Source of the DNA: Candidatus Daviesbacteria bacterium RIFCSPHIGHO2_02_FULL_36_13 | Lineage (GTDB): Bacteria > Patescibacteriota > Microgenomatia > Daviesbacterales > UBA10151 | Direction of reading: 5' to 3' | DNA length: 64,000 nucleotides | Assembly: GCA_001777015.1 (NCBI GenBank) | Contig: MFCV01000044.1 | Span: 16,786-80,785 of the forward strand | Position numbers and translations under genes: made by a program | Notes under the pieces: generated by a model | Database searches by the model: none | What the model was told of the DNA's origin: nothing | Seen by the model: the letters and a program-made list of their open reading frames with translations, nothing else | Shown: positions 1 through 64,000 of the stretch, in pieces | Layout of the letters: each line of letters starts with the position of its first letter | Position numbering within the stretch: position 1 is the first letter of the stretch

Positions 1-221
1 TTCTGTAAAATTAACTGAGGCATTGGCATTCTCTTTTAGAACTTTTTCAATTCCGGCTTCAGCCGCAGAAAAAGCCCTACCTGATTGCTCTACCCTGGTG
101 GCAGTTGATAAATCTACCAAACTTTTTTGAACAACAGAAACTCCCATAGCCAGGGCAACAGACATTATTAAAATAAGAACAAGTACTGCTTGTCCGCTAT
201 TTTTTAAATCTTTTTTCATAA

Positions 222-881
222 TTAACGTAATCCAATTGATGTATTGAAAGTTTCAGAATCAATTGCACCAATTATTCCTGAGTAAGCTTGCGTGTTAGCT
301 CTTACTGTAAATTTTACCGTTACTATATCTTTATACCCGGGAGCAGAATCTATTGTAAAGGAGCCATTTATTACAGACACTCCTGTCGCCTGATTCACAT
401 CGACTAAAGTATTTGGAGACACTAGAGGATTGCCGTCTGTACATACTCTATTTTTAAAGTCTTTACTTGTCTCATCATCTCCTGTTTCCGGACTATCCTG
501 ATAAATTCTATTTGAGTCAAATCGATATCTGGTATAAACTCCACCCTTAACAACTATGAGTGTGGTGTTACTTCCACTGGTGCAAACTACATTATCTGAA
601 TTTCTAACAGTCTTATCTATTGTTTCTAAAACTGCCTGACCATTTTTTTTGATTTGCGAAAGAATTTGAGCTCTATTATTACCCCTCAAAGAACTGGTAA
701 GAATATACAGAACTAAAATGCCGGTCACAGACAAAACAGCTATTACTACCAAAAGCTCCATAAGGGTGAAACCCTTTGAAGCTCTGCTTATAAGGGTGAA
801 ACCATTTGAAGCTCTGCTTATAAGGGTGAAACCCTTTGAAGCTCTGCTTATAAGGGTGAAACCATTTTTTTTCATCATCAT
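222..881 (-). CDS. Type IV pilin/pseudopilin-like protein with an unusually long leader containing three tandem copies of a GFTLISRAS(K/N) unit before the GFTLMELLVVIAVL class III signal
   Basis: N-terminal KGFTLMELLVVIAVLS matches the prepilin peptidase cleavage/methylation motif (G|FTLxE). The preceding 30 codons are a 3x tandem repeat of the cleavage-site region lacking Glu5. First of four tandem pilin-like genes. Confidence 0.6.
   Translation of the reverse strand: MMMKKNGFTLISRASKGFTLISRASNGFTLISRASKGFTLMELLVVIAVLSVTGILVLYILTSSLRGNNRAQILSQIKKNGQAVLETIDKTVRNSDNVVCTSGSNTTLIVVKGGVYTRYRFDSNRIYQDSPETGDDETSKDFKNRVCTDGNPLVSPNTLVDVNQATGVSVINGSFTIDSAPGYKDIVTVKFTVRANTQAYSGIIGAIDSETFNTSIGLR
761..869. 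repeat. 30-bp tandem repeat x3.6 (TAAGGGTGAAACC[C/A]TTTGAAGCTCTGCT) inside the 5' end of the first pilin gene
   Basis: Read directly from the sequence. It encodes the repeated GFTLISRAS(K/N) leader units. Confidence 0.9.
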
Positions 882-1435
882 AATTTTCTAAGTATTGTTG
901 TTAGCTGAGATTGATGACAAAAAGGTATTGACCCGCAGGAAAAGTCTGTCCATTGCACAACTATTGTAATTTTCTTTTCATATAGGTAGAGAGATTGAGC
1001 ATCTGGGAAAGAATCTTCTATCCTAATTTGCCTTCTAAAGGGTTCTACATTATTTATTTCAAAAGTTGTGCTTGTTACTTTTACCAATTGGTTGTTTTCA
1101 AATCTAAAATAGCAGGGTCCATCACCGTCTGCATTATTACAATAGTTTCTTGATAAGAATACACTATAAAGTTCTGAAAAAATATTAACATTTCTAACAG
1201 GATCAGATCCAGGGTAGGGGACATCAGTTGTAATGACACTATCTCTATCTCTCATGCTTCTAACTTTTTCTATCGCCTCCTGAGCAAGTTTTGTGGCCTT
1301 AGATTGATTTTGTGCAAGCTCGGCATTTCTAATAGAAGAAATTGTTGCAAAGGAAAAAGCTCCTAAAATAAGTCCAACAACAGCAATCACTACTATCAGC
1401 TCCAGCAGACTTTGACCTTTTTGATTACTCAACAT
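878..1435 (-). CDS. Type IV pilin-like protein (N-terminal methylation motif)
   Basis: N-terminus MLSNQKGQSLLELIVVIAVVGLILG has a short basic leader, G|Q, Glu5 and a hydrophobic helix. Start overlaps stop of the upstream pilin gene by 4 bp. Confidence 0.6.
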   Translation of the reverse strand: MLSNQKGQSLLELIVVIAVVGLILGAFSFATISSIRNAELAQNQSKATKLAQEAIEKVRSMRDRDSVITTDVPYPGSDPVRNVNIFSELYSVFLSRNYCNNADGDGPCYFRFENNQLVKVTSTTFEINNVEPFRRQIRIEDSFPDAQSLYLYEKKITIVVQWTDFSCGSIPFCHQSQLTTILRKL

Positions 1436-2018
1436 TTATTTGACCCCCTGTGGATACTCTTATATTTTTTCTAATGCTTGTGGTACCTCTTTCATATTTT
1501 ATCTCCACAATGAATCTGGCAATAGGAATTGCAGCAGGAATTACATCAGGATCAGGACACTGTGCAAAGTCACCTTTTGCCAAAATAAGAGTGGGCTTAC
1601 CATAAAGGGTACTGTAGCTTGTGGTAGCAGTGTAGGCTGATTGGGCAGCAAAGTTTGTACTTGTACAAATTGATCCTCCTGAAGAATCAAAGGCTGTTAT
1701 AGTATTAATAGTGACACCCTCAGGCAGAGTCAGGGGAGGGGATTTTTCTACATCGCCTGATTGGGTCTCACAAAATAAGGACAGAGTTTTTTTATCAGTA
1801 TTAAATCTGACTGACCAATTGAAACAAGTACTGTTGTTGTGTATTACTGAGGCTGTGGCATTGGTTTGGGCAGCCCGCAAAAGACTTTGGATCTTATTGA
1901 CTCCATCAGTTAAAATTTGATTTGAGGAAAAAGAAACATAATTTGCATACCCGATAGTGCCTAGAATAGCCATGATTGCAATAACCACCAAAACTTCAAC
2001 GAGAGTGTAGCCTTTCAT
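1425..2018 (-). CDS. Type IV pilin/pseudopilin-like protein
   Basis: N-terminus MKGYTLVEVLVVIAIMAILGTIG has the class III signal peptide with Glu5 (G|YTLVE). Confidence 0.6.
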   Translation of the reverse strand: MKGYTLVEVLVVIAIMAILGTIGYANYVSFSSNQILTDGVNKIQSLLRAAQTNATASVIHNNSTCFNWSVRFNTDKKTLSLFCETQSGDVEKSPPLTLPEGVTINTITAFDSSGGSICTSTNFAAQSAYTATTSYSTLYGKPTLILAKGDFAQCPDPDVIPAAIPIARFIVEIKYERGTTSIRKNIRVSTGGQINVE

Positions 2019-2019
2019 T

Positions 2020-2553
2020 TTAGGGAACTGTTAATTCAAAATCATATGTTACTGAACCACTGGTTTGATCTGCACAAGCCGCAAGCAGAGATGTTTTATT
2101 TTCCATTTTGGCATATAGACAATAGGAGGTGCAGTTCGCAGGATTATTACAATCAGCTGGGGATGGCACATATTGATAGGGCGGATAATTTGAGGTAATG
2201 GGATCTGCTGGTAAAGATTGCGAGTAGGTTTTCGTCCCTCCTGAATTTCTCAATGCACAACCCATCCGAAACTTGCCATCATCAACTGACGGAGTTGCGG
2301 GACAGCTTCCTGTGCCTAAAACAGGATAATATAGCTGATCAGCGAAATATTGTTCTAAAGCAGGTTGAATGTGAGTAGCTAAATCTGCTTGTCTTTTTGA
2401 ATCTCTGCTATTTTTTAAAACAGTAGAGTAGATGGTCATACCTAAGGTTGCTAAAATGGCCACTATAGACATCACAACCAGAAGTTCAACAAGAGTAAAC
2501 CCGCGGACAGTTAATTTAGGCATTACAATCATTATATAATATCTTGGATGCAA
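2020..2553 (-). CDS. Type IV pilin-like protein; the true start is probably the internal Met giving MPKLTVRGFTLVELLVVMSIVAIL (about 2523)
   Basis: RGFTLVELLVVMSIVAILATLG is a prepilin motif. The longest-ORF extension MHPRYYIMIV is probably spurious. Confidence 0.6.
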   Translation of the reverse strand: MHPRYYIMIVMPKLTVRGFTLVELLVVMSIVAILATLGMTIYSTVLKNSRDSKRQADLATHIQPALEQYFADQLYYPVLGTGSCPATPSVDDGKFRMGCALRNSGGTKTYSQSLPADPITSNYPPYQYVPSPADCNNPANCTSYCLYAKMENKTSLLAACADQTSGSVTYDFELTVP

Positions 2554-4146
2554 AAAATATTCCTTTTAGGACTGCTACTTCTCTCTCTTCTACTTTTTAA
2601 GAATCCATTCTCCTCAAACAATATTATTTCCAATTTAGAACCATCTCCTGATTCTATTCACTACCTAAACCCTGTGAAAAGTTTCACTGAGGGCAAAGGA
2701 CTTAATATTTCATATCAGGATAGAATAATACCTGCTCATGTCCCACCTCTTTATAGTTTAATTATCACTCCCTTTTATCTACTAACTTCCGACATAAGAT
2801 CTTTCTATTTTACTAACATTATTCTTGCTCTTATTTCCGCCATTTTATTTTTTAAAATTGTAACAGGAATTTTTAAAAGCAGAACAATTTCAATTCTTCT
2901 TTACCTATCGTTTTGCGCAAATTTAATCGTTTTTCTTTATCCATCCTTTGCCATGGCAGAAAACTTACTCATGACCCTTTATCTTTTATCAATTTGGCTG
3001 CTGATTAGACCGCCAACCCAAAAAACTGTCATTGCTTTATCATTTTTGGCAGTGGCGTTTTTTGCTACCAAATACGTGGCCTGGATTTTAAGTTTATCTT
3101 TAATTTTTATCACTTCTTTTATTGTTATTAAAAAAGCAAAGCATTTAACCTTAATATTGTTTTCATCTTTGATATGTTTTTTCTTAACCTATGTATCCAT
3201 TGAATATCTAACAAAAGGGTTAAATATCTTTGAAAGAATTACTGGTTCAATACCTGATGTATTTAGAGTATTTCAATCATTTTTCCAAACAGTTCCTAGT
3301 AATTTACCTAGGGAATTCTTTTCAAAAAATTATTTTGAAAATAACTTTATCCGCTTTTTGGGTGGTATCACAGGCGGACCTGCTGTGGTTGCAGGGGCCC
3401 ATTTTGTTATTTTACCAATTACTGTTGGGATGGTGTCTATCTTTGCAATCTTTTTAAATTTATTAAGCCCCAAAAATAGAATTCTAAGTTTTTATTTTTT
3501 TATTTCAATTTTGGCAACCATATATTACATCAGCACCTTTTTTGTAGCCGACTCCAGATACTTACTAGAATTTATTCCCGGCTTTTTAATTATCTTTGGT
3601 CTTTTTTTAGAAAGAGTCTGCAATTTTTTATACAAAATAAAAAGAGAAGTATATGCATATATTCTTTTAATCTTTTGTTGGATTTCTATTTTTTTTAACA
3701 CAACACCTGCTGTAGTAAATCAAATTAAAATTAATTTTTTTGGAACAGGAAAATCTGGAAATTACGAGGCCATCGAAACTATGAATAAATTTACCAATAA
3801 ATTGGAAGGCTCCAATAAACCAATTATTATATCTGTTTTATCGCCATATCAGATTGACTTTTTTTCAAATAAAAAATACGATTTGTTGCCCATTTCCAAA
3901 CAGCAATATTTCATCCCCAGCAGTCAAAACGTCTGGGGAATTGATTTGCAAAATTACTCTCTTTCGGACATTTATAAAGGCTTTTTAGAAAAAGGGAGAA
4001 GGGTTTATGTTTCAAATTATTTAACAGGGGAAAAATATTGGTATAAATTTGACCTTTTAAAAATTAAAGAAAACTTTAATCTAATATCTGTTTTTGACGG
4101 ATGCAGTAATCAATGCTCTGTCTATGAACTTAAACTCAAAAATTAG
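2548..4146 (+). CDS. Polytopic integral membrane protein with a C-terminal soluble domain; possibly a GT-C-type (ArnT/PMT-like) glycosyltransferase or pilus-associated membrane protein
   Basis: 532 aa with more than 10 predicted hydrophobic helices followed by a ~150 aa soluble tail. It sits between the pilin genes and pilD. The family assignment is a guess from architecture only. Confidence 0.35.
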   Translation: MQKIFLLGLLLLSLLLFKNPFSSNNIISNLEPSPDSIHYLNPVKSFTEGKGLNISYQDRIIPAHVPPLYSLIITPFYLLTSDIRSFYFTNIILALISAILFFKIVTGIFKSRTISILLYLSFCANLIVFLYPSFAMAENLLMTLYLLSIWLLIRPPTQKTVIALSFLAVAFFATKYVAWILSLSLIFITSFIVIKKAKHLTLILFSSLICFFLTYVSIEYLTKGLNIFERITGSIPDVFRVFQSFFQTVPSNLPREFFSKNYFENNFIRFLGGITGGPAVVAGAHFVILPITVGMVSIFAIFLNLLSPKNRILSFYFFISILATIYYISTFFVADSRYLLEFIPGFLIIFGLFLERVCNFLYKIKREVYAYILLIFCWISIFFNTTPAVVNQIKINFFGTGKSGNYEAIETMNKFTNKLEGSNKPIIISVLSPYQIDFFSNKKYDLLPISKQQYFIPSSQNVWGIDLQNYSLSDIYKGFLEKGRRVYVSNYLTGEKYWYKFDLLKIKENFNLISVFDGCSNQCSVYELKLKN

Positions 4147-4888
4147 GAAAACGTAAATACCAGTTTAAAATATTAGTTCCCCAAAAAAGGGAGATTAAAC
4201 TAGCTAAAACTAAAAATGGACCAAATGGAATTACCTGACCAAACTTTTTCTTTTTTAAAATTATTAAGGCAACTGCAAAAATAGCTCCTGAAAAGAAAGA
4301 GAGCATAAGAGCCAGAATTCCATTTGGAAATCCCAGCCCAAGTCCTAAAAACATTCCCAACTTAACATCTCCGCCTCCCATGCCTTTGCCGCGGGTTATA
4401 ATTATTAAAATCAGAAAAAATCCTGCTATTACAAGTCCTGTTAGAAGAGAATCTAAAAAGTAATTATCAAAAATCATAAGATAAATAAGAGAAATTCCAA
4501 TTGATGGCAAGATTATAGAATCCGGAATAAGCATTTCTTTTAAATCTGTTAAGAAAATAATCCCTAAAATTGTTATGAAAAAGACATGAAAAATTAGACT
4601 TGGGGAAATTATTGGATTTAGGAAAAATAGCAGTCCTGTTAAAATTCCCATCCCAATTTCTACTAAAGGATACTCTATGCCAATTCTACTTTTGCAATAT
4701 CTACATTTCCCACCCAAAACAAAATAAGAAAGGATGGGTATAAGATCAAACCAAACCAGGGATTTTTTACACTTAGGACAATACGACCGCCCAGAAAAAG
4801 TTTCTTCTCTTAGGCTCCTATCAGCAAGAGCCTTAACAAGACTTCCTAAAATTGTACCTATCAAAAATCCAAAAAAGGCTGGAATCAT
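4136..4888 (-). CDS. pilD: Prepilin peptidase (A24 family, PilD)
   Basis: N-terminal CPKC...CRYC zinc-binding tetracysteine motif, polytopic membrane body, and the conserved GGGDVKL-like region. Lies next to pilC/pilT/pilB. Confidence 0.85.
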   Translation of the reverse strand: MIPAFFGFLIGTILGSLVKALADRSLREETFSGRSYCPKCKKSLVWFDLIPILSYFVLGGKCRYCKSRIGIEYPLVEIGMGILTGLLFFLNPIISPSLIFHVFFITILGIIFLTDLKEMLIPDSIILPSIGISLIYLMIFDNYFLDSLLTGLVIAGFFLILIIITRGKGMGGGDVKLGMFLGLGLGFPNGILALMLSFFSGAIFAVALIILKKKKFGQVIPFGPFLVLASLISLFWGTNILNWYLRFPNF

Positions 4889-6088
4889 TTATATTGATGT
4901 AGTGAGCTGATATATTGGCAATAGAATTGAGATTGCCAAAAATGCCACTCCCAGTCCTAAAACAACAAATATCAAAGGTTCTATAGCCACAGTTAAATTT
5001 TTAACCAGGTGATCTGATTCTGATTCAAAATATTGAGCCAGTTTAAAAAATATTTCATCAACTTTACCTGTTTCTTCTCCAACTTTAACCATTTGGCTAA
5101 CTATTTTTGGAAAATTTTCTTGAGTTAGAAGTAAAGATAAAGGCAGTCCTTTTTCAACTCCAGCATAAGCATCTTTTAAAGCACTTTTAAAAACTTTATT
5201 TTCAGTTAAAGAAGAGACTATGGCAATTGATTCCAAAAGGGGAATGCCAGCAGATATTAAAAGTCCAAAGGTTCTGGTGAAGTTTGTCAAAATTACAGAG
5301 GTGATTATTTTTCCAATAATAGGCAATTTTAAAAGCAGTTTTGAGACAAAATAACTTCCTTCTTCTGTTTTCATCCACTTATTTAAAGAAAGTCTTCCTG
5401 CAGTAATGATTATTAATCCTACCCACCAAAAGTTAATAAACAAGTTGGAAGAACCTATTAGAATTTTTGTTGGGAGAGGTAAGTCAATCGCTGATTCCTT
5501 ATATAAATCGGTTAATTTCGGGATAACAAATACCATCATAATAATAATGACCACTATCATAAGAGCGATAATAACCATAGGATAAATCATTGCTCCTTTT
5601 ATCCTGGCCTGAAATTCTCTTTCTTTTTCTAAATTATCCGCCATTTGAGTTAGCACCTGATCCAGCTTTCCTGATTCTTCACCGCTTTTAACTAAATTTA
5701 CATAAAGATTTGGGAAAATCTGAGGGTGCTTTCCTAAAGCTTGTGCCAGAGCCAATCCTCCTTTAACATCCTGGGAAATTTCAGATAAAGCCTTTTTTAA
5801 AACTTTATTTGTCTGTTGTTCTTCTAAGATATCTATAGCCTCTGATAAAACTAAACCACTGGAAATCATTGTAGCTAGTTGTCTTGTGATAACAACTAAG
5901 GTTGAAAAATTAATCCCGCTTGTAAATTTGGCTAGAAATCTGTTTATTGCTGGTTCTTTGTTATCAACTGAAATAACAATCAATCCTTTTTTTCTTAAGG
6001 TTGTTACAGCTGAGTGTGCATCATTGGCTTCAATAGTGCCTTTTTTTTCTTCACCATCAGGACTTTTAGCTAGGTATTTAAATTCCAT
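4889..6088 (-). CDS. pilC: Type IV pilus assembly platform protein PilC (GspF family)
   Basis: 399 aa with two repeated GspF-like domains and three TM segments (for example GKLDQVLTQMADNLEKE and GKVDEIFFKLAQYFESE repeats). Confidence 0.85.
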   Translation of the reverse strand: MEFKYLAKSPDGEEKKGTIEANDAHSAVTTLRKKGLIVISVDNKEPAINRFLAKFTSGINFSTLVVITRQLATMISSGLVLSEAIDILEEQQTNKVLKKALSEISQDVKGGLALAQALGKHPQIFPNLYVNLVKSGEESGKLDQVLTQMADNLEKEREFQARIKGAMIYPMVIIALMIVVIIIMMVFVIPKLTDLYKESAIDLPLPTKILIGSSNLFINFWWVGLIIITAGRLSLNKWMKTEEGSYFVSKLLLKLPIIGKIITSVILTNFTRTFGLLISAGIPLLESIAIVSSLTENKVFKSALKDAYAGVEKGLPLSLLLTQENFPKIVSQMVKVGEETGKVDEIFFKLAQYFESESDHLVKNLTVAIEPLIFVVLGLGVAFLAISILLPIYQLTTSI

Positions 6089-6089
6089 A

Positions 6090-7142
6090 TCATTCCACCA
6101 ATTTATTCAGAAGTTCGGGTCGGAGAGTATATTTTAGAGCCACTTCCTGAGAAATTTGTCCTGTTTTAATTAACTCAGCTAAAGACTTTTCTAAAAGCTG
6201 CATTCCAAAACCAGCTGAGGTTTCTATCATATTATCTAAAAGATAAGTTTTCTTTTCCCGGATGACATTTCTAACAGCAGGAGTTGCAAATAAAATTTCC
6301 GATGCTAAAATTCTGCCTGGTTGAATAGTTGGTATAAGTCTAAGAGATAAAATAGCTTCTAAAGTTGATGCTAACTGAAGCCTAATTTGAGGCTGCTGCT
6401 CCTCTGGAAATACATCAATAATACGGTCAATTGACTGAGCGGCAGAATTTGTATGAAGAGTAGCAAAAACTAGATGGCCAGTCTCTGCAATAGTCATGGC
6501 TGAAGAAATTGTTTCAAAATCACGCATTTCACCAACCAAAACAACATCCGGATCTTCCCTTAACACTGCCCTTAAAGCATTATTCCAGGACCTTGTATCC
6601 TTATACATTTCTCTTTGTTCAATCAAAGATTTTCCTTTGGGGTATACATACTCAATAGGATCCTCAACTGTCACAACATGTACAGCTCTTTCCTGATTAA
6701 TTTTATCAATAAATGAAGCTAAGACTGTAGATTTTCCATGACCTGTCGGACCTGTCACTAAAACAAATCCCTGCTTAATTTCTGTTAATTTAGTAACCAC
6801 TTCAGGAAGACCTAAACTTTTTAAAGGCGGGATGGCAAATGGAATTAATCTTAAAGAGGCTGCACTATGACCTTTTTGTCTGTAAATATTAGCTCTAAAT
6901 CTGGCCTTACCTTCATAATCAAAAGAAAAATCTACTTCATAATTTTGATTATAAATGTTTTTTTGAATTTCAGAGAGGAGGGGAAAGATTAAACTTTCTA
7001 CCTGTTCCTGAGTGGAGGGAACTTCCCCTGGGACAGGTATAAGATCTCCATGAATACGCAAAATTGGAGGAAATCCAACTGAAATATGTAAATCAGAAGC
7101 ATTTCTTTGGACTGTTAGTTCTAATAATTGTTGTATGTTCAT
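6090..7142 (-). CDS. pilT: Twitching motility retraction ATPase PilT
   Basis: Walker A GPTGHGKST, Asp box, and a PilT-type C-terminal region. Its 350 aa length is typical of PilT. Confidence 0.85.
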   Translation of the reverse strand: MNIQQLLELTVQRNASDLHISVGFPPILRIHGDLIPVPGEVPSTQEQVESLIFPLLSEIQKNIYNQNYEVDFSFDYEGKARFRANIYRQKGHSAASLRLIPFAIPPLKSLGLPEVVTKLTEIKQGFVLVTGPTGHGKSTVLASFIDKINQERAVHVVTVEDPIEYVYPKGKSLIEQREMYKDTRSWNNALRAVLREDPDVVLVGEMRDFETISSAMTIAETGHLVFATLHTNSAAQSIDRIIDVFPEEQQPQIRLQLASTLEAILSLRLIPTIQPGRILASEILFATPAVRNVIREKKTYLLDNMIETSAGFGMQLLEKSLAELIKTGQISQEVALKYTLRPELLNKLVE

Positions 7143-7197
7143 AATTTTGTTCCTTCAAAATTTCAAGGTCCTGTGATGAGCAGGTTCTTATATAATC

Positions 7198-8916
7198 TTA
7201 ATCCTGTGCCACCCTTAGAACTTCTTCCATTGTTGTAACCCCCTCTAGCACTTTTAAATATCCATCCTGCTTCATTGTAATCATGCCAGAAGCCACTGCT
7301 GAAGCTTCTATATCTCCGCTTGATGCATGCTCCATCACCAGTTTTGTAATAGCATCTGTCATAATTAAAACCTCAAAAATTCCAATTCTTCCTAGATAGC
7401 CTGTATTGGCGCAAAACTTACATCCCTGTCCTTTATATAGTTTAAGAATGGCACTCTGATTGGCGGGTATAAAGTTTTTCAATACAGCTTTTATATTTTC
7501 TGTAACTTCAGGAGAGGCATTAAATTCCACCCTGCAGTGAGCACAAATTTTTCTTACCACTCTTTGAGCTAGAGCAGCATATAAAGAAGATGCTAAAAGA
7601 AATGGTTCAACTCCCATATCCAAAAGCCTGGGTGGAGCACCTGCAGCAGAATTTGTATGGAGAGTAGAAAAAACCTGATGACCTGTAAGAGCTGCCTGTA
7701 TGGCTAAATCTGCAGTTTCTGTATCACGAATTTCTCCTACAAATATAATATTCGGATCCTGTCTTAAAAAGGATCTTAAAGCAGATGCAAAAGTTAGTCC
7801 AACAGCAGCATTAACTTGCACCTGGTTTACCCCTGGAATCTGATATTCAACAGGATCCTCAATTGTGACAACATTAACCTTAGTGGTAGAAATTTTGGAA
7901 AGAACAGAATAAAGAGTAGTTGTTTTACCAGATCCTGTGGGGCCGCATACTAAAATAATACCGTGTGTTCTAAGCATTTGAGACTCTAGGGATTTAAATT
8001 GGGCACCTCTTAATCCCAGTTCTAAAAGAGTTGGGGCAGATGTGGATTTAGGCAAAAGTCTCATAACTACTTTTTCTCCATGCACTGTAGGGATAGTGGA
8101 CACACGTAAATCTACAGATTCTGAACCGGAAGTAAATGTAAAACGCCCATCCTGAGGAAGTCTTTTTTCATCTATTTTTAGGGTAGATAAAATCTTAATT
8201 CTGGAAACTAAAGCATCATGAACCCCTTTTGGCAGCAAGATCTTTTCCTGCAAAATCCCATCTATTCTGTATCTGACCCTGGTTCTATTTTCCTGAGGCT
8301 CAATATGAATATCGGAAGCACGGACTTTGACAGCATATTCCAAAAGCTCATTTATAATATTAGATACAGGAGCTTCTCTTACAACCTCAGGTCCAGCAGC
8401 TACCGCTTCTTCCGGCTTAACTGCCTGAACCTCTCTTAATGCAGAGGTAACCTCTGAAGTTAAATTTTGTGAATACTGATCATTAATTGCTTTTATAATA
8501 TCTTCAGGCAAAGCCAAATACGGCCTTACCCTAAGCCCTGATCTTTTCTCAATAAATTGGATAATTTGAATATCTAAAGGATCTTCCATAGCCACCCAAA
8601 GCTCATCACCTGTTTTCTCAAAAGGGATAGTTTTATAGCGGCGGGCGGCTGGCTCAGGAACCAAACTTAAAATATCAGCAGCTATTGCCTTACCTTCCAG
8701 TTTTATAAAAGGAACATTTAAAATTTGAGCTTTGGCTTGAGTAATTTTATCCTGGGGGACTAAATTATGCTGCAGTATCAGTTGATCAATTGTTGTTCCT
8801 GAATTTAAGCTTTCCTGCTTTAAAGCTGAAATTTGATCCCCGGTTAAAAGACCTTGTTTAGAAAGAATCTCTTCAATTGTATCGCCACTTGGAGCAGAAG
8901 CCGTGGTTTTGGGCAT
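7198..8916 (-). CDS. pilB: Type IV pilus assembly ATPase PilB (GspE family)
   Basis: Walker A GPTGSGKTTTLY and a C-terminal tetracysteine CAHC...CKFC. 572 aa with N-terminal GspE_N-like domains. Confidence 0.85.
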   Translation of the reverse strand: MPKTTASAPSGDTIEEILSKQGLLTGDQISALKQESLNSGTTIDQLILQHNLVPQDKITQAKAQILNVPFIKLEGKAIAADILSLVPEPAARRYKTIPFEKTGDELWVAMEDPLDIQIIQFIEKRSGLRVRPYLALPEDIIKAINDQYSQNLTSEVTSALREVQAVKPEEAVAAGPEVVREAPVSNIINELLEYAVKVRASDIHIEPQENRTRVRYRIDGILQEKILLPKGVHDALVSRIKILSTLKIDEKRLPQDGRFTFTSGSESVDLRVSTIPTVHGEKVVMRLLPKSTSAPTLLELGLRGAQFKSLESQMLRTHGIILVCGPTGSGKTTTLYSVLSKISTTKVNVVTIEDPVEYQIPGVNQVQVNAAVGLTFASALRSFLRQDPNIIFVGEIRDTETADLAIQAALTGHQVFSTLHTNSAAGAPPRLLDMGVEPFLLASSLYAALAQRVVRKICAHCRVEFNASPEVTENIKAVLKNFIPANQSAILKLYKGQGCKFCANTGYLGRIGIFEVLIMTDAITKLVMEHASSGDIEASAVASGMITMKQDGYLKVLEGVTTMEEVLRVAQD

Positions 8917-8941
8917 ATATTCATTATGTTAGAATTGCCTT

Positions 8942-9571
8942 ATGATTGCAAGGCTTCTTATTTCAAACTCAAAAGATTATATAAAAAAAGAGATTGAGAC
9001 AATAATAAATCTTCCTAGAAATCATCCTGATATTCTTTATTTTGAATCCGGCTCTAAGCTGGGGATTGTGGATGCCAGAAAAATAAAAGATCATTTTTCC
9101 TTAAAGCCATACTCAGCCAAAGGCAGGACAGTGGTTTTGGAGGATGCCACAACTCTCACAGTTGATGCTCAAAATGCCCTTTTAAAAACTTTGGAAGAAT
9201 TACCAGAGGAGGGAATGATTGTTTTGGGTGCAACCTCAGATGCTAAGCTTTTACCAACCATTCTTTCAAGATGTCAGGTTATTCATCTTTCAAACCCCAC
9301 GTCGCAAGCTACTCCCACCTCCGAGGTAGGATATGAGGATGTGGAAAAGTTATTAACAGCCTCGATAGAGGAGAGATTTGAATATATTGAGAAACTTAAA
9401 CAAAGAGAGGAGTTTCTATATTCCATGACCAAATATTTTCACAAACAACTTCCTTTATATAATGATTTCTCAAAAGAACTTCTGCAGGCAGAGGAGTGGG
9501 CAAAGGCAAATGTAAACATAAGAGCTATTTTGGAATATTTAATGTTGATAATGCCAAAAAGGGGCTCATAA
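8942..9571 (+). CDS. holB: Short DNA polymerase III delta-prime-like protein (clamp-loader subunit, N-terminally minimal)
   Basis: Contains DAQNALLKTLEELPE and the SRCQ sensor motif typical of delta-prime/tau AAA+ lid regions. Only 209 aa and lacks a recognisable P-loop. Confidence 0.5.
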   Translation: MIARLLISNSKDYIKKEIETIINLPRNHPDILYFESGSKLGIVDARKIKDHFSLKPYSAKGRTVVLEDATTLTVDAQNALLKTLEELPEEGMIVLGATSDAKLLPTILSRCQVIHLSNPTSQATPTSEVGYEDVEKLLTASIEERFEYIEKLKQREEFLYSMTKYFHKQLPLYNDFSKELLQAEEWAKANVNIRAILEYLMLIMPKRGS

Positions 9572-9610
9572 TAAGTTGACTTTGAACTAAAAAAATTATA
9601 GCATTCAATT

Positions 9611-9925
9611 ATGGTAGAAGTATTTACCGAAGATAGAGCAATAGAAGGTTCTAATCATCCAGCAGAGGAACAAGAAGTTGTTTTAAAGAGTAGGTTTATT
9701 TCTCTACTTCCTCCAATGGTAACTGGTCAAATTGCTCTCTTAAGCTTAACTGGTCGCTCCAAAGTTATTGATGAGAGTGGGGATGAAATTGCAGTTACCA
9801 GAGAAGAGTTAAAAAATAAAGTTAAACAAATTCAACAACCAGAGGGATATACATTACCACTCTTCCAAACTGATATAGTCCGTTCTGCCCAAAGACCCAC
9901 CTTCAGAAGGAATAGACGTAGATAA
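9611..9925 (+). CDS. Hypothetical protein with a basic C-terminus (RRNRRR)
   Basis: ORF only; no recognisable motifs. Confidence 0.3.
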   Translation: MVEVFTEDRAIEGSNHPAEEQEVVLKSRFISLLPPMVTGQIALLSLTGRSKVIDESGDEIAVTREELKNKVKQIQQPEGYTLPLFQTDIVRSAQRPTFRRNRRR

Positions 9926-9945
9926 AAGAGTGATATAATAAGTTT

Positions 9946-10143
9946 ATGAGTGAGTCAAGCGGTGATAATAACAGTCAAATAGGCATAGTAAGTAGCGAGG
10001 GAAAGATATTAAGACCCGATGTCCCACCAGTTGTACGCAGTAAAACAGGACCTGGTGAGCCAAGGTTTAGCGATGAGGGAGTTTTAAGACAAAGAAAAGG
10101 TAAAGTCAGCAAACAACCATCCCTAGTAAGAGTCGGAAGATAA
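9946..10143 (+). CDS. Hypothetical small basic protein
   Basis: ORF begins 9 nt after a TGaTATAAT extended -10 element at 9929-9937, so it may be leaderless. No family recognised. Confidence 0.25.
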   Translation: MSESSGDNNSQIGIVSSEGKILRPDVPPVVRSKTGPGEPRFSDEGVLRQRKGKVSKQPSLVRVGR

Positions 10144-10188
10144 GCCCCTTTTCACCTAGATATCTTTCTTTTATTGTGCTAAACTTAA

Positions 10189-12138
<1,950 letters not shown>

Positions 12139-12152
12139 TTCTACCCCATAGT

Positions 12153-12181
12153 TTGATTTTAGCTTCAATTTCTGGTATAAT
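12153..12181 (+). promoter_or_regulatory. Sigma70-like promoter TTGATT-N17-TATAAT driving an apparently leaderless mRNA (ATG at 12190)
   Basis: Canonical hexamers with 17-nt spacer. A near-identical 35-bp element recurs at 24929-24964. Confidence 0.45.
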
Positions 12182-12183
12182 TA

Positions 12184-12735
12184 TTGTTTATGCCACTATT
12201 GACACCAGAAAGACCTATTACCCAAGTAGATTTGCTTGTACATCCCGATTACCATTTAATTGGAGAGGACGAACCTAACTCTGATCCTGCTCAAATGAAG
12301 CTTCGAAAAAGGTGGGATGAAAGAATTACCGAACTTGCAGAAAATAAACAAGCTCTACTTTTCTATTTTCCCGGTATTCCCTTATCAGGAAGGATGCCCG
12401 GGGATAGGGTAGAAGTTTCATTTGAATTGAGAATTGATGAAGCAGAAAGAAGAATAAAGTACGAGAGATTGTTAAAAGACAGATTTTTTATCTTTAATGA
12501 TTGGGAAAAACCTGTTGGTAAAACTTTATTTCCTGAATTTAAAGCAAGAGGTTTTACCTATAACCCCCAAACCACAAAACTTATAGCTTATGGTGAATAT
12601 TTACACCTTTGTGTAGGTACCTGGCAGGATGAAACTGGTTTAGTCCTTGATATTCCCACTCAAAACCATACAACACTTGCTGATTTGAGTGTAGCTTCCA
12701 CAATCTCTCTCTCAAGTTTTCTTTATGACATATAA
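12184..12735 (+). CDS. Hypothetical protein (probable start ATG 12190)
   Basis: ORF of 183 aa with no recognised motifs. Lies downstream of the conserved promoter. Confidence 0.4.
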   Translation: MFMPLLTPERPITQVDLLVHPDYHLIGEDEPNSDPAQMKLRKRWDERITELAENKQALLFYFPGIPLSGRMPGDRVEVSFELRIDEAERRIKYERLLKDRFFIFNDWEKPVGKTLFPEFKARGFTYNPQTTKLIAYGEYLHLCVGTWQDETGLVLDIPTQNHTTLADLSVASTISLSSFLYDI

Positions 12736-12744
12736 TAAACTCTC

Positions 12745-14049
12745 ATGATAAAAAAAGTTCATTTTTTAGGAATAGGCGGATCAGGAGCATCTGCGGCGGC
12801 GGCTATTGCACAACACACAGGGTTTGAAGTAACAGGATGTGATTTGGATATAAGCAATGAATTTACAACTCCATTTTCTCTAGATCAATTATTAAAGGGT
12901 CATTCAGCTTCCCACCTTAAAGGTGGGAACGTAAATATCTTGGCAGTAACACCTGCTATTTATTCACTTGACCCAACCAATGAAGAATTAATGGAGGCCA
13001 AAAGATTAGGAATTGAAGTGCTAACTTGGCAGGAGTTTATGGGCAAATACTTAATGGAGGGAAAATTTGTAATAGCAGTTTCCGGAACCCATGGCAAAAC
13101 CACCACCACTGCCATGATTGCAAAAATGCTGGAAGATGCAGGACTAGACCCTACAGTAGAACTTGGGTCTATAATGCCCAGCTGGAAAGCAAATTACAGA
13201 AATGGTAATTCCAAGTACTTTGTTGTTGAAGCAGATGAATACAATGACAATTATTTACCTATAACCCCTGACATTTCTGTTGTGACAAATATTGATATGG
13301 ATCACCCTGAATATTTTAAAGACTTTGAAGAATATAAAGAAAGTTTCAAAAAATTTATTTTAAAAACAAAAGGGGCAGTGGTTGCCAATCTATCTGATGC
13401 CTCAACTGCAGAGGTTATGAAAACAGTTTTAAAATCCATACCGGAAAATGATACCCGTCAGTTTCTGGATTATTCAAAACAACAGTTTAATTTATCCCTT
13501 AAAATCCCTGGAACTTTTAATATCTTAAATGCAACTGCAGCTTTCCAAGTTGGTTTATTATTAGGAATTAACCCAGAAACCATAAAATCCAGTTTACAAT
13601 CTTTCACTGGTGCAGGAAGAAGATTTGAATATATTGGAGATTATAATAGGGCCAAAATTTACAGTGATTTTGGACATCACCCCACAGAAATAAGAGAAAC
13701 TCTAAAAGCAGTTAGAGAAAAATTTCCTAATGAAAGAGTCCTGGTTATCTATCAACCTCATATGTTTACCAGAACAAAATATTTATTTGAAGACTTTGTA
13801 AAAGTATTTACAGTGGCACCTGTGGACAAAATATATATCATGGATATTTATCAGAGTAGGGAAAAAGATCTTGGTGAAGTTTCCAGTAAACAGTTGGCAG
13901 AAACTATCAATCTTCCATCAGTGTTACACATTCCAAGTGGAACAGAACTCCAAGTTTTAAAACCAGAAATTAAAAATGGAGATATAGTTTTCTTCATGAG
14001 TGCAGGAGATACAGATAAGATTGCAAAACAATTAGTAGAATTAAGGTAG
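12745..14049 (+). CDS. murC: UDP-N-acetylmuramate--L-alanine ligase (Mur ligase family)
   Basis: N-terminal HFLGIGGSGASAAA (MurC-type Rossmann) and P-loop GTHGKTTTTAMIA. The central and C-terminal Mur ligase domains are present. Confidence 0.75.
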   Translation: MIKKVHFLGIGGSGASAAAAIAQHTGFEVTGCDLDISNEFTTPFSLDQLLKGHSASHLKGGNVNILAVTPAIYSLDPTNEELMEAKRLGIEVLTWQEFMGKYLMEGKFVIAVSGTHGKTTTTAMIAKMLEDAGLDPTVELGSIMPSWKANYRNGNSKYFVVEADEYNDNYLPITPDISVVTNIDMDHPEYFKDFEEYKESFKKFILKTKGAVVANLSDASTAEVMKTVLKSIPENDTRQFLDYSKQQFNLSLKIPGTFNILNATAAFQVGLLLGINPETIKSSLQSFTGAGRRFEYIGDYNRAKIYSDFGHHPTEIRETLKAVREKFPNERVLVIYQPHMFTRTKYLFEDFVKVFTVAPVDKIYIMDIYQSREKDLGEVSSKQLAETINLPSVLHIPSGTELQVLKPEIKNGDIVFFMSAGDTDKIAKQLVELR

Positions 14050-14087
14050 CAATCATCCCTGTTTGACTTCGTCAAAAGGTAAATTAG

Positions 14088-14627
14088 CTAAAGATCTAAT
14101 TTCTGCTTAACTAACATAAAAGCCAAAAGTGTATAAGTTGTAGTTGAAACTTTCCCTGATAAAAACATTTCTAATGCTTCATCAAAAGGCATTTTTACAA
14201 CTTCCAAAAATTCATCAGGATCAGGATCTTTTTCTGAAGGATATAAATCTCTTGCCAGATAAATACTTATCCTGGCCTTTGTTCTTGCAGCCAGCATAGT
14301 AGTTGTTAAATGCTCAATATTTTTTGCATCCATGCTAATTTCCTCCCTTAATTCATTGTGTACTTGTTTTAATTTTCCCTCTTCATCAGTTGCATCAACT
14401 CCTCCTGCAGGAATTTGTAAGACAAAATCTCTCCAGGCAATTCTCCACTCGCGGACTAAATAGACATTGTTATCTGAATCCAAAGGAAGCATCACAACCA
14501 CATCAGAACCATGAGCATGATCCCATTCCACTATATTCCCATTTTCAAATTCAACTTTTGCCAAATAAACCTTAACAGAAGGACCTTCATATATAATTTT
14601 TTCAGAAATTAATTTTGGCTTTTTCAT
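14088..14627 (-). CDS. NUDIX hydrolase (ADP-ribose pyrophosphatase-like)
   Basis: Nudix box GGVDATDEEGKLKQVHNELREEISM. Start placed at the internal MKKPKL to avoid overlap with murI. Confidence 0.7.
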   Translation of the reverse strand: MKKPKLISEKIIYEGPSVKVYLAKVEFENGNIVEWDHAHGSDVVVMLPLDSDNNVYLVREWRIAWRDFVLQIPAGGVDATDEEGKLKQVHNELREEISMDAKNIEHLTTTMLAARTKARISIYLARDLYPSEKDPDPDEFLEVVKMPFDEALEMFLSGKVSTTTYTLLAFMLVKQKLDL

Positions 14628-14649
14628 AAACTTTGTTTTCAAGCTTCGC

Positions 14650-15444
14650 TTATAGATAGACTTTTTTAAGTTTTGCAGGCGTCTTGTTTTCAAAAAACAT
14701 GTCAATTGTTTTTTGCATAATAGGAGGTGTATCAGTCAATAATATTTCATATTCTGCTTTACCATCATCAAGTAATTTTTTTTCTGTCAATAATCTTTTT
14801 AACTCTCGAGCAGTTGGTTTTGCTGAATCAATTAGTTTGATTTTACTTCCTACAGTTTTTTGGATAATATCTTCTATTAAAGGATAGTGCGTACAGCCTA
14901 AAATTAAAGTGTCGCAATCTCCTTCAAATCCATGCTTTAAATATTCATCCACAGCAATTTTGGCAATTGGGTGATCAAGTAATCCCTCCTCAATTATTGG
15001 AACAAATAAAGGGCAAGCCTGTGTAAATACCTCTATTGATGACTTAATTTTCCTTAACTCTCTTGTGTAAGCTCCACTAGAAACAGTCGCTCTGGTTGCC
15101 AAAACTCCAACTTTGTTATTTTTTGTAAGAGCAGCAGCTAAGACAGCCGCAGGTTTTATAACTCCTAAAACAGGTACTGGAGAAATTTTTTCAATTTCCT
15201 CAAGACAAGTTGCTGAGATTGTATTACAGGCAACCACTAAAAATTTAACGCTTTTTTTAAGTAGAAATCGTGTAAGCTCTAATGCAAATTTAGTAATAGT
15301 CTCACGATCCTTGGTTCCATAAGGAACTCTTTCTGTATCACCTAAATAAATAATGCTTTCATTGGGGAGAACTTTTATAATTTCTTTTACAACTGTTAAG
15401 CCGCCAATTCCAGAATCAAATACACCAATTGGATTGTTATTCAT
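14650..15444 (-). CDS. murI: Glutamate racemase
   Basis: VFDSGIGGLTV near the N-terminus and the second catalytic Cys region LGCTHYPL. Confidence 0.9.
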   Translation of the reverse strand: MNNNPIGVFDSGIGGLTVVKEIIKVLPNESIIYLGDTERVPYGTKDRETITKFALELTRFLLKKSVKFLVVACNTISATCLEEIEKISPVPVLGVIKPAAVLAAALTKNNKVGVLATRATVSSGAYTRELRKIKSSIEVFTQACPLFVPIIEEGLLDHPIAKIAVDEYLKHGFEGDCDTLILGCTHYPLIEDIIQKTVGSKIKLIDSAKPTARELKRLLTEKKLLDDGKAEYEILLTDTPPIMQKTIDMFFENKTPAKLKKVYL

Positions 15445-15465
15445 CGGATAAGTATAATACTATGT

Positions 15466-16821
15466 ATGTATTCTTTCAAAGGGAAAAAGGTATTAGTTTT
15501 TGGCCTGGGATTAAATCAGGGAGGAGTGGGTTCAGCTAAATTTTTTGCTAATGCAGGAGCAGAGGTAAGGATTACTGATTTAAAATCCAAGTCTATCCTG
15601 CAACCTTCAATTGATCAGCTGAAAAGCTTCCCAAATATTTCCTACACCTTAGGAGAACATAAAAATGAAGATATTGATTGGGCAGATTTAATTATCAAAA
15701 ACCCAAGCGTAAAAAGGGATAATCCATATTTAGATCATGCTAGACGAAAAAATAAAGACATTGAAACTGATTTGGGAATCTTTTTTAAATTGGTTGATAA
15801 ATCAAAAATTATTGGAGTTACAGGAACCAAAGGTAAATCAACAACAGCATCCCTCATATATGCGGGGCTAAAAGAAAACAATCAAGACGTTGTATTGGCC
15901 GGAAATATTGGGAGAAGTGTTTTAGATTGTATACCTTTAGTTAAAGAAAATACTTTAGTTGTTTTGGAAATCTCTTCTTTTCAGCTGGAAGGATTAGCTC
16001 CCCTAAGAGTCTCTCCTAAATATGCAGTTGTTACAAATATTTTCCCTGACCACCTAAACGTTTATAAGGATATGTTTGAATATATCTCCGCAAAGAGATT
16101 AATTACCCAATTTCAATCTTCCAGTGATTTTTTATTCTTAAATAAAGATGATAAAACTTTAAATAACCCAAAATTTACTAGTGGCCTTTCAGCCAAAATT
16201 ATTTTTTACAGCAAACAGGATTTACCAAAAGATTTTAAACCAAACTTAATAGGGGAGCATAATTTGGAAAATATAGCAGCAGCTTTTGCTGTGAGCAAAG
16301 CTTTTAATATTGATGAAAATCAAATGCTTCAATCTCTTTCTAGTTTTAAAGGAGTGCCATTTAGGATGGAGTTAACTGGGCAGTGGAATGGCATCAAAAT
16401 TATAAATGATACAACTGCAACCGGTCCTGATGCCGGTATTCAAGCGCTAAATTCATATCCTAACTCTATAGTCATTGCCGGAGGAATGAATAAAAATATG
16501 CCTTATGAGGGTTATGTAAAAGTCTTGGAAGAAAATGCTAAAGAGGTATTTTTCCTAGAAGGTGATTCAGCAGATTTAATTATGTCGTCATTGCGAAAGC
16601 CGAAGGCGCGGCGAGTAGCGGAGCGAAGCAATCTCAAAACTCACGGGCCATATAGTGATTTAGAAAAATTATTAGAAGATATAAAGAAAATAGCCAAAGA
16701 AGGGGACACAATTCTTTTTTCCCCGGCAGCAACTTCATACAATTTATTTCAAAATGAATTTGATAGGGGAAGAAGATTTAATAAAGCAGTTGAAAAAGTT
16801 TTCGGGGAAGATATTTCTTAG
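15466..16821 (+). CDS. murD: UDP-N-acetylmuramoylalanine--D-glutamate ligase; carries an in-frame GC-rich ~55-bp insertion (LRKPKARRVAERSN)
   Basis: N-terminal KKVLVFGLGLNQGGVG (MurD-type) and P-loop GVTGTKGKSTTASLI. A TATAAT at 15453-15458 lies 7 nt before the ATG, suggesting a leaderless mRNA. Confidence 0.8.
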   Translation: MYSFKGKKVLVFGLGLNQGGVGSAKFFANAGAEVRITDLKSKSILQPSIDQLKSFPNISYTLGEHKNEDIDWADLIIKNPSVKRDNPYLDHARRKNKDIETDLGIFFKLVDKSKIIGVTGTKGKSTTASLIYAGLKENNQDVVLAGNIGRSVLDCIPLVKENTLVVLEISSFQLEGLAPLRVSPKYAVVTNIFPDHLNVYKDMFEYISAKRLITQFQSSSDFLFLNKDDKTLNNPKFTSGLSAKIIFYSKQDLPKDFKPNLIGEHNLENIAAAFAVSKAFNIDENQMLQSLSSFKGVPFRMELTGQWNGIKIINDTTATGPDAGIQALNSYPNSIVIAGGMNKNMPYEGYVKVLEENAKEVFFLEGDSADLIMSSLRKPKARRVAERSNLKTHGPYSDLEKLLEDIKKIAKEGDTILFSPAATSYNLFQNEFDRGRRFNKAVEKVFGEDIS

Positions 16822-17317
16822 ACAAATACTGTAAAAGTTCATAGCCTCCAAAAAGAACTATTGTATAGCCTAAATCAGAAAATAAAGTTGCTTTAAAAAA
16901 TGGAAGAGCTAGTAAGTAACTTTGCATTAAACCACTTATTGTGTGAGGATACCAGTTATTTGGATAGGCCCATACCCCAAAATTTGTTATAAGGAAAAAT
17001 AATCCAGAAGCATAGAGAGAACTTCCTAAAATATTGAGCGGCTTCTTATGATCTTTTAGCCAGAATCCTACTAAACCAATTAATAAATAACTGCCATAAA
17101 CATAAAACATATCTGTTCCATAAAAACCAATGAAATAATCAGAAATAAATAATGCCAAAAGCGGAAGCCAGAATATTTTTTTAGGTAAATAAGTTCCTCC
17201 AAAAAGCATTAAAGCCCCAATAGCTGCAGCATTTGGATTGTGTGGGATAAGTCTGCTTAATATCCCAAATACCACCAATATTATTGCTAAAAGTTTAATA
17301 TTCATAAGCATATACAA
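16778..17317 (-). CDS. Hypothetical polytopic membrane protein
   Basis: 179 aa with about 5 hydrophobic helices; family not recognised. Confidence 0.4.
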   Translation of the reverse strand: MYMLMNIKLLAIILVVFGILSRLIPHNPNAAAIGALMLFGGTYLPKKIFWLPLLALFISDYFIGFYGTDMFYVYGSYLLIGLVGFWLKDHKKPLNILGSSLYASGLFFLITNFGVWAYPNNWYPHTISGLMQSYLLALPFFKATLFSDLGYTIVLFGGYELLQYLSKKYLPRKLFQLLY

Positions 17318-17405
17318 TAAGCAAGATTGAAGAAACTGTCAATCCACAATATATTGGATAGAGGAAATGATGTCGTAGATCAGATATAATTAGATTCTGC
17401 CTAAA

Positions 17406-18629
17406 ATGATTCGCAAACTTAAACAATTATTGTATTTTCCTGTTGCCGGGTATTTTCGGTTTTTTGCAGGTATCCAATTAGCTTTGTGGAAACCGCAAAT
17501 TTTAGTTATAACCGGATCTAACAGCAAAACTACTCTGCTTCATTTAATTGAATCTCAATTAGGAAATAAGGCAAAATATTCTCATCAGGCGAATAGCTCC
17601 TTTGGCATTCCATTTGATATTTTAAATCTAAAAAGAAAAACTTTAGAAATTTGGGAGTGGCCCTTTCTTTTCTTACTTACACCTTTTTATGCTTTTAAAA
17701 ATCCTCCTTCAGAGAAAATATATGTTGTTGAGGCAGATTGTGATAGACCAGGGGAAGGGAAATTTTTAAGCAATCTTTTAAAACCAGAGGTGACACTTTG
17801 GGCAAATTCTTCCAACTCTCATGCACAAAATTTTCCCACTCCAATTGATGAAAATATAGCTTTTGAATTTGGTTACTTTGTTGAGAAGACAAAAAATCTT
17901 TGTATTGTTAATGGAGATTCAGCGTTAATAACATCTCAACTAACAAGAACAAGAGCTGATGTCATGAAAATTACCAAATCACATCTTAAAAATTATTCTT
18001 TACAGAAAAATGGAGCTAGCTATAAAATTGAAAACCTTGTTTATAGCTTTAAATATTTATTACCTGAGGATTCTTTTTATTCAGTTTCTATGACTCTTGC
18101 CCTTTTAGAATATTTAGGAATTCCTCCTGATGTAAAATTTAAAAACTTTATTATTCCTCCTGGAAGAAGTTCTACTTTCAAAGGAATTAAAAACACTACC
18201 ATTATTGATAGTAGTTATAATGCCACCCCATCATCTATGAAAGTAATTTTAGATATGTTCAAAAAATATTCTGCTGAAAACAAATGGCTAGTTTTAGGAG
18301 ATATGATTGAGTTAGGGCCTGATGAGAAAATAGAACATGAAAAATTAAGCAAGCTGATTGATGATGTTGGGGCAAAACAAGTTATATTGGTTGGACCCAG
18401 ACTAAATAAATATACCAATCCTAAATCAAAATTTATAAAATTTGATCAGCCAAAAGAAGCATTAGATTATATTAAAAATCATATAAAAGGCCATGAGGTT
18501 TTACTATTTAAAGGAGCTCGATTTTTGGAAGGGATCATTGAACACTTACTTCTCAACAAATCAGATATTAGTAGGCTTTGCAGAAGAGAGAAAGTTTGGG
18601 AGAATAGAAGAAGGAGGTGGGGATTATGA
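17406..18629 (+). CDS. Mur ligase family protein, MurF-like (UDP-MurNAc-peptide D-Ala-D-Ala adding enzyme-like)
   Basis: P-loop-like ILVITGSNSKTTLL and a C-terminal LVLGDMIELGPDEKIEHEKL segment resembling the MurF GDMxELG region. Confidence 0.6.
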   Translation: MIRKLKQLLYFPVAGYFRFFAGIQLALWKPQILVITGSNSKTTLLHLIESQLGNKAKYSHQANSSFGIPFDILNLKRKTLEIWEWPFLFLLTPFYAFKNPPSEKIYVVEADCDRPGEGKFLSNLLKPEVTLWANSSNSHAQNFPTPIDENIAFEFGYFVEKTKNLCIVNGDSALITSQLTRTRADVMKITKSHLKNYSLQKNGASYKIENLVYSFKYLLPEDSFYSVSMTLALLEYLGIPPDVKFKNFIIPPGRSSTFKGIKNTTIIDSSYNATPSSMKVILDMFKKYSAENKWLVLGDMIELGPDEKIEHEKLSKLIDDVGAKQVILVGPRLNKYTNPKSKFIKFDQPKEALDYIKNHIKGHEVLLFKGARFLEGIIEHLLLNKSDISRLCRREKVWENRRRRWGL

Positions 18630-19315
18630 AGATATTAGTTTTACACGGCTGGACATATTCTACAGAAAAATGGGATCCATTCATGGATATAATCAGTTCT
18701 AAAACAGATGTGGAGCTTTTAAAAATTCCTGGTCTAACTGAAAAATTAGAAGCTGTTTGGAATTTAGATAATTATGTTGAGTGGTTAAAAACAAAGATTG
18801 GAGATAGTAAGGTAATTTTAATTGGTCATTCTAATGGCGGCCGAATCTCTTTAGCATTTGCCAATAAATACCCAGAAAAAGTTTCTAAATTGATATTAAT
18901 TGATAGTGCAGGCATTTATCATAATGAATTACCCATTAGATTAAAAAGATTAGTTTTTAAAATTATTGCTAAGCTTGGTAAAAAAATTATTAACTCAGAA
19001 AAATTAAGAAAAATTTTATACAAACTAAGTAGGGAGGGGGATTACGAAAATGCTTCCCCAACTGTTAAAAAAACTATGTTAAATTTAATCACTACTGATA
19101 TAAGTTTTCTACTACCTGAAATAAAAATCCCAACACTAATTATTTGGGGAGAAAATGACAATACCACACCTCTTAAAGATGGGGCGTTAATGCATAAATT
19201 AATCAGGGGATCAAAGTTGAAAATAATCAGCGGCGCAAGACATAGTCCGCAATTTACCCATCCAAAGGAGGTAGCCAAAATTATTTATAAGAACCTGCTA
19301 ATCGCAGAACCTTGA
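18617..19315 (+). CDS. Alpha/beta-fold hydrolase
   Basis: Nucleophile elbow GHSNGG (GxSxG), a later Asp, and a His near the C-terminus (GARHSPQF). Confidence 0.7.
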   Translation: MGIMKILVLHGWTYSTEKWDPFMDIISSKTDVELLKIPGLTEKLEAVWNLDNYVEWLKTKIGDSKVILIGHSNGGRISLAFANKYPEKVSKLILIDSAGIYHNELPIRLKRLVFKIIAKLGKKIINSEKLRKILYKLSREGDYENASPTVKKTMLNLITTDISFLLPEIKIPTLIIWGENDNTTPLKDGALMHKLIRGSKLKIISGARHSPQFTHPKEVAKIIYKNLLIAEP

Positions 19316-19334
19316 AATTTTATAGAATAAAATT

Positions 19335-20519
19335 ATGAATATATTTAATTCCTTGGGTTCTAATTATGATTTTAAGTTTGTTTTAAAAGCACTCTTATCT
19401 TTCAGTGGAAATTCAAAAGATTTAGAAAACTTATTGGGAGAAAAATACGGGGGAAAGGCCATACTTCTTTATAAAGGAAGGGAGGCCATTGAACTGGCTC
19501 TAAAATCCCTCAATTTACCAGCAGGTACTTTTGTTGCCATAAATGGCTTTACCTGCTTTGCAATGTATGATGCAATTAAAAAAAGTGGATTAAATGTTGA
19601 ATATTTAGATATTGAAAAAGGAGAGTTAAATTTTTCTGCTGAAACTTTTAAAAAAGCTCTAGATAAAAATCCTAAGATTAAAGTTGTAATTATTCAAAAT
19701 ACCCTAGGGTTTCCTTGCGATATAAAAGGTATTTCCAAAATTTGTAAAGAGAAAGGAATTATTTTAATAGAAGATTTAGCTCACTCAATTGGAGCTAAAT
19801 ATGAAGGTGAGAAAGAGGCAGGAACTTTAGGAGACATGACTATTCTTTCATTTAGTCAGGATAAGATGATTGATGGAATATCAGGCGGAGCTCTTGTAGA
19901 TAAAGGACGAAAAATGCTCCAAGAGAAGTTGTATAACTTACCCCTTAAGCAACAAATAATTGACAGCCTATATCCTTCCCTTACCTTTAGAATTAGACTC
20001 ACTTATCCTTTTTTAATAGGAAAGGTTTTGCATGAAATTTTGAAAAGATTAAATCTCCTATCCAAACCAATGACGGGAGCAGAGACTGGAAAACTCCATA
20101 AACTCCCAGGCTGGTATAGCAATTTAATAATGGGACAATTTGATAAATTAAATTCAGATCTAAGTCACAGAAGAAAGATTGCCTCAATCTATGCGGAAAC
20201 TTTAAATCCAAACATTCTGTCTAAAAGAATTATCAAACAAATTGCTGATGCTTCTAATTTACGTTTCCCAATCTTTGTAAATAATAGAGGTGATCTTATT
20301 AAATATCTTGCTCAAAACGGAATATATGTTTCCGATATTTGGTACGATGCTCCCATTTCACCCAAAAAATATTTATCACAATCAGATTATAATCATCAAT
20401 GTCCAAACAGTGAATTGGCATCATCCGCTATATTAAATTTACCAACTCATAAAAACGTCGCAGGAAAGGATGCTGTCAAAATTTCAAATATCATTAACCA
20501 ATGGCTATCACAACAATAG
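19335..20519 (+). CDS. DegT/DnrJ/EryC1-like PLP-dependent aminotransferase (sugar aminotransferase family)
   Basis: Fold-type I layout with a candidate PLP lysine region LSFSQDKMIDGISGGAL. Weak similarity, so this is inference. Confidence 0.5.
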   Translation: MNIFNSLGSNYDFKFVLKALLSFSGNSKDLENLLGEKYGGKAILLYKGREAIELALKSLNLPAGTFVAINGFTCFAMYDAIKKSGLNVEYLDIEKGELNFSAETFKKALDKNPKIKVVIIQNTLGFPCDIKGISKICKEKGIILIEDLAHSIGAKYEGEKEAGTLGDMTILSFSQDKMIDGISGGALVDKGRKMLQEKLYNLPLKQQIIDSLYPSLTFRIRLTYPFLIGKVLHEILKRLNLLSKPMTGAETGKLHKLPGWYSNLIMGQFDKLNSDLSHRRKIASIYAETLNPNILSKRIIKQIADASNLRFPIFVNNRGDLIKYLAQNGIYVSDIWYDAPISPKKYLSQSDYNHQCPNSELASSAILNLPTHKNVAGKDAVKISNIINQWLSQQ

Positions 20520-21523
20520 AGGTTACAGACAAAGAAGAGTGGGAAAGATTTTTGGATTCTCAAAAGGACGCCAATTTTTTACAAAGCTTTAATTGGGGAG
20601 AGTTTCATAAGGCCTTAGGAAAAACTGTAAAAAGAATTGGAATATATGATGGGAAAAAATTAGCAGGAGTATTTCTTTGTATTGTAGAAAAAGCTAAAAG
20701 GGCCACTTATCTGACTGTACCAGGCGGGCCACTGATTGATTGGAAAAGCAAAGAATTAGTCCAAGCTTTTAGACAAATAATTATAGACATAGCAAAAAAA
20801 GAAAATTGTTCATTTGTCAGAGTAAGACCTCAAATTTTTGAAACAGAAGAAAATAGTAAGTTATTTGAAAGACTAGGATTCAGAAATGCTCCAATGCACC
20901 TTCATGCAGAATTAACTCACCAGTTGGATTTAACAAAATCAGAAGATCAATTATTAGCTTCTATGAGAAAAACAACCAGGTATGAAATAAAACAGGCTAT
21001 AAAACAGGATATAAAAATTACTGTTAGTAAAAATCTTGAAGATCTTGATGCGTTTTATGAACTCCAAAGTCAAACGGCCAAAAGGCAGCATTTTGTAGAA
21101 TTTGATAAGAAATTTTTAAAAGAGCAATTTTCTGTGTTTGTTAAAGATAACCAGGTTCTATTATTCACAGCTACTTTGGGAAAGAAAAAGTTGGCACAAG
21201 CATTCATAATTTTTTATGGGGAAGAGGCCGATTATCACTACGGAGCAAGCACTCTTGATGGAAGAGAATATCCAGGAGCATATTTAATTCAGTGGGAGGC
21301 TATAAAAGAAGCTAAAAAAAGAGGTTTAAAAAGATACAATCTTTGGGGAGTAGCACCTGAAGGGGAAACTAGTCATAGATTTTATGGAGTGTCAGTTTTT
21401 AAAAGAGGCTTCGGTGGAGAAGATATAAATTTTTTGCATGCCAGAGATTTAGTGATAAATTCTTTGTCTTATAAAGTTAACTGGCTAATAGAATCTGCCA
21501 GAAAAAAAGTCCGCAGGGTATGA
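20501..21523 (+). CDS. FemAB-family peptidoglycan interpeptide-bridge peptidyltransferase (aminoacyl-tRNA dependent)
   Basis: FemAB hallmark segments GGPLIDW and YGASTLDGREYPGAYLIQWEAIKEAKKRGLKRYNLWGV. Confidence 0.7.
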   Translation: MAITTIEVTDKEEWERFLDSQKDANFLQSFNWGEFHKALGKTVKRIGIYDGKKLAGVFLCIVEKAKRATYLTVPGGPLIDWKSKELVQAFRQIIIDIAKKENCSFVRVRPQIFETEENSKLFERLGFRNAPMHLHAELTHQLDLTKSEDQLLASMRKTTRYEIKQAIKQDIKITVSKNLEDLDAFYELQSQTAKRQHFVEFDKKFLKEQFSVFVKDNQVLLFTATLGKKKLAQAFIIFYGEEADYHYGASTLDGREYPGAYLIQWEAIKEAKKRGLKRYNLWGVAPEGETSHRFYGVSVFKRGFGGEDINFLHARDLVINSLSYKVNWLIESARKKVRRV

Positions 21524-22110
21524 AAAAAACTGCTCGACAAATTCCTGCAAAATCAATTGGCTCCAAAGAAATTCAATCGATTATTCATAGAATGCTAAAG
21601 ATTGCAGGAGTAGAACAGAAGGATAAAAATAAATCTGTAATGGTGGGGCTGGCTGCTCCTCAAATCAAAATTTTAAAAAGAATTATTTTAGTTGATGTTA
21701 AGGCAGACGGAAAAGGCAAGGTGGGAAAGGTGAAAGTTTATATAAACCCAGTGATTACCTGGGCCTCCAAACAAAAAGGGGAGTGGTATGAAGGATGTTA
21801 TTCAATACCTGAGGTTTGCGGAATAGTAAGTAGACCACTATCCATAAAAGTCCAGGGATTTACGATGCAACCCCCGAGGTTGCAATCGAAGTTTGTCACA
21901 GAAAAATATACAGGATATATTGCCAGAATCTTCCAGCATGAGATAGATCATTTGGATGGAAAATTATTTACTTCTCTCATCAAAAATCCACATCATTTAC
22001 ATAAGGTTTTGGCATCAGAATTTCCTCTTTATAGAGATAAGATGGCATGGAAAACTTGGCCCAAAAAACAGCCATTACCCCTTGCTTTGCGGCCTCAAAA
22101 ACAGATATAA
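21520..22110 (+). CDS. def: Peptide deformylase
   Basis: Motifs GLAAPQI, EGCYSIPE and HEIDHLDGKLF (the three conserved Def motifs). Confidence 0.85.
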   Translation: MKKTARQIPAKSIGSKEIQSIIHRMLKIAGVEQKDKNKSVMVGLAAPQIKILKRIILVDVKADGKGKVGKVKVYINPVITWASKQKGEWYEGCYSIPEVCGIVSRPLSIKVQGFTMQPPRLQSKFVTEKYTGYIARIFQHEIDHLDGKLFTSLIKNPHHLHKVLASEFPLYRDKMAWKTWPKKQPLPLALRPQKQI

Positions 22111-22125
22111 TTAAGCCTACATTTA

Positions 22126-24714
22126 ATGAGCAACATCGGTAAAATTCAACTAGCCCCAATCATAGAGGAGATGCAGGATTCATATGTAAATTATGCAATG
22201 TCTGTTATTGTATCCCGAGCCCTTCCAGACGTCCGAGATGGCCTAAAACCTGTTCAAAGAAGAATTATCTTTGCTATGCATGAGCAAGGATTACATCACA
22301 CAAGTAGATATCAAAAATCAGCTGCTGTTGTGGGAGAGGTTTTGAAAAATTTACATCCTCACGGTGATGCCCCTGTTTATGAAGCCATGGTTAGAATGGC
22401 TCAGAATTTTTCCTTAAGATATATGCTCATCGATGGTCAGGGTAACTTTGGATCAATAGATGGAGATTCTCCTGCCGCCATGAGGTATACCGAAGCCAGA
22501 CTCTCTGCTATTGCTGATGAATTGCTTAGGGATATTAATAAAAACACTGTTGATTTTATAGACAACTATTCGGGTACTACCAAAGAACCTGTTTTACTGC
22601 CATCTGTTATTCCAAATCTTTTACTTAATGGTGCTGCTGGTATTGCTGTTGGTATGGCCACCCAAATTCCTCCACACAATTTAGGAGAAGTTTGTGATGC
22701 CTTGATCTATATGATTGAAAATCCGGAGAAGAGTCTAAACGACTCTTCGAATGAGCGCAACTCCTCTTTGAGTAAAACAGACAAAACCTCCGAGGATGCA
22801 GAAGTTAGTGAGGTGTCAACCTCAGATGAAGGTAAATTTAAATCCACTGCCACCACAGAAGACTTATTAGGTTTTATAAAGGGGCCTGATTTTCCAACAG
22901 GGGCATCTATTTATGATCAAACAGAAATAACTGCTGCTTATGCCACAGGCAAAGGCAGAATTGTGATGAGAGCTAAAGCTGAAATTGATGAAACTCAAGC
23001 TGGTAAAATGCAGATTATTGTTTCAGAACTGCCATACCAGGTTAACAAGGCCACTTTGATTGCCAGGATTGCAGATTTGGTAAAGGATAAAAAATTAGAA
23101 GGCATAGCTGACCTTAGGGATGAATCAGATAGAAAACAAATGGTCAGAATTGTATTTGATTTAAAAAGAGATGCCAAACCTCAATCCCTTCTAAATAATT
23201 TATACAAACTTACAGCTATGCAGTCTGTTTTTAATGTTAATTTGGTAGCTTTGGTTGATGGAGTGCCGCATCTTCTAACCTTAAACCGAATTTTGGAAGA
23301 ATTTATTCATCACAGACAAGTAGTTGTCAGGAAAAGATCAGAGTTTGAACTGGCAGAAGCACAAGCCCGCGAGCATATTTTAGAGGGACTTAAAATTGCT
23401 GTTGATAATATTGATGAAGTTATAGAAACAATCAAGAAATCAAAAGACTCTGATGAGGCCAAATTAAACTTGATGAAAAAGTTTAAGTTAACCGAAATCC
23501 AATCTATTGCTATTTTGGATATGCAGCTTAGAAGACTTGCCGCTCTTGAGATTCAAAAAATTGAAGATGAACTTAAAATGGTTAGGGAGACAATTAAATA
23601 CTTGGAAGATTTATTGGCTCATCCTGAAAAAATATTGAAAGTTATCAAAGATGAACTTAGTAAGATTAAAGAAAGATACGCTGACGAGCGAAGAACCAGA
23701 GTTTATAAACAAAAAATAGGAGAATTTTCTGAAGAAGATTTAGTACAAAATGAGGTCACAATTGTAACTATTACTGGAGGCGGCTATATAAAAAGACAAT
23801 CTCCAATGTCTTTTAGAACTCAGGCCAGAGGAGGCAAGGGAGTTATGGGAATTTCAACCAAAGAAACAGATGCTGTCACTCACATTTTCTATACTCAAAC
23901 TCATGACAACTTACTTTTCTTTACAGATAAAGGAAGAGTGTTCCAAATAAAAGTTTGGGAAATTCCAGAAACTCAAAGGGCAGCTAAGGGTCAGGCTTTG
24001 GTTAATTTGATCAATATTGAGCAAGGAGAAAATGTTACAGCAGTACTGACCAGACGAGCTAAAGAAGTCTTTAAATATTTCTTAATGTGTACCAGAAAGG
24101 GCACTGTCAAAAAAACTTCTCTGGATGAATATATAAACATCAGGAAAAATGGCTTGGTTGCTATTAAATTAGATTCCGGAGATGAGCTTGGCTGGGTTAC
24201 TCCCACAACAGGTGAGGATGACATCATGATTATTTCCTACGAAGGTAAATCCATCAGATTTTCTGAAAAACAAGTGAAGGGAACTCACAGAGATACCTCT
24301 GGTGTAAGAGGAATAAAGCTAGGCAAGGATGATGCTGTAGTATCCTGCGCAATCCTTGGAAAAGAAGATGAAGAACTGCTTGTAGTTATGGAAAATGGTT
24401 TAGGTAAAAAGACTAAAACATCTGCTTGGAACAAACAGGGCAGGGGAGGACAGGGAGTAAAAGCTGCACAAGTAACAGCAAAAACTGGAAAAATAGTGAC
24501 AGCCCAAATTGTTGATAAAAAAATGGATATTCTGGTGCTAACCTCAGATAAAGGTCAGCTTATAAAGATGGATTTGAAAGAAGTTCCTACCTTACAAAGA
24601 CAAACTCAGGGTGTTATTCTAATGAGAGTTAGACCCGGAGAAAAGGTGGCAGCAGCCACTGTAGTCTCAAGTAAAGATAAAACAGAGGATGCCAAACAAA
24701 TCCAATCCCAATGA
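22126..24714 (+). CDS. gyrA: DNA gyrase subunit A with a ~45-aa Ser/Glu/Thr-rich insertion
   Basis: [10 protein letters not shown] near the N-terminus, the active-site Tyr region [10 protein letters not shown], and C-terminal beta-pinwheel repeats. The low-complexity insert [31 protein letters not shown] lies before PDFPTGA. Confidence 0.95.
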
Positions 24715-24920
24715 AAAAATCTTCATTGCTCTCTAACATTGGAATAGGCTATTTTATGATAGGGTTTATAATTGCCATCCTCTTTGCCTTTTATTACAGA
24801 TGGCCAATTTATTCATTTTTATCACCTGGGTTTTATTCTGTAATTTTTACCTGGCCCTATCAAATGATTGGATTTATCTCAGATCTCTTACTTTACGGCC
24901 TAGCCGGCAAACCTATTTAA
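24711..24920 (+). CDS. Small hydrophobic protein (2 TM), hypothetical
   Basis: ORF overlapping the gyrA stop by 4 bp. Confidence 0.3.
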
Positions 24921-24935
24921 CGATTACCCTATAGT

Positions 24936-24964
24936 TTGATTTTGTGCTTAATTTCTGTTAGAAT
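24936..24964 (+). promoter_or_regulatory. Sigma70-like promoter TTGATT-N17-TAGAAT with the ATG at +7 (leaderless)
   Basis: Paralogous to the element at 12146-12181, with a conserved spacer. Confidence 0.45.
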
Positions 24965-24970
24965 ACGCTA

Positions 24971-25423
24971 ATGGAACAACAACCAAAAATCTCTATTCTA
25001 TATGATGGAGCTTATTCCAGTCAGCTAAATTGGAGAACAGATAGGCTTGCTGAATTTGCTAATAAATCAGATTTAAGAACCAACGTTTATATTGTTACCG
25101 GAGACGAGATAGATCGCCCTCAAGTTAATATTTTAGGGGATACTCTTGCTTGGAGTAATATCCTTTCTGCTGCAAATCCTTTTGTTAAACCCTCTGGGTT
25201 GGGCAGACCTTCAAATGTAGTTCATGGCTACTCAGATGACAAAATGGATGCAACCATAGTAGTTAATCATCAAGTACTTTTGGAAAGAACTAAAACACAA
25301 AATGATGGGCGAGTGGATGCTCAAATCTATACCAGACTTATAAATAACGAGGTAGGAGCTGGACTTAGAAGAATTCTTTTAGCTGAAAAATTTGATCTTT
25401 TAAATACACTGGAGGTATTTTAG
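24971..25423 (+). CDS. Hypothetical protein
   Basis: 150 aa ORF; no motif recognised. Confidence 0.4.
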   Translation: MEQQPKISILYDGAYSSQLNWRTDRLAEFANKSDLRTNVYIVTGDEIDRPQVNILGDTLAWSNILSAANPFVKPSGLGRPSNVVHGYSDDKMDATIVVNHQVLLERTKTQNDGRVDAQIYTRLINNEVGAGLRRILLAEKFDLLNTLEVF

Positions 25424-25488
25424 GATTAGATATAGCATTTGTTACCCTTTCTAGACCAGCAGCTCAGCTTCAGACAGAGCTTGTTCAA

Positions 25489-25764
25489 ATGATTAATCCG
25501 GGTTCAGCAGAAGGCCCTCTTGTGCTGGCAGCATATAATTTTATGTATTGGACATCCAGGTTAGGGGAGATAACCCTACCTTTAATTTGCGCATACGGTG
25601 GATTTAACAGATATCGAGAATTTAATAGTGCTATTCAAAAAGATCCAAGTCAATATGTAGCCAGCCTCGAAGATATGAACCCAATTAAATATCCAGCAAA
25701 TGCTCTAAACGGTTTGCTCTATTTAAGAGGAGCCGGCAAACAACTGATTGAAATTGCAAGCTAA
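25489..25764 (+). CDS. Hypothetical protein
   Basis: 91 aa ORF. Confidence 0.3.
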   Translation: MINPGSAEGPLVLAAYNFMYWTSRLGEITLPLICAYGGFNRYREFNSAIQKDPSQYVASLEDMNPIKYPANALNGLLYLRGAGKQLIEIAS

Positions 25765-25812
25765 CTACTTTCCACCTAAAATCTTTTAGAAAAATATTAA
25801 TACTTGCTTTAC

Positions 25813-25834
25813 TATGATACTCTAGTCTATCATA
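25813..25834. promoter_or_regulatory. Palindromic operator-like motif TATGATACTCTAGTCTATCATA immediately upstream of the TrpR-like gene
   Basis: The arms TATGATAC / GTATCATA flank a CTAG core. A second copy is at 26317-26338. Confidence 0.4.
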
Positions 25835-25840
25835 CTATTG

Positions 25841-26311
25841 ATGCCAAGGTTTTCTGTTTATACTGACCCCAAAAAACTTTCTATATTTATCCATAGATTT
25901 TGGGATGTTATAACTCTACTAGAAGAAAGGGTCGAGGTAATTGCCTTCTTCACTGATCTTTTAACTCCTACAGAAGTAAGAATGCTTGCTAAAAGATTAC
26001 AAATTGCTGACATGTTAGCCAAAGGATATAAGTATGAAGACATTAAAAATTATACAAGAGTCACAGTTCAAACTATTTCCCATGTTAATAATAAACTTCA
26101 GTTTGGAGAAAATGGCTTAATTAAGATTTTACAAAAATTAGGAAAAATTGATAAAGCAAGACAAGATAAGATTGAGGGGAAAAGGAGTATTTTTTCTCAG
26201 CCTCCAGGCTTAGGAAGAATGGCAGGAGACTTAGTTACCCTTGGAGCAAGAGGGGTTGAAAAGGTTATCAGAAATCAAAAGAAAATAAGAAGTGTCAAAG
26301 GAGTAAAATAG
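25841..26311 (+). CDS. TrpR/YerC-like helix-turn-helix regulator
   Basis: LTPTEVRMLAKRLQIADMLAKGYKYEDIKNYTRVTVQTISHV resembles the Trp repressor/YerC HTH. The gene is bracketed by 22-bp CTAG-containing inverted-repeat motifs. Confidence 0.5.
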   Translation: MPRFSVYTDPKKLSIFIHRFWDVITLLEERVEVIAFFTDLLTPTEVRMLAKRLQIADMLAKGYKYEDIKNYTRVTVQTISHVNNKLQFGENGLIKILQKLGKIDKARQDKIEGKRSIFSQPPGLGRMAGDLVTLGARGVEKVIRNQKKIRSVKGVK

Positions 26312-26316
26312 TTAGT

Positions 26317-26338
26317 TATGATACTCTAGTGTATCATA
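26317..26338. promoter_or_regulatory. Second copy of the palindromic motif (TATGATACTCTAGTGTATCATA) just downstream of the TrpR-like gene
   Basis: 21 of 22 nt identical to the upstream copy. Confidence 0.4.
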
Positions 26339-26384
26339 GTTTATTGTAACTTTTTGGAAACTCTTAGCAGTTTTAGACTTAGAC

Positions 26385-28691
26385 TTATATTTTAAACAAT
26401 TTCTGTAGAGTTGGGACTGTCAGTATTAAAAGTTGGGTAATAAGAACAAATATAACAGCCCAAAGAAGTTTTTTATTGGAGGTAATAGAGTGATGCCTTC
26501 TCATTATAAAAGGGAGAAACATTTGCAGAAAAACCAATAAGCTAAAAGTTGCAGCTCTGGCAATGTCTACCCCAAAATATATATTTACAAAATAAAAGGT
26601 TAGCGTACAAACAATTCCTATACTTAATCCACCCAAAAGTATAAATTTAATAACAGGTCCATTTAAAAGATTCGAACTAGCCCTTGGGGGCTCTTTCATA
26701 ATATTTTCTGAGGGGCTATCAAAACCTAGGGCCAAAGCAGGCAATCCATCTGTCACAAAATTAATCCAAAGAATTTGAGTGGCAAGAAGGGGAGTAGGCA
26801 GCCCAAATACAACAGCCAAAGCAATTAAGATAACCTCTGATAAGTTTCCTGCCAGCAAAAACTTTACTACTTTTAGAATGTTATTATAAATTAATCTTCC
26901 TTGCTGTACTGCAGTTACAAGAGTTGCAAAATTATCATCAAGCAAAATAATATCAGAGGCTTCCTTAGCAACATCACTGCCAATTTTGCCCATAGAAACT
27001 CCAACTTCTGCCTGTTTTAAAGCAAGGGAATCATTAACCCCATCTCCTGTAACAGCAACTACCTCACCAAGTTTTTGATAAGTTTTAACAATCTTTAATT
27101 TTAATTCAGGAGTAATTCTGGCAAAAATTCTGACCTTACTAATTCTTTGTTCAAACTGCTCATCACTTAGATCAAGAATTTGAGCCCCTGTTAAAACTTC
27201 ATCTCCCATCTTTAGCAGTCCGATTTCTTCACCAATGGCTTTGGCAGTCAGCTCATTATCTCCTGTTACCATCACCACTCTTATGCCAGCCTGATTAGTC
27301 AATTTTATTGCCTCAGCCACCTCAGGCCGTACCTCATCAGCGATTCCAATAAGTCCTAAGAATTTACGATCTTTAGAAAACCCTAAAACCCGCAGTCCTT
27401 TTTTGGCAAGTTTTTGATACTCTGCATCCCATTTTTTTCTGTCTTCTTCAGAAAGATTAGATTCTAAAATCACAACTTCAGGAGCACCTTTGGTATATTC
27501 AACTTTCCCAGAATTTTCCCAAAAAACAGTCATCTTTCTGGTTTTTAAAGAAAAGGGGATTTCTTCAACCAATTTTCCCTCACTCCTCATCAAATCTATA
27601 TCTATTCCTTTATCCTTACCCCAAAGAAGCAAAGCCCCCTCGGTTGTATCACCCAAAATATCAAAGGATCCACCATCTTCCTTAACCACTAAATTGGCAC
27701 TGTTGCAAAGAACGGCACATTTAAGCAGTTCGTTTTCCAAATGGTCCACTACCTTAACTTCTTTAACCCTCATCTCATTTTTAGTTAAAGTACCTGTTTT
27801 ATCTGTGCAAATAATTGTGGCCGCTCCCAAACTCTCAACAGCAATCATCTTCCGTACTAGTGCTTTTTTCTGATACATTTTTCTAACCCCCAATGCCAAA
27901 ATTATGGTCACCACAGCTGGCAAACCCTCCGGTACAATAGCCACCATTAAGGCAATCGATGTTATAATCATTTCAGAAACCTCAAAGCCCTGTTGTATCC
28001 TTAAAACAAAAATAACTCCTGCAATTGCTACAGCCCCCAAACCTATGCCGCGGCTCAAAGTAGAAAGAGCTTTTTCAAGAGGAGTTTGATCATCCTCAAT
28101 TTCTGTTAGGTTTTGAGCTATTGAGCCAAATTTAGTTTTAATGCCTGTTTGTAAAACTTTATAGGTAACTCTTCCAGAAACAATAGTTGTCCCAAAAAAT
28201 AAAAGGTTTTCATTTTCTTTTTCGCCTTTTACAACAGGAAGAGATTCACCGGTTAAAATTGATTCATTAACCTGCAGGGCATAACTTTTAAGAATTTGTC
28301 CATCTGCAGGGACTTTATCTCCTGATTCTAAAACAACAACGTCGCCGGGTACAATTTCAGATGAGGGAAGTTCTACCTCTTTTCCATCCCGCATAACTCT
28401 TGAGAAATTAACTTCAAAACTTTTTAGAGCCTCTAATTCTTTGGAAGCTTTAAATTCCTGCCAAAATCCTAGAGCAGTATTTAAAACCAAAATCAAACTA
28501 ATTAATCCTGCATCTACGTTATCTCCAATCGCAGCTGAGATAACTACAGCTCCTATAAGAAGAACTGATAGGGGATTTTTAATTTGCCGTAAAAGAAGTC
28601 CAAAAAAAGAAGGTCCGCCTTTTTTAGGAAGCTGATTTAGACCAAATGTTGAAACGGCCTCTTTGGCCTCTGTTGTTGTTAATCCAATCAT
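26385..28691 (-). CDS. P-type cation-transporting ATPase (type II-like, Ca2+/Mg2+ family)
   Basis: Phosphorylation motif ICTDKTGTLT, TGDN, hinge GDGVNDSLALKQA, and about 8-10 TM helices. Confidence 0.9.
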   Translation of the reverse strand: MIGLTTTEAKEAVSTFGLNQLPKKGGPSFFGLLLRQIKNPLSVLLIGAVVISAAIGDNVDAGLISLILVLNTALGFWQEFKASKELEALKSFEVNFSRVMRDGKEVELPSSEIVPGDVVVLESGDKVPADGQILKSYALQVNESILTGESLPVVKGEKENENLLFFGTTIVSGRVTYKVLQTGIKTKFGSIAQNLTEIEDDQTPLEKALSTLSRGIGLGAVAIAGVIFVLRIQQGFEVSEMIITSIALMVAIVPEGLPAVVTIILALGVRKMYQKKALVRKMIAVESLGAATIICTDKTGTLTKNEMRVKEVKVVDHLENELLKCAVLCNSANLVVKEDGGSFDILGDTTEGALLLWGKDKGIDIDLMRSEGKLVEEIPFSLKTRKMTVFWENSGKVEYTKGAPEVVILESNLSEEDRKKWDAEYQKLAKKGLRVLGFSKDRKFLGLIGIADEVRPEVAEAIKLTNQAGIRVVMVTGDNELTAKAIGEEIGLLKMGDEVLTGAQILDLSDEQFEQRISKVRIFARITPELKLKIVKTYQKLGEVVAVTGDGVNDSLALKQAEVGVSMGKIGSDVAKEASDIILLDDNFATLVTAVQQGRLIYNNILKVVKFLLAGNLSEVILIALAVVFGLPTPLLATQILWINFVTDGLPALALGFDSPSENIMKEPPRASSNLLNGPVIKFILLGGLSIGIVCTLTFYFVNIYFGVDIARAATFSLLVFLQMFLPFIMRRHHSITSNKKLLWAVIFVLITQLLILTVPTLQKLFKI

Positions 28692-29263
28692 GTTAATAAA
28701 TTAATTGGTGTAACTATCAAAAGAATACCTGCGGTATTTAAAACATAAGAAATTAGGGCAATTTGTTTATAACTTAATTTAGAAGCTCCAAGCATCATAA
28801 GACCTAATTCATCAGGCAGGGGAGAGGCTACAATGATGGCTCCCAAAAGCGGGGTAATAAAATCTAATTTAAGTTTTCTTAAAATTTTATTAACTATATC
28901 AATATGAAGCTGATGAGTTGCTAAATTTATGTCCTTTGATAATTCTTTTCTAAATATTTTTATTATTATAAGATCACCTGCTACTGATCCAGCTCCTGCC
29001 AAAAGGGCTAATGTTATTGGATTACTGTCAGTTGCTAAAACTATTAGCATAGCTACAGCAATAGGGGAGGTAATAAATGATGTATAAAAAAGCCCTGCCA
29101 CAAATTCAGCTAAAAATCTAACAGGCAAAAGGCTATGTACTAAAGTATCCAAAGTACCGCTTTTTATTAGGTACCAGGCAAAAGATAAGCTTAGGATAAA
29201 AATAAAGGTTTTCAAAACCAGTTTTTTTAGCTTTTTACCATCTGGCAAGCTTTGCTTATCCAT
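28688..29263 (-). CDS. Hypothetical polytopic membrane protein (co-transcribed with the P-type ATPase)
   Basis: 191 aa with 5-6 hydrophobic helices; stop overlaps the ATPase start. Confidence 0.4.
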   Translation of the reverse strand: MDKQSLPDGKKLKKLVLKTFIFILSLSFAWYLIKSGTLDTLVHSLLPVRFLAEFVAGLFYTSFITSPIAVAMLIVLATDSNPITLALLAGAGSVAGDLIIIKIFRKELSKDINLATHQLHIDIVNKILRKLKLDFITPLLGAIIVASPLPDELGLMMLGASKLSYKQIALISYVLNTAGILLIVTPINLLT

Positions 29264-29345
29264 ATATTTAGTTTACCAGATTGACAACTAAATTCATTTA
29301 TCCCAATAATGGATATATACAAGCGAAAGGAGGTGATTAAATATC

Positions 29346-29702
29346 ATGCAAATTTTAGTAGCTTTAGTTTTAAACGCATTGGCACTTATTGTAACTTCTA
29401 AAATTGTTCCAGGATTTGAAGTATCTGACTTTACCCAGGCAGTTTTAGCAGCAGTTGTTTTGGGTGTGGTTAACACATTCATAAAACCAATCTTAAGCTT
29501 TATAACAGCTCCACTTTCTATTGTAACTTTGGGGCTTTTTGCTTTTGTTGTAAACGCTGTGGTCTTATTTATAGTTTCAGCAGTGGTACCTGGGTTCCAG
29601 GTTAATGGCTGGACACCGGCAATTTTAGGTGCAGTTGTTTTGTCTGTTGTAGCAACAGTCCTATCAGCAGTCTTAAAAGATGTTGGTGGAAAGTTAAAGT
29701 AA
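29346..29702 (+). CDS. Small 4-TM membrane protein, putative holin-family-4 (PF04020)-like
   Basis: Two VPGFxV segments and four hydrophobic helices. A strong SD AAGGAGGTGA lies 8 nt upstream. The PF04020 assignment is from memory. Confidence 0.45.
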   Translation: MQILVALVLNALALIVTSKIVPGFEVSDFTQAVLAAVVLGVVNTFIKPILSFITAPLSIVTLGLFAFVVNAVVLFIVSAVVPGFQVNGWTPAILGAVVLSVVATVLSAVLKDVGGKLK

Positions 29703-29709
29703 CGAGGAT

Positions 29710-30630
29710 TTAATCCTTGTTGCCGCTATGAAATGCCTTGTGAACATCTTTTAGATGAGTATTGGTAACGTGGGTATAGATTTGAGTGGTTGAGATGTTT
29801 GAATGTCCAAGCATTTCCTGTACTGAGCGAATGTCTGCTCCATTCATCAGTAAATCTGTAGCAAAAGAGTGTCTTAGCGTATGAGGGGTTGCCTTAACCG
29901 GCAACCCCAAATTTTTGACATATTTTTCAACAATTCTTTCAATAGACCGGGTCGAAAGCCTCATAGCCTCACCATTGTTACTAGGATCAACTTTGCCCTG
30001 AAACCTTATAAAAAGAGGTTTAAAGCTATCTTTTCTGACGTCTAAAGATTTTTGAAGCCAATCTGCCGCACTGTCAGATATAAATACCACTCTCATCTTT
30101 CCGCCTTTTCCGATAATCCCAAACTCACGCCTGGTTAAATTAATGGTATTTGTATTTAAGGAAGCAAGCTCAGAAACCCTAAGCCCTGTTGAAAAAAGGG
30201 TTTCCAATATACTTCTATCTCTGATCCCATCCTTTTTAGTAGTATCCGGAGCCTCAAGCAGAGACTTTAATTGATCATCGCCCAAAACCTTAAGAGGTCT
30301 TGGATCAGAATCACCCAGCTCAACTTTTTCAGGGGAGAGGGTGTCAACATCAATTCTAGCCAAATACCGGAGGAATGCCCTTAAGGCTATCATAAAATAA
30401 TTTTGAGTGATTCTTTTTAAGCCCTTTTTTGTTTTGGGATCAGTAAACCTGGAAAGATAAAGCCTATATTTTCTAATCATGTTTAAATCAATTGCTTTTG
30501 CCTCAATATCACCTGCAAAGGTAAGGAATCTTTTTAAATAATGATCGTAATTTTTAATAGTCAACTGTGAGCAATTACGCTCAAGCTCCAGATATTCCAG
30601 AAAGTCTGTAATAAATGCTGAAAGAGTCAT
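29710..30630 (-). CDS. Tyrosine site-specific recombinase XerC/XerD family
   Basis: C-terminal catalytic region HTLRHSFATDLLMNGADIRSVQEMLGHSNISTTQIYTHV (R...HxxR...Y). Confidence 0.85.
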   Translation of the reverse strand: MTLSAFITDFLEYLELERNCSQLTIKNYDHYLKRFLTFAGDIEAKAIDLNMIRKYRLYLSRFTDPKTKKGLKRITQNYFMIALRAFLRYLARIDVDTLSPEKVELGDSDPRPLKVLGDDQLKSLLEAPDTTKKDGIRDRSILETLFSTGLRVSELASLNTNTINLTRREFGIIGKGGKMRVVFISDSAADWLQKSLDVRKDSFKPLFIRFQGKVDPSNNGEAMRLSTRSIERIVEKYVKNLGLPVKATPHTLRHSFATDLLMNGADIRSVQEMLGHSNISTTQIYTHVTNTHLKDVHKAFHSGNKD

Positions 30631-30697
30631 AGTTTAATGGTATGTTCTCGACTACGCTCGAACAATAAATTTTCTTCGACCGAAGTGGAGAAGTACT

Positions 30698-31411
30698 TTA
30701 CAAAAGTGCTAGTCCCAATATCCCAAGTATTGTTAAGATTGATCCAATAATTGCCAAAGTAAATGTAAGTTCTGTTGCTCCTGTATCTTCTCCCTTTCCA
30801 ACAATATCATCAATGGTTGGAGCAGTTACTGCTCCTGAAGCAGTTGATGTGTTTACACCCGGCTTTGGAGTAGTGGATGTAGTAGCTGCAGCACAAGTTG
30901 TACCTGAACCAATTGTATAATTACCATTCACAACAGAGCTTAAGACATCAGCAACCGTACCTCTTTCTACAACATTAGAATCAGTAGTATTAGTTTTATC
31001 ATTCGCATTAAAATCAAACTTCATTTGAGATACACCCGGTCCTGCATTTTCTTTAACAGTAAAATTAACTGTAGCCAAAGTACCCTTACCGGTAAAAGGA
31101 GAGGAAACAGAAGCCAACCCGGAAACTGTTAATTTTCCTGTAGTATCATCTATATTATTTCCAGGGTAATCAGGATATATTGAACCTGAAGAAATAGAAG
31201 TGGCTGAAAATTTGCTTTGGTCATAGGTCACAATGGCATCTGTTCCATCAGTTTGAGCACTGCCCGTATCAAGCACAATCTGTAAAGAAAAATTACATCC
31301 CTTATTAAAAGTACCTGAGGCAGGGGACAGAGAAAGGGAAGCAGCTAAGACAGCAGCTGGGCTAACTAACAACCAATAACTAACAACCAATAACTGAATT
31401 ATTCTTTTCAT
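30698..31411 (-). CDS. Secreted surface protein with a signal peptide and a C-terminal hydrophobic anchor (cohesin/Ig-like beta domain?)
   Basis: N-terminal signal MKRIIQLLVVSYWLLVSPAAVLA and a C-terminal ILTILGILGLALL helix. The signal-peptide region carries a 14-bp tandem duplication. Confidence 0.5.
   Translation of the reverse strand: MKRIIQLLVVSYWLLVSPAAVLAASLSLSPASGTFNKGCNFSLQIVLDTGSAQTDGTDAIVTYDQSKFSATSISSGSIYPDYPGNNIDDTTGKLTVSGLASVSSPFTGKGTLATVNFTVKENAGPGVSQMKFDFNANDKTNTTDSNVVERGTVADVLSSVVNGNYTIGSGTTCAAATTSTTPKPGVNTSTASGAVTAPTIDDIVGKGEDTGATELTFTLAIIGSILTILGILGLALL
31366..31393. repeat. 14-bp tandem duplication (CTAACAACCAATAA x2) within the signal-peptide codons of the 30698-31411 surface protein gene
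   Basis: Read directly from the sequence. The unit length is not a multiple of 3. Confidence 0.85.
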
Positions 31412-32064
31412 GGTGTTATTTCAATATTTACATCTTTAGTTTTCTTAAGAATATCAACCCCTTCAGATGACACAAGATTTGAATCCCTGCTGTCACCCTC
31501 CTTATATTCTATGGTAACACTTTCTACTCCTACTGCTTTGGCAGTGAATGATATAGTTGCCATATTGGAATCTCCCTTAAAATTTTGTCCCTCAGCTACA
31601 CCTGAAATCCGAATTATTCCCTCCTTTGAATCTACTTCTACTAAAGGATAGGCTGAAAAAGCCAAACCTGTTTGAATATCAGTGTTAGTCAATGATAATA
31701 ATTTAGGATTGTATTTTAATATGACATCTCCTCCCAAAACTTCATGTCCGCCTGTTGAAATATTTACAGAAACTGTAACTTTTTGCCCTATTTTTATAGA
31801 AGTTGAGGAGGCTGAAAGACTAATAGATCCATCTGTCAAGGACTCCCCAACAATTGCCTGTTCTGGAGTAACCTGGGTAGGGGAGGAGTCTTTCATCAGT
31901 GTACTTATTCCAAAAACTATCTCAATTAAAATGATTGCTCCCAATACTCCAAATATTACTTTAGGATTTAAATATTTAGTAATATTAGGATTACTTTTTT
32001 GTTCTACTCTTTCTGTAACAATTGTCTTTAAATTTGGATCCATAATTTCATAGTAACATATCAA
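31408..32064 (-). CDS. Hypothetical N-terminally anchored exported protein
   Basis: One N-terminal TM (VIFGVLGAIILIEIVFGI) followed by a beta-rich Ser/Thr-rich domain. Confidence 0.45.
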   Translation of the reverse strand: MICYYEIMDPNLKTIVTERVEQKSNPNITKYLNPKVIFGVLGAIILIEIVFGISTLMKDSSPTQVTPEQAIVGESLTDGSISLSASSTSIKIGQKVTVSVNISTGGHEVLGGDVILKYNPKLLSLTNTDIQTGLAFSAYPLVEVDSKEGIIRISGVAEGQNFKGDSNMATISFTAKAVGVESVTIEYKEGDSRDSNLVSSEGVDILKKTKDVNIEITP

Positions 32065-33752
32065 ATACTGCTAACTGAAGCAGATGGGACGGCTGTAGCA
32101 GATGGAGCAACAGAAGTTTGAACTGGTTTGGAGATAGGGCCAGCAGTTGGTTCAGCATCATCTGAAGCTCCAAAATCAAATCTCATACAAGCCCAGTCAA
32201 AAGAGTTAACCAACCCATCATCATTGAAATCTCCTGGCTTATCACCTCCTGATCCAACAATTCTCCACTCACGGAGTAATTCTGATGCATCAGCTGAATT
32301 AATTTTGCCGTCCCCGCCATCCAAAGGAAAGATGTCCCCAACAGGCAATTTTACATTTGAAAGAATAGTTGTTCCGCGACCTGCATTAAACTCAATGACT
32401 TTTCTAACACTCTTAGGAGCCTCTAAACTTACTTTATAGCCTTGTCCTTCTACCAGCTTGGTATTAGTCATACCTTGCACTAAGCCCTTCTTATCTATAG
32501 AAACTGTAGATCTTACAATCTGACCCTTATCTTTTCCTTCAGCCAATATTAAGCTGACAGCATTGACTACAGAAGTTTGAGGTGCACGGCAGAAAAGTTT
32601 AGTTCCCAAAGATAGCTGAGATAGGGAAGAGCAGCTTCCTTCAACAGATAGTCCTTTTTTATCAGTTATTTTGATCTGGAATACCTGATCAGTAGGCTGA
32701 CCGGAAAGTACAGCTATAATACGTCCATCATCCCATCTTTCTAATTTTAAGGTTTGTAAATTAACATCTCCCATTTCAACTTTTCCGGTTTCTGCTCCAA
32801 ATCCATTTCCAACTCCAGCTTTGGGTAGAATCTCAAAAGTAACTCTGTCTGCTTTTGAGGTATCAACACTACATGAAGCAATGGATGGAACTGAGATAAG
32901 TTCAATGGTGGCACTGCAAGCCTGGGTTTGGTTGGTGCCGCATCCGCCCCACTTACCAGCGATATCCTTAAACATGACAAACACAAAATTAGCCCCAATC
33001 TTTGGATTTTGGAAAGTATAAGAGGTTATAAGATTGCCGCTTGCATCAACTGTATATGGCAATTCAGGAGCCAAATTTAATCCTTCAACTGTCTCAGAAA
33101 TTTTATAGGAAACAGTACTTAGCCCAGGTGGTGTAGATTGTCTGGTAACTGTGACTCTGGCAATTACTGTCTGATGCGAGGTTCCCTGATATAGCTTAAA
33201 CTCATAACTACTTCCTGGTTCAATCCAGGGAGCAACTTCGGAACCACTTGGATTTTGCCAAACCGGTCCAATGTCCGAAGCTCCGTCAATTGATACATAT
33301 ACTTGTCCTGCTGAACCATCACCGGTATTCCAGGTAATAGTGGTTGAACTATTAGTTGTAGGGTTAGGAGCTGCAGAAATTTTGTTGGTAGTGGAACCTC
33401 CTGTAACAGTTACACTTACTGAGTGAAGTTTGCTGGAACCTGAACATAAATCAAAAATATAACCCTGGGCATCTATCCAATTGGCTGTATATGTGCCGGT
33501 TGGTACACTAGCAGGATTTACTCCTGTACAATCAGCTTCTCCAGACCTATGGGCACGTACTGATACATTAGAGGCATTAGAGGTAGACCAGGTAATTATT
33601 GTTCCACAGTGAGTGGCACCAGCTCCACCAATTCCTAAGATACAGGGATTAGGGGAGGCAGTAATTGTACCCGTTGCAGCAGCATATACAGGAGTTACAA
33701 GTGTTATTAAAAAACTTATATAAACAAACAAACTTAAAAATATTTTTTTCAT
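32061..33752 (-). CDS. Large secreted multi-domain surface protein with a C-terminal dockerin-like Ca-binding module
   Basis: Signal peptide MKKIFLSLFVYISFLITLVTPVYA, repeated Cys-containing beta domains, and C-terminal DGGDGKINSADASELL...DFNDDGLVNSFDW resembling the dockerin duplicated F-hand. The N-terminal domain is paralogous to the upstream gene. Confidence 0.55.
   Translation of the reverse strand: MKKIFLSLFVYISFLITLVTPVYAAATGTITASPNPCILGIGGAGATHCGTIITWSTSNASNVSVRAHRSGEADCTGVNPASVPTGTYTANWIDAQGYIFDLCSGSSKLHSVSVTVTGGSTTNKISAAPNPTTNSSTTITWNTGDGSAGQVYVSIDGASDIGPVWQNPSGSEVAPWIEPGSSYEFKLYQGTSHQTVIARVTVTRQSTPPGLSTVSYKISETVEGLNLAPELPYTVDASGNLITSYTFQNPKIGANFVFVMFKDIAGKWGGCGTNQTQACSATIELISVPSIASCSVDTSKADRVTFEILPKAGVGNGFGAETGKVEMGDVNLQTLKLERWDDGRIIAVLSGQPTDQVFQIKITDKKGLSVEGSCSSLSQLSLGTKLFCRAPQTSVVNAVSLILAEGKDKGQIVRSTVSIDKKGLVQGMTNTKLVEGQGYKVSLEAPKSVRKVIEFNAGRGTTILSNVKLPVGDIFPLDGGDGKINSADASELLREWRIVGSGGDKPGDFNDDGLVNSFDWACMRFDFGASDDAEPTAGPISKPVQTSVAPSATAVPSASVSSI
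33138..33220. repeat. 83-bp segment identical to 33757-33839 (direct repeat shared by the two adjacent paralogous surface-protein genes)
   Basis: TTGTCTGGTAACTGTGACTCTGGCAATTACTGTCTGATGCGAGGTTCCCTGATATAGCTTAAACTCATAACTACTTCCTGG occurs at both sites. The flanking sequence is only about 75% identical. Confidence 0.85.
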
Positions 33753-33753
33753 A

Positions 33754-34644
33754 TTATTGTCTGGTAACTGTGACTCTGGCAATTACTGTCTGATGCGAGG
33801 TTCCCTGATATAGCTTAAACTCATAACTACTTCCTGGATTAATCCAAGGTGCAACCTCAGTACCAGTTTTATTTTGCCAAACCAGGAAATCTGTAGCTCC
33901 ATCAATAGATACATATACTTGTCCATCACCTTTAGCATCCCAAGTAATAGTGGTTGAACCATTAGTTGTTGGGTTAGGGGAGGCAGAAATAGTACCAGTA
34001 GTACTACCAGAACCACCACCAGAAGCTACGCCTTGAACAAATACCTTTGCAAGATGTGTATTACCTACACAAAGATGAAACCAGTAGCCGATAGCATCTA
34101 TCCAATTGGCTGATTGCGGACCATTAGTAGCGTTCCAAACTAAACCTCCAGTACAAACATCGGCATCATTTCTGTCATACTTTACATCAGCAGTTCCAGT
34201 ATTTGTAGTAGACCAGTTAATAGTGGCTTTGCAGTGAGTTTCATCAGCCCCACCTCCAACAGTTCCTAAGGTACAAGTAGAGGCAGTAATGGTACCAGTA
34301 GCAGTTCCAGGAGCTGTTGTTGGAGCAGTGGTTGGTGCAGTTGTTGGAGCAGTAGTGGGAGCTGGAATAAGTCCAAAAGGGGAGACAAGTTGTAATCCTA
34401 CTTTAGGATTGCCGTCTTTATCTAAAGTAAAGTACTTTGTTCCATCTGTTTTATCCTTAACATTTTCTCCTGTAAATGTAATTGGAGGAGCAGCAGCTCT
34501 GGATCTAAAAATTTGCTGTTTTTGAACAAGGGAAATTATTAAAGGTAGAGCGGTAATTATTATGCCCATCCCCAGCAGGGAAATTATGTTCCTTTTATTG
34601 CTAAAAAAACTACGTAGTTCGTCCATGGATGGATATATATCCAT
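33754..34644 (-). CDS. Secreted surface protein paralog with an (APTT)n Pro/Thr linker
   Basis: N-terminal TM/signal, linker APTTAPTTAPTTAPTTAPG, and two domains homologous to the N-terminal domains of the 32061-33752 protein. Confidence 0.55.
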   Translation of the reverse strand: MDIYPSMDELRSFFSNKRNIISLLGMGIIITALPLIISLVQKQQIFRSRAAAPPITFTGENVKDKTDGTKYFTLDKDGNPKVGLQLVSPFGLIPAPTTAPTTAPTTAPTTAPGTATGTITASTCTLGTVGGGADETHCKATINWSTTNTGTADVKYDRNDADVCTGGLVWNATNGPQSANWIDAIGYWFHLCVGNTHLAKVFVQGVASGGGSGSTTGTISASPNPTTNGSTTITWDAKGDGQVYVSIDGATDFLVWQNKTGTEVAPWINPGSSYEFKLYQGTSHQTVIARVTVTRQ

Positions 34645-34717
34645 AGTGAACTATAATAGGTAGCTTTGTCAACTCCGATTGAATCGGAGTCAACTATTTT
34701 CCGACATCCTATAATAT

Positions 34718-35257
34718 TTGCTTGATTCTTTTAGACTTGATATAATCAATCCTATGGCAGAACAATTAACTCAACTTGCTCAAGTATTTCTTAAAACTAA
34801 ACCCTCAGAGATTAAACCTCTTTATGAAAGTCCTACATGCACTGAATTGGAAAGAAATTTTAAAAGATTGCTTCTGGGCGGATTTCCTAATTTCAGGAAG
34901 TATCTACTTTGGCTGGAAACAAAATCTGGTCATAAACCTCTGGAGTTTTACCAAGGACCGGTTTGGGGTCTTCCAAAATGGACTTGTGGATCACCTCCTG
35001 ATGTTTACCAAACCGGACTTGTAAAAAACCCTTCTAATACAATAGTGGGTCACTCTGCAATAGGTCCCAGAAACGCAATTGTGGAAGTAAATGGCATCCT
35101 TTTTGCGGCTCTGGCTGATTTTGGAGGATTTGAGGTTACCAGACCTATCAGGGTTCCTTATAATGAAGAACTAAAACAGCCATTCCATGCATTACTTGCA
35201 GAAGTCACCCAACCTCTTCCCTTAGTAGAAAGCTTAAAGCCATATTTCCCATATTAG
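34718..35257 (+). CDS. Hypothetical protein
   Basis: 179 aa ORF; no family recognised. Confidence 0.4.
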   Translation: MLDSFRLDIINPMAEQLTQLAQVFLKTKPSEIKPLYESPTCTELERNFKRLLLGGFPNFRKYLLWLETKSGHKPLEFYQGPVWGLPKWTCGSPPDVYQTGLVKNPSNTIVGHSAIGPRNAIVEVNGILFAALADFGGFEVTRPIRVPYNEELKQPFHALLAEVTQPLPLVESLKPYFPY

Positions 35258-35499
35258 AGGATTAATATTGTACGACGTCGGAAACATATCTTAAAAATCC
35301 CTAAAAAATCTTCCTTATATATATAAACAAACTCCTGGCAAATTATAAAATAAAATTCTTTTAAAGGAAAAATAAAACTTCTAAGGGATGGCAGAATCAC
35401 AAGTAAATTAAAAACACCGCAGTCCAATGCAATCAAAGCAATTAAGAAGATTTTTGTGTAGATATTAATCAAAAATCTTCTCATAATGAGGCTTGAGAA

Positions 35500-36330
35500 T
35501 ATCTCTATGATTCAGTAATACTAGCCGAATGGTGCTTTGTGCATGGACAAGGTGTCTAATAAGACCATTTGTGCCTAGCCAGGCACGAGCCTCTACAATG
35601 CCCTAAAAACGGCTTGCCAGGGGACATAAGCACTAACTGGTCATCCAGAGTTTAGGGCTCTAGGAAGCCCTGAACTAGATGCTAGATATTAGAAACTAGA
35701 CGCTAGAAAAACAAACAAAAAATCAGTTGGGAATACAAAGAAATAGGCACAAATAAATGCAGTATAAAATCTGCTGGTTTAGCCATTAATTTAGCTCTAA
35801 GTTAGCCTTAGGTGCACTCCTCCAGTAACCACTTCCAGATCGTCGCATAAGATACATTGTGCGACATTAGGCGTATAGGGAAGTTCACCCTAGTAGAGAA
35901 TATACCGATGACTTAATAAATGTACAAGAGAACATAAAACACCTTTGTCTTCTGAATGATTCCTATTAAGATGCTTGTTCGGGAGGCACTCTCCTCCAAG
36001 AAGGGCTTCGTTAGGTTTCGGGAAACCTACGTCCTGTATTTTTCACGCTATTTAGCAATTATATACATCCCTTGCCAGAAGTGAGCGTGATAGATCTTAT
36101 GGTGATCAAGTTATTGATCACCTCAAGGCTTGCAGTGCACGAGCGTCAGCGAGAGCACGAAAGACTTATAGTTTTCCACATTCATGCCTGCCAACTACAT
36201 CATTCTATATCATTTCCCGCATGAGTACAGTATAACCCCATAGTTTTCACGGTTTCCTACTACTCTTTTCACACTCCTCCACTCTTGTCGTAGTTTGGAT
36301 TATTAAATCAAGCTAAACTCTCTCTTTTAG
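35500..36330. ncRNA. ORF-free, GC-richer, hairpin-dense ~830-bp region; candidate structured non-coding RNA(s) of unknown class
   Basis: No ORF of 60 aa or more on any frame in a genome that is otherwise more than 90% coding. Visibly higher GC than the flanks. Multiple perfect hairpins, for example GGTGATCAAGTTATTGATCACC and AGGTTTCGGGAAACCT. The class (RNase P, tmRNA or other) could not be assigned by eye. Confidence 0.25.
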
Positions 36331-37109
36331 CCTGTCCAGGAGGTTGTTATCAGGCTAATAAGCAATACTACTGCCCCTATTCCTAAATACTCCCATACTA
36401 CCCTTTTTGTGGCTTTACCCCTTAAAACCTGTGTTGTTAAGCCTAAAAGTACATACATTGATGAAGAAAGAGATAAGGGCCAAATAGTTGTCAGCATAGG
36501 CCAGAAGGAAAAGGCTAACCCTAACTCCCCTAATATTAAACTTATGATAAAACTTTGAATTATGGTGGCTTGAGAAATTTTATCCTCCATTTCTAGGCTC
36601 CAAAGAACCTGCAGTGTTAGAGGAAAACTGACTAAGAAGACCAATACCCCATTCCATATAAATAAAAGATTAAAGGCATAAATAACATTATATAGAAAAA
36701 AGGCTGAAAGAAGAGTAAAAAGAAAGCTGGCAGTTGAGGCAGCCCTGTATAGAGGAATTGTTCTTATTGAGGCTACATTAAATACATTTTGAGCAAGTAA
36801 AAGAAGGTAAAAAGTCAGCCCAAATATAAAAGCCACAGGCAGTCTTGTTAGCCACCTAACTGGCAATAAAAAGTAAAAGCTGGAAACAGCCACTGTGAAA
36901 AAAGCAGGCAGAATCATTAAGACCAGAGCTTTGGTTTTGCTTAATCCCTCCCAGAGAGACCAAAGAGATAAAAGATAGGCTAAAACCCCCAAACCTCCAA
37001 TAAACCTAAACCTTAAATTAAAATCCACCATTTGGGTTGATAAAAGCCCCATGGTAAGAATTAAGGAGGTAATAATAATTTTTTGACGTTTGTTTAAGTT
37101 TAAATTCAT
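36327..37109 (-). CDS. Hypothetical polytopic membrane protein
   Basis: 260 aa with about 7 hydrophobic helices. Confidence 0.45.
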   Translation of the reverse strand: MNLNLNKRQKIIITSLILTMGLLSTQMVDFNLRFRFIGGLGVLAYLLSLWSLWEGLSKTKALVLMILPAFFTVAVSSFYFLLPVRWLTRLPVAFIFGLTFYLLLLAQNVFNVASIRTIPLYRAASTASFLFTLLSAFFLYNVIYAFNLLFIWNGVLVFLVSFPLTLQVLWSLEMEDKISQATIIQSFIISLILGELGLAFSFWPMLTTIWPLSLSSSMYVLLGLTTQVLRGKATKRVVWEYLGIGAVVLLISLITTSWTG

Positions 37110-37110
37110 A

Positions 37111-37644
37111 TCACTTCGAAACCATTTTTAAGACATGACAAATAGCTATTGCTAAAGCATCTGTGGCATCATCTAAATGTCCGCCCTTCCAGGTTGCTTT
37201 AAGCTTATTTCTGCGTCGAAGAGATGTCCCTAAAAACTTCCTGACCCCATCATGAACCTGATTTTTATCAGCTCTGCCGGATCCTGCCACCATTAATTTT
37301 ACAGAAGGGCCTGTATATTCAAAAATAGGTATAGATCTTCTGCCTGCAGAAAGCATTATTACTCCCCTAGCCTGTCCTACAGAAATAGCAGTCCTGGTAT
37401 TGGCCCCAAAAAAAAGCATTTCTATAACAATCATATCAGGCTTATATTTATTAACTACAGCCTCCATGCCGTCATGCAGAACCACCAGCCTTTTGGTCAT
37501 TAAATCATCTTTTGAGGTAGATATATTTCCATAACCAATCAGCTCAATATCATACTTAAACTCCTTACCCAATATATCATCAGGTACTTTTATTACTCCA
37601 TATCCAGTTGTAGCAGTTCCAGGATCAATTCCTAAAATAATCAT
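37111..37644 (-). CDS. ruvC: Holliday junction resolvase RuvC
   Basis: N-terminal MIILGIDPGTATTGYGVI (RuvC catalytic Asp motif); 177 aa. Confidence 0.85.
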   Translation of the reverse strand: MIILGIDPGTATTGYGVIKVPDDILGKEFKYDIELIGYGNISTSKDDLMTKRLVVLHDGMEAVVNKYKPDMIVIEMLFFGANTRTAISVGQARGVIMLSAGRRSIPIFEYTGPSVKLMVAGSGRADKNQVHDGVRKFLGTSLRRRNKLKATWKGGHLDDATDALAIAICHVLKMVSK

Positions 37645-37681
37645 ATTAGCCCATCTTTAATATAAGAACCATTCGCTTCGC

Positions 37682-38473
37682 TCATGAACCTTCCCTTTCC
37701 TCTGATAAATTGTCGGAAAGGTTAAAATTGGCAAAGACTTTTTGGATATCATCCCTCTCTTCAAGTCTTTCTGTAAATGCTATTACCTTATCTAGCGTTT
37801 CTTTATCTTTAATTTCTACTAAAATAGTAGGCTTTCTAACCAACTCACTGCTTTCTATAGTATATCCAGCCTGAGTAATTTTTGTACCCACTTCGGTAAT
37901 TTTAGTTGCCTCAGTGTAAACTAAATAGTATTGTATTTTATTATAACTCGGAGAGTCATTTAGACTCTCCTCCTCCTCTACATCTTCAGCCCCCAAGTCT
38001 ATCAACTCCAGCATTTCTTCATCAACATTTCCATTTTTACTCTTTATTTTTATCTCTCCTAAACTTTTAAACATATACGACACAGCCCCTGTCCCTGCCA
38101 AAGCCCCTCCTGATTTATCAAATAAATTTTTTACTTCTGCAAGAGTTCTCAATCTATTATCTGTTACTGCTTCTATCATATATGCTACTTTGCCAGGTCC
38201 AAATCCTTCAAATAAAAGCTCCTCAATAGTTTGACCTGGGAGCTTTCCTAAGCCTCTGTCTATTGCCCTTTGTATATTTTCTTTGGGCATATTAACAGTT
38301 TTTGCTTCTTCCATGACCATCCGTAGTCTTGGATTATCATCAGGGTTGCCTGAACCACCTAATTTGGCAGCCAAGGTGATATTATTAGCCACCTTAGTAA
38401 AGGTAAGTCCCCTTTTGATATCTGCAACCCCTTTAGCTCGCTTAATAGTACTCCACTTACTGTGTCCGCTCAT
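37682..38473 (-). CDS. yebC: YebC/PmpR family DNA-binding regulatory protein
   Basis: N-terminal MSGHSKWSTIKRAKGVADIKRG is the YebC-family signature. Confidence 0.9.
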   Translation of the reverse strand: MSGHSKWSTIKRAKGVADIKRGLTFTKVANNITLAAKLGGSGNPDDNPRLRMVMEEAKTVNMPKENIQRAIDRGLGKLPGQTIEELLFEGFGPGKVAYMIEAVTDNRLRTLAEVKNLFDKSGGALAGTGAVSYMFKSLGEIKIKSKNGNVDEEMLELIDLGAEDVEEEESLNDSPSYNKIQYYLVYTEATKITEVGTKITQAGYTIESSELVRKPTILVEIKDKETLDKVIAFTERLEERDDIQKVFANFNLSDNLSEEREGS

Positions 38474-38560
38474 GGCAGATATTTTAGCACATATTATTCC
38501 CCTAATATTGTACGAAACATTGACAAAGCATCCCTCTTCTCACTATACTTTGACACTTAG

Positions 38561-39292
38561 ATGGACAACAACCCCGCCTCTTCCAACCTTTCCCAGCTAG
38601 CTATTGATGCAGCTTTAGATTCCAGATGGGGAGAAGCTCTTAAATATAATAAACAGATAATAAAGCTTGATCCTCAAAATGTTGATGCCTTAAACCGCCA
38701 GGCTAGAGTTTATATGGAAATGGGAAAATTTAATCTTTCAAAAAAGTATTATGGAGAAGTTATCAGAATTGATCCATATAACCCAATTGCCCAAAAAAAC
38801 TTAAAAATAATCAAATCTTTTAAACCCAATGGTCAAAATGGATTGGCTCACAATGTTTTCTCAAAACTTTCCCCTACTCTTTTTCTACAGGAACCTGGCA
38901 AAACAAAAATTGTTAATCTTTTAAAAGTTTGTGAGCCTCAAAAACTATCTAAAGCTTTTTGTGGAATGAAAGTAAATATGATTATTAAAAACCGGAGGAT
39001 TACAATTGTTGATGAAGGAGGCAGTTATTTGGGAGTCTTACCGGATGATGTCAATTATTCCCTTTTAAGACTAATCAAAGGGGGGAATAAGTTTGACTTG
39101 TTTGTCAAATCTATCAGAGTAAATTCTTTGGCTGTTTTAATAAAAGAAACATACAGGTCAAAAAGATTTAAAAACCAGCCTTCATTTTTGGAAAATTCCA
39201 ATGCTACCTTAACTACAGATATTTTAACTTCTCTTGATCAGGATGATAGTGATGGTGAACCTGAAGATGGTGAAGAAGAACAAACTGTTTAA
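38561..39292 (+). CDS. TPR-repeat-containing protein with an acidic C-terminal tail
   Basis: TPR-like helices (ALKYNKQIIKLDPQNVDALNRQARVYMEMGKFNLSKKYYGEVIRIDPYN) and a C-terminus DDSDGEPEDGEEEQTV. Confidence 0.5.
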   Translation: MDNNPASSNLSQLAIDAALDSRWGEALKYNKQIIKLDPQNVDALNRQARVYMEMGKFNLSKKYYGEVIRIDPYNPIAQKNLKIIKSFKPNGQNGLAHNVFSKLSPTLFLQEPGKTKIVNLLKVCEPQKLSKAFCGMKVNMIIKNRRITIVDEGGSYLGVLPDDVNYSLLRLIKGGNKFDLFVKSIRVNSLAVLIKETYRSKRFKNQPSFLENSNATLTTDILTSLDQDDSDGEPEDGEEEQTV

Positions 39293-39296
39293 AAAA

Positions 39297-39953
39297 TTAG
39301 ATAGTTAAAAGATGCAAAATATCTTTTGAGGCTAAAAGACTGCTGGTATCTTTAGTAAAACTCCTTTTTTGATAAGCTCCTACAGTTTGAGTATTAGATG
39401 CTTTCGGAAGTTTATTCAACTGATCCCTCTCTTCTAAAACTTCTGTTAATTTTCTTCTTCTTAAAGGATCCTGAGAGATTAAAACAGCTCTTATTTGAAC
39501 CTGGAACATATTTTCTTTCCTGCCTAAAAGTATTAATTGCCACCAAAATTGCTCCAATTCATCCAACTTTGGAAATTTTTTGAAATAATTTTTCCCTTTT
39601 CCCAAAGCTTCCCATGAAGAAACTAAATTCATATCACAATTTGTATATTCCTCAATTTCCACCAATCCCAAAACTTCCTGATATTTGGGTGCTAAAATAG
39701 CTGGGGCATAAAAAACCAAAGCTCCCTTTTCCCCTTTAATAAGTCTCTCAAAACTAAAAGCCAAACCTGAAGACAAAGAGTCTTCATAGATTGAATCCAA
39801 AAGTTTTTTGTTTACTTGTTGAGGCAATCTCACTAAATATGAGTTATATTTTTCAATTTCTTCAGGAATTTCTTCAAAATCCCTCATGGATTTGGCTGCC
39901 AGTACAAAAGATAAAGCTACAACCAGCAAAAAAAGTATTATCCATATAATCAT
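39297..39953 (-). CDS. Hypothetical protein with an N-terminal TM anchor
   Basis: 218 aa; start overlaps the stop of the LCP gene. Confidence 0.4.
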   Translation of the reverse strand: MIIWIILFLLVVALSFVLAAKSMRDFEEIPEEIEKYNSYLVRLPQQVNKKLLDSIYEDSLSSGLAFSFERLIKGEKGALVFYAPAILAPKYQEVLGLVEIEEYTNCDMNLVSSWEALGKGKNYFKKFPKLDELEQFWWQLILLGRKENMFQVQIRAVLISQDPLRRRKLTEVLEERDQLNKLPKASNTQTVGAYQKRSFTKDTSSLLASKDILHLLTI

Positions 39954-40885
39954 AATGAATTAAAATAATCTTCACCCAGGAATAAATTAATCTGGGCACG
40001 AGGTGAGGCTAAATCCTCCAATTGAGGATCAATTGTACCACTGCTACTAAAGATTTGCTTTAAATTGTCCAAAGTTTTGGATGCCTCGCCTAAAATAGCA
40101 GTTTTTTCAATTTTAATTTCACTATTTGAGATAATAATCACATCCCCACCTATGTTAGCAATCAGTCTGGCAGCTTTTTGTGCTATACCGGAATGGGAGG
40201 TGGCATTAAAAACAGCAATTGTTTTTCTTTCTGTTTTAATTTCAGGATCAGCAAATCTTTCAGAAAGAGAATCCAACCTGACAGGATCAGAGGTCAAAAC
40301 TTCTGTTCCATCAGCCAGTTTAGAACCATCCAAAAGCCCCATTTCTTCCAGATTAAGAGTAGTTATTTTATCAAACCTGACAGCTGAAATTCCCATTTTA
40401 AGCCTTAATACTTCAAAAGGAGTCAGGTTAGTTTTAAACTGGGATAGAATACTGAAATTTGAAAGAGGATTTTTATCTGTCAGAGATGCTAAGGTCGCAT
40501 TATCCAAAAATCCAGCTAAAGGTATGCCAAAAAAAGAAGAAATAGACTCTGACAGCAGTTCCCCTCCTCCCAAAGCAAAAACAGACCCGACTCTCCAACT
40601 GCCATAACCCCCTGGAACCTCCAAATATAACTTCTCTGGAATCTCCACCACAGTTACTTTTTCATCTTTAGGATTATATGAAAGCAGTTTTAAAGAATCA
40701 GACTTTAAAACTACATTAATATTAGAATCCCCATTCCAGTTAGATTGTTTGCCAAAAAGCATTTGAGTAAATTTAAGAGCCTGGGCAAAAAGAAGAAGAA
40801 CTATCACCAAACCTAAAACTGCAACAGCTAATTTAATTTTTTTAGCAGTATTTTTATTTGATTGAGCAATTTTCCAGGTGGGCAT
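39950..40885 (-). CDS. LytR/CpsA/Psr (LCP)-family-like envelope protein with a LytR_C-like C-terminal domain
   Basis: N-terminal TM and a C-terminal segment TIAVFNATSHSGIAQKAARLIANIGGDVIIISNSE resembling LytR_C. Assignment by similarity from memory. Confidence 0.45.
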   Translation of the reverse strand: MPTWKIAQSNKNTAKKIKLAVAVLGLVIVLLLFAQALKFTQMLFGKQSNWNGDSNINVVLKSDSLKLLSYNPKDEKVTVVEIPEKLYLEVPGGYGSWRVGSVFALGGGELLSESISSFFGIPLAGFLDNATLASLTDKNPLSNFSILSQFKTNLTPFEVLRLKMGISAVRFDKITTLNLEEMGLLDGSKLADGTEVLTSDPVRLDSLSERFADPEIKTERKTIAVFNATSHSGIAQKAARLIANIGGDVIIISNSEIKIEKTAILGEASKTLDNLKQIFSSSGTIDPQLEDLASPRAQINLFLGEDYFNSL

Positions 40886-40977
40886 AAAAATTCTGCTCTA
40901 TATATAGTTTAACTAATACCTACTTGACCATGCAATAGCTCTCAGGCTAAACTTGTATAAAGGAGGTGATTTATATT

Positions 40978-41202
40978 ATGGACGATTCTCAACAAGGAGG
41001 AACAGGCGGTGGTGCTCCAACAGATGCACCGGCTACAGATCAACCAGTTGTTGATCCTAACGCTACACCAGTAGCAGAAGAAACTCCTGCTCCAGAAGCT
41101 ACACCAGAAGCTAACCCAGAAGCTACACCTGATACAGGTAGCGGCGATGCTGGAAATGGTGGAATGGGTGGCGGCGACCAAGGTGGTCAACCTACTGTTT
41201 AA
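40978..41202 (+). CDS. Small acidic Pro/Thr/Glu/Gly-rich low-complexity protein
   Basis: A strong SD AAGGAGGTGA lies 8 nt before ATG 40978. Composition (ATPE repeats, GGMGGGDQGG) suggests a disordered peptide. Confidence 0.4.
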   Translation: MDDSQQGGTGGGAPTDAPATDQPVVDPNATPVAEETPAPEATPEANPEATPDTGSGDAGNGGMGGGDQGGQPTV

Positions 41203-41204
41203 AA

Positions 41205-42350
41205 CTATAGTTTTAGGTTAGGAAGGTTATTAGAAATAATAGCCTTCCTGATTTTTTTGACTAAATTGGTTACAAAATAAATGTTGTGATAAGTGGCAAG
41301 TTCGTGGTATAAAATCTCCCCTGATAAATATAAATGTCTAAGATAGGCTCTGGAAAAGTTTTGACAAGTGTAACAGCTACATTGAGGATCAATTGGTTTC
41401 TTATCTGCCTTATATTTAGATTGTCCAATGCTGAGTGTTTGGTTATTAGAAACATACAATGATCCAAATCTAGCTCTTCTGGTAGGAGCCACACAATCAA
41501 ACATATCAACTCCCCTTTTTATGCCTTCTATTAAATCTTCTATCTCCCCTATCCCCAAAAGATGCCTTATTTTATTCTCACTAACCTGCGGCAAAGTATA
41601 ATCAATCATCTGGTACATTTGTTTTTTAGTTCCATAAATTCCCCCCAAAGCAATGGCTTCAAAATTTTGATCTGTAAACTTGGCAGATCTAATCCTAAGT
41701 TTCTTATTAGTACCACCATGGACAACCCCATACATTAATTGTTTGGAATCCAATTTTTTAAAAGCAGCTAAAGACCTTTTAGCCCATCCTTCTGTCCTTT
41801 CAATAGATTCCAAAAGATGTTTTGCGTCATCTCTATATTCATGGTCATCAAAAGCCACTGTTAAATCTGCACCCAAATGCAATTGTAACTCCATAGATTT
41901 TTCTGGAGTTAAGATATGAGTTGATCCATCTAAGTGGGATTGAAAAGTGACTCCCTCCTCAGTAATTTTGTTTAACTTAGGTCTTGGTGATTCTTTAACT
42001 TTTCCATTTTTTGAGCTCACAACTTTACTGGATCCTTCTTCCATCCCCCCACCTAATGAGAATACCTGGAAGCCCCCTGAATCAGTCATAATCGGCCTGT
42101 CCCACCCCATAAACTTATGTAGGCCACCAAAGCTCTTTATCACCTTAACCCCTGGTCTGAGCATTAGATGATAAGTATTAGCCAAAACCATCTGAACACC
42201 TATTTCGTTCAAGTCTTTTGGAGACATAGCTTTAACTGTAGCTTGAGTACCAACTGGGTTAAAATTAGGAGTCTCAATAACTCCATGAGGAGTTTCCAAA
42301 AGCCCTACCCTTGCTTTCCCATCTTTATGTAAAATTTTGAAATTACTCAT
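41205..42350 (-). CDS. tgt: Queuine tRNA-ribosyltransferase
   Basis: N-terminal HKDGKARVGLLETPHGVIETPNFNPVGTQATVKAM (Tgt signature) and a C-terminal Zn site CxCxxC...H (CSCYTCQNFSRAYLRH). Confidence 0.85.
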   Translation of the reverse strand: MSNFKILHKDGKARVGLLETPHGVIETPNFNPVGTQATVKAMSPKDLNEIGVQMVLANTYHLMLRPGVKVIKSFGGLHKFMGWDRPIMTDSGGFQVFSLGGGMEEGSSKVVSSKNGKVKESPRPKLNKITEEGVTFQSHLDGSTHILTPEKSMELQLHLGADLTVAFDDHEYRDDAKHLLESIERTEGWAKRSLAAFKKLDSKQLMYGVVHGGTNKKLRIRSAKFTDQNFEAIALGGIYGTKKQMYQMIDYTLPQVSENKIRHLLGIGEIEDLIEGIKRGVDMFDCVAPTRRARFGSLYVSNNQTLSIGQSKYKADKKPIDPQCSCYTCQNFSRAYLRHLYLSGEILYHELATYHNIYFVTNLVKKIRKAIISNNLPNLKL

Positions 42351-42368
42351 CTTGTTAATTATAGATAT

Positions 42369-43424
42369 CTAGCTTCCGTCCTTCCACAACCAAACTTGAT
42401 TTTTAAGTTGTTGAGTTAATTTAAAGCTATTAGCATGACCTAAAAAGCCTAAGTATGACTGTAGAGATTGATTAAAAGTATCTGAGTTTATTTTTGTTTG
42501 TAGTTTCTTAAACATTCTCTTTCTTGTCCTGGTTCTGGGTAAAATATAATGAGGCAATATGACATACCCTAAAAAATCAATTCCTTGAGTATATTTTCTT
42601 ATCTTAATTTTGTTAGGATGCAAGGATAGTTCAAGACCATTTTTTAGAAATTCTTCTATCCTAGGTATTAAGTTCTCCAAATAATCCTTATCCCTTGATA
42701 AAACTACAAAATCATCTGCATAACGCACGTAGTATTTAACCCTTAACTTATGCTTCATAAACTGGTCAAGTTCATTCATGTAAATATTGGCAAAAATTTG
42801 GCTAGTCAGATTGCCAATTGGGATACTTTTTTCTTCAGAAAAGCTTTTTAGAATATTTTCTAAAAGCCAAATTAAGTCCTTATCGTATATCTTTTTTCTA
42901 ATAAGACTTAACAAAATATTGTGGTCAACACTTGCAAAAAACTTCCTTATATCAAGCTTTAAACAATAACATTCCCCCTTATAATTGTTACTAACTTTTC
43001 TAATAAAAACGTTTAATCTTTTAACTGCTCTATGAGTTCCTTTATTTACCCTACAGGAATATGAATCATAAATAAAACTTTTATCAAAAAGCGGTTCAAT
43101 TGCAGACACTATGGCGTGATGAACTATCCTATCTTCAACTGTAGCCTTATGAATATTGCGGAATTTAGGATCATAAATGTTAAATGCCATATAATAAGCA
43201 TGCATATAAGTTTTTGTTTTTAAGTTCTCAAATAAATTAAAAAGATTATCTTCTAAGTTCTTTTCGAAAATTTGTACATCTTTCCTTCGCCTCTTACCCA
43301 CTTTAAATCCATTCCAGGCTTGAAATAGGCTCTCAATTGATATAAGATTCGAATAATCGAATCTTGCGACTTTGTCTAAAGATCCCATTTCCTCTGCCTT
43401 TTCAAATATTTTAGAATTTTCCAT
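42369..43424 (-). CDS. Diversity-generating retroelement (DGR) reverse transcriptase
   Basis: RT motifs 1-7 including YVRYADDFVV and the DGR-specific motif-4 signature IGNLTSQ (PIGNLTSQIFANIYMNELD). About 350 aa with no maturase/endonuclease domain. Lies next to a TR/VR pair. The longer ORF start (MGISKLYAVCVCVCV) is an artefact of the (CA)11 repeat; the real start is taken as MENSKIF. Confidence 0.8.
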   Translation of the reverse strand: MENSKIFEKAEEMGSLDKVARFDYSNLISIESLFQAWNGFKVGKRRRKDVQIFEKNLEDNLFNLFENLKTKTYMHAYYMAFNIYDPKFRNIHKATVEDRIVHHAIVSAIEPLFDKSFIYDSYSCRVNKGTHRAVKRLNVFIRKVSNNYKGECYCLKLDIRKFFASVDHNILLSLIRKKIYDKDLIWLLENILKSFSEEKSIPIGNLTSQIFANIYMNELDQFMKHKLRVKYYVRYADDFVVLSRDKDYLENLIPRIEEFLKNGLELSLHPNKIKIRKYTQGIDFLGYVILPHYILPRTRTRKRMFKKLQTKINSDTFNQSLQSYLGFLGHANSFKLTQQLKNQVWLWKDGS

Positions 43425-43472
43425 ATGGATACAAATAAACAAAGTTTGCCAGATAAATCTAGTAAAGATATT

Positions 43473-43494
43473 CACACACACACACACACACACA
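43473..43494. repeat. (CA)11 dinucleotide microsatellite in the divergent region between the DGR RT and avd
   Basis: cacacacacacacacacacaca read directly from the sequence. Confidence 0.9.
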
Positions 43495-43500
43495 GCATAT

Positions 43501-43839
43501 AGTTTTGATATTCCCATTTTTCAAAAACTATATGATTTCTATTTGCTCTTATACCAAAGCTTAAAACTTTTTCCCAAAAAGGATCGTTTTACTCTTGGAC
43601 AGAAGATAGACAATCTTGCTTTAATAATTTTTGAGCAGGTTTTTGCAGCAGGAACAACTACACCAGATAGGAAATTACCTATACTAGAAAAATCTATTGC
43701 CTCTTTAGATCTTCTTAAGATACTAGTAAGGCTAGCCAAAGATATACAAGCTCTAGATAATAAAAAATATCTCCAGCTAGAGCAAGCCCTGCAAGAAATA
43801 GGCAGAATGCTTGGTGGCTGGAGAAAATCTTTAAAATGA
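43501..43839 (+). CDS. avd: DGR accessory variability determinant (Avd)-like four-helix-bundle protein; start codon unresolved
   Basis: LYDFYLLLYQSLKLFPKKDRFTLGQKIDNLALIIFEQV and the following helices match the Avd/23S-IVS four-helix-bundle pattern (FPKxERFxLxxQ). There is no in-frame ATG: candidates are ATT 43510, TTG 43543, or the long TTG ORF from 43372. It is on the strand opposite the RT and target. Confidence 0.5.
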   Translation, partial: SFDIPIFQKLYDFYLLLYQSLKLFPKKDRFTLGQKIDNLALIIFEQVFAAGTTTPDRKLPILEKSIASLDLLKILVRLAKDIQALDNKKYLQLEQALQEIGRMLGGWRKSLK

Positions 43840-43870
43840 GCAAGCTCTCTTTCAGATAACAAGACCCTAC

Positions 43871-43995
43871 CACGGAAGAACGCCCACCCAAGTTCGGATT
43901 GTGATTGTCAGACTTCAGATTCCAATTGACGTTCAAGTTGCCATTCGAATTGAAGTTCGCATTAACGACCTTACCATCGTTCCGAGACTCAAGCA
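43871..43995 (-). repeat. DGR template repeat (TR), 125 bp, adenine-rich on the minus strand (Asn AAC codons)
   Basis: 125-bp near-copy of 44388-44512. All 16 differences are at TR positions that are A on the minus strand (T on the plus strand). In the target frame the TR encodes NANFNSNGNLNVNWN. Confidence 0.8.
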
Positions 43996-44296
43996 TTATG
44001 TTGCTTTATGCCATCTTTCATCACTGTAGCTAGAACTATTTCTTACTACTGTATTTCATTTGGGAGTACCTGCAAAACAGGATCTCCGCCAGCATAAAAC
44101 AAGGAGTGTCTTGTTTTTCTTATTGTACGCTTCCAAAATCCTTAGATTTTAGAATTCTGACAAGTTGTTTGAAAAACAACAATTTCAGTATCCTGACAAC
44201 AATATTGTTAGGAGTATTAACCTACTTTCAAAGTAAATATAAGCATCTGCTTCGCATTTCGCAAGAGGGTATTTTAGCTCGTACTAGCAGAGCTTG

Positions 44297-44318
44297 CCTT
44301 TTTCCTTCGGAAAAACGT
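44297..44318 (-). promoter_or_regulatory. Hairpin CCTTTTTCCTTCGGAAAAACG (7-bp stem, 4-nt loop) about 50 nt downstream of the target stop; DGR-associated hairpin or terminator candidate
   Basis: Inverted repeat read from the sequence. A second perfect palindrome AAAAGCTTAAGCTTTT at 44364-44379 lies 9 nt beyond the VR end. Confidence 0.3.
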
Positions 44319-44369
44319 AAAAAAATTCGGAAAGTTCAAAGGGGCAAAAAAGAACAAAGAATCAAAAGC

Positions 44370-45170
44370 TTAAGCTTTTTTCACTCCCACGGAAGAACGC
44401 CCACCCAAGCTCGGATGGTGATCGTCAGACTTCAGATACCAATGGACGCCCAAGTAGCCATCCGAATAGAAGTCCGCATCAACGACCTCACCACCGAGCC
44501 GAGACTCAAGCAAACGAGACCAAGTAGAACCTTGATCAAAGTATTCACCTGTTAAAAGTTTGTGATCCTGTGAAGCAATAATATATTCTGTAGCTGTTAA
44601 ACCTTCTCTATTCGCTTTTTTAAGTTGATCCTTTAGTTGCTTCTCAGTCGTATCAAGATATGGGGCATTAGTAGTGGCTTCTGTGTATCTCCAACCAGAA
44701 TGATCTACTTCATTAGTTACGCTAGTATTTTCTGCAACAGAATGGCTTTGCATAGCAGGCCATATTTTACCTAAAAGATGTCTTGTAGCTTGTGTGGATA
44801 ATTCAGTAGGAACAAATATAGGTCTGTCTCCTCTTAAGATGTGTTCATTTAAATCTGCTTGGCTACCTTCAAAAGCAGGAACTGCGATATTAAGACCAAC
44901 TTGCTCTCCCCGAACTCTCCATTCTAACTGCCAACTTGAAGTTACAGCCTCAGGAGTATTTAATCTTCCAGCTCTAAATTCAGCCACAACTGAAGCCAAA
45001 GGATCTTGTTCAACCAATATTTGACCATTTTCAGTAAACCAACCTCTTGCATTACCTCTACCAGCTCGTTTCATCAGGTCTTTTAAACCCTCTGCTCTTT
45101 TAACATCACCAGCATTAACTGCTGCTCGTCTTTCTGCACCAAGAGCGTTTTGAATCACTTCGTGTGTCAT
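44370..45170 (-). CDS. DGR target (variable) protein; the C-terminal VR-encoded region is presumably a ligand-binding C-type-lectin/FGE-like fold
   Basis: The VR occupies codons about 219-260 with a short invariant tail GVKKA after it. No obvious signal peptide. The fold is inferred from the DGR paradigm and not seen directly. Confidence 0.7.
   Translation of the reverse strand: MTHEVIQNALGAERRAAVNAGDVKRAEGLKDLMKRAGRGNARGWFTENGQILVEQDPLASVVAEFRAGRLNTPEAVTSSWQLEWRVRGEQVGLNIAVPAFEGSQADLNEHILRGDRPIFVPTELSTQATRHLLGKIWPAMQSHSVAENTSVTNEVDHSGWRYTEATTNAPYLDTTEKQLKDQLKKANREGLTATEYIIASQDHKLLTGEYFDQGSTWSRLLESRLGGEVVDADFYSDGYLGVHWYLKSDDHHPSLGGRSSVGVKKA
44388..44512 (-). repeat. DGR variable repeat (VR) at the 3' end of the target gene
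   Basis: Encodes the C-terminal ~40 aa of the 266-aa target (SRLLESRLGGEVVDADFYSDGYLGVHWYLKSDDHHPSLGGRSSV). The 3' 22 nt, CTTGGGTGGGCGTTCTTCCGTG on the minus strand, are identical to the TR and GC-rich (IMH-like). Confidence 0.8.
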
Positions 45171-45213
45171 ATAGTTTGATATATTACTATTCTATAGGGT
45201 GTTTGTCAAATAT

Positions 45214-45510
45214 CTAGGCAGCTTCAGTCAGTGGTTCAAGTCTAAGCTCAGGTGGAACATTTACACCGCTATCTTCTTCCAAAGTCTCTACTCTTTCTTC
45301 CACTTTACGAATATTTGAATCATTTATCTTGTACATATCTCCATAGGCATTAATCTTTTGTTCAATTGTTGCTACTCCTGCAGAAGCAGCATCAAGCTGG
45401 CTTTTAATCGCAGCCAAACCGTTATCAGGATCATCAAGTCTCTGATTTATTGGCTCTATAGCTTTATTAACCACTTCTTCAACTATTGCTTTTAATCTAT
45501 TTTCATCCAT
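45214..45510 (-). CDS. Hypothetical coiled-coil protein immediately upstream of the DGR target
   Basis: 98 aa, helical heptad-like composition. Confidence 0.4.
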   Translation of the reverse strand: MDENRLKAIVEEVVNKAIEPINQRLDDPDNGLAAIKSQLDAASAGVATIEQKINAYGDMYKINDSNIRKVEERVETLEEDSGVNVPPELRLEPLTEAA

Positions 45511-45560
45511 GTTTTTATCCTAAGTTAACTCCCTATAAAAATCAAGGCAGATTATCTATA

Positions 45561-47270
45561 TCATTCCCAGGCAAGGGTCTTTTTGGATAATCTTTCCAGT
45601 TCTATTCTTGGCCTATCTTTAAAGAAATTTCCCCCAGCAATTTGATCTTTTAGCTTTTCTACCAAAAAGTCCCCTGCTAAAATTTCTGGGATGATAACAA
45701 AGTCTGCTCCAGCTTTATAGAAATCTTTAGCATCATCTGCAGATTCTGCTCTAACAATTACAGGAATATCAATTTTTCTTGTTTTTAGTTCCTCCAAAAG
45801 CAGCATATTATCCTCCAGGCTTGAGGAAGTTGAAATAATCATCCTGGCATTTTGTAAGTTTAATCCATCCAAAACCTCAGGATCTCCCATATCCCCATAC
45901 AAAACCGGTATTTTTTCCTTTAACAAAGCCTCTACCTGAGAAGGGTTAAAATCTAAAACAATTTGTGGAATATTTTCCCTTTTAAGTAATTTAACTAACT
46001 CCCCTCCAATTTTTCTTCCTCCAATTAAAACCACATGCCCTCTCAAATTATTATCAGAACTCCCCTCTTCTAAAAAGTGTTTAAAGTTTTTCCTTTCAAA
46101 AAAACCCAAAATCCTGCTTAATTTTTTATAAAGCTTATTGGAGTGAGTAATCATAATGGAGGCAATAATCATAGACAGTACTGCTGATAAAGCAATGGTA
46201 GTTAAAGCAGATTGGGATACAACTTTAAGCTGAAATCCCACCAGCAGTAAAATCAAAGAAAACTCACTGATGTGAGTTAAATTTAAAGATGTTTGAAAAA
46301 TAGTGTGTTTCCTGAATCCAAAAATTCCTAAAATCAGAAGAAATATAATGGGTTTAAAAAGTAAGGTATAGCCAGTAAAAAGAAGAGTCAAGGGATAGAT
46401 TTTGGAAAAATCTAGAAATTGAACCTGCGTTCCTAAATATACAAAAAATAAAGTAACAAAAAATTCTCTTAAAGGCTTTACTTTTCCCTGAATCTGATAA
46501 TGCAAAGGAGAATTGGCAAGGGCAATGCCTGCCAAAAATGCTCCTATAACAACGGAAAATCCGAGGAATATAGACAAAGATATATAGATAAAACACCAAG
46601 CCAAAGCTGTTATAAACAACAGCTCGCTTTGCCTGGATACAGCCCTAAAAATGGTAGGCAAGATGAACTTACTTAAACTTATGGCCAGTCCAAAAAGCAG
46701 TAAAGCTTTTAAAATCAAAGCTACTATTGGAAAAGCCTGTTGTAAACCCAATCCAAAAATAGAAGTAGAAGCTGTCAGGAAAACCAGCAGTAAAACTGCC
46801 AGCAAATCTTCTAATAACAAAATGCCCACAGCTAACTTGCCATAAAGGGCTCCTATATCTCTTTTATCTATAAGCAGCTTTATAACCAAAATTGTTGAGG
46901 AAAAAGATAAACCAACCCCTAAATACCAGGACTCCATTATCCCAAATCCTAAAACCCTGGCCAGAGAGGAACCTGCAATTGTAGTAATAATAATCTGCAA
47001 AGTCCCTGCCAGTATTATTGGCCTGCCTAAATTCCTGATTTCTCTTAAATCAAGCTCCATTCCCACTAAAAATAAAACAAAAGCAATTCCAATTTCAGGC
47101 AAAAAATGTAAAACCTCAGAGGCTCTTGGGTCAAAAATAGCAGTAGTGGCAATAAGCAACCCTCCAACTAAATAGGCAATCAAAAGAGGCAGTTTAAATT
47201 TCACCACTATATAGCCTAAAGTTGAAGCCAATCCTAATATTATTGCTAACTGAATAAAGATATTGTCCAT
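45561..47270 (-). CDS. Monovalent cation:proton antiporter (CPA2/Kef-type) with a C-terminal RCK/TrkA-N domain
   Basis: About 12 TM helices, then Rossmann GHVVLIGGRKIGGELVKLLK (TrkA-N). Confidence 0.8.
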   Translation of the reverse strand: MDNIFIQLAIILGLASTLGYIVVKFKLPLLIAYLVGGLLIATTAIFDPRASEVLHFLPEIGIAFVLFLVGMELDLREIRNLGRPIILAGTLQIIITTIAGSSLARVLGFGIMESWYLGVGLSFSSTILVIKLLIDKRDIGALYGKLAVGILLLEDLLAVLLLVFLTASTSIFGLGLQQAFPIVALILKALLLFGLAISLSKFILPTIFRAVSRQSELLFITALAWCFIYISLSIFLGFSVVIGAFLAGIALANSPLHYQIQGKVKPLREFFVTLFFVYLGTQVQFLDFSKIYPLTLLFTGYTLLFKPIIFLLILGIFGFRKHTIFQTSLNLTHISEFSLILLLVGFQLKVVSQSALTTIALSAVLSMIIASIMITHSNKLYKKLSRILGFFERKNFKHFLEEGSSDNNLRGHVVLIGGRKIGGELVKLLKRENIPQIVLDFNPSQVEALLKEKIPVLYGDMGDPEVLDGLNLQNARMIISTSSSLEDNMLLLEELKTRKIDIPVIVRAESADDAKDFYKAGADFVIIPEILAGDFLVEKLKDQIAGGNFFKDRPRIELERLSKKTLAWE

Positions 47271-48028
47271 TTAAGATCCTCCGGCAGCTCACTTTCTACT
47301 TCCATCCAGCCATCCTTCGGATGGTAAAACCCAAGTTTTCTGGCATGCAGGAAAAGTCTTGGACAAAACCTTTTGTCCAACCTATACATCTTCCGCCCCA
47401 CATACTTTTCATCAGACACTATTGGTTTTTGGATGTGTTTTAAATGTACCCTAATTTGGTGAGTCCGTCCAGTTTTTGGAAAACATCTGAGGAGTGTGAA
47501 TTGACCATACCCCATGTTTTGAAGCTTTCGCATTTGAATTTTGTTGTAGTCAGAAAAAATTTCTTTTAATTTATCTTCTGTAAATTTATAACTTTGAATG
47601 GGTTCATACTCCGTACTGGCTTCTTTGCCACCCTCATCCAAAACTATAAATTTTTCTCTATTACCAGGATTGCGTCCTATATCCCCTTCCACAACTCCAG
47701 GAGCCTCCACCAACCCGTGAACCAATGCCAAATATTCTTTTTTGGTTTTCCTATCTTTGAATTGGGCTTGTAAATTCTCTAGAACCTCATCTGTTTTAGC
47801 CACCAATAATACTCCTGAAGTTTCCTTATCTAACCTGTGAACTATTCCTCCGCGTTTTACTTTGTTTCCACGAGCAATCAACCAATCTTCAAGAGTCTCA
47901 GATTTATTATCGCTTGCGATATCAAGGAGTCGACTTTCATTAGTCGACGAGTTATCCACCACCATCCCAGAGGGTTTATCAATCACCATTAGATAATCAT
48001 CTTCAAAGAGGATATTAACTTTTGGCAT
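47246..48028 (-). CDS. RluA-family pseudouridine synthase
   Basis: Catalytic Asp motif HRLDKETSGVLLVAKT; 260 aa. Confidence 0.85.
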   Translation of the reverse strand: MPKVNILFEDDYLMVIDKPSGMVVDNSSTNESRLLDIASDNKSETLEDWLIARGNKVKRGGIVHRLDKETSGVLLVAKTDEVLENLQAQFKDRKTKKEYLALVHGLVEAPGVVEGDIGRNPGNREKFIVLDEGGKEASTEYEPIQSYKFTEDKLKEIFSDYNKIQMRKLQNMGYGQFTLLRCFPKTGRTHQIRVHLKHIQKPIVSDEKYVGRKMYRLDKRFCPRLFLHARKLGFYHPKDGWMEVESELPEDLKWTISLFS

Positions 48029-48419
48029 TAGGAGAAGACTTCTGCAGGTAGGATTTTATCTCTACTAATACTTCGTCAGGATTTAGGGCTGATTTTATTA
48101 AATATCCTTCCGCTCCAAGCTCAAAACATTGTTTTATAACAGTATCCTGACCTAAATTTGTTAAACAAACAACAGGACCATTTGGAGTTTTGGCAGGAGA
48201 TGTTTTTAAAGTTTTTAAAATATTAATTCCATCCATTTTAGGAAGCATAATATCTAAAAGTACCAAGGAAAACCCACCCTCAGTAATTTTTTTAAGTGCT
48301 ATTTCCCCATCAGCAGCCACATCCACTATATAGCCTTCTTCCTGCAGGAGTTCCTGATAAAACTCCCTTAAAAACTGATCATCCTCAACAATTAAAATTT
48401 TCTTTCCTGCATTATCCAT
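48015..48419 (-). CDS. Single-domain response regulator (CheY-like receiver)
   Basis: KILIVEDDQFLREF, the phospho-Asp region LVLLDIMLPKMDG, and a conserved Lys near the C-terminus. Confidence 0.8.
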   Translation of the reverse strand: MDNAGKKILIVEDDQFLREFYQELLQEEGYIVDVAADGEIALKKITEGGFSLVLLDIMLPKMDGINILKTLKTSPAKTPNGPVVCLTNLGQDTVIKQCFELGAEGYLIKSALNPDEVLVEIKSYLQKSSPNAKS

Positions 48420-48431
48420 ACTTAAATCATA

Positions 48432-50708
48432 TCATATTGCCACAGGCTCAAGTCCCTTAACTTCACCCCTTGGCTTTATTGTAAATTGGTCTGCATGAGA
48501 CAGGGTATCAGAATTGGCAACTGGAAGAGTTATAGTCACAGTTGTTCCATGCCCCACTCCTTCTGAGGAAGCCTTTATTGTTCCATGCATAAGCTCTATT
48601 AAATTTTTGGAAATATATAACCCTAAACCAGTACCTCCGGAAACAGACAAAGCTGTATAAGAATTATCAAGCCTTGAGAATTTATGGAAGAGTTTAGATA
48701 AATCTTCTTTTGAAATTCCTACACCTGTATCTTTTATTGAAATTTCTACAGTTTTACCATCTGTAAAAAAGTCAAAAGTAATTTTTCCTTCCTGTGGGGT
48801 AAATTTTATGGAATTACCCACCAAATTAAGTAATACCTGACGCAGTTTATCCGGATCAGCAAAAACTTTGGGAACAGGTTTCTCCATTACCTCAAACTGA
48901 AATTTTTTATCTGTAGATTTTGAATAATAAACCTCATCAATAATATCACGAACTAAAGATAAAACATCAACAGGTTCAGGTTTAATCTCTATTTTACCTG
49001 ATTCAATCCTACTGATGTTGAGCATATCATTAACTAAATTTATCAGTCTTTGAGTAGAAATAAATACTCTGATTAGATATCTTTTTAGTTTATCTGACAA
49101 CGGCACATCAGACCTATTTAGAGCCATCCAGGCATAAGATCTTATAGCTGTCATAGGAGTACGCAATTCATGAGAGGCAATTGAGACAAAATCATCTTTT
49201 AGTTTATCTAAAACCTTCAGCTTTTCATTAGCATGTTTTAACTCTCTTGTTGCATCCTCTACCTCTTTAGTTAAAGTTATATTAAACTTTTGGATTTCTT
49301 CATATGATTTGGCATTTTGAAAAGCAATTGATGTTTCAAAAGCCATAGTGTTTAAAAAATTTATATCCTGAACGGTGTATGGATCTAGGGAGGTTTTTTC
49401 CCCAATAACTATAATCCCTATTATCTTATTATTTGTAACAAGTGGGATTATTAAAGACAATTCATTTTGATCCATAATAGTAGCCAATTGCCTAAGGCTA
49501 TTTTCCTTAAATCCAAAAACAGGTCCACTAGAAAGTTTCCTAATTTCTTCTAAATCTATAATTTTAGGGCTTTCAGGAAAATAAACAGATGTGAAGCTGT
49601 TAAAAATTTCCTCTATCTGATCTAGAGTTTTATTAAATCCCACAACTTTTTGCAAAAGATATTTATTTTTCCCATGGTCATATAAAAGTATTGCCATTTT
49701 TTTCAATTTAAAGACTTCAACTAATTGATCTATTAGGGTATCTATGAGCCTTTGCAAATCCAAACTTGTTGATAAACGTAAACCTAATTCTCTAACAACT
49801 TTCTGATAATCATACACAGACTGACCTAAAAAGTTTCTCGCTATAATTTTTGAAACTGAAGTAACTTTTTCAAAAATAAGGGTAAGTAGTGAGGATAAAA
49901 TTACAATTATTAACAAAACCCCCATTTTGAACTCCTGGCCTGTAAAAGTCCAATAAGAAATGGCTCCAATTAAAAACATTCCTGAGATAAGAAAGGTTGT
50001 TAGAGAAAATACTAAAACTTCCTGCAAAGCCACCCTTATATCCAAAAGCCTGTGTCTTGCTATAGAATAAGCTGTCATTCCAACAAAAGCTAAAGTAAAA
50101 ACAGCACTTAAGGAAAAGTACCTTGAAGTATGGAAAATAATCGGAATGAGTCCATCTAAAATAGCTGCAGCAATTCCAAAAATAGAAAGACCCAAGAACA
50201 TATACAGAAGCTGAAATTTAGCTTTTCCTGTGGCTTTTTTAAATTTTTTTACCAGATGATATATAGCAATCCCGAGCCCTGACACCGACCAAACCAAGCT
50301 TCCATACCAATAATATGGGCCAACAACAGTTTCAGGGCCTGTTGGAGTTTGATGTACGCTTGCAACAAAAAGATTTGTAAAAAGAATCATATATATTATT
50401 GGTATATTGAGGACTGAATAAATGAGGATCGCCCAACGGTTAGGTTTATCTCCATATGGAAATGCATATCCAAAAAAGAGCATTGCTCCAACCATTACAC
50501 AAACCAAAATATAAATAGCTTTTATCCAAAAAAGGCTATCAAATAAAAAGGGGTAATTATAGGGAATAAAAAGCATAGCCCAAATGCCCATCACAAAAGA
50601 GAGCCAGGCAAAAGAAAGGTTACTTAATGATTTACCATTTTTTCGGATAGGAACTACAGCTAAAATTAAACTGAGAATAGAAGCTGTAGCAATGAACAGA
50701 TTAGTCAC
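48432..50708 (-). CDS. Membrane sensor histidine kinase (multi-TM sensor + GAF-like + HisKA + HATPase_c)
   Basis: H-box SHELRTPMTAI, N-box LVGNSIKFT, and G-boxes DTGVGI and GTGLGLYISKNLIELMHG. N-terminal region has about 7 TM helices. Confidence 0.85.
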   Translation of the reverse strand: MTNLFIATASILSLILAVVPIRKNGKSLSNLSFAWLSFVMGIWAMLFIPYNYPFLFDSLFWIKAIYILVCVMVGAMLFFGYAFPYGDKPNRWAILIYSVLNIPIIYMILFTNLFVASVHQTPTGPETVVGPYYWYGSLVWSVSGLGIAIYHLVKKFKKATGKAKFQLLYMFLGLSIFGIAAAILDGLIPIIFHTSRYFSLSAVFTLAFVGMTAYSIARHRLLDIRVALQEVLVFSLTTFLISGMFLIGAISYWTFTGQEFKMGVLLIIVILSSLLTLIFEKVTSVSKIIARNFLGQSVYDYQKVVRELGLRLSTSLDLQRLIDTLIDQLVEVFKLKKMAILLYDHGKNKYLLQKVVGFNKTLDQIEEIFNSFTSVYFPESPKIIDLEEIRKLSSGPVFGFKENSLRQLATIMDQNELSLIIPLVTNNKIIGIIVIGEKTSLDPYTVQDINFLNTMAFETSIAFQNAKSYEEIQKFNITLTKEVEDATRELKHANEKLKVLDKLKDDFVSIASHELRTPMTAIRSYAWMALNRSDVPLSDKLKRYLIRVFISTQRLINLVNDMLNISRIESGKIEIKPEPVDVLSLVRDIIDEVYYSKSTDKKFQFEVMEKPVPKVFADPDKLRQVLLNLVGNSIKFTPQEGKITFDFFTDGKTVEISIKDTGVGISKEDLSKLFHKFSRLDNSYTALSVSGGTGLGLYISKNLIELMHGTIKASSEGVGHGTTVTITLPVANSDTLSHADQFTIKPRGEVKGLEPVAI

Positions 50709-50737
50709 TCTTTTAATGTACTACAGTTAGGGAGATT

Positions 50738-51580
50738 TTAAAACTTCTTGCCTCGCGTAATTACACCATAAGTACCTTTTGGCCAAACCTTAAATTCATC
50801 CACTACTTCAAAAGTTAAACCGGCTTTTGTATGCATCATATCTAACTCATCAAGTGTGGAATTATGTCCTAAACCAGCTTCAGCAAATTGATCAAATCTC
50901 TTAGTAACAGGAATATTCCTAATAGTATCAGCAATGCCCTTAAATCTACTTGGATGTCTTAGGGCTCTTACAGCATCCCCCATCATTATAAAAGGAACTA
51001 CTTTTTTAAAAGGCACACCAGTGAAAGTACTTAAAAGTAGCTCACCTCCAATGTTTAAAGCTTGGGCAGCCCTATTAATAACATATTCCTGCTCGCCCCT
51101 ACTTAAGTACTGAATAACAAAATTGGCTGTAGCCATTGAAAAGGAATCGCCTGGCAGCTGCCAGGGATCTTGAGTTAAATCCATTTGGCAAAGGGCAACT
51201 CTAGAACGCACATCTCTATGTTCACTTAATCTTTCTTGTGCTCGATCTAAAAAAGCCCTAGTTCCATCAACAGCTACAATGTGGGCTTTAGTTCCCGCCA
51301 GCAACGCCTCTGTTATTCTGCCATCCCCACAGCCCATATCCAAAGCATAAGATGGCTGTCCATCACTAACCCTTGGAATTGACCTTACTGCAACATCCTG
51401 AAATCTTCTCCAAAGATCTTGTGTGGTTGTAGTTCCTAATGTGCGGTGATATGTAGGAACATAGCTAGTCCAAAAAAGAGCACGTTCATCCTTTGGGATA
51501 CCTTCTAGTGTAAGATCATGTATAACAGGCTTCCCTATTCCCCTAGCCTCAAATAAACCTTCAACATTCCCAATAACCAT
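50738..51580 (-). CDS. Class I SAM-dependent methyltransferase
   Basis: Motif I LDMGCGDGRIT followed by an acidic residue. Confidence 0.6.
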   Translation of the reverse strand: MVIGNVEGLFEARGIGKPVIHDLTLEGIPKDERALFWTSYVPTYHRTLGTTTTQDLWRRFQDVAVRSIPRVSDGQPSYALDMGCGDGRITEALLAGTKAHIVAVDGTRAFLDRAQERLSEHRDVRSRVALCQMDLTQDPWQLPGDSFSMATANFVIQYLSRGEQEYVINRAAQALNIGGELLLSTFTGVPFKKVVPFIMMGDAVRALRHPSRFKGIADTIRNIPVTKRFDQFAEAGLGHNSTLDELDMMHTKAGLTFEVVDEFKVWPKGTYGVITRGKKF

Positions 51581-51619
51581 AAAACTGATATTAAGACTTT
51601 ATTTAATGAAATGCAAGTA

Positions 51620-51740
51620 TCACCTGGAGATTTTTTTGGAGTCAGACAGACAAAGGCTTGCTGTTGGCATAGCCAGAAGTCTACCTATTTCTATTTGTTT
51701 TTTGCACTTCTCACACTTTCCATAAGTGCCTTTGCAAATC
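51620..51740 (-). pseudogene. Fragment duplicating the 3' end (C4 zinc-finger) of the dksA/traR-like gene at 52515-52871
   Basis: The minus-strand translation KICKGTYGKCEKCKKQIEIGRLLAMPTASLCL parallels GKCENCGKQIEVGRLMAMPTASLCLSC of the intact gene and includes an identical 26-mer CTCACACTTTCCATAAGTGCCTTTGC. The fragment has an in-frame stop immediately upstream and no start codon. Confidence 0.4.
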
Positions 51741-51857
51741 TTCTAATTGCTCTTTTTCTGTTTGGTTTAGCCTCAGGCAATGGAGGATTAAAATATACTA
51801 TTGAGATCATTTCGGTTTCTTGACATATTGTCATATATATGCTATAATCAATTTACT

Positions 51858-52097
51858 ATGTTGATAAGAACTACTCTTAGAATAAAGGAAGACTTAAAAA
51901 AGAGTGCAGAGCAGAAAGCTTTGCAGGATGATGTGACCTTACAGGAAGTATTTAACCGCGCTCTTGAAGATTATCTTGAAAAAGATGCTAAAAAACAAGC
52001 TAAAAGAATAGTTTTTAAAACTCACGACTTAGGTGTCCCCCTTGATAACTTAACCAGAAAAGATTTTTATCCGGAACCTAAATTGGATGATTATTGA
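51858..52097 (+). CDS. vapB: Ribbon-helix-helix/CopG-like antitoxin (VapB-like)
   Basis: MLIRTTLRIKEDLKKSAEQKALQDDVTLQEVFNRALEDYL has the typical RHH antitoxin N-terminus. Overlaps the PIN gene by 11 bp. A TATAAT lies 8 nt upstream of the ATG. Confidence 0.55.
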   Translation: MLIRTTLRIKEDLKKSAEQKALQDDVTLQEVFNRALEDYLEKDAKKQAKRIVFKTHDLGVPLDNLTRKDFYPEPKLDDY

Positions 52098-52497
52098 TTC
52101 AAATATTTTAGTTTTTTCAATAAATAAACGCTCCCCTAAACACAAAAAAGCTCAAAAATTCTTACAAGAAAATTTGGGTAAATTGCAGGTTGCTCATCAG
52201 AATATTTTTGAAACACTGAGAGTTCTTACTTATCCCAAGTTCCCAAATCCCTTAAAAATAAAGGATGCAATAGAGGCAGTAGAACGTATTTTGAGAGTAT
52301 GCAGCATAGTTTCTCCAAACTGGAAAACAGAAAGCATTGCTCTAGAATTAATTAAAAAATACTCTCTTTCGTCTGATATGGTCTTTGATGCATACCTGGC
52401 GGCTACAGCCCTAAGTAATGATATAGACACTATTGCCACGGATAATGTAAAAGACTTCTCTAAATTTAAAGAAGTCACAATTATCAATCCTTTTTAA
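52087..52497 (+). CDS. vapC: PIN-domain ribonuclease toxin (VapC)
   Basis: MIIDSNILVF (first acidic residue), central acidic residues, and C-terminal ATDNVKDFSKF (PIN TxDxDF-like). Confidence 0.7.
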   Translation: MIIDSNILVFSINKRSPKHKKAQKFLQENLGKLQVAHQNIFETLRVLTYPKFPNPLKIKDAIEAVERILRVCSIVSPNWKTESIALELIKKYSLSSDMVFDAYLAATALSNDIDTIATDNVKDFSKFKEVTIINPF

Positions 52498-52514
52498 AAC
52501 GTTTAATCTAAATA

Positions 52515-52871
52515 TTATTTTTGGGCTTTGGAGCAGGATAAACAGAGACTGGCTGTAGGCATAGCCATCAATCTGCCAACTTCAATTTGCTTGCCGCAAT
52601 TCTCACACTTTCCATAAGTGCCTTTGCCAATTTTTGATAAAGCCAATTGAATATTTTTATTGGCCTTATTTAATTGTTCTCCTAGAGCCATAACCCTGGT
52701 GTGAGCATCAGCAATGTATGAATCAGTGCCTGGTTCTGAGGATTCTGCCAAAACTTCCTCTTTAGCAGGATCTTCTTTTTGTATTTCTTTTATTTCTTTT
52801 TCTACTTCTTTTTTTTGCTTGAGAAGCAAATCTTTAATAGATTTAATTGTTTTTGAAGGAAAATCTAACAT
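52515..52871 (-). CDS. DksA/TraR-family C4-type zinc-finger protein
   Basis: C-terminal CENCGKQIEVGRLMAMPTASLCLSC (CxxC-N17-CxxC) preceded by a coiled-coil region. Confidence 0.6.
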   Translation of the reverse strand: MLDFPSKTIKSIKDLLLKQKKEVEKEIKEIQKEDPAKEEVLAESSEPGTDSYIADAHTRVMALGEQLNKANKNIQLALSKIGKGTYGKCENCGKQIEVGRLMAMPTASLCLSCSKAQK

Positions 52872-53769
52872 TAAGCTTTTTTAACCCTTTCTTCATATTC
52901 CTTAATGTCCAGGAAAATGAGGTTTTCTGATTATACCAATATTTCGAAAACTTAGAAAGGGCATCTTTTCTGACTTCTGAACTGAAAATTAGGCTTTTAA
53001 TATAGTAAAGAGAAGATTTTATATCTGCTTCCAGCCTTCTTTTGGAAATTTTATAAAAAACAAATATTCCAATAATGGTTAGAGCTGTTGAGAATAGGAG
53101 CCCATCATAAGAATCTTTAAAAGGAGCAGTTAAGATATTTATCACTCCAATGTAAATTAAGGAAAAACTTAGTATTTTTCCCCTTTGATGAAAATGGATA
53201 GAGGCAGACCAAAGTTTTAAAAGAGTAAGAGTTAGCAAAAAAGCCTCCAAAAGTTGAATAGGCAATCTCCTACCAACTTCTCCAACCATATCAACAGCAA
53301 AGAATAAATCAGATGGAGCTCCAACATTACACCCTCCTAAAAAACACCCTAGACTAACAAAAATTAAACCAGTAATCAGCCCTATTGAGGCAATATCAGC
53401 ACTCATCCAAAAATCCATCTTCTTTTTTTTGGAAAAGAAGTAGAGACTGGCAAAACCCCCTATTAATGCTCCTACAAAGTTAAATCCTGGAATTTTATTA
53501 AAAAAGAAAATATCCAAAATATTTTCCGAAAATAAATCTAAATTGCTAAAGGCAAAATAAAACCTGGCACCAATTAACCCTCCTAAAAAGGTTAAAATTG
53601 TGAGATCCAAAACCTTTTCTTCATCCAAATCCCAGGCACGGGTGAGCCTCCAAATTAAAAAAACAGAAACAAAAAAACCTAAAGCCATTAAAACTCCAAA
53701 AGAAGAAATTGGAATCTTGCCAATAGTAAAAAGTACAGGAAACATAAACGTAAAGGAAAAGGGTAACAT
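52843..53769 (-). CDS. lgt: Prolipoprotein diacylglyceryl transferase
   Basis: N-terminal SSFGVLMALGFFVSVFL...GGLIGARFYF (Lgt signature G-x-x-x-GAR-x-x-Y) and a polytopic membrane body. Confidence 0.75.
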   Translation of the reverse strand: MLPFSFTFMFPVLFTIGKIPISSFGVLMALGFFVSVFLIWRLTRAWDLDEEKVLDLTILTFLGGLIGARFYFAFSNLDLFSENILDIFFFNKIPGFNFVGALIGGFASLYFFSKKKKMDFWMSADIASIGLITGLIFVSLGCFLGGCNVGAPSDLFFAVDMVGEVGRRLPIQLLEAFLLTLTLLKLWSASIHFHQRGKILSFSLIYIGVINILTAPFKDSYDGLLFSTALTIIGIFVFYKISKRRLEADIKSSLYYIKSLIFSSEVRKDALSKFSKYWYNQKTSFSWTLRNMKKGLKKLNVRFSFKNN

Positions 53770-53812
53770 ATTAGGAAGTTTGAATCAAATTGACAGGGTC
53801 TGTTATACTGGT

Positions 53813-54268
53813 ATGTACATGACAGCAACAGCTCACGCACTGGTTGGTGGAACTATAGCAGCAGCCCTGCCTGGAAATCCCTCTTTAGCAATTACCCTTT
53901 GTGCCATTTCTCACCCAATATTAGACATGATCCCTCACTGGGATTTTGGCATTGGCTGGAAAAAGAAAAACAAGATTCTCTTATTTTTGCAAGCTTTTGG
54001 TGATTTAGCTTTTGGAGTAATTGTGACCTTTCTAATATTTGGAAGAATGGTTGATCCTTTTTATCTTTTTCTTTGTATCCTGATCTCAGAATCCTGGGAT
54101 ATTCTACAAATGCCATACCTTCTTTGGGGCTGGAAGTATCCATTTTCCTTCTTTTATGAGTTTGGACACAATACTAACAGCAGAGCCTCTTTGCCTTGGG
54201 GAATTATTACACAAGTAGCCTCAGTTGGAGGAATAGCCCTAGCCCTCCGAACCCTCCCAGTTCACTAA
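53813..54268 (+). CDS. Hypothetical membrane protein (start taken at the internal ATG 53813, beyond the lgt overlap)
   Basis: Four hydrophobic helices. The longer ORF from 53600 would be antisense to lgt. Confidence 0.4.
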   Translation: MYMTATAHALVGGTIAAALPGNPSLAITLCAISHPILDMIPHWDFGIGWKKKNKILLFLQAFGDLAFGVIVTFLIFGRMVDPFYLFLCILISESWDILQMPYLLWGWKYPFSFFYEFGHNTNSRASLPWGIITQVASVGGIALALRTLPVH

Positions 54269-55149
54269 TCAGAAGATGTTTCTTTTAAGTATTTTTTAAA
54301 TTCTTCTCCTATTTCAGGATGAACTTTGGCTAAATCTACCACTGTTTTCATGTATTCTAATTTATTTCCTGTGTCATAATATTTGCCATTTTCTATAACT
54401 ACTGTATATAAAGGTACTCCTTCTTCCTGCAGCATATTTATAGCATCAACCAGCCAAACTTCATCCCCATCTTTTGGAGCTAATTTTCTTAAAGCTCCAA
54501 AAATCTCAGGAGGTAAAATATAGGCCCCATGAGTAGCTATATCAGAAGGAGCATTGTCAGGATCCGGCTTTTCCACAATCCTTTTTATTTTAAATACATT
54601 CCCTTCCACAGGCTCCAATTCTGCTATACCATATCTTTTTAAATCTTCCTTTTTTTCAATTTTAACTCCAGAAATAACCATTCCCCCATATTTTTCATAA
54701 ACATCTATCATTTGTTTAAGTCTTGGGGGTTCTGCCAAAATAAACTCATCTCCCCAAATTACAGCAAAAGGTTCATCCTCTATGACAGCCTCTCCAGCTA
54801 AAACAGGAGTACCATTACCATAAGGACCTTTTTGTCTGACATAAATAAAATTTGCCATATTGGAGATATGTTCAATTTGTTCTAAGGCTTTGGCTTTATT
54901 GCCATTTTTAAGATTTTGAACTAAATCCTCATTTGGCTCATCAAAATGATCTTCAATTGCCCTTTTGGTACTACCTGTAACTATAATAATATTTTCTATT
55001 CCAGAATTAACTATTTCCTCTACCACATATTGAATAACAGGCTTATCAACAATGGGAAGCATTTCCTTAGGCATGGCCTTGGTTTGTGGTAAAAATCTTG
55101 TTCCAAATCCAGCAGCAGGTATTAAAGCTTTTGTTATTTTCTTAGACAT
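54265..55149 (-). CDS. galU: UTP--glucose-1-phosphate uridylyltransferase (sugar nucleotidyltransferase)
   Basis: N-terminal KALIPAAGFGTRFLPQTKAMPKEMLPIVDKPVIQY is the GalU/nucleotidyltransferase signature. Confidence 0.85.
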   Translation of the reverse strand: MSKKITKALIPAAGFGTRFLPQTKAMPKEMLPIVDKPVIQYVVEEIVNSGIENIIIVTGSTKRAIEDHFDEPNEDLVQNLKNGNKAKALEQIEHISNMANFIYVRQKGPYGNGTPVLAGEAVIEDEPFAVIWGDEFILAEPPRLKQMIDVYEKYGGMVISGVKIEKKEDLKRYGIAELEPVEGNVFKIKRIVEKPDPDNAPSDIATHGAYILPPEIFGALRKLAPKDGDEVWLVDAINMLQEEGVPLYTVVIENGKYYDTGNKLEYMKTVVDLAKVHPEIGEEFKKYLKETSSD

Positions 55150-55179
55150 AATTCTACTTATATTATCACATTCTAAAAT

Positions 55180-55275
55180 GTCATTCTGAGGCGAAGCCGA
55201 AGAATCTCTCGCGAATGCGAGTATTAAGGTATCTAGAATACATCTAGAGATCCTTCGCTAATCACTCAGGATGAC
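55180..55275. promoter_or_regulatory. ~95-nt extended imperfect inverted repeat between the efp stop and the galU start; candidate terminator/attenuator or structured RNA
   Basis: The outer arms GTCATTCTGAGG / CACTCAGGATGAC pair. The inner arms CGAAGAATCTC / GAGATCCTTCG pair. The central palindrome is CTAGAATACATCTAG. Confidence 0.35.
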
Positions 55276-55283
55276 ACTTTGTG

Positions 55284-55847
55284 TCACTTAACCCTCTCCA
55301 CATATTCCCCTGATCTTGTATCAACCTTAATTTTTTCTCCATTTTTCATAAACATAGGCACCTTTACAACTAAACCATTATCTAAAGTAGCTTCCTTAAA
55401 AACATTAGATACAGTATTTCCTCTCTCCCCAGGTCCTGTATCCACTATTTCATAATTTAAGCTTAAAGGAAGCTCCAATCCTAATACTTCCTCATCAGAA
55501 ACAATTAATATTAAGTCCAATCCATCCTTTAAAAATTTTACCTGCTCACCTAAAACAGAACCCTGGACGCTGAATTGTTCAAAGGAAACTGGGTCCATAA
55601 AAGAATAAGTATCGGAATCTTTGTATAAAAATTGGGCCTTTTTCTTTTCAACATCAGCCTCTTCAACTCTGGCTCCAGTGATATAAGATTTTTCGAGAAC
55701 TGCACCAGTCCTTAGATTCCTGCACTTCAGCTTAATATTACCGGAACCTCTTCCGGTCTTCATATGTTCATATGTCACAACTGAAAAAATATCTTTGCCC
55801 TCTTTTATAAAAGCACCATTTCTAAGTTCATTTACATTTCCTGCCAT
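55284..55847 (-). CDS. efp: Elongation factor P
   Basis: 187 aa with the KOW-like N-terminus MAGNVNELRNGAFIKEGKDIFSVVTYEHMKTGRGSGNIKLKCRNL and OB domains. Confidence 0.9.
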   Translation of the reverse strand: MAGNVNELRNGAFIKEGKDIFSVVTYEHMKTGRGSGNIKLKCRNLRTGAVLEKSYITGARVEEADVEKKKAQFLYKDSDTYSFMDPVSFEQFSVQGSVLGEQVKFLKDGLDLILIVSDEEVLGLELPLSLNYEIVDTGPGERGNTVSNVFKEATLDNGLVVKVPMFMKNGEKIKVDTRSGEYVERVK

Positions 55848-55929
55848 AATCTTTGGATTTTACGTTTTTTGTAAAAAAAAGGCAAGCTATGCTTACCATA
55901 AAAGTGCCTAAAAGTGATATAATTTAGCT

Positions 55930-56379
55930 ATGAATGAAGATGAAAGATTGGCAAAATTGAGAGAGGCTTATGAAACAGCTCTGCTAAAACCTGCTCAAGC
56001 CAGATTAGATCAGGCAAATGAGGAATATGCCCTAACCCCAAAACTTAATGATTCTGTTACAGATATGGCCTTTGATGCAAATGGTAGACCCAATCCAAAA
56101 GATGCTGTAAGGATTCAAAAAATGGAAGATGAAAGAGGAAATGTAATTTATTTATCTTACCCAATAGGTCAACCTACAAGAACCTCACTTGAAGATTTGA
56201 GGGCATTATCATTGAGGATTTTGGATCAAAGAACTGCTTTTGAACAATTAGATCCTAAAGTTAGCTCTACATTATCTGAAGCTGATAAAGAGCCATTCAA
56301 AGATCACTTGCAAAATAGAGCTCTTGGAGAAAGATTTGCAGAATTAAAAACCAACTCTCCCCACCCCTCCTCCAAATAA
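55930..56379 (+). CDS. Hypothetical protein
   Basis: 149 aa ORF. A TGaTATAAT promoter-like element lies about 10 nt upstream. Confidence 0.4.
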   Translation: MNEDERLAKLREAYETALLKPAQARLDQANEEYALTPKLNDSVTDMAFDANGRPNPKDAVRIQKMEDERGNVIYLSYPIGQPTRTSLEDLRALSLRILDQRTAFEQLDPKVSSTLSEADKEPFKDHLQNRALGERFAELKTNSPHPSSK

Positions 56380-56428
56380 CTAGGAGGCTAATTGACTTCC
56401 ATCTATTCTGAACCTATAATATCTTTCT

Positions 56429-56917
56429 ATGAGAGACGAAGTTTTAAAAATCTATCAATATATGCCAGCAGCTGTACTCCAACCAGTGGTTGGAAGAAGA
56501 CTGATAATCGCTCGTGGTCAAAACGAGATGGGTCTAAGAGTTGTTGATAATCGGGTTATGAAGTTGCTAGCTGAAGAAGGAAGAGATCAAGATCCTCTAG
56601 CCATATTAAGAGGCCATGGTAATTCTGTGGAACAATTTTTAGGCTTGCATCAACAAACCCGAAGAAGAATAAGAGCTTTTATCCAAAATACTAATTTTTC
56701 TCTTTTGGAAGAAGAACCTACAATAAATAATATTTGGGTCGGAGAAGATGTTGAGCTTTTAAAGCCTGAGGATGTGGGGGAGAAAATTGTTGCCAGAGGA
56801 GTAACTGATAGAGAAATAAGTGGTGGAAGAAGATTTCCAGAAATGATAGTTAGGGCTGCTAATGGACGTCTCTACCCTGCTACAAAAAATGACATTGTCA
56901 TAAACGAACCTGTTTAA
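56429..56917 (+). CDS. Hypothetical protein
   Basis: 162 aa ORF. Confidence 0.4.
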   Translation: MRDEVLKIYQYMPAAVLQPVVGRRLIIARGQNEMGLRVVDNRVMKLLAEEGRDQDPLAILRGHGNSVEQFLGLHQQTRRRIRAFIQNTNFSLLEEEPTINNIWVGEDVELLKPEDVGEKIVARGVTDREISGGRRFPEMIVRAANGRLYPATKNDIVINEPV

Positions 56918-56922
56918 AGAAA

Positions 56923-57468
56923 CTAAACAGCTTTAATTATTTCAACATGAAAGGCTGTCCCAACTGGAGTTACTTTTATATCTAAAGACGGATTATCCAT
57001 TTTATTTTGTTCAAATCCTTCCACTACCTTTGCTTTCAAAACTGCTGTCCCTTCTAGATTTGGGACTGGATTACGCATGTGTTTGCTATCTTTATTTGAA
57101 TCAAAATCTGTTTGTATTGTCCTATTGTATGGCTCTTCAAAATCATATTCAGCAATGACTATCCCATTTTCATCCTGCGAAAACGGTATTCCGAATAAAG
57201 CAGCTACTACTAATCGTTTAGCCTGTTCTTTATTGGGAATCCTGCTCATATTAGCCAGAGGCGCCTCTGGCATACCCCGACTCAATTTATCTATAAAATC
57301 CAGAGAAACTCCTTCGGAAAACGTAAAACCTTCAAGAGGCTGATCCAGCAATACTCTAATTTTTTCCAATTCACCCTGATAACCTAAAGCTATAATTTGA
57401 TTTGTAGCTACTCTGGAAATTAATCCTCTTATGGGATCCTCACTCGCAGCCTCACTCTCATAGTACAT
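56923..57468 (-). CDS. Hypothetical protein
   Basis: 181 aa ORF. Confidence 0.4.
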   Translation of the reverse strand: MYYESEAASEDPIRGLISRVATNQIIALGYQGELEKIRVLLDQPLEGFTFSEGVSLDFIDKLSRGMPEAPLANMSRIPNKEQAKRLVVAALFGIPFSQDENGIVIAEYDFEEPYNRTIQTDFDSNKDSKHMRNPVPNLEGTAVLKAKVVEGFEQNKMDNPSLDIKVTPVGTAFHVEIIKAV

Positions 57469-57477
57469 ATCTTTAAA

Positions 57478-59955
57478 TTATACCCCACCCAGAAATCTTT
57501 TAATTCCTTCTGCGTCTCTTTTTAACCACTCAGCATTAGAATAAATTTGCTCTAAGGCTTGAGCTATAGTTCTTTCTGCCTCAGGGGTAGGATTTTTCTT
57601 AACAAAGGATTCTATATCTTTGGCATCTGATACTTTTGTGAATTCGGATGCCGGCCCAAAAACTCTGGTAAAGTAGTGTCCTCCTGCATATCTTTCTTTA
57701 AGCATTTTCCAATTTTTCTTTACAAACTCCCAGGCTAAATATCTACCCTCTGGATTTCCCCAAACTGAGGCTATAATTCCTAAAGTATTTTGGAATCTAA
57801 CATCTTTAGATATGGCAAAATCCAGGGACTTCTGGAGAATAGTTTTTTGTTTAAATAATCCAAGTGATCTTCCTAATCTATCTTTCTCCTGCTGATTCTC
57901 CTCGGATTTATACATCTTAACCAGCTCATCCCATTCCTTTTGGGATCCATTGGCTGCCACTAAATTATAAACTACTCCTCTTAGATCTGGTTCCACTTTC
58001 CCACCAAATAATTCTTGAGCCTTCCCAATCACCTCTTTATCACCAAAACTGCCTAATTTATATAAAACCATGGACCTAAGCAAAGAATCTGTGTGTTTTT
58101 CTCCTTTTTTCTTTTCCCATCCCATTTTTTTAGCTATGAGAGAATATATTTCTCTTCCATATTTTTGAAATTCAGGATAAAAACTCTCTAAAGCTAATAA
58201 ATTAGCCACCTTGGATATTTGTCCTGTAAGCTCACCCCAAACCGTATAGTCCGTCTCTCCAGTATAACTTTGAGCCAATTCTAAAGCCAAAGTTGTAGGA
58301 GAATTTCCAGCTTGAGCCAAATCAAAACTATCTCTTATTAGTCCTAGCCTATCGGGAGCAGATAATCTTCCAGATTTTACATCTTCCTCTAAACTTTTAA
58401 GATATTTTTGTGGATAATCTACTCTTACTAAAGAAACTTCTCCTTCATTTAGTTTTCCAGACCCTTTCCAATCCATAGTCTTCTTATCCATTAATTTCCC
58501 ATTAATAGGAATACTCCAAATTGTTGAATCTTTTGATTTATTTTTGGAAATTGGACTGATAAAAAATCTGGATTGGATCAGTTTTCCATCAGTCACCGTT
58601 ACCAATGGATGTCCAGGTTTTGATGTCCAATTAGCCATAATCTTACCTACTGGTTTACCGCTAACTTCTTCCAAGGCTTTCCAAAGATCCTCAGTTGAAG
58701 CATTGGCATAAGCATGCCTTTTTAAGTAGTGCCTAAGTCCATCTCTGAAATCTTTCTCACCTAAATATTTCCAAAGCATTCTTAAAACAGAAGCTCCTTT
58801 GGAATATGAAATCCTGTCAAATATCTCAGAAATTTCTGCTGGATCCCCTACTTCTACCTCTATTGGATGAGTATTGGCTAAAGCATCTAAAGAAAAAGCA
58901 TCTGCCAGTTCTGTTCCTGCAAATTGTGTCCAGATATCATACTCTGGGAATATCTCATCAATTGCTAAATATTCAATAAAGCTTGCAAACCCCTCATTTA
59001 ACCAAAGATGAGTCCACCACTCCATGGTTACTAAATTCCCAAACCACTGGTGAGCCAATTCGTGTGCTATAACCATAGCCACCCACTGCTTATTAGCAGA
59101 AGATGACTTTTCCTCATCAATAAGTAGGGTTGATTCCCTATAAGTGACTGCACCCCAATTTTCCATGGCTCCTGCAGCAAAATCAGGAATAGCTATCATG
59201 TCTAAAACTGGCAAAGGATAATCAATATCAAAATACTCCTCATAGAACTTCATACATTTCACTGCCACATCAAGAGCAAATTTAGCTTGATCTTTCTTGC
59301 CTGGGGTTGTAAACACCCGAACCATAGTATTGGAACGAAGTGGGGCCTCAATAGATTCAAACTCCCCTACAATAAAAGCCAAAAGATATGTAGACATCTT
59401 TGGAGTTGGGGCAAACTTAACTATTTTGAGACCAGATTCATGCTCTTTTACACTAGATTCAATCGTATTAGAAATAGCAGTAGTGTGACCTGGAATCATT
59501 AAAGTGACATCAAAAATAGCTTTTTGAGAGGGCTCATCAAAACTTGGAAAAGCGCGTCTTGCATCTGTTGATTCAAATTGAGTTGTAGCTAAATGTTTCT
59601 CATCTCCATATTTACTCCTATAAAAACCTCTCATTTTGTCATTTAGGATTCCTTTAAAGGTAATCTTTAGTTCCCCTTTCCCTGATTTCAAACTTTTAGG
59701 GAAAGCTAGGGTGGCTGTTTCTGCTTTTTTGTTATATGAGATCTTACCTGCCCAATTCTCTTGTCCAGAATGCACCCATTCAGCAGATTGAATATCAATT
59801 TCAGCAGAATGAAGGGTAATTTCCTTGGTGGGTTTGGATAAAACCAACTCTATTGTCTCTTCCCCTTCAAAAGAAAATCCAATCAGATCTGGTTTAAGAA
59901 AAATTTCATATCTTTCAGGCTTAACATGAGCAGGAAGTCTGACATTTTTCTTCAT
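57478..59955 (-). CDS. pepN: Aminopeptidase N (M1 family zinc metallopeptidase)
   Basis: GAMEN exopeptidase motif (AAGAMENWGAV), HELAHQWFGNLVTMEWWTHLWLNEGFA (HExxH-x18-E), and a C-terminal ERAP1-like helical domain. Confidence 0.9.
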   Translation of the reverse strand: MKKNVRLPAHVKPERYEIFLKPDLIGFSFEGEETIELVLSKPTKEITLHSAEIDIQSAEWVHSGQENWAGKISYNKKAETATLAFPKSLKSGKGELKITFKGILNDKMRGFYRSKYGDEKHLATTQFESTDARRAFPSFDEPSQKAIFDVTLMIPGHTTAISNTIESSVKEHESGLKIVKFAPTPKMSTYLLAFIVGEFESIEAPLRSNTMVRVFTTPGKKDQAKFALDVAVKCMKFYEEYFDIDYPLPVLDMIAIPDFAAGAMENWGAVTYRESTLLIDEEKSSSANKQWVAMVIAHELAHQWFGNLVTMEWWTHLWLNEGFASFIEYLAIDEIFPEYDIWTQFAGTELADAFSLDALANTHPIEVEVGDPAEISEIFDRISYSKGASVLRMLWKYLGEKDFRDGLRHYLKRHAYANASTEDLWKALEEVSGKPVGKIMANWTSKPGHPLVTVTDGKLIQSRFFISPISKNKSKDSTIWSIPINGKLMDKKTMDWKGSGKLNEGEVSLVRVDYPQKYLKSLEEDVKSGRLSAPDRLGLIRDSFDLAQAGNSPTTLALELAQSYTGETDYTVWGELTGQISKVANLLALESFYPEFQKYGREIYSLIAKKMGWEKKKGEKHTDSLLRSMVLYKLGSFGDKEVIGKAQELFGGKVEPDLRGVVYNLVAANGSQKEWDELVKMYKSEENQQEKDRLGRSLGLFKQKTILQKSLDFAISKDVRFQNTLGIIASVWGNPEGRYLAWEFVKKNWKMLKERYAGGHYFTRVFGPASEFTKVSDAKDIESFVKKNPTPEAERTIAQALEQIYSNAEWLKRDAEGIKRFLGGV

Positions 59956-59976
59956 GGGCTGAGTTTATATTAAAAA

Positions 59977-60636
59977 CTATTTTGGAGCAAGCATAAAAAA
60001 AGGATCATCAGGAACTTCTTCAAGTACCTTTAACCATGAAGGTATTTCATGTGTGTACCAAGTCCAATGGGAAAGTATACGAATGGATTTTTTTGTTGAA
60101 AGATCCTGCAACACCCCGAGTACTTCTTCAAGTGTCTCAGAAGATAAAGAATTGTATATGTAAAATACTGTACCATCAGTTAAATCTTGCTCTGCGACAT
60201 TCCCCTGTATAAATTCTGCATTTGGTAATTCAAGGCGTCTTTGTGCACTTTGTGCAACTTCCACACGGGGTTGTACTATCTCAATCCCTTTCCATCTTGC
60301 ATCTGTTGTAAGAGCACCATATAAACAAAATCTACCATAACCACTTCCTAAATCATAAACGACATCTGAAGAATCCGGATTTATCCACCTAACACCCTGA
60401 CGGATAAGATTATAATCTGTACCCTGATATAGTACATACTCATTTCTCCCTTCGGGTGTAAGAATATACGACTTCCCTGCAAAGGATTCTTGATCATCAC
60501 CTAAAGGAGGTAAACCTAGTACTTCATCAATAGAGTGAACATCTAGGAGTTCTTCATCACCATGCATTGTTGCAAACATTCTACGAATTGGAGAATCTGG
60601 AATGCTTCTTTGAATTTCTGGCTTTCTATCAATCAT
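59977..60636 (-). CDS. Putative SAM-dependent methyltransferase-like protein
   Basis: VVYDLGSGYGRFCLYGAL resembles methyltransferase motif I. Weak. Confidence 0.4.
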   Translation of the reverse strand: MIDRKPEIQRSIPDSPIRRMFATMHGDEELLDVHSIDEVLGLPPLGDDQESFAGKSYILTPEGRNEYVLYQGTDYNLIRQGVRWINPDSSDVVYDLGSGYGRFCLYGALTTDARWKGIEIVQPRVEVAQSAQRRLELPNAEFIQGNVAEQDLTDGTVFYIYNSLSSETLEEVLGVLQDLSTKKSIRILSHWTWYTHEIPSWLKVLEEVPDDPFFMLAPK

Positions 60637-60716
60637 ATTAATAGAGCATTATAGAAAATAAGCTTATAGAAAGCAAAAGATACTTTATTTGTCCCACGGC
60701 CGTGGGCTGTTTGTGA

Positions 60717-61211
60717 TTATCCAACATTCTCTGATTCCACCACCATTACCCAATCCTCTATTCCAGTTTTCCTTATAAAATCTCTTAGAAGTTTTGTACA
60801 ATTTACCTTTGAAGCCCAAACACTTTGCTGCCATTGTTTAAATCCTAACTGTTTCAGTTTATACCTTAATAAATCTCTGGCAGCTCTTCTTTTCTCTGGG
60901 ATATCCCAGATTACTAATCTCCACTTTCCATCCCACTTTTCCTCCCCCAACCCCATTTTCTTCCATAAAGCTCTATCTCTCCCAGAATCTGTTAATCTAA
61001 ATATTAACTCTTTATCACTTATAAGTTCCACTAAACCATTTTCTCTGAGTCTCTTAACCGCTTGAGAAAGTTCAGATTTTTTGAGATCTCTGCCAACCAT
61101 CATGGGGTGGTATGCAAAATCCTCAAATCTTATGTACCCATCAATAGATTTTTCTAAAACAAGAAGAGTAAAATCAGTTAAGAACCTTTTCTTACTAGGA
61201 GGTCTCGACAT
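60717..61211 (-). CDS. PaaX-like regulator: winged-helix N-domain plus Cas2/VapD-like C-domain
   Basis: The C-terminal GKWRLVIWDIPEKRRAARDLLRYKLKQLGFKQWQQSVWAS follows the Cas2/PaaX_C pattern (hydrophobic strand, D/E, RR...L...G...Q.SV). The N-terminal half looks like a wHTH. Confidence 0.45.
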   Translation of the reverse strand: MSRPPSKKRFLTDFTLLVLEKSIDGYIRFEDFAYHPMMVGRDLKKSELSQAVKRLRENGLVELISDKELIFRLTDSGRDRALWKKMGLGEEKWDGKWRLVIWDIPEKRRAARDLLRYKLKQLGFKQWQQSVWASKVNCTKLLRDFIRKTGIEDWVMVVESENVG

Positions 61212-61406
61212 GTTATAACAAATGTACCACGGCCGGAGGACATTTGTACAGATAATATCAACTTCCCTTTCCCCCTGAACTTAAAGTTGATATAATGCTT
61301 TAGTTCGCCGAGGTGATGGAATGGGTTTAAATGTCTAAACGATATTTAAACGGGTTGCAACCATAAAAAAGTAACCATAAAATAATGAAGCAACCCCGGA
61401 AGACAT

Positions 61407-61489
61407 GCTCAGGTGGCGGAATGGTATACGCGATAGTCTCAAAAACTATTGGTCGCAAGGCCTTGAGAGTTCGACTCTCTCCCTGAGCA
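61407..61489 (+). tRNA. tRNA-Leu (anticodon CAA), class II with a long variable arm; no encoded CCA
   Basis: Acceptor stem GCTCAGG/CCTGAGC, D-arm GCGG..CGC, anticodon stem ATAGT/ACTAT with loop CTCAAAA, variable hairpin GGTCGCAAGGCC, T-arm GAGAG-TTCGACT-CTCTC, discriminator A. A TTGATATAAT promoter-like element lies about 120 nt upstream. Confidence 0.8.
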
Positions 61490-61514
61490 CATTTTCCCAT
61501 GTTATACTTATTTC

Positions 61515-62063
61515 ATGGCTAATTTTAGACTGGAAGATGATACTAAAGAAAGATTATCCCTTTTAATTAAAGAAAGATTTCCCTGGCTTTTAATTGGCCT
61601 TATTGGTGGGATCTTAGCCACTCTTTTAATGAGTAATTTTGAGGAAACTTTATCCAAAAATTTATCCCTGGCCTTTTTCTTACCTGTAATTATTTATATG
61701 TCAGATGCCATAGGAACTCAAACAGAAAATATATATGTCAGAAATTTAAGTAAGTTCAAAGACAATTTTTGGAAATATTTAGGAAAAGAGATATTTATTG
61801 GTTTAAGCTTTGGAATTATTTTTGGCCTTTTACTAAGCCTTTTTGCCAACTTTTGGCTTGGAGATATAAATGTTGCCAAAACTGTAGGTTTGGCTATGCT
61901 TATAAATGGCACCATAGCTCCAGTTGTAGCTCTAATTGTGCCTGAAATTATCTTTAAAGAACATTCTGACCCGGCTTTAGGTGCAGGACCATTTACCACA
62001 GTAATTCAGGATTTAATATCTCTCTCAATCTACCTTCTGGTAGCCTCTATAATAATCTTCTAG
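61515..62063 (+). CDS. MgtE-like divalent cation transporter membrane domain protein
   Basis: Five TM helices. The conserved segment HSDPALGAGPFTTVIQDLISLSIYL resembles the MgtE/SLC41 pore helix (D-P-A...G-P...D). Confidence 0.5.
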   Translation: MANFRLEDDTKERLSLLIKERFPWLLIGLIGGILATLLMSNFEETLSKNLSLAFFLPVIIYMSDAIGTQTENIYVRNLSKFKDNFWKYLGKEIFIGLSFGIIFGLLLSLFANFWLGDINVAKTVGLAMLINGTIAPVVALIVPEIIFKEHSDPALGAGPFTTVIQDLISLSIYLLVASIIIF

Positions 62064-63391
62064 GCTGCTGCAGGAGCTTTTCTGGCTTTTTCCATTCCAT
62101 AAAACTTTGTCCTGTCAGCTCTAAAGACTAAATTAATTTCTCCCACTGGTCCATTTCTGTGTTTTTGAATATCTAGAGTAACTTCTTCCATTTTTTCTGG
62201 GTCTTCCCTATAAATAAACATAACCACATCAGCATCCTGCTCAATGGCTCCTGATTCTCTTAAATCAGCCAGCTGAGGCTTTCTGGTTCCTCTGGCCTCA
62301 ACAGATCTATTAAGCTGAGAGAGGGCCAAAACTGGAATTTTTAATTCCCTAGCTAAATTTTTAAGCTGTTGGGAAATTTCTGAAACTTCCTGCACCCTGT
62401 TTTCTAAATTTCTTCCCTTAATAAGCTGAAGATAGTCCACAATTAAAAACTTCAATCCATGCTCAACCTGCAGTCTTCTGGCTTTGGTCCTCATCTCAGA
62501 AATAGTAATTCCTGGAGTATCATCAATAAAAATAGGAGCTTCAGCCAACTCTCCCATAGCAAGCGATAATTTATCAAAATCCCTTTCATCTAATCTTCCG
62601 GTCTTTAACTTCCAGGCATCAATATCAGCCTGCCCAACTAAAAGCCTATCCACCAACTCCTCCTGACTCATTTCCAAAGAAAAAATCCCTACAGGCAGTC
62701 CAGCTGAAACAGCTACATATTGAGCTATGTTTAAAGCCATGGAAGTCTTACCTTGTCCAGGTCTAGATGCAAGAATAATTAAATTGGAATTTTGCATTCC
62801 TGCTAACTTAGAATCCAAATCCCGAAAGCCTGTTGGCACTCCTCTGAGTTTACCTGATGATTTCTGAAGCTCATCAAGACGGTCAAAACTTTGAGTTAAG
62901 GCATCTTTAATTGGTAAAAAATCTCTGGATACATTATCTTGAGAAAGAGAAAATATACCTGCTTCAGCAGATTCTAAAAGCTCCTCAACAGTTTCTCCTT
63001 CATCATAAGCTTTTTCAATCAGTCGAGTAGCTTGGGTAATCAGGCTTCGCCTGACTGCATGACCTTTGATAATTTTGGCATAATGTTCAATGTGAGCTGA
63101 AGTTGGCACAACATTTACTAGTGTTGTTAAATAAGCAGATCCCCCGACTTTATCATAAAAACCTTTTCTTTTTAGCTCTTCTGTCACAGTCACTAAATCA
63201 ATCGGCTCTCTTTTTTCAAATAAAGACTGAACAGCTTCAAATATAGGTCCGTGCTGTTCTGTTCTGTAAAAATTAGAAGGGTGTAGAATTTCTGAAATTC
63301 TGACTATTGAATCTTTATCAATTAAAAGCGCCCCTAAAAGGGACTGCTCTGCCTCTATGTTTTGTGGAGGAAGTTTTGTTGGACTAACCAT
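62060..63391 (-). CDS. dnaB: Replicative DNA helicase DnaB
   Basis: N-terminal PPQNIEAEQSLLGALL, Walker A LIILASRPGQGKTSMALN, and the Walker B/RecA-like core IDYLQL. Confidence 0.9.
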   Translation of the reverse strand: MVSPTKLPPQNIEAEQSLLGALLIDKDSIVRISEILHPSNFYRTEQHGPIFEAVQSLFEKREPIDLVTVTEELKRKGFYDKVGGSAYLTTLVNVVPTSAHIEHYAKIIKGHAVRRSLITQATRLIEKAYDEGETVEELLESAEAGIFSLSQDNVSRDFLPIKDALTQSFDRLDELQKSSGKLRGVPTGFRDLDSKLAGMQNSNLIILASRPGQGKTSMALNIAQYVAVSAGLPVGIFSLEMSQEELVDRLLVGQADIDAWKLKTGRLDERDFDKLSLAMGELAEAPIFIDDTPGITISEMRTKARRLQVEHGLKFLIVDYLQLIKGRNLENRVQEVSEISQQLKNLARELKIPVLALSQLNRSVEARGTRKPQLADLRESGAIEQDADVVMFIYREDPEKMEEVTLDIQKHRNGPVGEINLVFRADRTKFYGMEKARKAPAAA

Positions 63392-63398
63392 AATGTAA

Positions 63399-63428
63399 AT
63401 TTCTAATTTCTAATTTCTAATTTCTAAT
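63399..63428. repeat. (ATTTCTA)4 heptanucleotide tandem repeat 8 nt upstream of the dnaB start codon, followed by TTAATTAG-type repeats
   Basis: aatttctaatttctaatttctaatttctaat read directly from the sequence. Confidence 0.85.
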
Positions 63429-63464
63429 ATTTAGAGCACTTAGAAATTAGGTTAATTAGATTAA

Positions 63465-63998
63465 TTAGGTTTTATTTAAAACCACCACTAGTGGTTCCTC
63501 GGGCAGTTTATCTCTAGTAATTGACAGCTTTGGAACTGGAGTCACTCCCTCTGCTCCCATTTCTTTCAAAAAAGCTTCAACGCCTTCCAGTTCAAATTTA
63601 AGCCCTTCTATTTTGAAATGCATTGGAATTATAATTCTTGGTTCAAGCTGAGCCACAATCCCAGCAGCAGCTTTTCCATCTATTGTAAAAATGGAACCTA
63701 CAGGAATAAGCAAAATATCTACCTCACCAATTTTTGCCAGCTGGTCTTCTGTTAATTCACTCTGACCTAAATCACCTAAATGCACAATATTTAAAGAATC
63801 CATCATTATATGAAAGATAATATTTGTTCCTCTTTCAGATCCTTGGGAATTATCATGAAAGGAATCTATTCCTGTAACCACTGCTCCAGCAACTTCATAC
63901 TCTCCTGGCTCTTTAAATACCATAGGAGCTGCCCCACTAACTGATTCAGTTACCGCTGATCCATTGCTATGATCTTCATGTTCATGAGAAATAAGCAC
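63465..63998 (-). CDS. MBL-fold metallo-hydrolase (N-terminally truncated by the window edge)
   Basis: HxHxDH motif SHEHEDHS near the window end and a later metal-binding His (IPMHF). The ORF probably continues beyond position 64000. Confidence 0.6.
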   Translation of the reverse strand: MLISHEHEDHSNGSAVTESVSGAAPMVFKEPGEYEVAGAVVTGIDSFHDNSQGSERGTNIIFHIMMDSLNIVHLGDLGQSELTEDQLAKIGEVDILLIPVGSIFTIDGKAAAGIVAQLEPRIIIPMHFKIEGLKFELEGVEAFLKEMGAEGVTPVPKLSITRDKLPEEPLVVVLNKT

Positions 63999-64000
63999 CA

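What the first reader, a model, noticed from the sequence alone, without database searches (positions are those of the whole stretch)
222..881. Pilin with a triplicated leader/cleavage-site module
The first pilin begins MMMKKN followed by GFTLISRASK, GFTLISRASN, GFTLISRASK and then the canonical GFTLMELLVVIAVL. The 40-aa leader is built from three 30-bp tandem DNA repeats (761-869) that copy the G|FTL prepilin peptidase site but lack the essential Glu5. Prepilin leaders are normally 5-10 aa. The repeated pseudo-sites could act as decoys or modulate PilD processing. The repeat is also a potential slipped-strand expansion/contraction site. All units are in-frame 30-mers, so leader length rather than on/off state would vary.
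Basis: seen in the sequence. Interest (0 to 1): 0.55.

Follow-up and report, generated by a model that had tools for sequence, protein, structure and literature searches.

The report
Copy-number-variable repeat in a prepilin leader
A minor pilus-subunit gene of an uncultivated groundwater bacterium (Candidatus Daviesbacteria) carries, in the part of the protein that is cut off before assembly, a 30-base hairpin-forming repeat that copies the cutting site and is present in one, two or three copies in otherwise identical natural strains.

Summary
ORF 222-881 (-) encodes MMMKKN + 3 x GFTLISRAS(K/N) + the one true prepilin site G|FTLMELLVV. It is built from three in-frame 30-bp units (863-774) plus a 14-bp partial copy. 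The leader is 37 aa, not 40.

Natural strains that are 99.9-100% identical in >2 kb of flanks carry 1, 2 or 3 units, and one carries an extra 45-bp duplication. No 0-copy allele was found.

The unit is more than a copied cleavage site. It is a direct repeat of the G-F-T(-L) codons flanking a small imperfect palindrome, and each unit forms a hairpin. The same layout (9-bp GGNTTYACN repeat plus palindrome, often a 30-bp period) recurs with different sequences in orthologous and paralogous pilin leaders of other Daviesbacteria. Every case seen is in frame from the conserved start.

Best reading: a mutational hotspot, probably hairpin or template-switch duplication followed by slippage. It sits in the one coding segment that tolerates it, because PilD removes the leader.

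A regulatory role for the hairpins, or a PilD-decoy role, is untested. Glu5 is not needed for cleavage, so its absence is not what disqualifies the pseudo-sites.

Verdict: new variant of a known kind, moderate interest.

The parts
222..881 (-). Prepilin (minor pilin / GspH-like pseudopilin) ORF, 219 aa; stop codon TAA at 224-222
   Evidence: Pfam N_methyl E=3.5e-10 at residues 33-57; TIGR02532; 1187 homologues, almost all from Microgenomates/Daviesbacteria
873..881 (-). ATG ATG ATG start region. The first ATG (881-879) overlaps the TGA stop (880-878) of the upstream pilin-like gene, an ATGA junction
   Evidence: The start sits at the same junction, behind an AAGGAG/AAGAAA-like motif, in orthologues whether their leader is short or long
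865..872 (-). A8 homopolymer (Lys-Lys-Asn codons) between the start and the array; identical in all alleles seen
834..863 (-). Repeat unit 1, GGTTTCACCCTTATAAGCAGAGCTTCAAAG (GFTLISRASK)
804..833 (-). Repeat unit 2, same sequence but ending AAT (GFTLISRASN). The G-to-T change puts a mismatch in its hairpin stem
774..803 (-). Repeat unit 3 (GFTLISRASK)
756..773 (-). The one genuine prepilin-peptidase site, GGT TTC ACC CTT ATG GAG = G(-1) F1 T2 L3 M4 E5. Its first 14 nt are the partial fourth copy of the repeat
708..770 (-). Hydrophobic N-terminal helix of the mature pilin, FTLMELLVVIAVLSVTGILVL
   Evidence: aligned with the invariant G, F, T, L, E columns of 24 orthologues
771..857 (-). Three 27-nt hairpins, ACCCTT-AT-AAGC-AGA-GCTT-CA-AAGGGT, at 857-831, 827-801 (one mismatch) and 797-771. 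Each joins the T-L codons of one site copy to the K-G codons of the next. Perfect 15-nt palindromes AAGGGTTTCACCCTT (K-G-F-T-L codons) lie at 836-822 and 776-762
   Evidence: RNA -41.5 kcal/mol, z=-3.4; DNA z=-3.5 and -4.0; single module z=-3.55
878..1435 (-). Upstream pilin-like gene (leader MLSNQKG|QSLLE), translationally coupled to the repeat-bearing gene
1425..2553 (-). Two further pilin-like genes (1425-2018, MKG|YTLVE; 2020-2553, ...MPKLTVRG|FTLVE) with ordinary leaders
4136..4888 (-). Prepilin peptidase (PilD-like), the enzyme expected to remove the leader
   Evidence: Pfam A24_N_bact E=1.2e-23 and Peptidase_A24 E=8.5e-16
4889..8916 (-). PilC-like platform protein (4889-6088), PilT-like ATPase (6090-7142) and PilB-like ATPase (7198-8916): the rest of the type IV pilus operon
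   Evidence: Pfam T2SSF, T2SSE, MshEN
1..219 (-). Start of the next gene, PilX_N-like, 2 nt after the pilin stop. It is followed by pilM/N/O-like genes in the strain contigs

Best explanation
This is a hypermutable, in-frame tandem array inside the leader-coding segment of a minor type IV pilin gene in a Candidatus Daviesbacteria (CPR) pilus operon.

Each 30-bp unit has two parts. One is a direct repeat of the cleavage-site codons: G-F-T at 9 bp, and here G-F-T-L plus AT at 14 bp. The other is a short imperfect palindrome, so every unit forms a hairpin with its neighbour's site codons.

I infer the following origin. A founding insertion arose by a hairpin or template-switch type duplication at the self-complementary K-G-F-T-L codons (AAGGGTTTCACCCTT). 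The resulting direct repeats then expand and contract by replication slippage or unequal recombination.

This gives 1-3 copies in present-day populations.

Translation starts at the ATG that overlaps the upstream gene's stop and reads through the array. That produces a basic 17-, 27- or 37-aa leader. PilD is expected to cut only after the last Gly, the only one followed by the hydrophobic helix with Glu5. All alleles should therefore yield the same mature pilin.

The array persists because the leader is the one part of this tightly packed operon where extra in-frame, non-hydrophobic, positively charged sequence costs little. Any effect of copy number on expression or processing is secondary and unproven.

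Shown: the array, the copy-number polymorphism, the hairpin potential, the frame conservation and the recurrence in relatives. Inferred: the mutational mechanism, the cleavage site used and the near-neutrality.
For: (1) The array and a single true signal are present.

(2) The 90%-identity cluster of this protein contains 1-copy (P0121, P0123, P0125), 2-copy (P0124) and 3-copy (P0001, P0122, P0127, P0128) alleles. P0126 has an extra 15-aa duplication. The mature parts are identical apart from one substitution in P0128.

(3) At the DNA level the 1-copy loci L006/L007 and the L010 variant have 0 mismatches to the window in about 2.3 kb of flanks. The 2-copy loci have 3. The array therefore mutates far faster than the background.

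(4) The K/N marker pattern is K for 1 copy, N,K for 2 copies and K,N,K for 3 copies. This needs at least two separate events.

(5) The 45-bp duplication in L010 starts exactly at the first base of the 15-nt palindrome, with no microhomology at its borders. The palindrome therefore looks like a breakpoint hotspot.

(6) Hairpins fold significantly better than shuffles.

(7) The same design appears with other sequences in L012 (three genes), L014, L026, L132, L133, L135 and L136, and in proteins P0133, P0147, P0242 and P0265. Nine of 11 modules fold with z<=-2.3. Five aligned 39-nt modules share one helix register, 78% paired against 24-40% when the partner is slid.

(8) A duplicated G-x-T in the leader occurs in 8 of 215 Daviesbacteria-like pilin N-termini and 0 of 95 generic metagenome pilins.

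(9) All 16 extended leaders among 38 species representatives stay open and in frame from the conserved junction ATG. The two apparent exceptions (P0035, P0103) were mis-called starts. Of 23 extended leaders, 21 are net positive, and the window's is +7. This fits a translated cytoplasmic leader.

(10) Gly-1 is the critical determinant, and leaders of up to about 30 aa are processed in other systems (PMC4471445).

(11) The right hairpin arm GCTTCA-AAGGGT resembles the reverse complement of the local ACCCTTATGGAGC, matching 11 of 13 by my own reading. A template switch would leave this trace (PMC8794818).
Against: No 0-copy allele was seen. The next-best hit in a 5.8-billion-protein search is only 54% identical. 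That could mean at least one unit is selected for, not merely tolerated.

Hairpins recur at this position in many lineages. One element's variable dinucleotide covaries with the local site codons (L031 versus L023). Both points hint at selection on pairing.

The same 21-bp palindrome occurs with its loop in both orientations in different genes and genomes (L012-2549 and P0020 versus L014-613 and P0133). Purely local slippage explains this poorly.

The template-switch origin rests on a short, statistically weak similarity.

No protein, transcript or read-level data exist for start site, cleavage site or within-population heterogeneity.
Confidence: 0.6

Rival explanations
1. Regulatory hairpin rheostat. 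The hairpins, as RNA (translation or mRNA stability of this pilin and the downstream pilX/pilMNO genes) or as DNA, are the selected feature. Copy number tunes minor-pilin output as in a contingency locus. The coding capacity is only the price of sitting in a gene-dense operon.
For: Predicted stability of the leader RNA rises with copy number: -13.2, -19.8 and -32.6 kcal/mol for 1, 2 and 3 units. Hairpins are found at this position in many orthologues with unrelated sequences: 6 perfect hairpins with stems of 8 bp or more in this orthologue's leader zones against 1.3 expected, P=0.002, a post hoc test. Pairing geometry is shared among the modules, with two-sided differences at 5 stem positions. 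L031 and L023 covary with the local codons. No 0-copy allele was seen.
Against: There is no Rfam match and no terminator-like site. The start codon region stays unpaired in the predicted folds. Unit 2 carries a stem-breaking G-to-T change. Hairpins are not significantly enriched across all pilin leader zones (13 of 74 against 12.1% expected, p=0.11). Most orthologues (65-78%) have plain short leaders, so the hairpin is not required for the gene's function. Two of 11 modules do not fold better than shuffles.
Confidence: 0.15
2. The repeated G|FTL pseudo-sites act as decoys or extra substrates for PilD. They would slow or grade maturation of this minor pilin according to copy number.
For: Each unit keeps Gly followed by FTL. 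Glu5 is not required for cleavage (PMC4471445), so cleavage at pseudo-sites cannot be excluded on sequence alone. Copy number does vary.
Against: Pseudo-sites are followed by polar ISRASK, not by the hydrophobic tract that places the scissile bond at the membrane-embedded peptidase. One strain has F-to-L in a pseudo-site. In relatives the duplicated part is often only G-F-T, or degenerate (GFN, GFS, VYT), while the palindrome is kept. Conservation therefore follows the DNA design, not a peptidase motif. Only one N_methyl match is detected.
Confidence: 0.08
3. Footprint or copy of a tiny target-specific mobile palindromic element (REP- or MITE-like). It would insert into the symmetric 9-bp target GGTNNNACC, which the G-F-T codons of pilin genes happen to supply. 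That would duplicate the target (a 9-bp target-site duplication), and later slippage would make the array.
For: The module splits into a 9-bp direct repeat plus a 21-bp palindrome, 30 bp in all, in the window, L012, L014 and L133; L132 has the 9+21 layout but its insert is not a centred palindrome. The same palindrome ACGTTCA-N7-TGAACGT occurs in different paralogues and genomes with the loop in both orientations, and nested once. L031 and L023 share CGAAGTGCCAA..TGAATACT in non-orthologous pilin genes, each next to a duplicate of its own local codons. An 82-bp hairpin in L048 is flanked by 9-bp G[A/G]ATTAACC repeats.
Against: The window's 21-mer has no other copy in 64 kb even with 3 mismatches allowed, and none in any of the 139 fetched loci apart from the strain variants of this same gene. 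Family-A palindromes were found only in pilin leaders in about 220 kb of relatives. In the window the direct repeat is 14 bp, not 9, so the supposed insert would by coincidence begin with the 5 nt that follow the target. No transposase is linked. Gene conversion between the near-identical 5' ends of paralogues could spread an insert.
Confidence: 0.12
4. The repeats are not translated. Initiation would occur downstream, for example at the in-frame ATA of the last unit behind the SD-like AAAGGG, giving a canonical MSRASKG|FTLMELL leader. The array would then be an intercistronic spacer.
For: There is no ATG, GTG or TTG in frame inside the array, but each unit has AAAGGG about 10 nt before an in-frame ATA. 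The resulting 7-aa leader would look typical.
Against: ATA is a very poor start codon. The upstream ATG sits at the conserved stop-start junction used by all orthologues. All array variants (30, 60, 90 and +45 bp) and all 16 extended leaders in relatives preserve frame and lack stops. Their peptides are net positive. None of this would be expected for an untranslated spacer.
Confidence: 0.04
5. Assembly or sequencing artefact of a short repeat.
For: Metagenome assemblers can mis-count tandem repeats.
Against: The array is about 104 bp, below read length. Identical 3-copy sequence was recovered by different assemblers and projects, and each allele was recovered on several contigs: 7, 6 and 3 contigs for the exact 3-, 1- and 2-copy sequences.
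Confidence: 0.01

Closest known systems
Class III (prepilin) signal peptides with long leaders, e.g. type IVb pilins (TcpA, BfpA, CofA, R64 PilS) and Flp pilins
   Same: A hydrophilic, basic leader ends in Gly and is followed by a hydrophobic helix with Glu5. A dedicated A24 peptidase is encoded nearby. Published leader lengths reach about 26-30 aa (PMC4471445).
   Different: Here the extra length is not a family trait. It is a recent, polymorphic insertion of 1-3 identical modules that each repeat the cleavage motif. At 37 aa it exceeds the published range. The gene belongs to a type IVa-like operon (pilBTCD, pilMNO) whose orthologues mostly have 3-6-aa leaders.
In-frame intragenic tandem repeats (coding VNTRs or contingency loci) in bacterial surface and pilus genes, e.g. 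the small-basic-repeat copy-number variation in Neisseria PilQ (from my own knowledge)
   Same: High-identity tandem units whose length is a multiple of 3. Copy number differs between otherwise identical strains. The presumed mechanism is slipped-strand mispairing or unequal recombination.
   Different: The variable part is removed from the mature protein. Variation therefore cannot change the surface-exposed product. It can only affect precursor length or mRNA/DNA structure.
Palindromic elements inserted in frame in protein-coding genes (Rickettsia palindromic elements; MITEs within ORFs; MITE review PMC10969869)
   Same: Hairpin-forming DNA sits inside an ORF, keeps the frame and is tolerated in a permissive segment. 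Related inserts are seen in several genes and genomes, in both orientations.
   Different: The elements here are far smaller (16-21 bp against about 100-150 bp). The window's element is single-locus. No evidence of dispersal outside pilin leaders was found.
Template-switch mutations that create perfect hairpins in one step (Monttinen & Loytynoja 2022, PMC8794818)
   Same: A new stem whose arm looks like an inverted copy of adjacent sequence, next to a direct duplication. Imperfect inverted-repeat arms can be homogenised by the same process.
   Different: That work concerns rRNA and eukaryotic genomes. Here the product lies in a bacterial signal-peptide coding region and has then been amplified in tandem. 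The inverted-copy similarity is short (11 of 13) and not statistically strong.

Membership tests
Type IV pilin / class III signal peptide (applied to the fourth, true site) | Gly at -1 ending a hydrophilic leader | tested here: met
   G37, leader net charge +7
Type IV pilin / class III signal peptide (applied to the fourth, true site) | About 21 mainly hydrophobic residues after the cleavage site, interrupted by Glu5 | tested here: met
   FTLMELLVVIAVLSVTGILVL; Pfam N_methyl 39.4 bits against a cut-off of 21.2; TIGR02532 29.1 against 16.3
Type IV pilin / class III signal peptide (applied to the fourth, true site) | Dedicated A24 prepilin peptidase and assembly genes in the genome | tested here: met
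   PilD-, PilC-, PilT- and PilB-like genes at 4136-8916; pilM/N/O-like genes downstream in strain contigs
Type IV pilin / class III signal peptide (applied to the fourth, true site) | Actual cleavage after Gly and N-methylation of Phe1 | not testable with these tools
   Needs mass spectrometry or processing assays
Functional prepilin-peptidase site (applied to the three upstream GFTL copies) | Gly-1 immediately followed by the membrane-spanning hydrophobic tract | tested here: not met
   G|FTLISRAS(K/N): only 4 apolar residues, then polar and basic ones. There is no second N_methyl match. Lack of Glu5 is not itself disqualifying (PMC4471445).
Coding VNTR / contingency-type repeat | High-identity head-to-tail units | tested here: met
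   3.6 copies, 96% matches, no indels
Coding VNTR / contingency-type repeat | Copy number differs among near-identical strains | tested here: met
   1, 2 or 3 units, plus a 45-bp variant, with 0-4 mismatches over the 1.2-3.9 kb compared (0-3 in about 2.4 kb for the 1- and 2-copy and 45-bp-variant loci)
Coding VNTR / contingency-type repeat | Copy number changes phenotype or expression | not testable with these tools
   Only predicted RNA stability changes
REP/MITE-like mobile palindromic element | Terminal or whole-element inverted repeat | tested here: met
   CTT-AT-AAGC-AGA-GCTT-CA-AAG, an imperfect palindrome; z=-3.55 with flanks
REP/MITE-like mobile palindromic element | Flanking target-site duplication | tested here: inconclusive
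   Direct repeats of 9-14 bp flank the palindrome, but a tandem or template-switch duplication gives the same picture
REP/MITE-like mobile palindromic element | Multiple dispersed copies in the genome | tested here: not met
   No other copy in the 64-kb window with up to 3 mismatches, and none in other loci. The whole genome was not available.
Known structured RNA family / intrinsic terminator | Match to a curated covariance model, or a GC-rich stem plus U-tract | tested here: not met
   0 Rfam hits at E<=1 in 1-3000; no terminator-like site in the array

The most novel reading that the evidence does not exclude
The hairpin-plus-duplicated-cleavage-site module would not be an accident of one gene. 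It would be a lineage-wide, actively generated or selected feature of Daviesbacteria prepilin genes. Two versions are possible. In the first, a miniature palindromic element specifically targets the symmetric GGTNNNACC formed by the G-F-T codons. In the second, an RNA or DNA hairpin pairs with the cleavage-site codons, and its copy number acts as a heritable, rapidly reversible dial on minor-pilin supply, and hence on pilus priming, in these episymbiotic ultrasmall bacteria. Either way, the cleaved leader peptide would serve as a coding 'parking lot' for nucleic-acid-level signals in genomes with almost no intergenic space.
Probability: 0.2. Interest if true: 0.7.

Novelty: new variant of a known kind. 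Interest (0 to 1): 0.5.

Why it matters
Type IV pili are central to how CPR/Patescibacteria attach to and take up DNA from their hosts, yet their regulation is essentially unknown.

This locus is a natural allelic series (1, 2 and 3 units, plus a 45-bp variant) in otherwise identical genomes. It can be used directly to test three things: how leader length and pseudo-sites affect prepilin-peptidase processing, whether 5'-coding hairpins tune expression inside overlapping-gene operons, and how hairpins are born and amplified in bacterial coding DNA.

It also has a practical side. Between 22% and 35% of this pilin family carries extended, repeat- or hairpin-derived leaders. These can confuse start-codon calling and signal-peptide predictors.

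If the effect is only mutational, the locus is still a clean example of cleaved signal sequences acting as sinks for structural mutations in streamlined genomes.

Tried and rejected
(1) An exact-match scan of metagenome contigs with the 34-nt true-site sequence found 0 hits. That collection apparently lacks these contigs, so it gave no extra alleles.

(2) The search for related loci on metagenome contigs returned only generic pilin N-termini, because one search pattern was the universal GFTLxE motif. I used these loci only as a control set.

(3) A leader-only protein search with the 40-aa repeat peptide found no candidates, because of the word-index limit. Whether 'ISRASK' units exist in other proteins is therefore untested beyond the 90% cluster.

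(4) P0035 and P0103, whose calls start at M4 (MELL...), looked like possible out-of-frame insertions. Their DNA shows ordinary short leaders, MKQRG|STLMELL and MRKG|FTLMEIL, so they are mis-called starts.

(5) A general claim that all pilin leader zones are hairpin hotspots is not supported (13 of 74 hairpins against 12.1% of sequence, p=0.11). Enrichment holds only for this orthologue's zone and is post hoc.

(6) A crude DNA 9-mer duplication scan had a poor downstream control (8 upstream against 7 downstream hits). I replaced it with the in-frame tripeptide test.

(7) Rfam and the promoter and terminator scans found nothing specific to the array.

(8) The + strand ORF 718-891 (57 aa, IRVKPFEALL repeats) is just the antisense reading of the array.

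(9) Literature searches found no report of repeated or copy-variable prepilin leaders, in CPR or elsewhere. The library is incomplete, so this is weak evidence of novelty.
Full report
**1. What is in the sequence**

On the minus strand, ORF 222-881 encodes a 219-aa protein. It begins MMMKKN, continues with GFTLISRASK, GFTLISRASN and GFTLISRASK, and then GFTLMELLVVIAVLSVTG....

Tandem Repeats Finder gives a 30-bp period with 3.6 copies, 96% matches and no indels (score 202, 760-867). This is the strongest array in the window. The 30-mer occurs exactly three times, at 863-834, 833-804 (one mismatch) and 803-774, against none in 100 shuffles. The next 14 nt (773-760) are a partial fourth copy and form the start of the genuine site GGT TTC ACC CTT ATG GAG.

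Only this last site matches the prepilin N-terminal models. Pfam N_methyl matches residues 33-57 at E=3.5e-10, and TIGR02532 matches residues 36-53. The leader is therefore 37 aa, not 40.

**2. Context**

The gene is the fourth of four pilin-like genes. They lie downstream of pilB-, pilT-, pilC- and pilD-like genes (7198-8916, 6090-7142, 4889-6088, 4136-4888). A PilX_N-like gene follows, and then pilM/N/O-like genes in the strain contigs.

Its first ATG overlaps the TGA stop of the preceding pilin-like gene. The other three pilins in the window have ordinary leaders: MKG|, MLSNQKG| and MPKLTVRG|.

Homologues are almost all from Candidatus Daviesbacteria / Microgenomates (CPR) metagenomes. Identical proteins are annotated as Daviesbacteria MAG proteins from the Rifle aquifer.

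**3. The copy number is polymorphic**

The 90%-identity cluster of this protein holds nine distinct sequences. Their mature parts are identical apart from one substitution in P0128, but their leaders differ:
- One unit: P0121, P0123, P0125.
- Two units: P0124.
- Three units: P0001, P0122, P0127, P0128.
- Three units plus a 15-aa duplication, KGFTLMELLVVIAVL: P0126.

I fetched the DNA. The flanks of the 1-copy loci L006 and L007 and of L010 have 0 mismatches to the window over about 2.3 kb. The 2-copy loci have 3 mismatches. The array therefore changes much faster than point substitutions accumulate.

The Lys/Asn marker is K in the 1-copy allele, N,K in the 2-copy allele and K,N,K in the 3-copy allele. 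This requires at least two separate events.

The 45-bp duplication in L010 begins exactly at the first base of the perfect 15-nt palindrome AAGGGTTTCACCCTT and has no microhomology at its borders.

No 0-copy allele exists in the protein database. The next-best hit is 54% identical.

Each allele was recovered on several contigs from different assemblers, which rules out an assembly artefact.

**4. The unit is a hairpin module, not just a copied motif**

The K-G-F-T-L codons AAG GGT TTC ACC CTT are self-complementary. Each unit reads ACCCTT-AT-AAGC-AGA-GCTT-CA-AAGGGT. This is a 6-bp outer stem between the T-L codons of one copy and the K-G codons of the next. It encloses a 4-bp inner stem.

These 27-nt hairpins lie at 857-831, 827-801 (one mismatch) and 797-771.

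Folding results:
- One 39-nt module folds at -12.4 kcal/mol (z=-3.55, 0 of 200 shuffles as good).
- The whole region folds at -41.5 kcal/mol as RNA (z=-3.4).
- As DNA the two strands give z=-3.5 and z=-4.0.
- Predicted stability of the leader RNA grows with copy number: -13.2, -19.8 and -32.6 kcal/mol for 1, 2 and 3 units.

There is no Rfam match and no terminator-like site.

**5. The same design recurs in relatives**

Most orthologues have 3-6-aa leaders such as MKKG|FTLVE. However, 27 of 120 close homologues have leaders of 10 aa or more. So do 16 of 38 GTDB species representatives and 51 of 146 50%-identity representatives.

A subset repeats the G-F-T codons:

| Source | Leader module |
|---|---|
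| P0020 / L012 | GFTTFMRTER-GFTL |
| P0133 | GFTTFSSHER-GFTL |
| P0110 / L133 | GFTTSSLHGR-GFTL |
| P0013 / L132 | GFTVRRTGSL-GFTL |

All four have a 10-aa (30-bp) period, like the window. Other periods occur in P0022, P0042, P0097, P0147, P0242, P0265 and L026. Paralogous pilins also carry such modules: L012-946, L012-1511, L014-613, L028-86, L031-1008, L044-804 and L023-4121.

At the DNA level these are 9-bp direct repeats GGNTTYACN flanking a palindrome. An example is GGTTTTACC-ACGTTCA-TGAGAAC-TGAACGT-GGTTTTACT.

Nine of 11 modules fold with z<=-2.3. Five aligned 39-nt modules, including the window's, share one helix register. In that register 78% of cells are paired, against 24-40% when the partner is slid, and 5 of the 10 stem positions show differences on both sides. 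These modules may not be homologous, so I treat this as shared architecture rather than evolutionary covariation.

A duplicated G-x-T tripeptide in the leader occurs in 8 of 215 Daviesbacteria-like pilin N-termini and in 0 of 95 generic metagenome pilins. From residue frequencies I estimate well under one would be expected by chance.

Other extended leaders encode longer hairpins or simple repeats (L021, L028, L031-L033, L044, L046).

**6. Are the repeats translated?**

The array contains no in-frame ATG, GTG or TTG. The only downstream option is a very weak ATA.

The following points support the upstream start:
- The upstream ATG sits at the stop-start junction conserved in orthologues, behind an AAGGAG/AAGAAA-like motif. 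This holds whether the leader is short or long.
- Every length variant seen (30, 60, 90 and +45 bp), and all 16 extended leaders of species representatives, keep the frame and lack stops.
- The two apparent exceptions were mis-called starts.
- 21 of 23 extended leaders are net positive, and the window's is +7. This fits a cytoplasmic leader under the positive-inside rule (PMC4471445).

I therefore take the 37-aa leader as real. This is inferred, not shown.

**7. Mechanism**

Shown: a hypermutable in-frame array of hairpin modules in the leader-coding segment.

Inferred: a founding duplication arose at the palindromic site codons. Slippage or unequal recombination between the 14-bp (later 30-bp) direct repeats followed. 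The changes are tolerated because PilD removes the leader.

The right hairpin arm GCTTCA-AAGGGT resembles the reverse complement of the local ACCCTTATGGAGC (GCTCCATAAGGGT), matching 11 of 13 by my own comparison. A template switch making a direct-inverted-direct structure would leave this trace, and such events are known to create hairpins in one step (PMC8794818). The similarity is short, so this step is only suggestive.

According to the literature, Gly-1 is the critical determinant for the peptidase and Glu5 is dispensable for processing (PMC4471445). So the pseudo-sites are not ruled out by lacking Glu5. They are ruled unlikely because no hydrophobic helix follows them.

One strain has F-to-L (TTC to TTA) in a pseudo-site. 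That is a hint that the pseudo-sites are not conserved as peptidase sites.

**8. Rivals**

- *Regulatory hairpin dial.* It is kept alive by the recurrence of hairpins at this position and by the lack of a 0-copy allele. It is also supported by covariation of one shared element with the local site codons. In L031, AAGGTGAAT pairs with ATTCACCTT. In L023, AAACTGA pairs with TCAGTTT. Against it, most orthologues lack any hairpin, unit 2 has a broken stem, and enrichment across all pilin leaders is not significant.
- *Miniature mobile element with a 9-bp target duplication at GGTNNNACC.* It is suggested by the same palindrome occurring in different genes and genomes in both loop orientations. Against it, the window's insert is single-copy in 64 kb, and no copies outside pilin leaders were seen.
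- *PilD decoy.* Untested and not favoured.
- *Downstream initiation and assembly artefact.* Both unlikely.

**9. Comparison with known things, and novelty**

The protein is a bona fide class III signal peptide protein. All sequence-level criteria are met for the last site.

The leader exceeds the published 6-26 (to about 30) aa range. It does so through a recent, polymorphic tandem insertion that copies the cleavage motif. I found no description of such a case, though the library is incomplete.

The phenomenon combines three known kinds: a coding VNTR, an in-frame palindromic insertion, and template-switch hairpin birth. It places them in a new setting, the cleaved prepilin leader of a CPR bacterium. 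I rate it a new variant of a known kind, of moderate interest.

It offers a ready-made natural allelic series for testing leader-length effects on prepilin processing and hairpin effects on expression. However, the most likely reading is a tolerated mutational hotspot rather than a new mechanism.

Noticed in passing
L010 1501-2205 (JGI 3300025323, Ga0209542_10003223); corresponds to window 732-776: One strain carries, besides the three units, an exact 45-bp tandem duplication AAGGGTTTCACCCTTATGGAGCTTTTGGTAGTAATAGCTGTTTTG. This gives two complete G|FTLME sites and two half-helices (protein P0126, 234 aa). The duplication starts exactly at the 15-nt palindrome and has no microhomology at its borders. 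It is probably a deleterious or transient variant that marks the palindrome as a breakpoint hotspot.
   Followed up: partly
window 2548-4146 (+): A 532-aa polytopic membrane protein is encoded on the opposite strand, between the pilin genes and pilD. It has no Pfam hit at E<=0.01, only a sub-threshold GT-C-like Glyco_transf_22 hint (E=0.13). It is conserved in place in the strain contigs. It could be a pilin glycosyltransferase, but this is untested.
   Followed up: partly
L038 950, 1472, 2516; also L025-909, L043-2519, proteins P0002, P0095, P0136, P0172: Three consecutive pilin genes of one operon share nearly the same leader, (M/V)..VYTE/DRSRSG|FTL. At the DNA level GTTTACACT (V-Y-T) looks like a degenerate copy of the GGTTTTACN (G-F-T) codons. 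This suggests spread of leader inserts among paralogues by gene conversion or repeated insertion.
   Followed up: partly
L012 2528-2548 vs L014 592-612; L012 about 1450-1511; proteins P0020 vs P0133: The 21-bp palindrome ACGTTCA-N7-TGAACGT occurs in pilin leaders of different genes and genomes. Its 7-nt loop appears in both orientations (TGAGAAC and GTTCTCA). It occurs once with a second hairpin nested in its loop (-33.3 kcal/mol, z=-8.6).
   Followed up: partly
L031 about 1008 and L023 about 4121: Two non-orthologous pilin genes in different genomes share the insert CGAAGTGCCAA-NN-TGAATACT. The variable dinucleotide (GG or AC) makes the insert complementary to each gene's own cleavage-site codons (ATTCACCTT or TCAGTTT).
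   Followed up: partly
L048 about 4423-4525: An 82-bp hairpin of GTCTAC/GGAAGTC-type short repeats is flanked by 9-bp direct repeats G[A/G]ATTAACC (G-L-T codons). The pilin's start codon appears to be supplied by the insert itself. Similar 'SVYRLPST...GSRKSED' hairpin-encoded leaders occur in L028, L030, L035 and P0096.
   Followed up: no
window 865-881 (-): An (ATG)3 run followed by an A8 homopolymer lies immediately before the array. Both are potential slippage tracts, and the A8 tract would shift the frame. The DNA is identical in every locus fetched. The protein records differ in the number of leading Met residues (MMM, MM, M), probably through different start calls.
   Followed up: partly
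L004 1514-2361 vs L001 3663-4562: In one 3-copy strain contig the PilX_N-like gene downstream of the pilin is called as 187 aa, followed by a gap, instead of 299 aa. This is a structural difference next to the locus.
   Followed up: no
L011-L043 record titles: Many GTDB 'binchicken' MAG records carrying clearly Daviesbacteria-like pilus operons are titled 'uncultured Gammaproteobacteria bacterium'. These record titles are unreliable for taxonomy.
   Followed up: no
proteins P0035, P0103 (L137 500, L138 484): Gene callers started these orthologues at Met4 of the mature pilin (MELLVV...), skipping the real short leaders MKQRG|STLMELL and MRKG|FTLMEIL. This illustrates how pilin starts are mis-annotated in this family.
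   Followed up: yes

Follow-up and report, generated by a model that had tools for sequence, protein, structure and literature searches.

A predicted cohesin-dockerin surface-display operon with a gene conversion footprint in Candidatus Daviesbacteria

In a 64-kb stretch of DNA (the window) from an uncultured groundwater bacterium, Candidatus Daviesbacteria (Patescibacteria/CPR), a cluster of genes for predicted surface proteins lies next to a tyrosine recombinase gene, and two of its genes share a perfect direct repeat. What does this cluster encode, and how did the repeat arise? The answer that we consider probable is a cohesin-dockerin surface-display operon in which the repeat is the footprint of gene conversion between duplicated domains.

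Results

ORF calling bore out the four consecutive minus-strand genes of an initial annotation of this DNA (Table 1). The true start of gene 4 is probably the ATG at 34626. Its stop codon is separated by 1 nt from the start codon of gene 3, a spacing that suggests co-translation of the two genes. The order of the dockerin gene, the N-anchored cohesin gene and the C-anchored cohesin gene is kept in more than 20 loci, and the cassette is conserved across more than 20 Daviesbacteria genomes; in L042, the same order occurs in an unrelated genomic context. The locus is probably a lineage-conserved operon for predicted cell-surface display in Candidatus Daviesbacteria.

Table 1. Positions of genes, domains and repeats at the locus (window coordinates).
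Feature	Position	Strand	Description
Xer-family tyrosine recombinase	29710..30630	-	306 aa, catalytic residues present; cluster neighbour
Gene 1	30698..31411	-	237 aa; signal peptide, cohesin, Ser/Thr-rich linker, C-terminal transmembrane tail
Gene 2	31408..32043 (or to 32064)	-	211/218 aa; N-terminal transmembrane anchor and cohesin-like domain
Gene 3	32061..33752	-	563 aa from ATG; signal peptide, A2-B2, stalk, dockerin, tail
Dockerin	32169..32339	-	gene 3 aa 472-528; Pfam Dockerin_1, relatives, profile matches
Gene 3 stalk	32343..33137	-	aa 206-470, about 265 aa; ~3 tandem Ig-like/IPT-like beta-sandwich domains
Repeat copy 2	33137..33218	-	end of B2
619-bp repeat unit	33137..33755	-	signal peptide-A2-B2
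Domain B2	33138..33392	-	gene 3 aa 121-205
Polymorphic conversion patch	33219..33251	-	L050 vs window; protein P0001
Domain A2	33405..33677	-	gene 3 aa 26-116
Gene 4	33754..34644	-	296 aa; membrane anchor, linker, A1-B1 (ORF and translation)
Repeat copy 1	33756..33837	-	last 27 B1 codons and first stop-codon base
Domain B1	33757..34002	-	gene 4 aa 215-296; beta-sandwich
Domain A1	34030..34302	-	gene 4 aa 115-205; FnIII/Ig-like beta-sandwich
(APTT)4 Pro/Thr linker	34306..34365	-	12-nt period (repeat search and translation)

Gene 1, named 'Cohesin domain-containing protein' in UniRef, scores 41.2 bits against the Pfam Cohesin model (cut-off 24.1) over residues ~24-167, and its transmembrane tail is conserved among relatives. 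The window protein of gene 2 returned no match in a Pfam search. It aligns to gene 1 across 139 aa (BLASTP, E=8e-9) and has a transmembrane anchor at aa 29-49 followed by a cohesin-like domain at aa ~72-209, and its orthologues in L036, L039 and L042 match Pfam Cohesin. Both genes are predicted to encode membrane-anchored cohesins, an identity that was missed when the cluster was first described as adhesin-like.

A duplicated dockerin-like segment had been proposed near the end of gene 3. The window protein alone stays below threshold for Pfam Dockerin_1 (20.2 bits, gathering cut-off 22.9), AlphaFold confidence is low over the segment, and loop 1 (DGGDGKINSAD) is atypical in lacking the first two acidic calcium ligands; loop 2 (DFNDDGLVNSFD) is canonical. 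The proposal is supported at the level of the family: 13 of 14 relatives match Dockerin_1, and the profile of the family matches the solved type I dockerins 2mte, 1daq, 5nrm and 4fl4 (E about 1e-5). The cohesins of genes 1 and 2 and the dockerin of gene 3 thus make up a cohesin-dockerin cassette.

Genes 3 and 4 share a two-domain module that was duplicated as a whole, A2-B2 in the former and A1-B1 in the latter. In gene 4, a membrane anchor (aa 20-40, with a QKQQIFRSRAA motif) is followed by a conserved segment of ~50 aa, the Pro/Thr linker, which had been correctly recognized as (APTT)n, and A1-B1, with the stop codon immediately 3' of B1. The first 100 aa have homologues in relatives, either in the gene that opens the cluster or at the N terminus of the dockerin protein. 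An AlphaFold model of A1-B1 (mean pLDDT 88.5) has Foldseek matches to tandem FnIII/Ig proteins; the modules are FnIII/Ig-like beta-sandwiches, and "adhesin-like" holds for them in a generic sense only. The B-domain family is widespread and has no Pfam model; an exhaustive HMMER search retrieved 669 cluster representatives at E<=1e-3, the majority matching B.

Gene 3 matches the Candidatus Daviesbacteria proteins OGE30716.1 and OGE42813.1 at NCBI. According to alignment, its stalk is common to all family members (AlphaFold pLDDT 75-90 over residues 210-470), and its C-terminal tail is rich in Ser, Pro and Ala. Relatives keep the C-terminal stalk and dockerin and have swapped the N-terminal passengers, and in most of them a gene-4-type N terminus and a gene-3 C terminus are fused into a single ORF.

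The perfect repeat, described earlier as 83 bp, does exist; it is 82 bp long, with an offset of 619 between the copies. The previous limits (33138-33220 and 33757-33839) included two mismatched bases at one end and missed one identical base at the other. One copy lies, as described, in the last domain of the upstream gene (B1), whereas its partner lies in the second and not the first domain of the downstream gene (B2). Between the modules, nucleotide identity rises from 59% in A through 79% in the 5' part of B to 100% over the last 27 codons. B1 and B2 are 84% identical. A1 is 48% identical to A2 and 62-63% identical to the A domains of other species; A1 and A2 appear to be old paralogues, with A1 nearer to the domains of other species than to A2. 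Upon shuffling of the alignment columns of domain B, the observed run was reached in 0 of 20000 trials (P<5e-5); upon codon shuffling, in 5 of 20000; and when only conserved degenerate codons (synonymous sites) were considered, in 310 of 20000 (P about 0.016), which is moderately significant. The 82-bp tract is non-random.

A natural variant, L050 (sample ERZ27254763), differs from the window by 10 bases in all, every one of them inside the patch beside the repeat (Table 1). All 10 differences turn B2 into B1 sequence and lengthen the perfect B1/B2 identity to 128 bp, reaching 33264, a pattern that testifies directly to gene conversion. Graph collapse could not have created this allele, since the stretch of shared sequence that flanks the patch measures 13 bp and no assembler uses a k-mer that short. 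Gene conversion or recombination between the paralogous domains had been suggested before, and the shuffling statistics and the L050 allele support it; homogenisation of the B domains appears to be ongoing in the natural population. Another contig, L051 (746 bp), consists of exactly one 619-bp unit, closed into a cycle by a 127-nt overlap, and carries the recombinant junction B2-upstream/repeat/gene-4-stop. It suggests unequal recombination (unequal crossing-over or circle excision) but does not prove it, since such a cycle could also be a low-coverage de Bruijn-graph artefact of tip removal around the repeat.

Discussion

We propose that the cohesin proteins of genes 1 and 2 are held in the membrane by a C-terminal and an N-terminal transmembrane helix, respectively, and that gene 3 encodes a secreted modular protein in which variable FnIII/Ig-like passengers (A2-B2) are followed by a conserved Ig-like stalk and, at the C terminus, by the dockerin. 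This dockerin would bind one or both anchored cohesins in a calcium-dependent manner and so tether the passenger domains to the cell surface, and gene 4 would present A1-B1, nearly a copy of this passenger, by means of a membrane anchor and Pro/Thr linker of its own. The repeat is probably the trace left by gene conversion (homologous recombination) between the B copies, 619 bp apart in direct orientation, which has homogenised the 3' end of B repeatedly. Binding, display and an adhesive role are predictions from sequence.

Of the alternatives, a programmed recombination switch survives best, although we consider it unlikely. The direct repeats of 82-128 bp would then be a selected substrate through which the displayed module undergoes phase or antigenic variation, and deletion or amplification of the 619-bp unit would toggle between the split and a fused (anchor-A-B-stalk-dockerin) form, or alter copy number. 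Deletion between the repeats is computed to yield an in-frame protein of 654 aa with the architecture that is most frequent among relatives (gene-4-type N terminus, stalk and dockerin), L051 holds the reciprocal junction expected of a duplication or an excised circle, and in relatives, too, internal repeats of high identity occur in the variable region of the locus (a perfect 119-nt repeat in L019; 93-99% identity in L015). However, no deletion (fusion) allele was found among 18 locus-spanning contigs, all of which have the split form; such a deletion is hard to reverse, the L051 junction may be artefactual, and ordinary homogenisation of paralogues accounts for all observations. 

Gene conversion and concerted evolution among tandem paralogues for surface proteins are known from Neisseria pilE/pilS, Mycoplasma genitalium mgpB/MgPar and Borrelia vlsE. 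As in these systems, donor-identical tracts lie within diverged paralogues, here with a polymorphic tract length. Unlike in these systems, there are two copies only, both called as expressed genes, and no archive of silent cassettes; the copies become more alike instead of diversifying, and a dedicated initiation element is not known.

A minimal cellulosome-like complex that degrades polysaccharide is very unlikely. Cohesin and dockerin modules are both present, and the stalk weakly resembles a Bacteroides surface glycan-binding protein (Foldseek) and has a profile match to CGTase domain D. By contrast, a Pfam/NCBIfam profile search turned up neither a glycoside hydrolase nor a carbohydrate-binding module nor a multi-cohesin scaffoldin in the four proteins, the dockerin motif of gene 3 is the only one within the 64 kb, and the fold matches are generic Ig/FnIII (TM-scores 0.1-0.35). 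The likely role, judged from domain content, is attachment or surface architecture and not polysaccharide breakdown. In Clostridium (Acetivibrio) thermocellum, the anchoring cohesins of SdbA, OlpB and Orf2p bind the CipA dockerin, and the predicted arrangement is similar in that a cell-bound cohesin would capture and display a dockerin-tagged modular protein; it differs in having no multi-cohesin scaffoldin, enzymes, CBM or SLH anchor, and is not a cellulosome. Non-cellulosomal cohesin-dockerin pairs have reportedly been catalogued in bacteria and archaea; known cases include the pairs of Archaeoglobus fulgidus and the toxin/sialidase complexes of Clostridium perfringens. The Daviesbacteria locus shares with them modules outside a cellulolytic context, genes near each other and a dockerin protein without glycoside hydrolases. 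In contrast to them, it is a fixed cassette of three genes, one for a dockerin protein and two for proteins with a single cohesin each. Transmembrane helices, and not SLH domains or sortase, anchor these cohesins; synteny is kept across a whole CPR lineage; hypervariable FnIII/Ig-like domains serve as passengers; and calcium loop 1 of the dockerin is atypical.

More doubtful still is site-specific rearrangement of the cluster by the adjacent recombinase, in which the repeat would be or contain the recombination site, as in a shufflon or in Mycoplasma vpma/Xer1 and vsa/HvsR, where a Xer-type recombinase switches surface lipoproteins. The annotated XerC/XerD-family gene does abut the cluster (Pfam Phage_integrase, 152 bits; NCBIfam XerC/XerD/XerA, about 213-236 bits, under the equivalog cut-offs), so that, as in the Mycoplasma systems, a tyrosine recombinase gene lies beside variable surface-protein genes. 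In several relatives it overlaps the gene 1 stop, in many a second, divergent recombinase gene upstream brackets the cluster, and in L016 this second gene sits between the arms of a perfect 24-nt inverted repeat. However, the window has no second recombinase, its four cluster genes are co-oriented, and its inverted repeats are weak only (73-85% complementary over 20-28 nt); inverted recombination sites as in vpma and vsa are lacking. No sites bracketing the cluster were found, the two cluster boundaries having nothing in common, and the repeat is the coding end of a homologous domain without a core-type dyad. The variable tract length (82 vs 128 bp) is what homologous, not site-specific, recombination predicts. 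The recombinase is syntenic in all relatives examined, its adjacency being conserved synteny in more than 20 Daviesbacteria genomes, and it is disrupted, or truncated before the catalytic HxxR/Tyr region, in five relatives with intact clusters (L017, L019, L023, L026 and L033). Given this decay and the lack of recombination sites, nothing links the recombinase to the repeat; it has no explanatory role and is not needed for any part of the proposed scenario, and Xer-driven switching is disfavoured.

It is highly improbable that the identity arose without recombination, through strong purifying selection or a constraint on codons or RNA at the end of B, or through very recent duplication. Conservation in the domain family is highest in the C-terminal strands of B (consensus ...Y.F.LY.GT......A.V.VT), but synonymous sites are identical in 27 of 27 repeat codons against 11 of 40 conserved degenerate codons differing elsewhere in B, and the 10 donor-identical changes of L050 are beyond mutation. 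Recent duplication of the whole module is excluded by the 59% identity of A and by the closer relation of A1 to the domains of other species. Least credible of all is a collapse or chimeric join in assembly: one short contig (L011) terminates within the repeat, but 18 contigs of independent origin, covering at least 4 assembly pipelines and many samples, carry the identical repeat sequence (ENA megahit k141/k127 assemblies, original Rifle scaffolds, NCBI GCA_001776855.1 and JGI 3300002502), and it is shorter than both the final k (127/141) and the reads.

In the saccharibacterium Southlakia epibionticum, SEML1_0315 is an essential dockerin-domain envelope protein for which a role in host-surface interaction has been proposed, in a report that does not mention cohesins (Wang et al. 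2023, Cell, PMC10633639). Compared by description, gene 3 is likewise a dockerin-bearing predicted surface protein, and it comes from a different lineage of Patescibacteria (Daviesbacteria).

Domain architecture of the cluster

Two of the four predicted surface proteins encoded by the cluster contain cohesin domains, and a third ends in a predicted dockerin. The gene 1 product, which carries the UniRef name 'Cohesin domain-containing protein', matches Pfam Cohesin (PF00963) over residues 33-143 with 41.2 bits. It thus passes by score the curated threshold of 24.1 that we used to define this jelly-roll beta-sandwich domain of ~140 aa. A signal peptide precedes the cohesin, which is followed by a linker rich in Ser/Thr and then by a hydrophobic tail at the C terminus. 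In the gene 2 product, a transmembrane helix lies at the N terminus, and a further domain can be aligned with the gene 1 cohesin over 139 aa (27% identity, E=8e-9); gene 2 has no Pfam Cohesin match of its own, and its orthologues in related contigs have PF00963 matches.

Coordinates of the cluster genes (in order of transcription) and of associated features in the window
Feature	Position	Strand	Description
Gene 4	33754-34644	minus	296 aa; membrane anchor, conserved segment, (APTT)4 linker, A1, B1, stop
Gene 3	32061-33752	minus	563 aa from ATG; signal peptide, A2, B2, ~360 further residues
Gene 2	31408-32043	minus	211 aa
Gene 1	30698-31411	minus	237 aa
Xer-family tyrosine recombinase gene	29710-30630		67-nt spacer from gene 1
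Perfect direct repeat, gene 4 copy	33756-33837		82 bp; end of B1
Perfect direct repeat, gene 3 copy	33137-33218		82 bp; end of B2; offset 619
L050 patch	33219-33251		33 nt
N-terminal signature of gene 4	34492-34587		aa 20-51
Gene 1 C-terminal tail	30701-30769
167/179-aa ORF	34718-35257	plus	no family match
Non-coding stretch	~35430-36326		gene-free, ~0.9-1 kb
Conserved block in non-coding stretch	35560-35679		~110 nt
Recurrent contig ends	30629-30736; 35439-35465; 34797
Hairpin	~35450-35497		12-bp stem

The dockerin-like calcium-binding segment described for gene 3 in the initial annotation is supported at the level of the protein family, although one loop of the window's own copy is atypical. 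Against Dockerin_1 (PF00404), the C terminus of gene 3 scores 20.2 bits (E=7e-4), under the cut-off of 22.9. Matches at E<0.01 are present in 13 of the 14 family members (best, 2.4e-9), and precomputed PF00404 matches exist for 5 of 15 database relatives. A profile of the gene 3 family retrieves the solved type I dockerins 2mte_A and 1daq_A (CelS dockerin) at E ~1.3e-5, and also 5nrm_B, 4fl4_A, 2y3n_B, and 2vn6_B. We took a type I dockerin to be a tandem pair of segments of ~22 residues, in each of which an EF-hand-like calcium loop of 12 residues (pattern D-x-[DN]-x-D-G-x-[IV]-[ND]-x-x-D) precedes a helix. Of the two loops in gene 3, the second (DFNDDGLVNSFD) is canonical throughout. The first (L-D-G-G-D-G-K-I-N-S-A-D) retains positions 5-12 and has no acidic residues at positions 1 and 3, and the Pfam alignment begins at model position 6. 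The amino acids D481, I484, D488, N510, D512, and N516, which are invariant in the family, sit in these loops. No further dockerin motif was found in the 64-kb window. We infer that the predicted gene 3 dockerin binds the membrane-anchored cohesin of gene 1, of gene 2, or of both.

Beyond the cohesins (gene 1 by Pfam, gene 2 by homology), for which domain prediction had been proposed earlier together with dockerin and Ig-like domains, protein models gave Ig/FnIII folds. Residues 210-470 of gene 3 were modeled by AlphaFold as tandem beta-sandwiches (pLDDT 75-90), for which Foldseek returned generic Ig/FnIII matches only, for example, SGBP-B, SbsB, and Bap. The gene 3 family profile also matches the IPT-like domain D of cyclodextrin glucanotransferases. 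In the full-length gene 3 model, based on a 14-sequence family alignment, confidence was low for the N-terminal A-B module and the dockerin. Modeled separately from a 55-sequence alignment, A1-B1 adopts two FnIII/Ig-like sandwiches (mean pLDDT 88.5), again with generic fold matches (FnIII tandems, SiiE, and GhpA). Domain B belongs to a widespread family without a Pfam model; of 1.84 billion cluster representatives, 669 match at E<=1e-3.

The ATG of gene 3 (NCBI OGE30716.1/OGE42813.1) lies 1 nt past the gene 4 stop (TAA-T-ATG), and the two genes may be translationally coupled. A programmed +1 frameshift joining gene 4 to gene 3 was dropped upon inspection of the sequence, since the gene 3 frame is open for just 10 codons 5' of its ATG, no slippery motif is present ahead of the gene 4 stop, and a fused product would bury the signal peptide mid-protein.

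Near the N terminus of gene 4, a transmembrane helix is followed by the signature (V/A)xxQQQxx(K/R)S(R/K)A(A), a combination common to many large surface proteins (the related proteins P0005, P0012, and P0013, and genes at 2685-3602/3602-4471 of related contig L036 and 5998-7998 of related contig L039). No Pfam or NCBIfam model covers the signature, which might serve for export or sorting in a way specific to the lineage. At its other end, the cluster encodes the gene 1 tail AELT(F/Y)T(L/V)AI(I/V/L)GSILT(I/V)LGILGLALL, which is strongly conserved in the L036 and L039 orthologues and closes the protein without charged residues after it. No LPXTG, PEP-CTERM, or PGF-CTERM motif and no NCBIfam match was found in this tail, which might simply anchor the protein or might represent a sorting signal not described before.

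Gene conversion between the B domains

The perfect repeat reported earlier as 83 bp is real, with a length of 82 bp and with coordinates shifted by one to two bases. Domains of the neighboring genes are paralogous as proposed, but protein alignment of gene 4 with gene 3 indicates that the duplicated unit is the whole two-domain module of ~175 aa, not a single domain. In each gene, the repeat spans the final 27 codons of B and stops exactly where homology stops (TAA in gene 4, TCT in gene 3). Along the module, nucleotide identity increases stepwise, from 59% in A through 79% in the first two-thirds of B (5' side) to 100% in these final 27 codons. At conserved degenerate codons, synonymous changes were observed in 27 of 82 cases outside the tract (11 of 40 in the rest of B alone) and in 0 of 27 inside. 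When nucleotide columns within B were shuffled, the observed run was reached in 0 of 20000 permutations, compared with 5 of 20000 for codons within B and 310 of 20000 for conserved degenerate codons only. These tests confirm that the 82-bp tract is non-random, and the run of identity is longer than the surrounding divergence would predict, also at synonymous sites, as expected for gene conversion.

A further mark of gene conversion, clustered polymorphisms that all match the donor, was observed in a natural allele. Contigs that encode exactly these proteins number 17-18 and come from a variety of samples and assembly pipelines (ENA megahit with k141 and k127, the original scaffolds from Rifle, NCBI GCA_001776855.1, and JGI 3300002502). 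Every locus contig matches the window at 99.75% identity or more, with the repeat structure unchanged, and all 18 are colinear across the locus. One contig, L050 (ERZ27254763, 4163 bp), has exactly 10 differences from the window, all in a patch directly 5' (coding sense) of the repeat in B2, and 10 of the 10 change the B2 base to the B1 base. The perfect repeat of this allele is 128 bp, and the protein of this type, P0001, has WQNKTGTEVAPWINPG in place of the window's WQNPSGSEVAPWIEPG. On the far side of the patch, the identical run is 13 bp, below any assembler k-mer, so that graph collapse cannot yield the L050 mosaic. The L050 patch is a gene-conversion tract with B1 as donor. Together with the permutation tests, it upholds the proposal of recent gene conversion or recombination between paralogous domains, and the repeat offers a rare view of gene conversion in an uncultured organism, in the form of alternative alleles in public metagenome assemblies.

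A second contig, L051 (ERZ909588, megahit k127, 746 bp), is a closed cycle in which the first 127 nt equal the last 127 nt, with a unit of exactly 619 bp and one SNP. Its junction, absent from the window, leads from B2-specific upstream sequence through the repeat to the gene 4 stop and the gene 3 signal peptide, as might result from unequal crossing-over (tandem amplification) or from excision of a 619-bp circle. Since tip removal around the repeat at low coverage could also generate L051 during assembly, this contig counts as no more than suggestive. If the 619 bp between the two repeat copies were deleted from the window, the result would be an in-frame 654-aa protein of the fused type known from relatives. 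In exact searches, neither the predicted deletion junction (metagenome contigs) nor the fusion protein in 654-aa and 629-aa versions (protein index) was found, and neither was the parental form (a 40-nt core of the repeat; gene 4 in versions of 296, 290, and 271 aa).

Alternative origins of the repeat fare less well. A recent tandem duplication giving rise to both A-B modules was rejected: A1 is 62-63% identical to the A domains of other species versus only 48% to A2, and B1 and B2 are 84% identical, which argues for old paralogues with homogenized B ends. Collapse of the repeat during assembly, the artifact considered at the outset, is contradicted by the concordance of the 17-18 contigs across several pipelines.

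Contig ends recur at the same places across independent assemblies and samples. In the gene 1-xer spacer, contigs stop from both sides with overlaps of ~50-60 nt, other recurrent ends lie near a hairpin, and two 4163-bp contigs have identical ends. No repeat shared by the contig-break sites and no alternative neighbor was found; att- or dif-like repeats were rejected, as the sites at ~30.63-30.74 kb and ~35.44-35.47 kb have only 8-mers in common. The gene 1-xer intergenic spacer is not conserved, and it holds no conserved site given that gene 1 and xer overlap in many relatives.

The neighboring Xer-family recombinase

As the initial annotation had stated, a XerC/XerD-family recombinase abuts the cluster, but no link between it and the repeat was found. 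A XerC/XerD chromosome-dimer resolvase would be expected to reach an equivalog-level score, to have a cognate dif site, and to be conserved as an intact gene. The window recombinase is full-length (Pfam Phage_integrase, 152 bits) and scores 236, 233, and 213.5 bits against the XerC, XerD, and XerA models, respectively, short of the equivalog cut-off in each case, and the analysis revealed no dif site for it. In every relative xer adjoins gene 1, often overlapping the gene 1 stop, and is thus a syntenic core neighbor and not a feature peculiar to the repeat of the window strain. The xer orthologue is shortened or broken in 5 of ~20 relatives, with clusters intact. It is truncated before the HxxR/Tyr region (~230 aa) in L017, L023, L026, and L033, and disrupted or split in L019; having lost the catalytic region or the intact gene, these five relatives can dispense with it. 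An invertible or shufflon-type switch operated by a tyrosine recombinase would entail short inverted or direct recombination sites at the flanks and alternative orientations in the population. We observed only weak inverted repeats in the window, no sequence common to both cluster boundaries, and a single orientation in all 18 contigs, and the variable length of the identical tract indicates homologous, not site-specific, recombination. Synteny, inverted repeats, boundaries, and tract length thus gave no evidence for the recombinase acting on the cluster. Compared with the initial annotation, the cohesins and the population evidence are new, and the recombinase link is removed.

GC skew as an indication of a terminus beside xer was also rejected. 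Its sign switches at ~8-9 kb and ~25-26 kb (window 1-64000) coincide with switches in gene orientation; the skew tracks gene-orientation blocks and is therefore no evidence for an origin or terminus in the window.

In L013, L015-L019, L021, L023, L026, L029, and L034, the region upstream of the cluster codes for a second tyrosine recombinase, which shares 31-45% identity with the Xer of the window and lies behind a promoter of the canonical TTGACA-17-TATTAT form. The second recombinase gene of L016 and its promoter, directly ahead of the surface operon, are bracketed by a 24-nt perfect inverted repeat (6684-6707 / 8552-8575), which itself has a 7-5-7 dyad. Judged from the nucleotide sequence, such an arrangement, absent from the window, would fit an invertible promoter switch.

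Conservation and modularity in related genomes

The window derives from Candidatus Daviesbacteria (Microgenomates, Patescibacteria). A scan of one genome per species recovered 23 related loci, all from Daviesbacteria/Patescibacteria or from metagenome-assembled genomes titled 'uncultured Gammaproteobacteria' with identical synteny. The latter (L013, L015, L020, L021, L025, L026, and L029) show 55-80% protein identity and Daviesbacteria-specific synteny, and their titles are almost certainly placeholder mislabels. The conserved order is yebC, ruvC, DUF5656, ~1 kb of non-coding DNA, often a second divergent tyrosine recombinase, one or more variable genes, the dockerin protein, an N-anchored cohesin, a C-anchored cohesin, xer, a holin-like gene, a 191-aa gene, and a P-type ATPase. 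The cassette occupies a constant genomic position in >20 Daviesbacteria genomes, and the triad of dockerin and two cohesins is also present in an unrelated neighborhood beside PIN/MazE genes (L042).

The stalk and dockerin are kept in all relatives; the N-terminal passengers are unrelated, with domains of cohesin-like, PKD-like, and Cys-rich type among them. A gene-4-type N terminus (transmembrane helix and QQQxxxSRAA-like motif) and a gene-3-type C terminus are combined in one ORF in nine relatives, whereas the two parts are separate genes in the window, L019, and L032. Internal high-identity repeats are found in the variable zone elsewhere (for example, perfect over 119 nt in L019 and 99.5% identical over 193 nt in L015), and the related proteins P0002 and P0004 are mosaics with nearly identical last ~190 aa and a divergent earlier part. 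The locus is a recombination-prone, modular surface-protein region.

The DNA of the 167/179-aa ORF is 89.8% identical to L039 4253-4824, from a co-occurring species, versus ~75% in the flanking genes. The L039 gene pair holding the counterpart lies between 115-nt direct repeats of 84% identity (4186-4300 / 5538-5649). These alignments suggest that the gene may have arrived by recent transfer of a small cassette. In many other relatives, its position is taken by the second tyrosine recombinase gene.

Possible function and comparison with known systems

CPR/Patescibacteria are mostly uncultured, and many of them are attached to other cells. To our knowledge, the surface proteins that mediate this attachment are largely unknown. 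We infer that the cluster functions in attachment or surface architecture. Tethered by its dockerin to a cohesin, gene 3 would display the A2-B2 passenger on an Ig-like stalk, and gene 4 would present the paralogous A1-B1 directly, through a Pro/Thr linker to its membrane anchor. The repeat is most likely maintained by gene conversion of the RecA type between the two B domains, which may occasionally give unequal exchange. With a conserved stalk and dockerin and freely exchanged outward-facing domains, the locus is a concrete, testable candidate for attachment, and it does not overturn current understanding. A more far-reaching reading is that Daviesbacteria possess a lineage-wide dock-and-anchor system, made up of a dockerin-tagged modular protein and two membrane-anchored cohesins, with passengers reshuffled by intra-locus homologous recombination, and that in the window strain the 82-128-bp repeat serves as a live substrate by which the locus flips between split, fused, and amplified forms. 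We consider this improbable; if true, such flipping would alter both the form and the amount of the FnIII-like module that host or phages encounter.

Cohesin-dockerin pairs outside cellulosomes are well known, as is the concerted evolution of surface-protein paralogues, and the cluster resembles the latter. It also fits the former, reportedly treated as a class by Peer et al. in 2009. The cluster would work like a cohesin-dockerin anchoring system, as found also in cellulosomes, but a cellulosome was rejected here: the anchoring proteins carry one cohesin apiece, and in the four cluster proteins no multi-cohesin scaffoldin, glycoside hydrolase, or carbohydrate-binding module was found. In literature searches, no account of a Daviesbacteria cohesin or dockerin was found. 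The nearest precedent from the CPR is a protein with a dockerin domain, reported to be essential in a cultivated saccharibacterium (PMC10633639), which indicates the possibility that dockerin modules matter generally in CPR/Patescibacteria.

A conserved non-coding stretch

Between the DUF5656 gene and the 167/179-aa gene lies a gene-free stretch, and all relatives have a gap of 0.7-1.1 kb at its position. A structured RNA or an oriC at 35.4-36.3 kb was rejected, as a search of Rfam gave no match, RNAalifold consensus energies for 12 species were no better than -2.1 kcal/mol on either strand, and only one DnaA-box-like 9-mer was present. Nucleotide identity across Daviesbacteria species is 68-76%, about equal to that of the coding flanks, and sharply conserved blocks include GTGAAAA repeats, TGTCGCACAATAT, and a ~110-nt block.

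Follow-up and report, generated by a model that had tools for sequence, protein, structure and literature searches.

The DNA analyzed here (the window) is a 64,000-nt stretch of a contig of Candidatus Daviesbacteria bacterium RIFCSPHIGHO2_02_FULL_36_13. Its largest noncoding stretch is a gap of 1,069 nt (35258 to 36326), which lies between two convergent genes, one encoding a 179-amino-acid (aa) open reading frame (ORF) and the other a DUF5656 protein (Table 1); the other noncoding gaps in the window are approximately 0.5 kb or shorter. A first-pass annotation had described positions 35500 to 36330 as an ORF-free, GC-enriched, and hairpin-dense island and proposed a large structured noncoding RNA (ncRNA) or a decayed mobile element. 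The absence of ORFs was confirmed, with the longest ORFs within this interval being 42 and 50 aa, and the actual gap is wider than had been described. A 76-aa ORF on the minus strand (35254 to 35484) falls in AT-rich, nonconserved DNA. The GC enrichment is present but modest, with values of 0.40 to 0.42 versus 0.32 to 0.33 in the 300 nt to the left; the GC content of neighboring coding windows reaches 0.43 to 0.46, and 2-kb windows over the whole 64 kb mostly fall between 0.32 and 0.39. The gap sequence is 100% identical in 7 to 10 independent groundwater contigs.

When six-frame stop-to-stop peptides were compared among relatives, no conserved small ORF was found in the element. A hidden protein gene or pseudogene was rejected, as the only reason for the clustering of these peptides is that every frame reads the same DNA blocks. 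A template repeat of a diversity-generating retroelement, serving a nearby reverse transcriptase, was also rejected, since no similarity to the element longer than 17 nt was found elsewhere in the window.

Table 1. Positions of genes, conserved blocks, and candidate sites at the locus (window coordinates)
Feature	Position	Strand	Remarks
Xer-family tyrosine recombinase gene, type 1	29710-30630	-	Encodes 306 aa; lies 4.6 kb to the left of the element; from Pfam families
179-aa ORF	34718-35257	+	Ends at the gap
Whole ORF-free gap	35258-36326	.	Flanked by the 179-aa ORF and the DUF5656 gene
Core copy A, ATATTGTACGACG	35265-35277	+	12- to 13-mer repeat
AT-rich spacer	35278-35567	.	Unconserved between species; GC 0.32-0.33; holds inverted repeat 35445-35481
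Domain 1	35568-35679	+	Conserved 112-nt block; covariance model matches
H1, candidate hairpin GTGCC/GGCAC	35571-35586		In domain 1
P2, candidate hairpin	35591-35622		In domain 1
P2 loop, CTAAAAAC	35603-35610	+	Near invariant; in domain 1
P3, candidate hairpin			In domain 1
P4, candidate hairpin	35649-35676		In domain 1
Direct repeats AACTAGATGCTAGA / AACTAGACGCTAGA	35673-35707	.	In variable linker
Pyrimidine boxes	35814-35836	+	GCACTCCTCC (35814-35823) and CCACTTCC (35829-35836); in relatives conserved as CCACTTCTCC / GGTCTCCTCC
11-6-11 imperfect palindrome, TCGTCGCATAA-GATACA-TTGTGCGACAT	35840-35867	+	Right arm is core copy B (35854-35867)
Hairpin GTCGCA/TGCGAC	35842-35865
Near-invariant box, TATAGGGAAG	35874-35883	+	4-7 nt after the core
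Block D	35989-36047	+	Pyrimidine box CTCTCCTCC, then CTTCG...GTATT; interrupted by inserted hairpin (36011-36029)
Hairpin AGGTTT/AAACCT	36013-36028
TTTTTCACG	36040-36048	+	After the inserted hairpin of block D
Block E, TTAGCAATTATATACATCCCTTGCCAG	36051-36078	+	Degenerate 9-mer TTATATACA; perfect TTATCCACA there in many relatives
Lineage-specific insertion	36079-36160	.	Perfect hairpin GGTGATCAA-GTTA-TTGATCACC; absent or different in most relatives
Hairpin GGTGATCAA/TTGATCACC	36101-36123
Block F, TATAGTTTTCCACATTC...CAACTACATCATTCTATATCAT	36166-36213	+	Perfect DnaA-box 9-mer TTTTCCACA (36172-36180)
Block G	36244-36273	+	Pair of direct TTTTCAC repeats at 36244 and 36266 (22-nt spacing)
Block H	36275-36326	+	Pyrimidine box CTCCTCCACTC, imperfect hairpin (~36291-36318), T-rich tail abutting the DUF5656 stop codon
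DUF5656 gene	36327-37109	-	Ends at the gap

Conservation and synteny of the element

Conservation covers approximately 750 nt of the gap (35568 to 36320), which 33 of 34 Candidatus Daviesbacteria species have as a homologous ORF-free stretch directly 3' of DUF5656 and which 33 further metagenome contigs also contain. The element is single copy and always lies directly 3' of yebC-ruvC-DUF5656, and in the metagenome contigs it was found in the DUF5656 context and never elsewhere. The nhmmer alignments of the relatives begin at about window position 35562, and the conserved part consists of short sequence blocks with fixed spacing. The covariance model of domain 1 gave a single match in each of the 61 sources searched, with scores of 33 to 113 bits (86.9 bits in the window). 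Domain 1 was rejected as a mobile unit, since the metagenome scan found it solely in the DUF5656 context; the other 40 metagenome pattern matches had no domain 1, element, or protein match, and we take them as chance. The element is syntenic, single copy, and under purifying selection, and this conservation, not folding, is the strongest evidence against chance. Its conservation and synteny across Daviesbacteria rule out junk or a pseudogene, the alternative raised at first pass, and support the idea of a special lineage-specific noncoding element.

Synteny breaks at the element, and many contigs end there. Genes for cohesin, dockerin, and TIG-domain proteins were observed on its variable side. 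A search with the DUF5656 protein listed only Daviesbacteria proteins with 75 to 85% identity, more distant homologues not being among the matches listed. The direct repeats noted at first pass are present, but these CTAGA repeats belong to lineage-specific insertions or the variable linker, and relatives have unrelated, species-specific short repeats at the same position.

Comparison with structured RNAs

All four perfect stem-loops of the first-pass annotation are present. Comparison with 33 related species showed that the GGTGATCAA/TTGATCACC and AGGTTT/AAACCT hairpins are lineage-specific insertions or variable linker and that only the GTGCC/GGCAC and GTCGCA/TGCGAC hairpins overlap conserved blocks. 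Among the 18 alignment rows printed, the block D hairpin insertion was seen only in the window, L013, and L014.

The Rfam covariance-model scan suggested at first pass detected no known RNA family in the element. At the gathering threshold, Rfam 15 returned only a tRNA-Leu from the whole window, and in E-value mode, positions 35200 to 36400 gave chance-level matches only (≤21 bits). Nothing was found in 14 relatives or, in E-value mode, in L035. The families covered include RNase P, tmRNA, SRP, 6S, group I/II introns, OLE, GOLLD, ROOL, HEARO, and raiA. ARAGORN found no tRNA or tmRNA in the element or in 34 related loci, and RNase P and tmRNA motifs, compared by eye, showed only short, misordered resemblances. 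The initial failure to match known housekeeping RNAs thus held. A literature search on ncRNA, oriC, and LexA motifs of Candidate Phyla Radiation (CPR) bacteria, or Patescibacteria, found nothing applicable.

It is conceivable, though rather unlikely, that the locus encodes one or more novel Daviesbacteria-specific plus-strand ncRNAs, either as a single transcript of approximately 750 nt or as separate RNAs of local hairpins. The conserved loops of such RNAs would be CYAAAAAC in P2 and UUAUCCACA and UUUUCCACA in hairpins P7 and P8, and recombinases would anchor on the RNA gene, as integrases do on tRNA and tmRNA genes. This possibility is favored by the lack of ORFs, by blocks that are conserved in all reading frames, by lineage-specific insertions that are themselves hairpins, and by the presence of an integrase gene adjoining a conserved noncoding gene at a synteny break. 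It is also favored by the folding of the window sequence relative to 20 shuffles, with a z score of -3.4 for the plus strand and -0.9 for the minus strand. Against it, folding across 12 genomes was unremarkable for the left half (mean z scores of -0.7 for the plus strand and -0.3 for the minus strand) and moderately stable on both strands, to an equal degree, for the right half (-2.1 and -2.0), and the Rfam search was negative.

For the best-conserved block, domain 1, RNAalifold on 61 sequences produced an essentially nil consensus structure (-1.06 kcal/mol, 3 pairs). A hand-built four-hairpin model paired 69.9% of cells, versus 67.2% in shuffles, and several of its pairs are broken in 30 to 60% of sequences. 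Its covariation score was 0.155, versus 0.123 in shuffles, with none of 500 shuffles reaching 0.155; when the partners were slid by +1 column, 56.8% of cells were still paired, and the score was 0.121. Consistent with an RNA, G-U exceeds A-C in P2 (48 versus 15 cells), but this holds for P2 only, and overall, the G-U and A-C counts disagree on the strand. P4 has two pairs with compensatory changes, as columns 109/129 and 110/128 alternate between GC, UA, and UG. The P7 stem varies among TTAGCA/TGCTAA, CTAGCA/TGCCAG, and TCAGCA/TGCTGG, but 27 sequences have an A-C mismatch in it, and P8 hardly varies. Long-range helices were rejected, as an exhaustive search on 33- and 53-sequence alignments gave only matches of purine tracts to pyrimidine tracts, in several competing registers.

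No sigma-70-like promoter was found at a fixed position upstream of domain 1 among the relatives, and terminator-like sites were detected in the plus orientation in 8 of 53 sequences and in the minus orientation in 3. In favor of an RNA, an automated scan identified a plus-orientation GC-rich hairpin followed by a T run near block H in L018, and L022 looks similar by eye in the alignment only. We consider the evidence for a large structured RNA to be weak. The proposed large structured ncRNA was not borne out by RNAalifold, by the four-hairpin model, by the conflicting G-U and A-C counts, or by the search for a promoter at a conserved position. What is conserved is not one large folded RNA; short transcripts from the region are possible.

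Core repeats, a dif-like palindrome, and Xer-family genes

A 12- to 13-mer core, ATATTGTnCGACA, occurs twice in the gap in one orientation. The sequence ATTGTNCGAC was found only twice in 64 kb, both times in the gap and on the plus strand, with 0.11 occurrences expected by chance, and 23 of 34 related species were found to have a second core copy in the same orientation. The 12-mer was rejected as a general promoter motif, since it is element specific in the window and no -35 hexamer lies at 16 to 18 nt.

At copy B, the window and 10 relatives have an 11-6-11 palindrome with a dif-type layout, that is, two 11-bp arms in imperfect dyad and a 6-bp center, spanning approximately 28 bp. The equivalent palindromes in L013, L016, and L042 to L044 have 9 to 10 of 11 complementary positions. 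That of the window has 8 of 11 by hand count, which is below the threshold of the palindrome scan that listed the relatives; an inverted-repeat scan of the window reported 9-nt arms (35842 to 35850 and 35857 to 35865) with 89% complementarity. The right arm is kept in nearly all species, whereas the left arm is present in 11 of 34 and absent in 23 of 34, and the full site is therefore unconserved among relatives. We refer to loci with the left arm (11 of 34 species, including the window) as class I and to loci with copy B but no palindrome, and with an adjacent xer2 gene, as class II.

In at least 24 species, the element has a gene for a Xer-family recombinase next to it or in its vicinity. 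The type 1 gene is found within 5 kb of the element in the window, L016, L029, and L040, and in NCBIfam comparisons, the window protein scored 236 bits with XerC, 233 bits with XerD, and 213 bits with XerA, all below the equivalog cutoffs. In approximately 20 species, a type 2 Xer-like gene (xer2; 331 to 343 aa) immediately adjoins the element. Both types align over their full lengths to the XerC, XerD, and XerA models. In class II, copy A lies just beyond xer2 or xer2-orf180, such that copies A and B bracket domain 1 and xer2, in some cases with orf178 to orf180, and direct repeats flank a recombinase-bearing module in an att-like manner. The core copies of the window bracket only positions 35278 to 35853, with no recombinase gene inside. 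The repeats do not share an identical crossover segment, as the variable base n is often not the same in the two core copies of a genome, which argues against recent strand exchange through the n position. No genome with an unoccupied ("empty") site was found, and domain 1 was present in 61 of 61 sources searched. The decayed mobile element proposed at first pass is half borne out: the element is tied to tyrosine (Xer-family) recombinases and to a synteny break, but it is not decayed.

Position relative to replication

Core genes converge on the zone at 26 to 36 kb of the window, with holB, gyrB, mur genes, and gyrA on the plus strand and the genes from 36 to 64 kb on the minus strand, and the cumulative GC skew peaks at approximately 26 kb. 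The GC3 skew is +0.23 on the DUF5656 side of the element and approximately 0.00 on the other side, and in 28 of 28 species the far side has the lower value. To the right of the element, 28 kb of genes point toward it, and the plus strand is C rich (GC skew of about -0.09 to -0.22; GC3 skew mostly negative); this composition and gene orientation indicate that forks arrive at the element and do not leave from it. The same skew sign as in the window was found in 33 of 34 species.

These features, together with the nearby Xer-like genes, the ATAA-N6-TTGT core of the 11-6-11 layout, and the lack of any better dif candidate in the window, would fit a replication terminus at which the palindrome is the chromosomal dif site, resolved by the neighboring Xer protein, and the flanking repeats organize or trap forks. 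However, 23 of 34 species lack the palindrome, the far-side skew drops to approximately zero without reversing, and in our reading the per-gene GC3 skew at 4 to 26 kb is not reversed relative to the right side. The palindrome matches 19 of 28 positions of the H. influenzae dif sequence, but 19 of 28 matches to dif sequences also arise by chance in coding DNA. We therefore regard a terminus as distinctly improbable. A second palindrome, at the start of xer2, was rejected as a dif site, since it extends over the -10 box and the first codons and varies at its inner positions.

The right-hand part of the element resembles an array of protein binding sites. At least one perfect DnaA-box 9-mer is present in every species, and TTWTNCACA occurs on the same strand in every element, at a density of 1.85/kb versus 0.08/kb in the flanks. 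Each element has 1 or 2 perfect boxes and 2 to 5 with one mismatch, all on one strand, and a perfect box sits 48 or 92 nt upstream of the TTTTCAC pair. The two repeats of this pair are spaced 22 nt apart in 43 of 51 sequences, with a range of 21 to 23 nt over the full set of 51, although the sequence between them varies. At block H, relatives have AT-rich short tandem repeats, which are short in the window.

Such a combination of conserved, uniformly oriented DnaA boxes, to which the TTTTTCACA variants of the G2 repeat can be added since they also fit TTWTNCACA, with AT-rich short tandem repeats at the DUF5656 end in relatives and gyrB and gyrA within 25 kb could suggest an oriC made up of DnaA boxes, a GC-rich box, and an AT-rich unwinding element. 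This is so improbable that we exclude it: elements have just 1 or 2 perfect boxes, no dnaA signature was found in the window, the skew and gene orientation over the 28 kb to the right have forks arriving, with the same skew sign in 33 of 34 species, and the locus is not a cumulative GC-skew minimum with diverging genes.

The element could also be an extended regulatory region, comprising a long 3' untranslated region of the yebC-ruvC-DUF5656 operon and operators for xer2 and the gene beyond copy A, with the 12-mer being a transcription factor site. Copy A lies 10 to 13 nt from an opposite-strand TTGACA hexamer in many relatives. The xer2 promoter abuts the element, and a near-identical 12-mer is found just upstream of a TTGACA-N18-TATACT promoter between yebC and a TPR gene. 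We consider this very improbable, since both flanking genes of the window end at the element, leaving no promoter to serve, in every species more than 300 nt separates blocks D to H from the nearest gene start, and the yebC-side 12-mer was not seen in relatives.

A composite DNA locus as a tentative model

The element resembles a DNA landing pad, serving recombination and DNA-binding proteins, more than it resembles a single large folded RNA. We tentatively favor, from sequence comparison, a composite Daviesbacteria-specific cis-acting locus for recombination and protein binding, which would act mainly as DNA and whose candidate sites are assigned by resemblance. In this model, the element would mark the point where the conserved yebC-ruvC-DUF5656 operon gives way to a variable region with a recombinase gene. 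The core copies would be putative binding or crossover sites for Xer-type recombinases, at which variable-side DNA may be exchanged or resolved, with copy B of the window lying in the dif-like palindrome. The right-hand array, consisting of one strong DnaA-box 9-mer, the TTTTCAC pair, purine and pyrimidine boxes, and an AT-rich end, would load other DNA-binding proteins on one helix face, DnaA being the obvious candidate.

This model is supported by the conserved synteny in 33 of 34 species and 33 metagenome contigs; by the Xer genes that adjoin the element (type 2) or lie within 5 kb (type 1); by the paired core copies and the module that they bracket in class II; by the palindrome in the window and 10 relatives; by the protein site-like architecture of same-strand DnaA boxes, 48- or 92-nt offsets, and 22-nt spacing; by the boundary behavior, namely, the GC3 skew drop and the many contigs ending at the element; and by the weak RNA structure. 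Several observations fit it less well: the left arm is missing in most species, base n often differs within a genome, no empty site was found, and some homology continues past copy A in 35 of 253 species pairs. Furthermore, approximately 750 nt of conserved architecture far exceeds the need of a Xer site, and the compensatory changes in P4 and the G-U excess in P2, the hairpin insertions, and the few plus-strand terminator-like hairpins fit an RNA better. A related but unlikely possibility is a Daviesbacteria-wide ncRNA gene of approximately 0.5 to 0.75 kb, or a dual RNA/DNA element, whose function would reside in single-stranded motifs (DnaA-box-like 9-mers in hairpin loops and the invariant CYAAAAAC loop) and which would double as a chromosomal anchor where Xer-family recombinases exchange variable surface-protein islands.

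CPR genomes are tiny and densely coding, and a conserved 0.75-kb noncoding locus is therefore costly and presumably important. If the element is a recombination or protein-loading site, it would provide a first handle on how such uncultured bacteria resolve or remodel their chromosomes, could show where surface-protein islands (cohesin, dockerin, and TIG-domain genes) are swapped, and would offer concrete DNA motifs for work with Xer and DnaA proteins. Should the element be an RNA, a new lineage-specific class of large RNA would be represented by it.

Relation to known systems

Like the large bacterial ncRNAs OLE, GOLLD, ROOL, HEARO, raiA, RNase P, and tmRNA, the element measures 0.5 to 0.8 kb, is lineage restricted and ORF free, and has hairpin-bearing variable insertions; unlike them, it has no Rfam match, consensus fold, clear strand, or conserved promoter, and its covariation is weak. 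With the DnaA-box and iteron arrays of theta-type plasmid origins and oriC, it shares the perfect DnaA-box consensus (TTATCCACA / TTTTCCACA), direct repeats about two helical turns apart, a single polarity of all sites, and a GC-rich box followed by AT-rich repeats. It differs in having no rep or dnaA nearby, in the arrival of forks, and in having only 1 or 2 strong boxes.

Some bacteria have a dif site with an adjacent single Xer recombinase gene, namely, xerS-difSL in streptococci and xerH-difH in Helicobacter. The element is similar to these in its imperfect palindrome with ATAA and TTGT at the inner positions, its Xer-family gene beside or nearby, its single-copy nature, and its location in a zone of gene convergence. 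In contrast to them, no more than 11 of 34 species have the full palindrome, conservation extends over a unit of approximately 750 nt and not approximately 30 nt, a second half-site copy is present in direct orientation, and the terminus position is only a candidate.

In contrast to integration hot spots with att repeats at tRNA, tmRNA, or other conserved noncoding genes, the element contains no tRNA, tmRNA, or Rfam RNA, and its Xer-like recombinases have no arm-binding domain. Unlike in att-site integration, empty sites are not seen, the copies differ at one core position, and domain 1, although located within the repeats, is also conserved in the absence of the recombinase. The likeness to these systems lies in a conserved noncoding element at a synteny break with an adjoining tyrosine recombinase gene, and the class II loci resemble att-flanked integrase modules in that direct repeats of 13 to 19 nt, the longest being that of L026, bracket the recombinase module. 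L036 has a third core copy, which suggests tandem accretion.

The gap and its conservation

A gap of 1,069 nt (35258-36326), the largest non-coding stretch of the window, separates two convergent genes, and the one on its right, encoding a DUF5656 membrane protein, is the final gene of a yebC-ruvC-DUF5656 block. The first-pass annotation had described 35500-36330 as an ORF-free, GC-enriched, hairpin-dense island and a candidate large structured RNA. ORFs of 60 aa or more are indeed absent from this interval, and its four hairpins and CTAGA direct repeats were all found in the sequence. The GC enrichment holds against the AT-rich 300 nt to the left (0.40-0.42 versus 0.32-0.33) but not against nearby coding DNA, whose range includes these values.

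A scan of genomes at species level, with the DUF5656 protein as query, yielded 34 relatives (61-80% amino acid identity), most of them named Candidatus Daviesbacteria or Microgenomates. In nearly all, 0.65-1.0 kb without ORFs follows the DUF5656 gene, and this stretch aligns in conserved blocks to positions ~35562 to ~36320 by blastn and nhmmer (E = 1e-35 to 1e-9 for the first 31 loci), while the first ~300 nt of the gap show no conservation across relatives. Groundwater contigs, some from PRJNA268031, carry an identical DUF5656 protein and an identical gap; some of these samples are ones that we take to be from the Rifle aquifer. A metagenome scan with the pattern of domain 1, a conserved 112-nt block, gave 73 matches, including 33 true homologues, all 33 in DUF5656 context; the remaining 40, lacking any match to domain 1, element or protein, were taken as chance. 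A covariance model of domain 1 found exactly one match in each of the 61 sources searched. From these alignments, the metagenome context and the single covariance-model match per source, it follows that the element is real, single copy, syntenic and lineage specific.

Coding potential and RNA structure

Six-frame peptide clustering revealed identical DNA blocks kept in all frames, no ORF with conserved ends was found across the relatives, and indels were not multiples of three; together, these results rule out a hidden coding sequence. Rfam gave no match to the element in the window, in 14 relatives or under permissive thresholds, ARAGORN detected no tRNA or tmRNA in any locus, and the element is undescribed in Rfam and the searchable literature.

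Compared with shuffles, folding in the window is better on the + strand (z = -3.4) but not on the - strand (z = -0.9). Across 12 genomes, the left half is unremarkable (-0.7 on +, -0.3 on -), and the right half is moderately negative, equally on both strands (-2.1 and -2.0). A model of domain 1 with four hairpins (H1, P2, P3 and P4), scored on 58 distinct sequences, gave 69.9% paired cells versus 67.2% in column shuffles and a covariation score of 0.155 versus 0.123; with partners slid by one column, these values were still 56.8% and 0.121. Many model pairs are broken in 30-60% of sequences, and RNAalifold retained three pairs (-1.06 kcal/mol) on a 61-row domain-1 alignment. Real structural signals in domain 1 are few: two alternating pairs in P4 and, in P2, a conserved G-U pair together with an excess of G-U (48 versus 15 A-C); P2 points to the + strand by this excess, which H1 and P4 do not. 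Exhaustive helix searches of the whole element returned purine-tract/pyrimidine-tract matches in competing registers and two short hairpins around DnaA-box-like 9-mers, P7, with an A-C mismatch in half of the sequences, and the nearly invariant P8, and nothing else. No sigma-70-like site was found at a conserved position upstream of domain 1, and terminator-like hairpins occur in 8/53 sequences in the + orientation and in 3/53 in the - orientation. Of the four perfect hairpins, those at 36101-36123 and 36013-36028 are, like the CTAGA repeats, either insertions specific to a lineage or part of a variable linker. Pairing close to that of shuffles, the RNAalifold result, the z-scores, the promoter and terminator scans and the lineage-specific hairpins therefore leave the proposed single large folded RNA poorly supported. 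Partial covariation, hairpin insertions and the few terminators still lend some support to an RNA reading, and shorter or weakly structured transcripts from the element are possible.

Conserved blocks and recombinases

The conserved blocks include a 12- to 13-mer core, ATATTGTnCGACA(T/A), three pyrimidine boxes, a separate pyrimidine box at the end by the DUF5656 stop codon (in relatives together with AT-rich short tandem repeats), and the sites of the element listed in the table. The 64-kb window contains two copies of ATTGTNCGAC, against a chance expectation of 0.11; both lie in the gap and on the + strand.

Features of the element and its surroundings (window positions unless a homologous locus, L, is named)
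Feature	Position	Strand	Remarks
Recombinase paralogue of the window	29710-30630		
179-aa ORF without family	34718-35257	+	Left border of gap
Copy A of core	35265-35277	+	Counterpart in 23/34 species, orientation always the same
Domain 1	35568-35679		
Copy B of core	35854-35867	+	Kept in nearly all species
11-6-11 palindrome TCGTCGCATAA-GATACA-TTGTGCGACAT			Right arm is copy B; window and 10 relatives (class I)
Box TATAGGGAAG			Conserved block of element
DnaA-box 9-mer TTTTCCACA	36172	+	Copy in the window
DUF5656 membrane protein gene	36327-37109	-	Right border of gap
8-6-8 palindrome	L011:6147-6176, L031:6603-6632, L037:6692-6721, L041:6645-6674		
Extra ~100-nt block	L035, ~6480-6600	-	Also in L011, L026, L030, L036, L039

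The + strand of the element carries at least one perfect DnaA-box 9-mer (TTWTNCACA) in every species; the density is 1.85 per kb, versus 0.08 per kb in the flanks. In most species, TTATCCACA lies ~92 nt or TTTTCCACA ~48 nt upstream of a block of two TTTTCAC repeats, which are spaced 22 nt apart in 43/51 sequences despite varying spacer sequence. Short blocks of conserved sequence, set at constant distances with spacers that vary and all of one polarity, may be likened to DNA arrays of protein-binding sites.

Between yebC and a TPR gene, the window has a third near-copy of the core, AATATTGTACGA (38504-38515, +), with a TTGACA-N18-TATACT promoter just downstream of it; relatives showed no counterpart at this position.

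The gene across the element from DUF5656 differs between species. In ~20 species it encodes a tyrosine recombinase of 331-343 aa (type 2, xer2), whose promoter (TTGACA-N17/18-TATTAT) abuts the element and which is often followed by a conserved ORF of 178-180 aa (orf180). The window, L016, L029 and L040 have a ~31%-identity paralogue of 306-311 aa within 5 kb of the element. Both types align over their full length to XerC, XerD and XerA models, with scores below the equivalog cutoffs. Outside class I, the remaining 23 species (class II) lack the left arm of the palindrome, and in them the two core copies bracket domain 1 and xer2 (with or without orf180); the core repeat is as long as 19 nt in L026, and a third copy is present in L036.

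The orf180 protein (L031:7633-8175; orthologues in L019, L024, L026, L035, L036 and L039) has no Pfam, NCBIfam or PHROG match. The xer2 gene can start inside an 8-6-8 palindrome, GAGTATAA-TCAACC-TTATACTC, which shares bases with a TATAAT box located downstream of TTGACA; in other species, another palindrome takes its place. An extra conserved block of ~100 nt, preceded by TATAAT, separates the xer2 promoter from domain 1. It is absent from the window and without an Rfam match, and it has compensatory-looking stems (GTAATG/CATTAC versus GTAACG/CGTTAC; AGTG/CACT versus AGCG/CGCT). As a candidate small RNA, it is better than the interval flagged in the window.

A proposed boundary locus

Best supported is the interpretation of the element as a composite DNA locus acting in cis, placed where a conserved operon meets variable DNA that bears recombinase genes. 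Xer-type recombinases would have their sites in the core copies, one of which forms a dif-like palindrome in this genome, and the DnaA-box and TTTTCAC array would serve as a protein-loading platform. Against this composite locus, two thirds of species lack the palindrome, copies within one genome differ at one core position, no empty site was found, some homology runs past copy A, and a conserved architecture of ~750 nt far exceeds what a Xer site needs. The element resembles Xer/dif sites, att hot spots and DnaA-box/iteron arrays, but at least one defining feature of each fails, and its function is putative. The RNA and DNA readings are not exclusive, since the recombinases could use a conserved RNA gene as their anchor.

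On the DUF5656 strand, GC3 skew falls from +0.23 on the operon side to ~0.00 across the element, and the far side has the lower value in 28/28 species. The 28 kb to the right of the element has uniform skew, with all genes directed at the element; the left-hand 35 kb is mixed and includes + strand core genes (holB, gyrB, mur genes and gyrA) as well as a variable patch with recombinase and cohesin/dockerin ORFs. Forks arrive at the element, and the window yielded no dnaA signature, which excludes an origin of replication. A terminus with a dif site would be a special case of the composite locus; gene convergence and the drop in skew are in its favor, but the skew does not reverse sign.

Many metagenome contigs stop at the element, which suggests strain-variable or repeated DNA to its left. 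Such ends, within or just left of the element, occur in L079 (the start of a 794-kb contig), L084, L114, L106, L085 and L076, and the contigs ending there include one of near-genome size. The variable DNA that separates the Xer-like recombinase from the element carries the cohesin-domain and dockerin-like ORFs (30698-33782, -), and relatives encode cohesin and TIG-domain proteins at the equivalent position.

Elsewhere in the window, a 382-aa RVT_1 (reverse transcriptase) ORF (42369-43517, -) directly upstream of the tRNA-guanine transglycosylase gene (41205-42350) could belong to a diversity-generating retroelement or be a retron-type enzyme; no template-repeat-like similarity of the element to the rest of the window was found. 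A type IV pilus cluster (222-8916) encodes a prepilin peptidase, a PilC-like protein, two secretion ATPases and three pilin-like ORFs with N-terminal methylation motifs.
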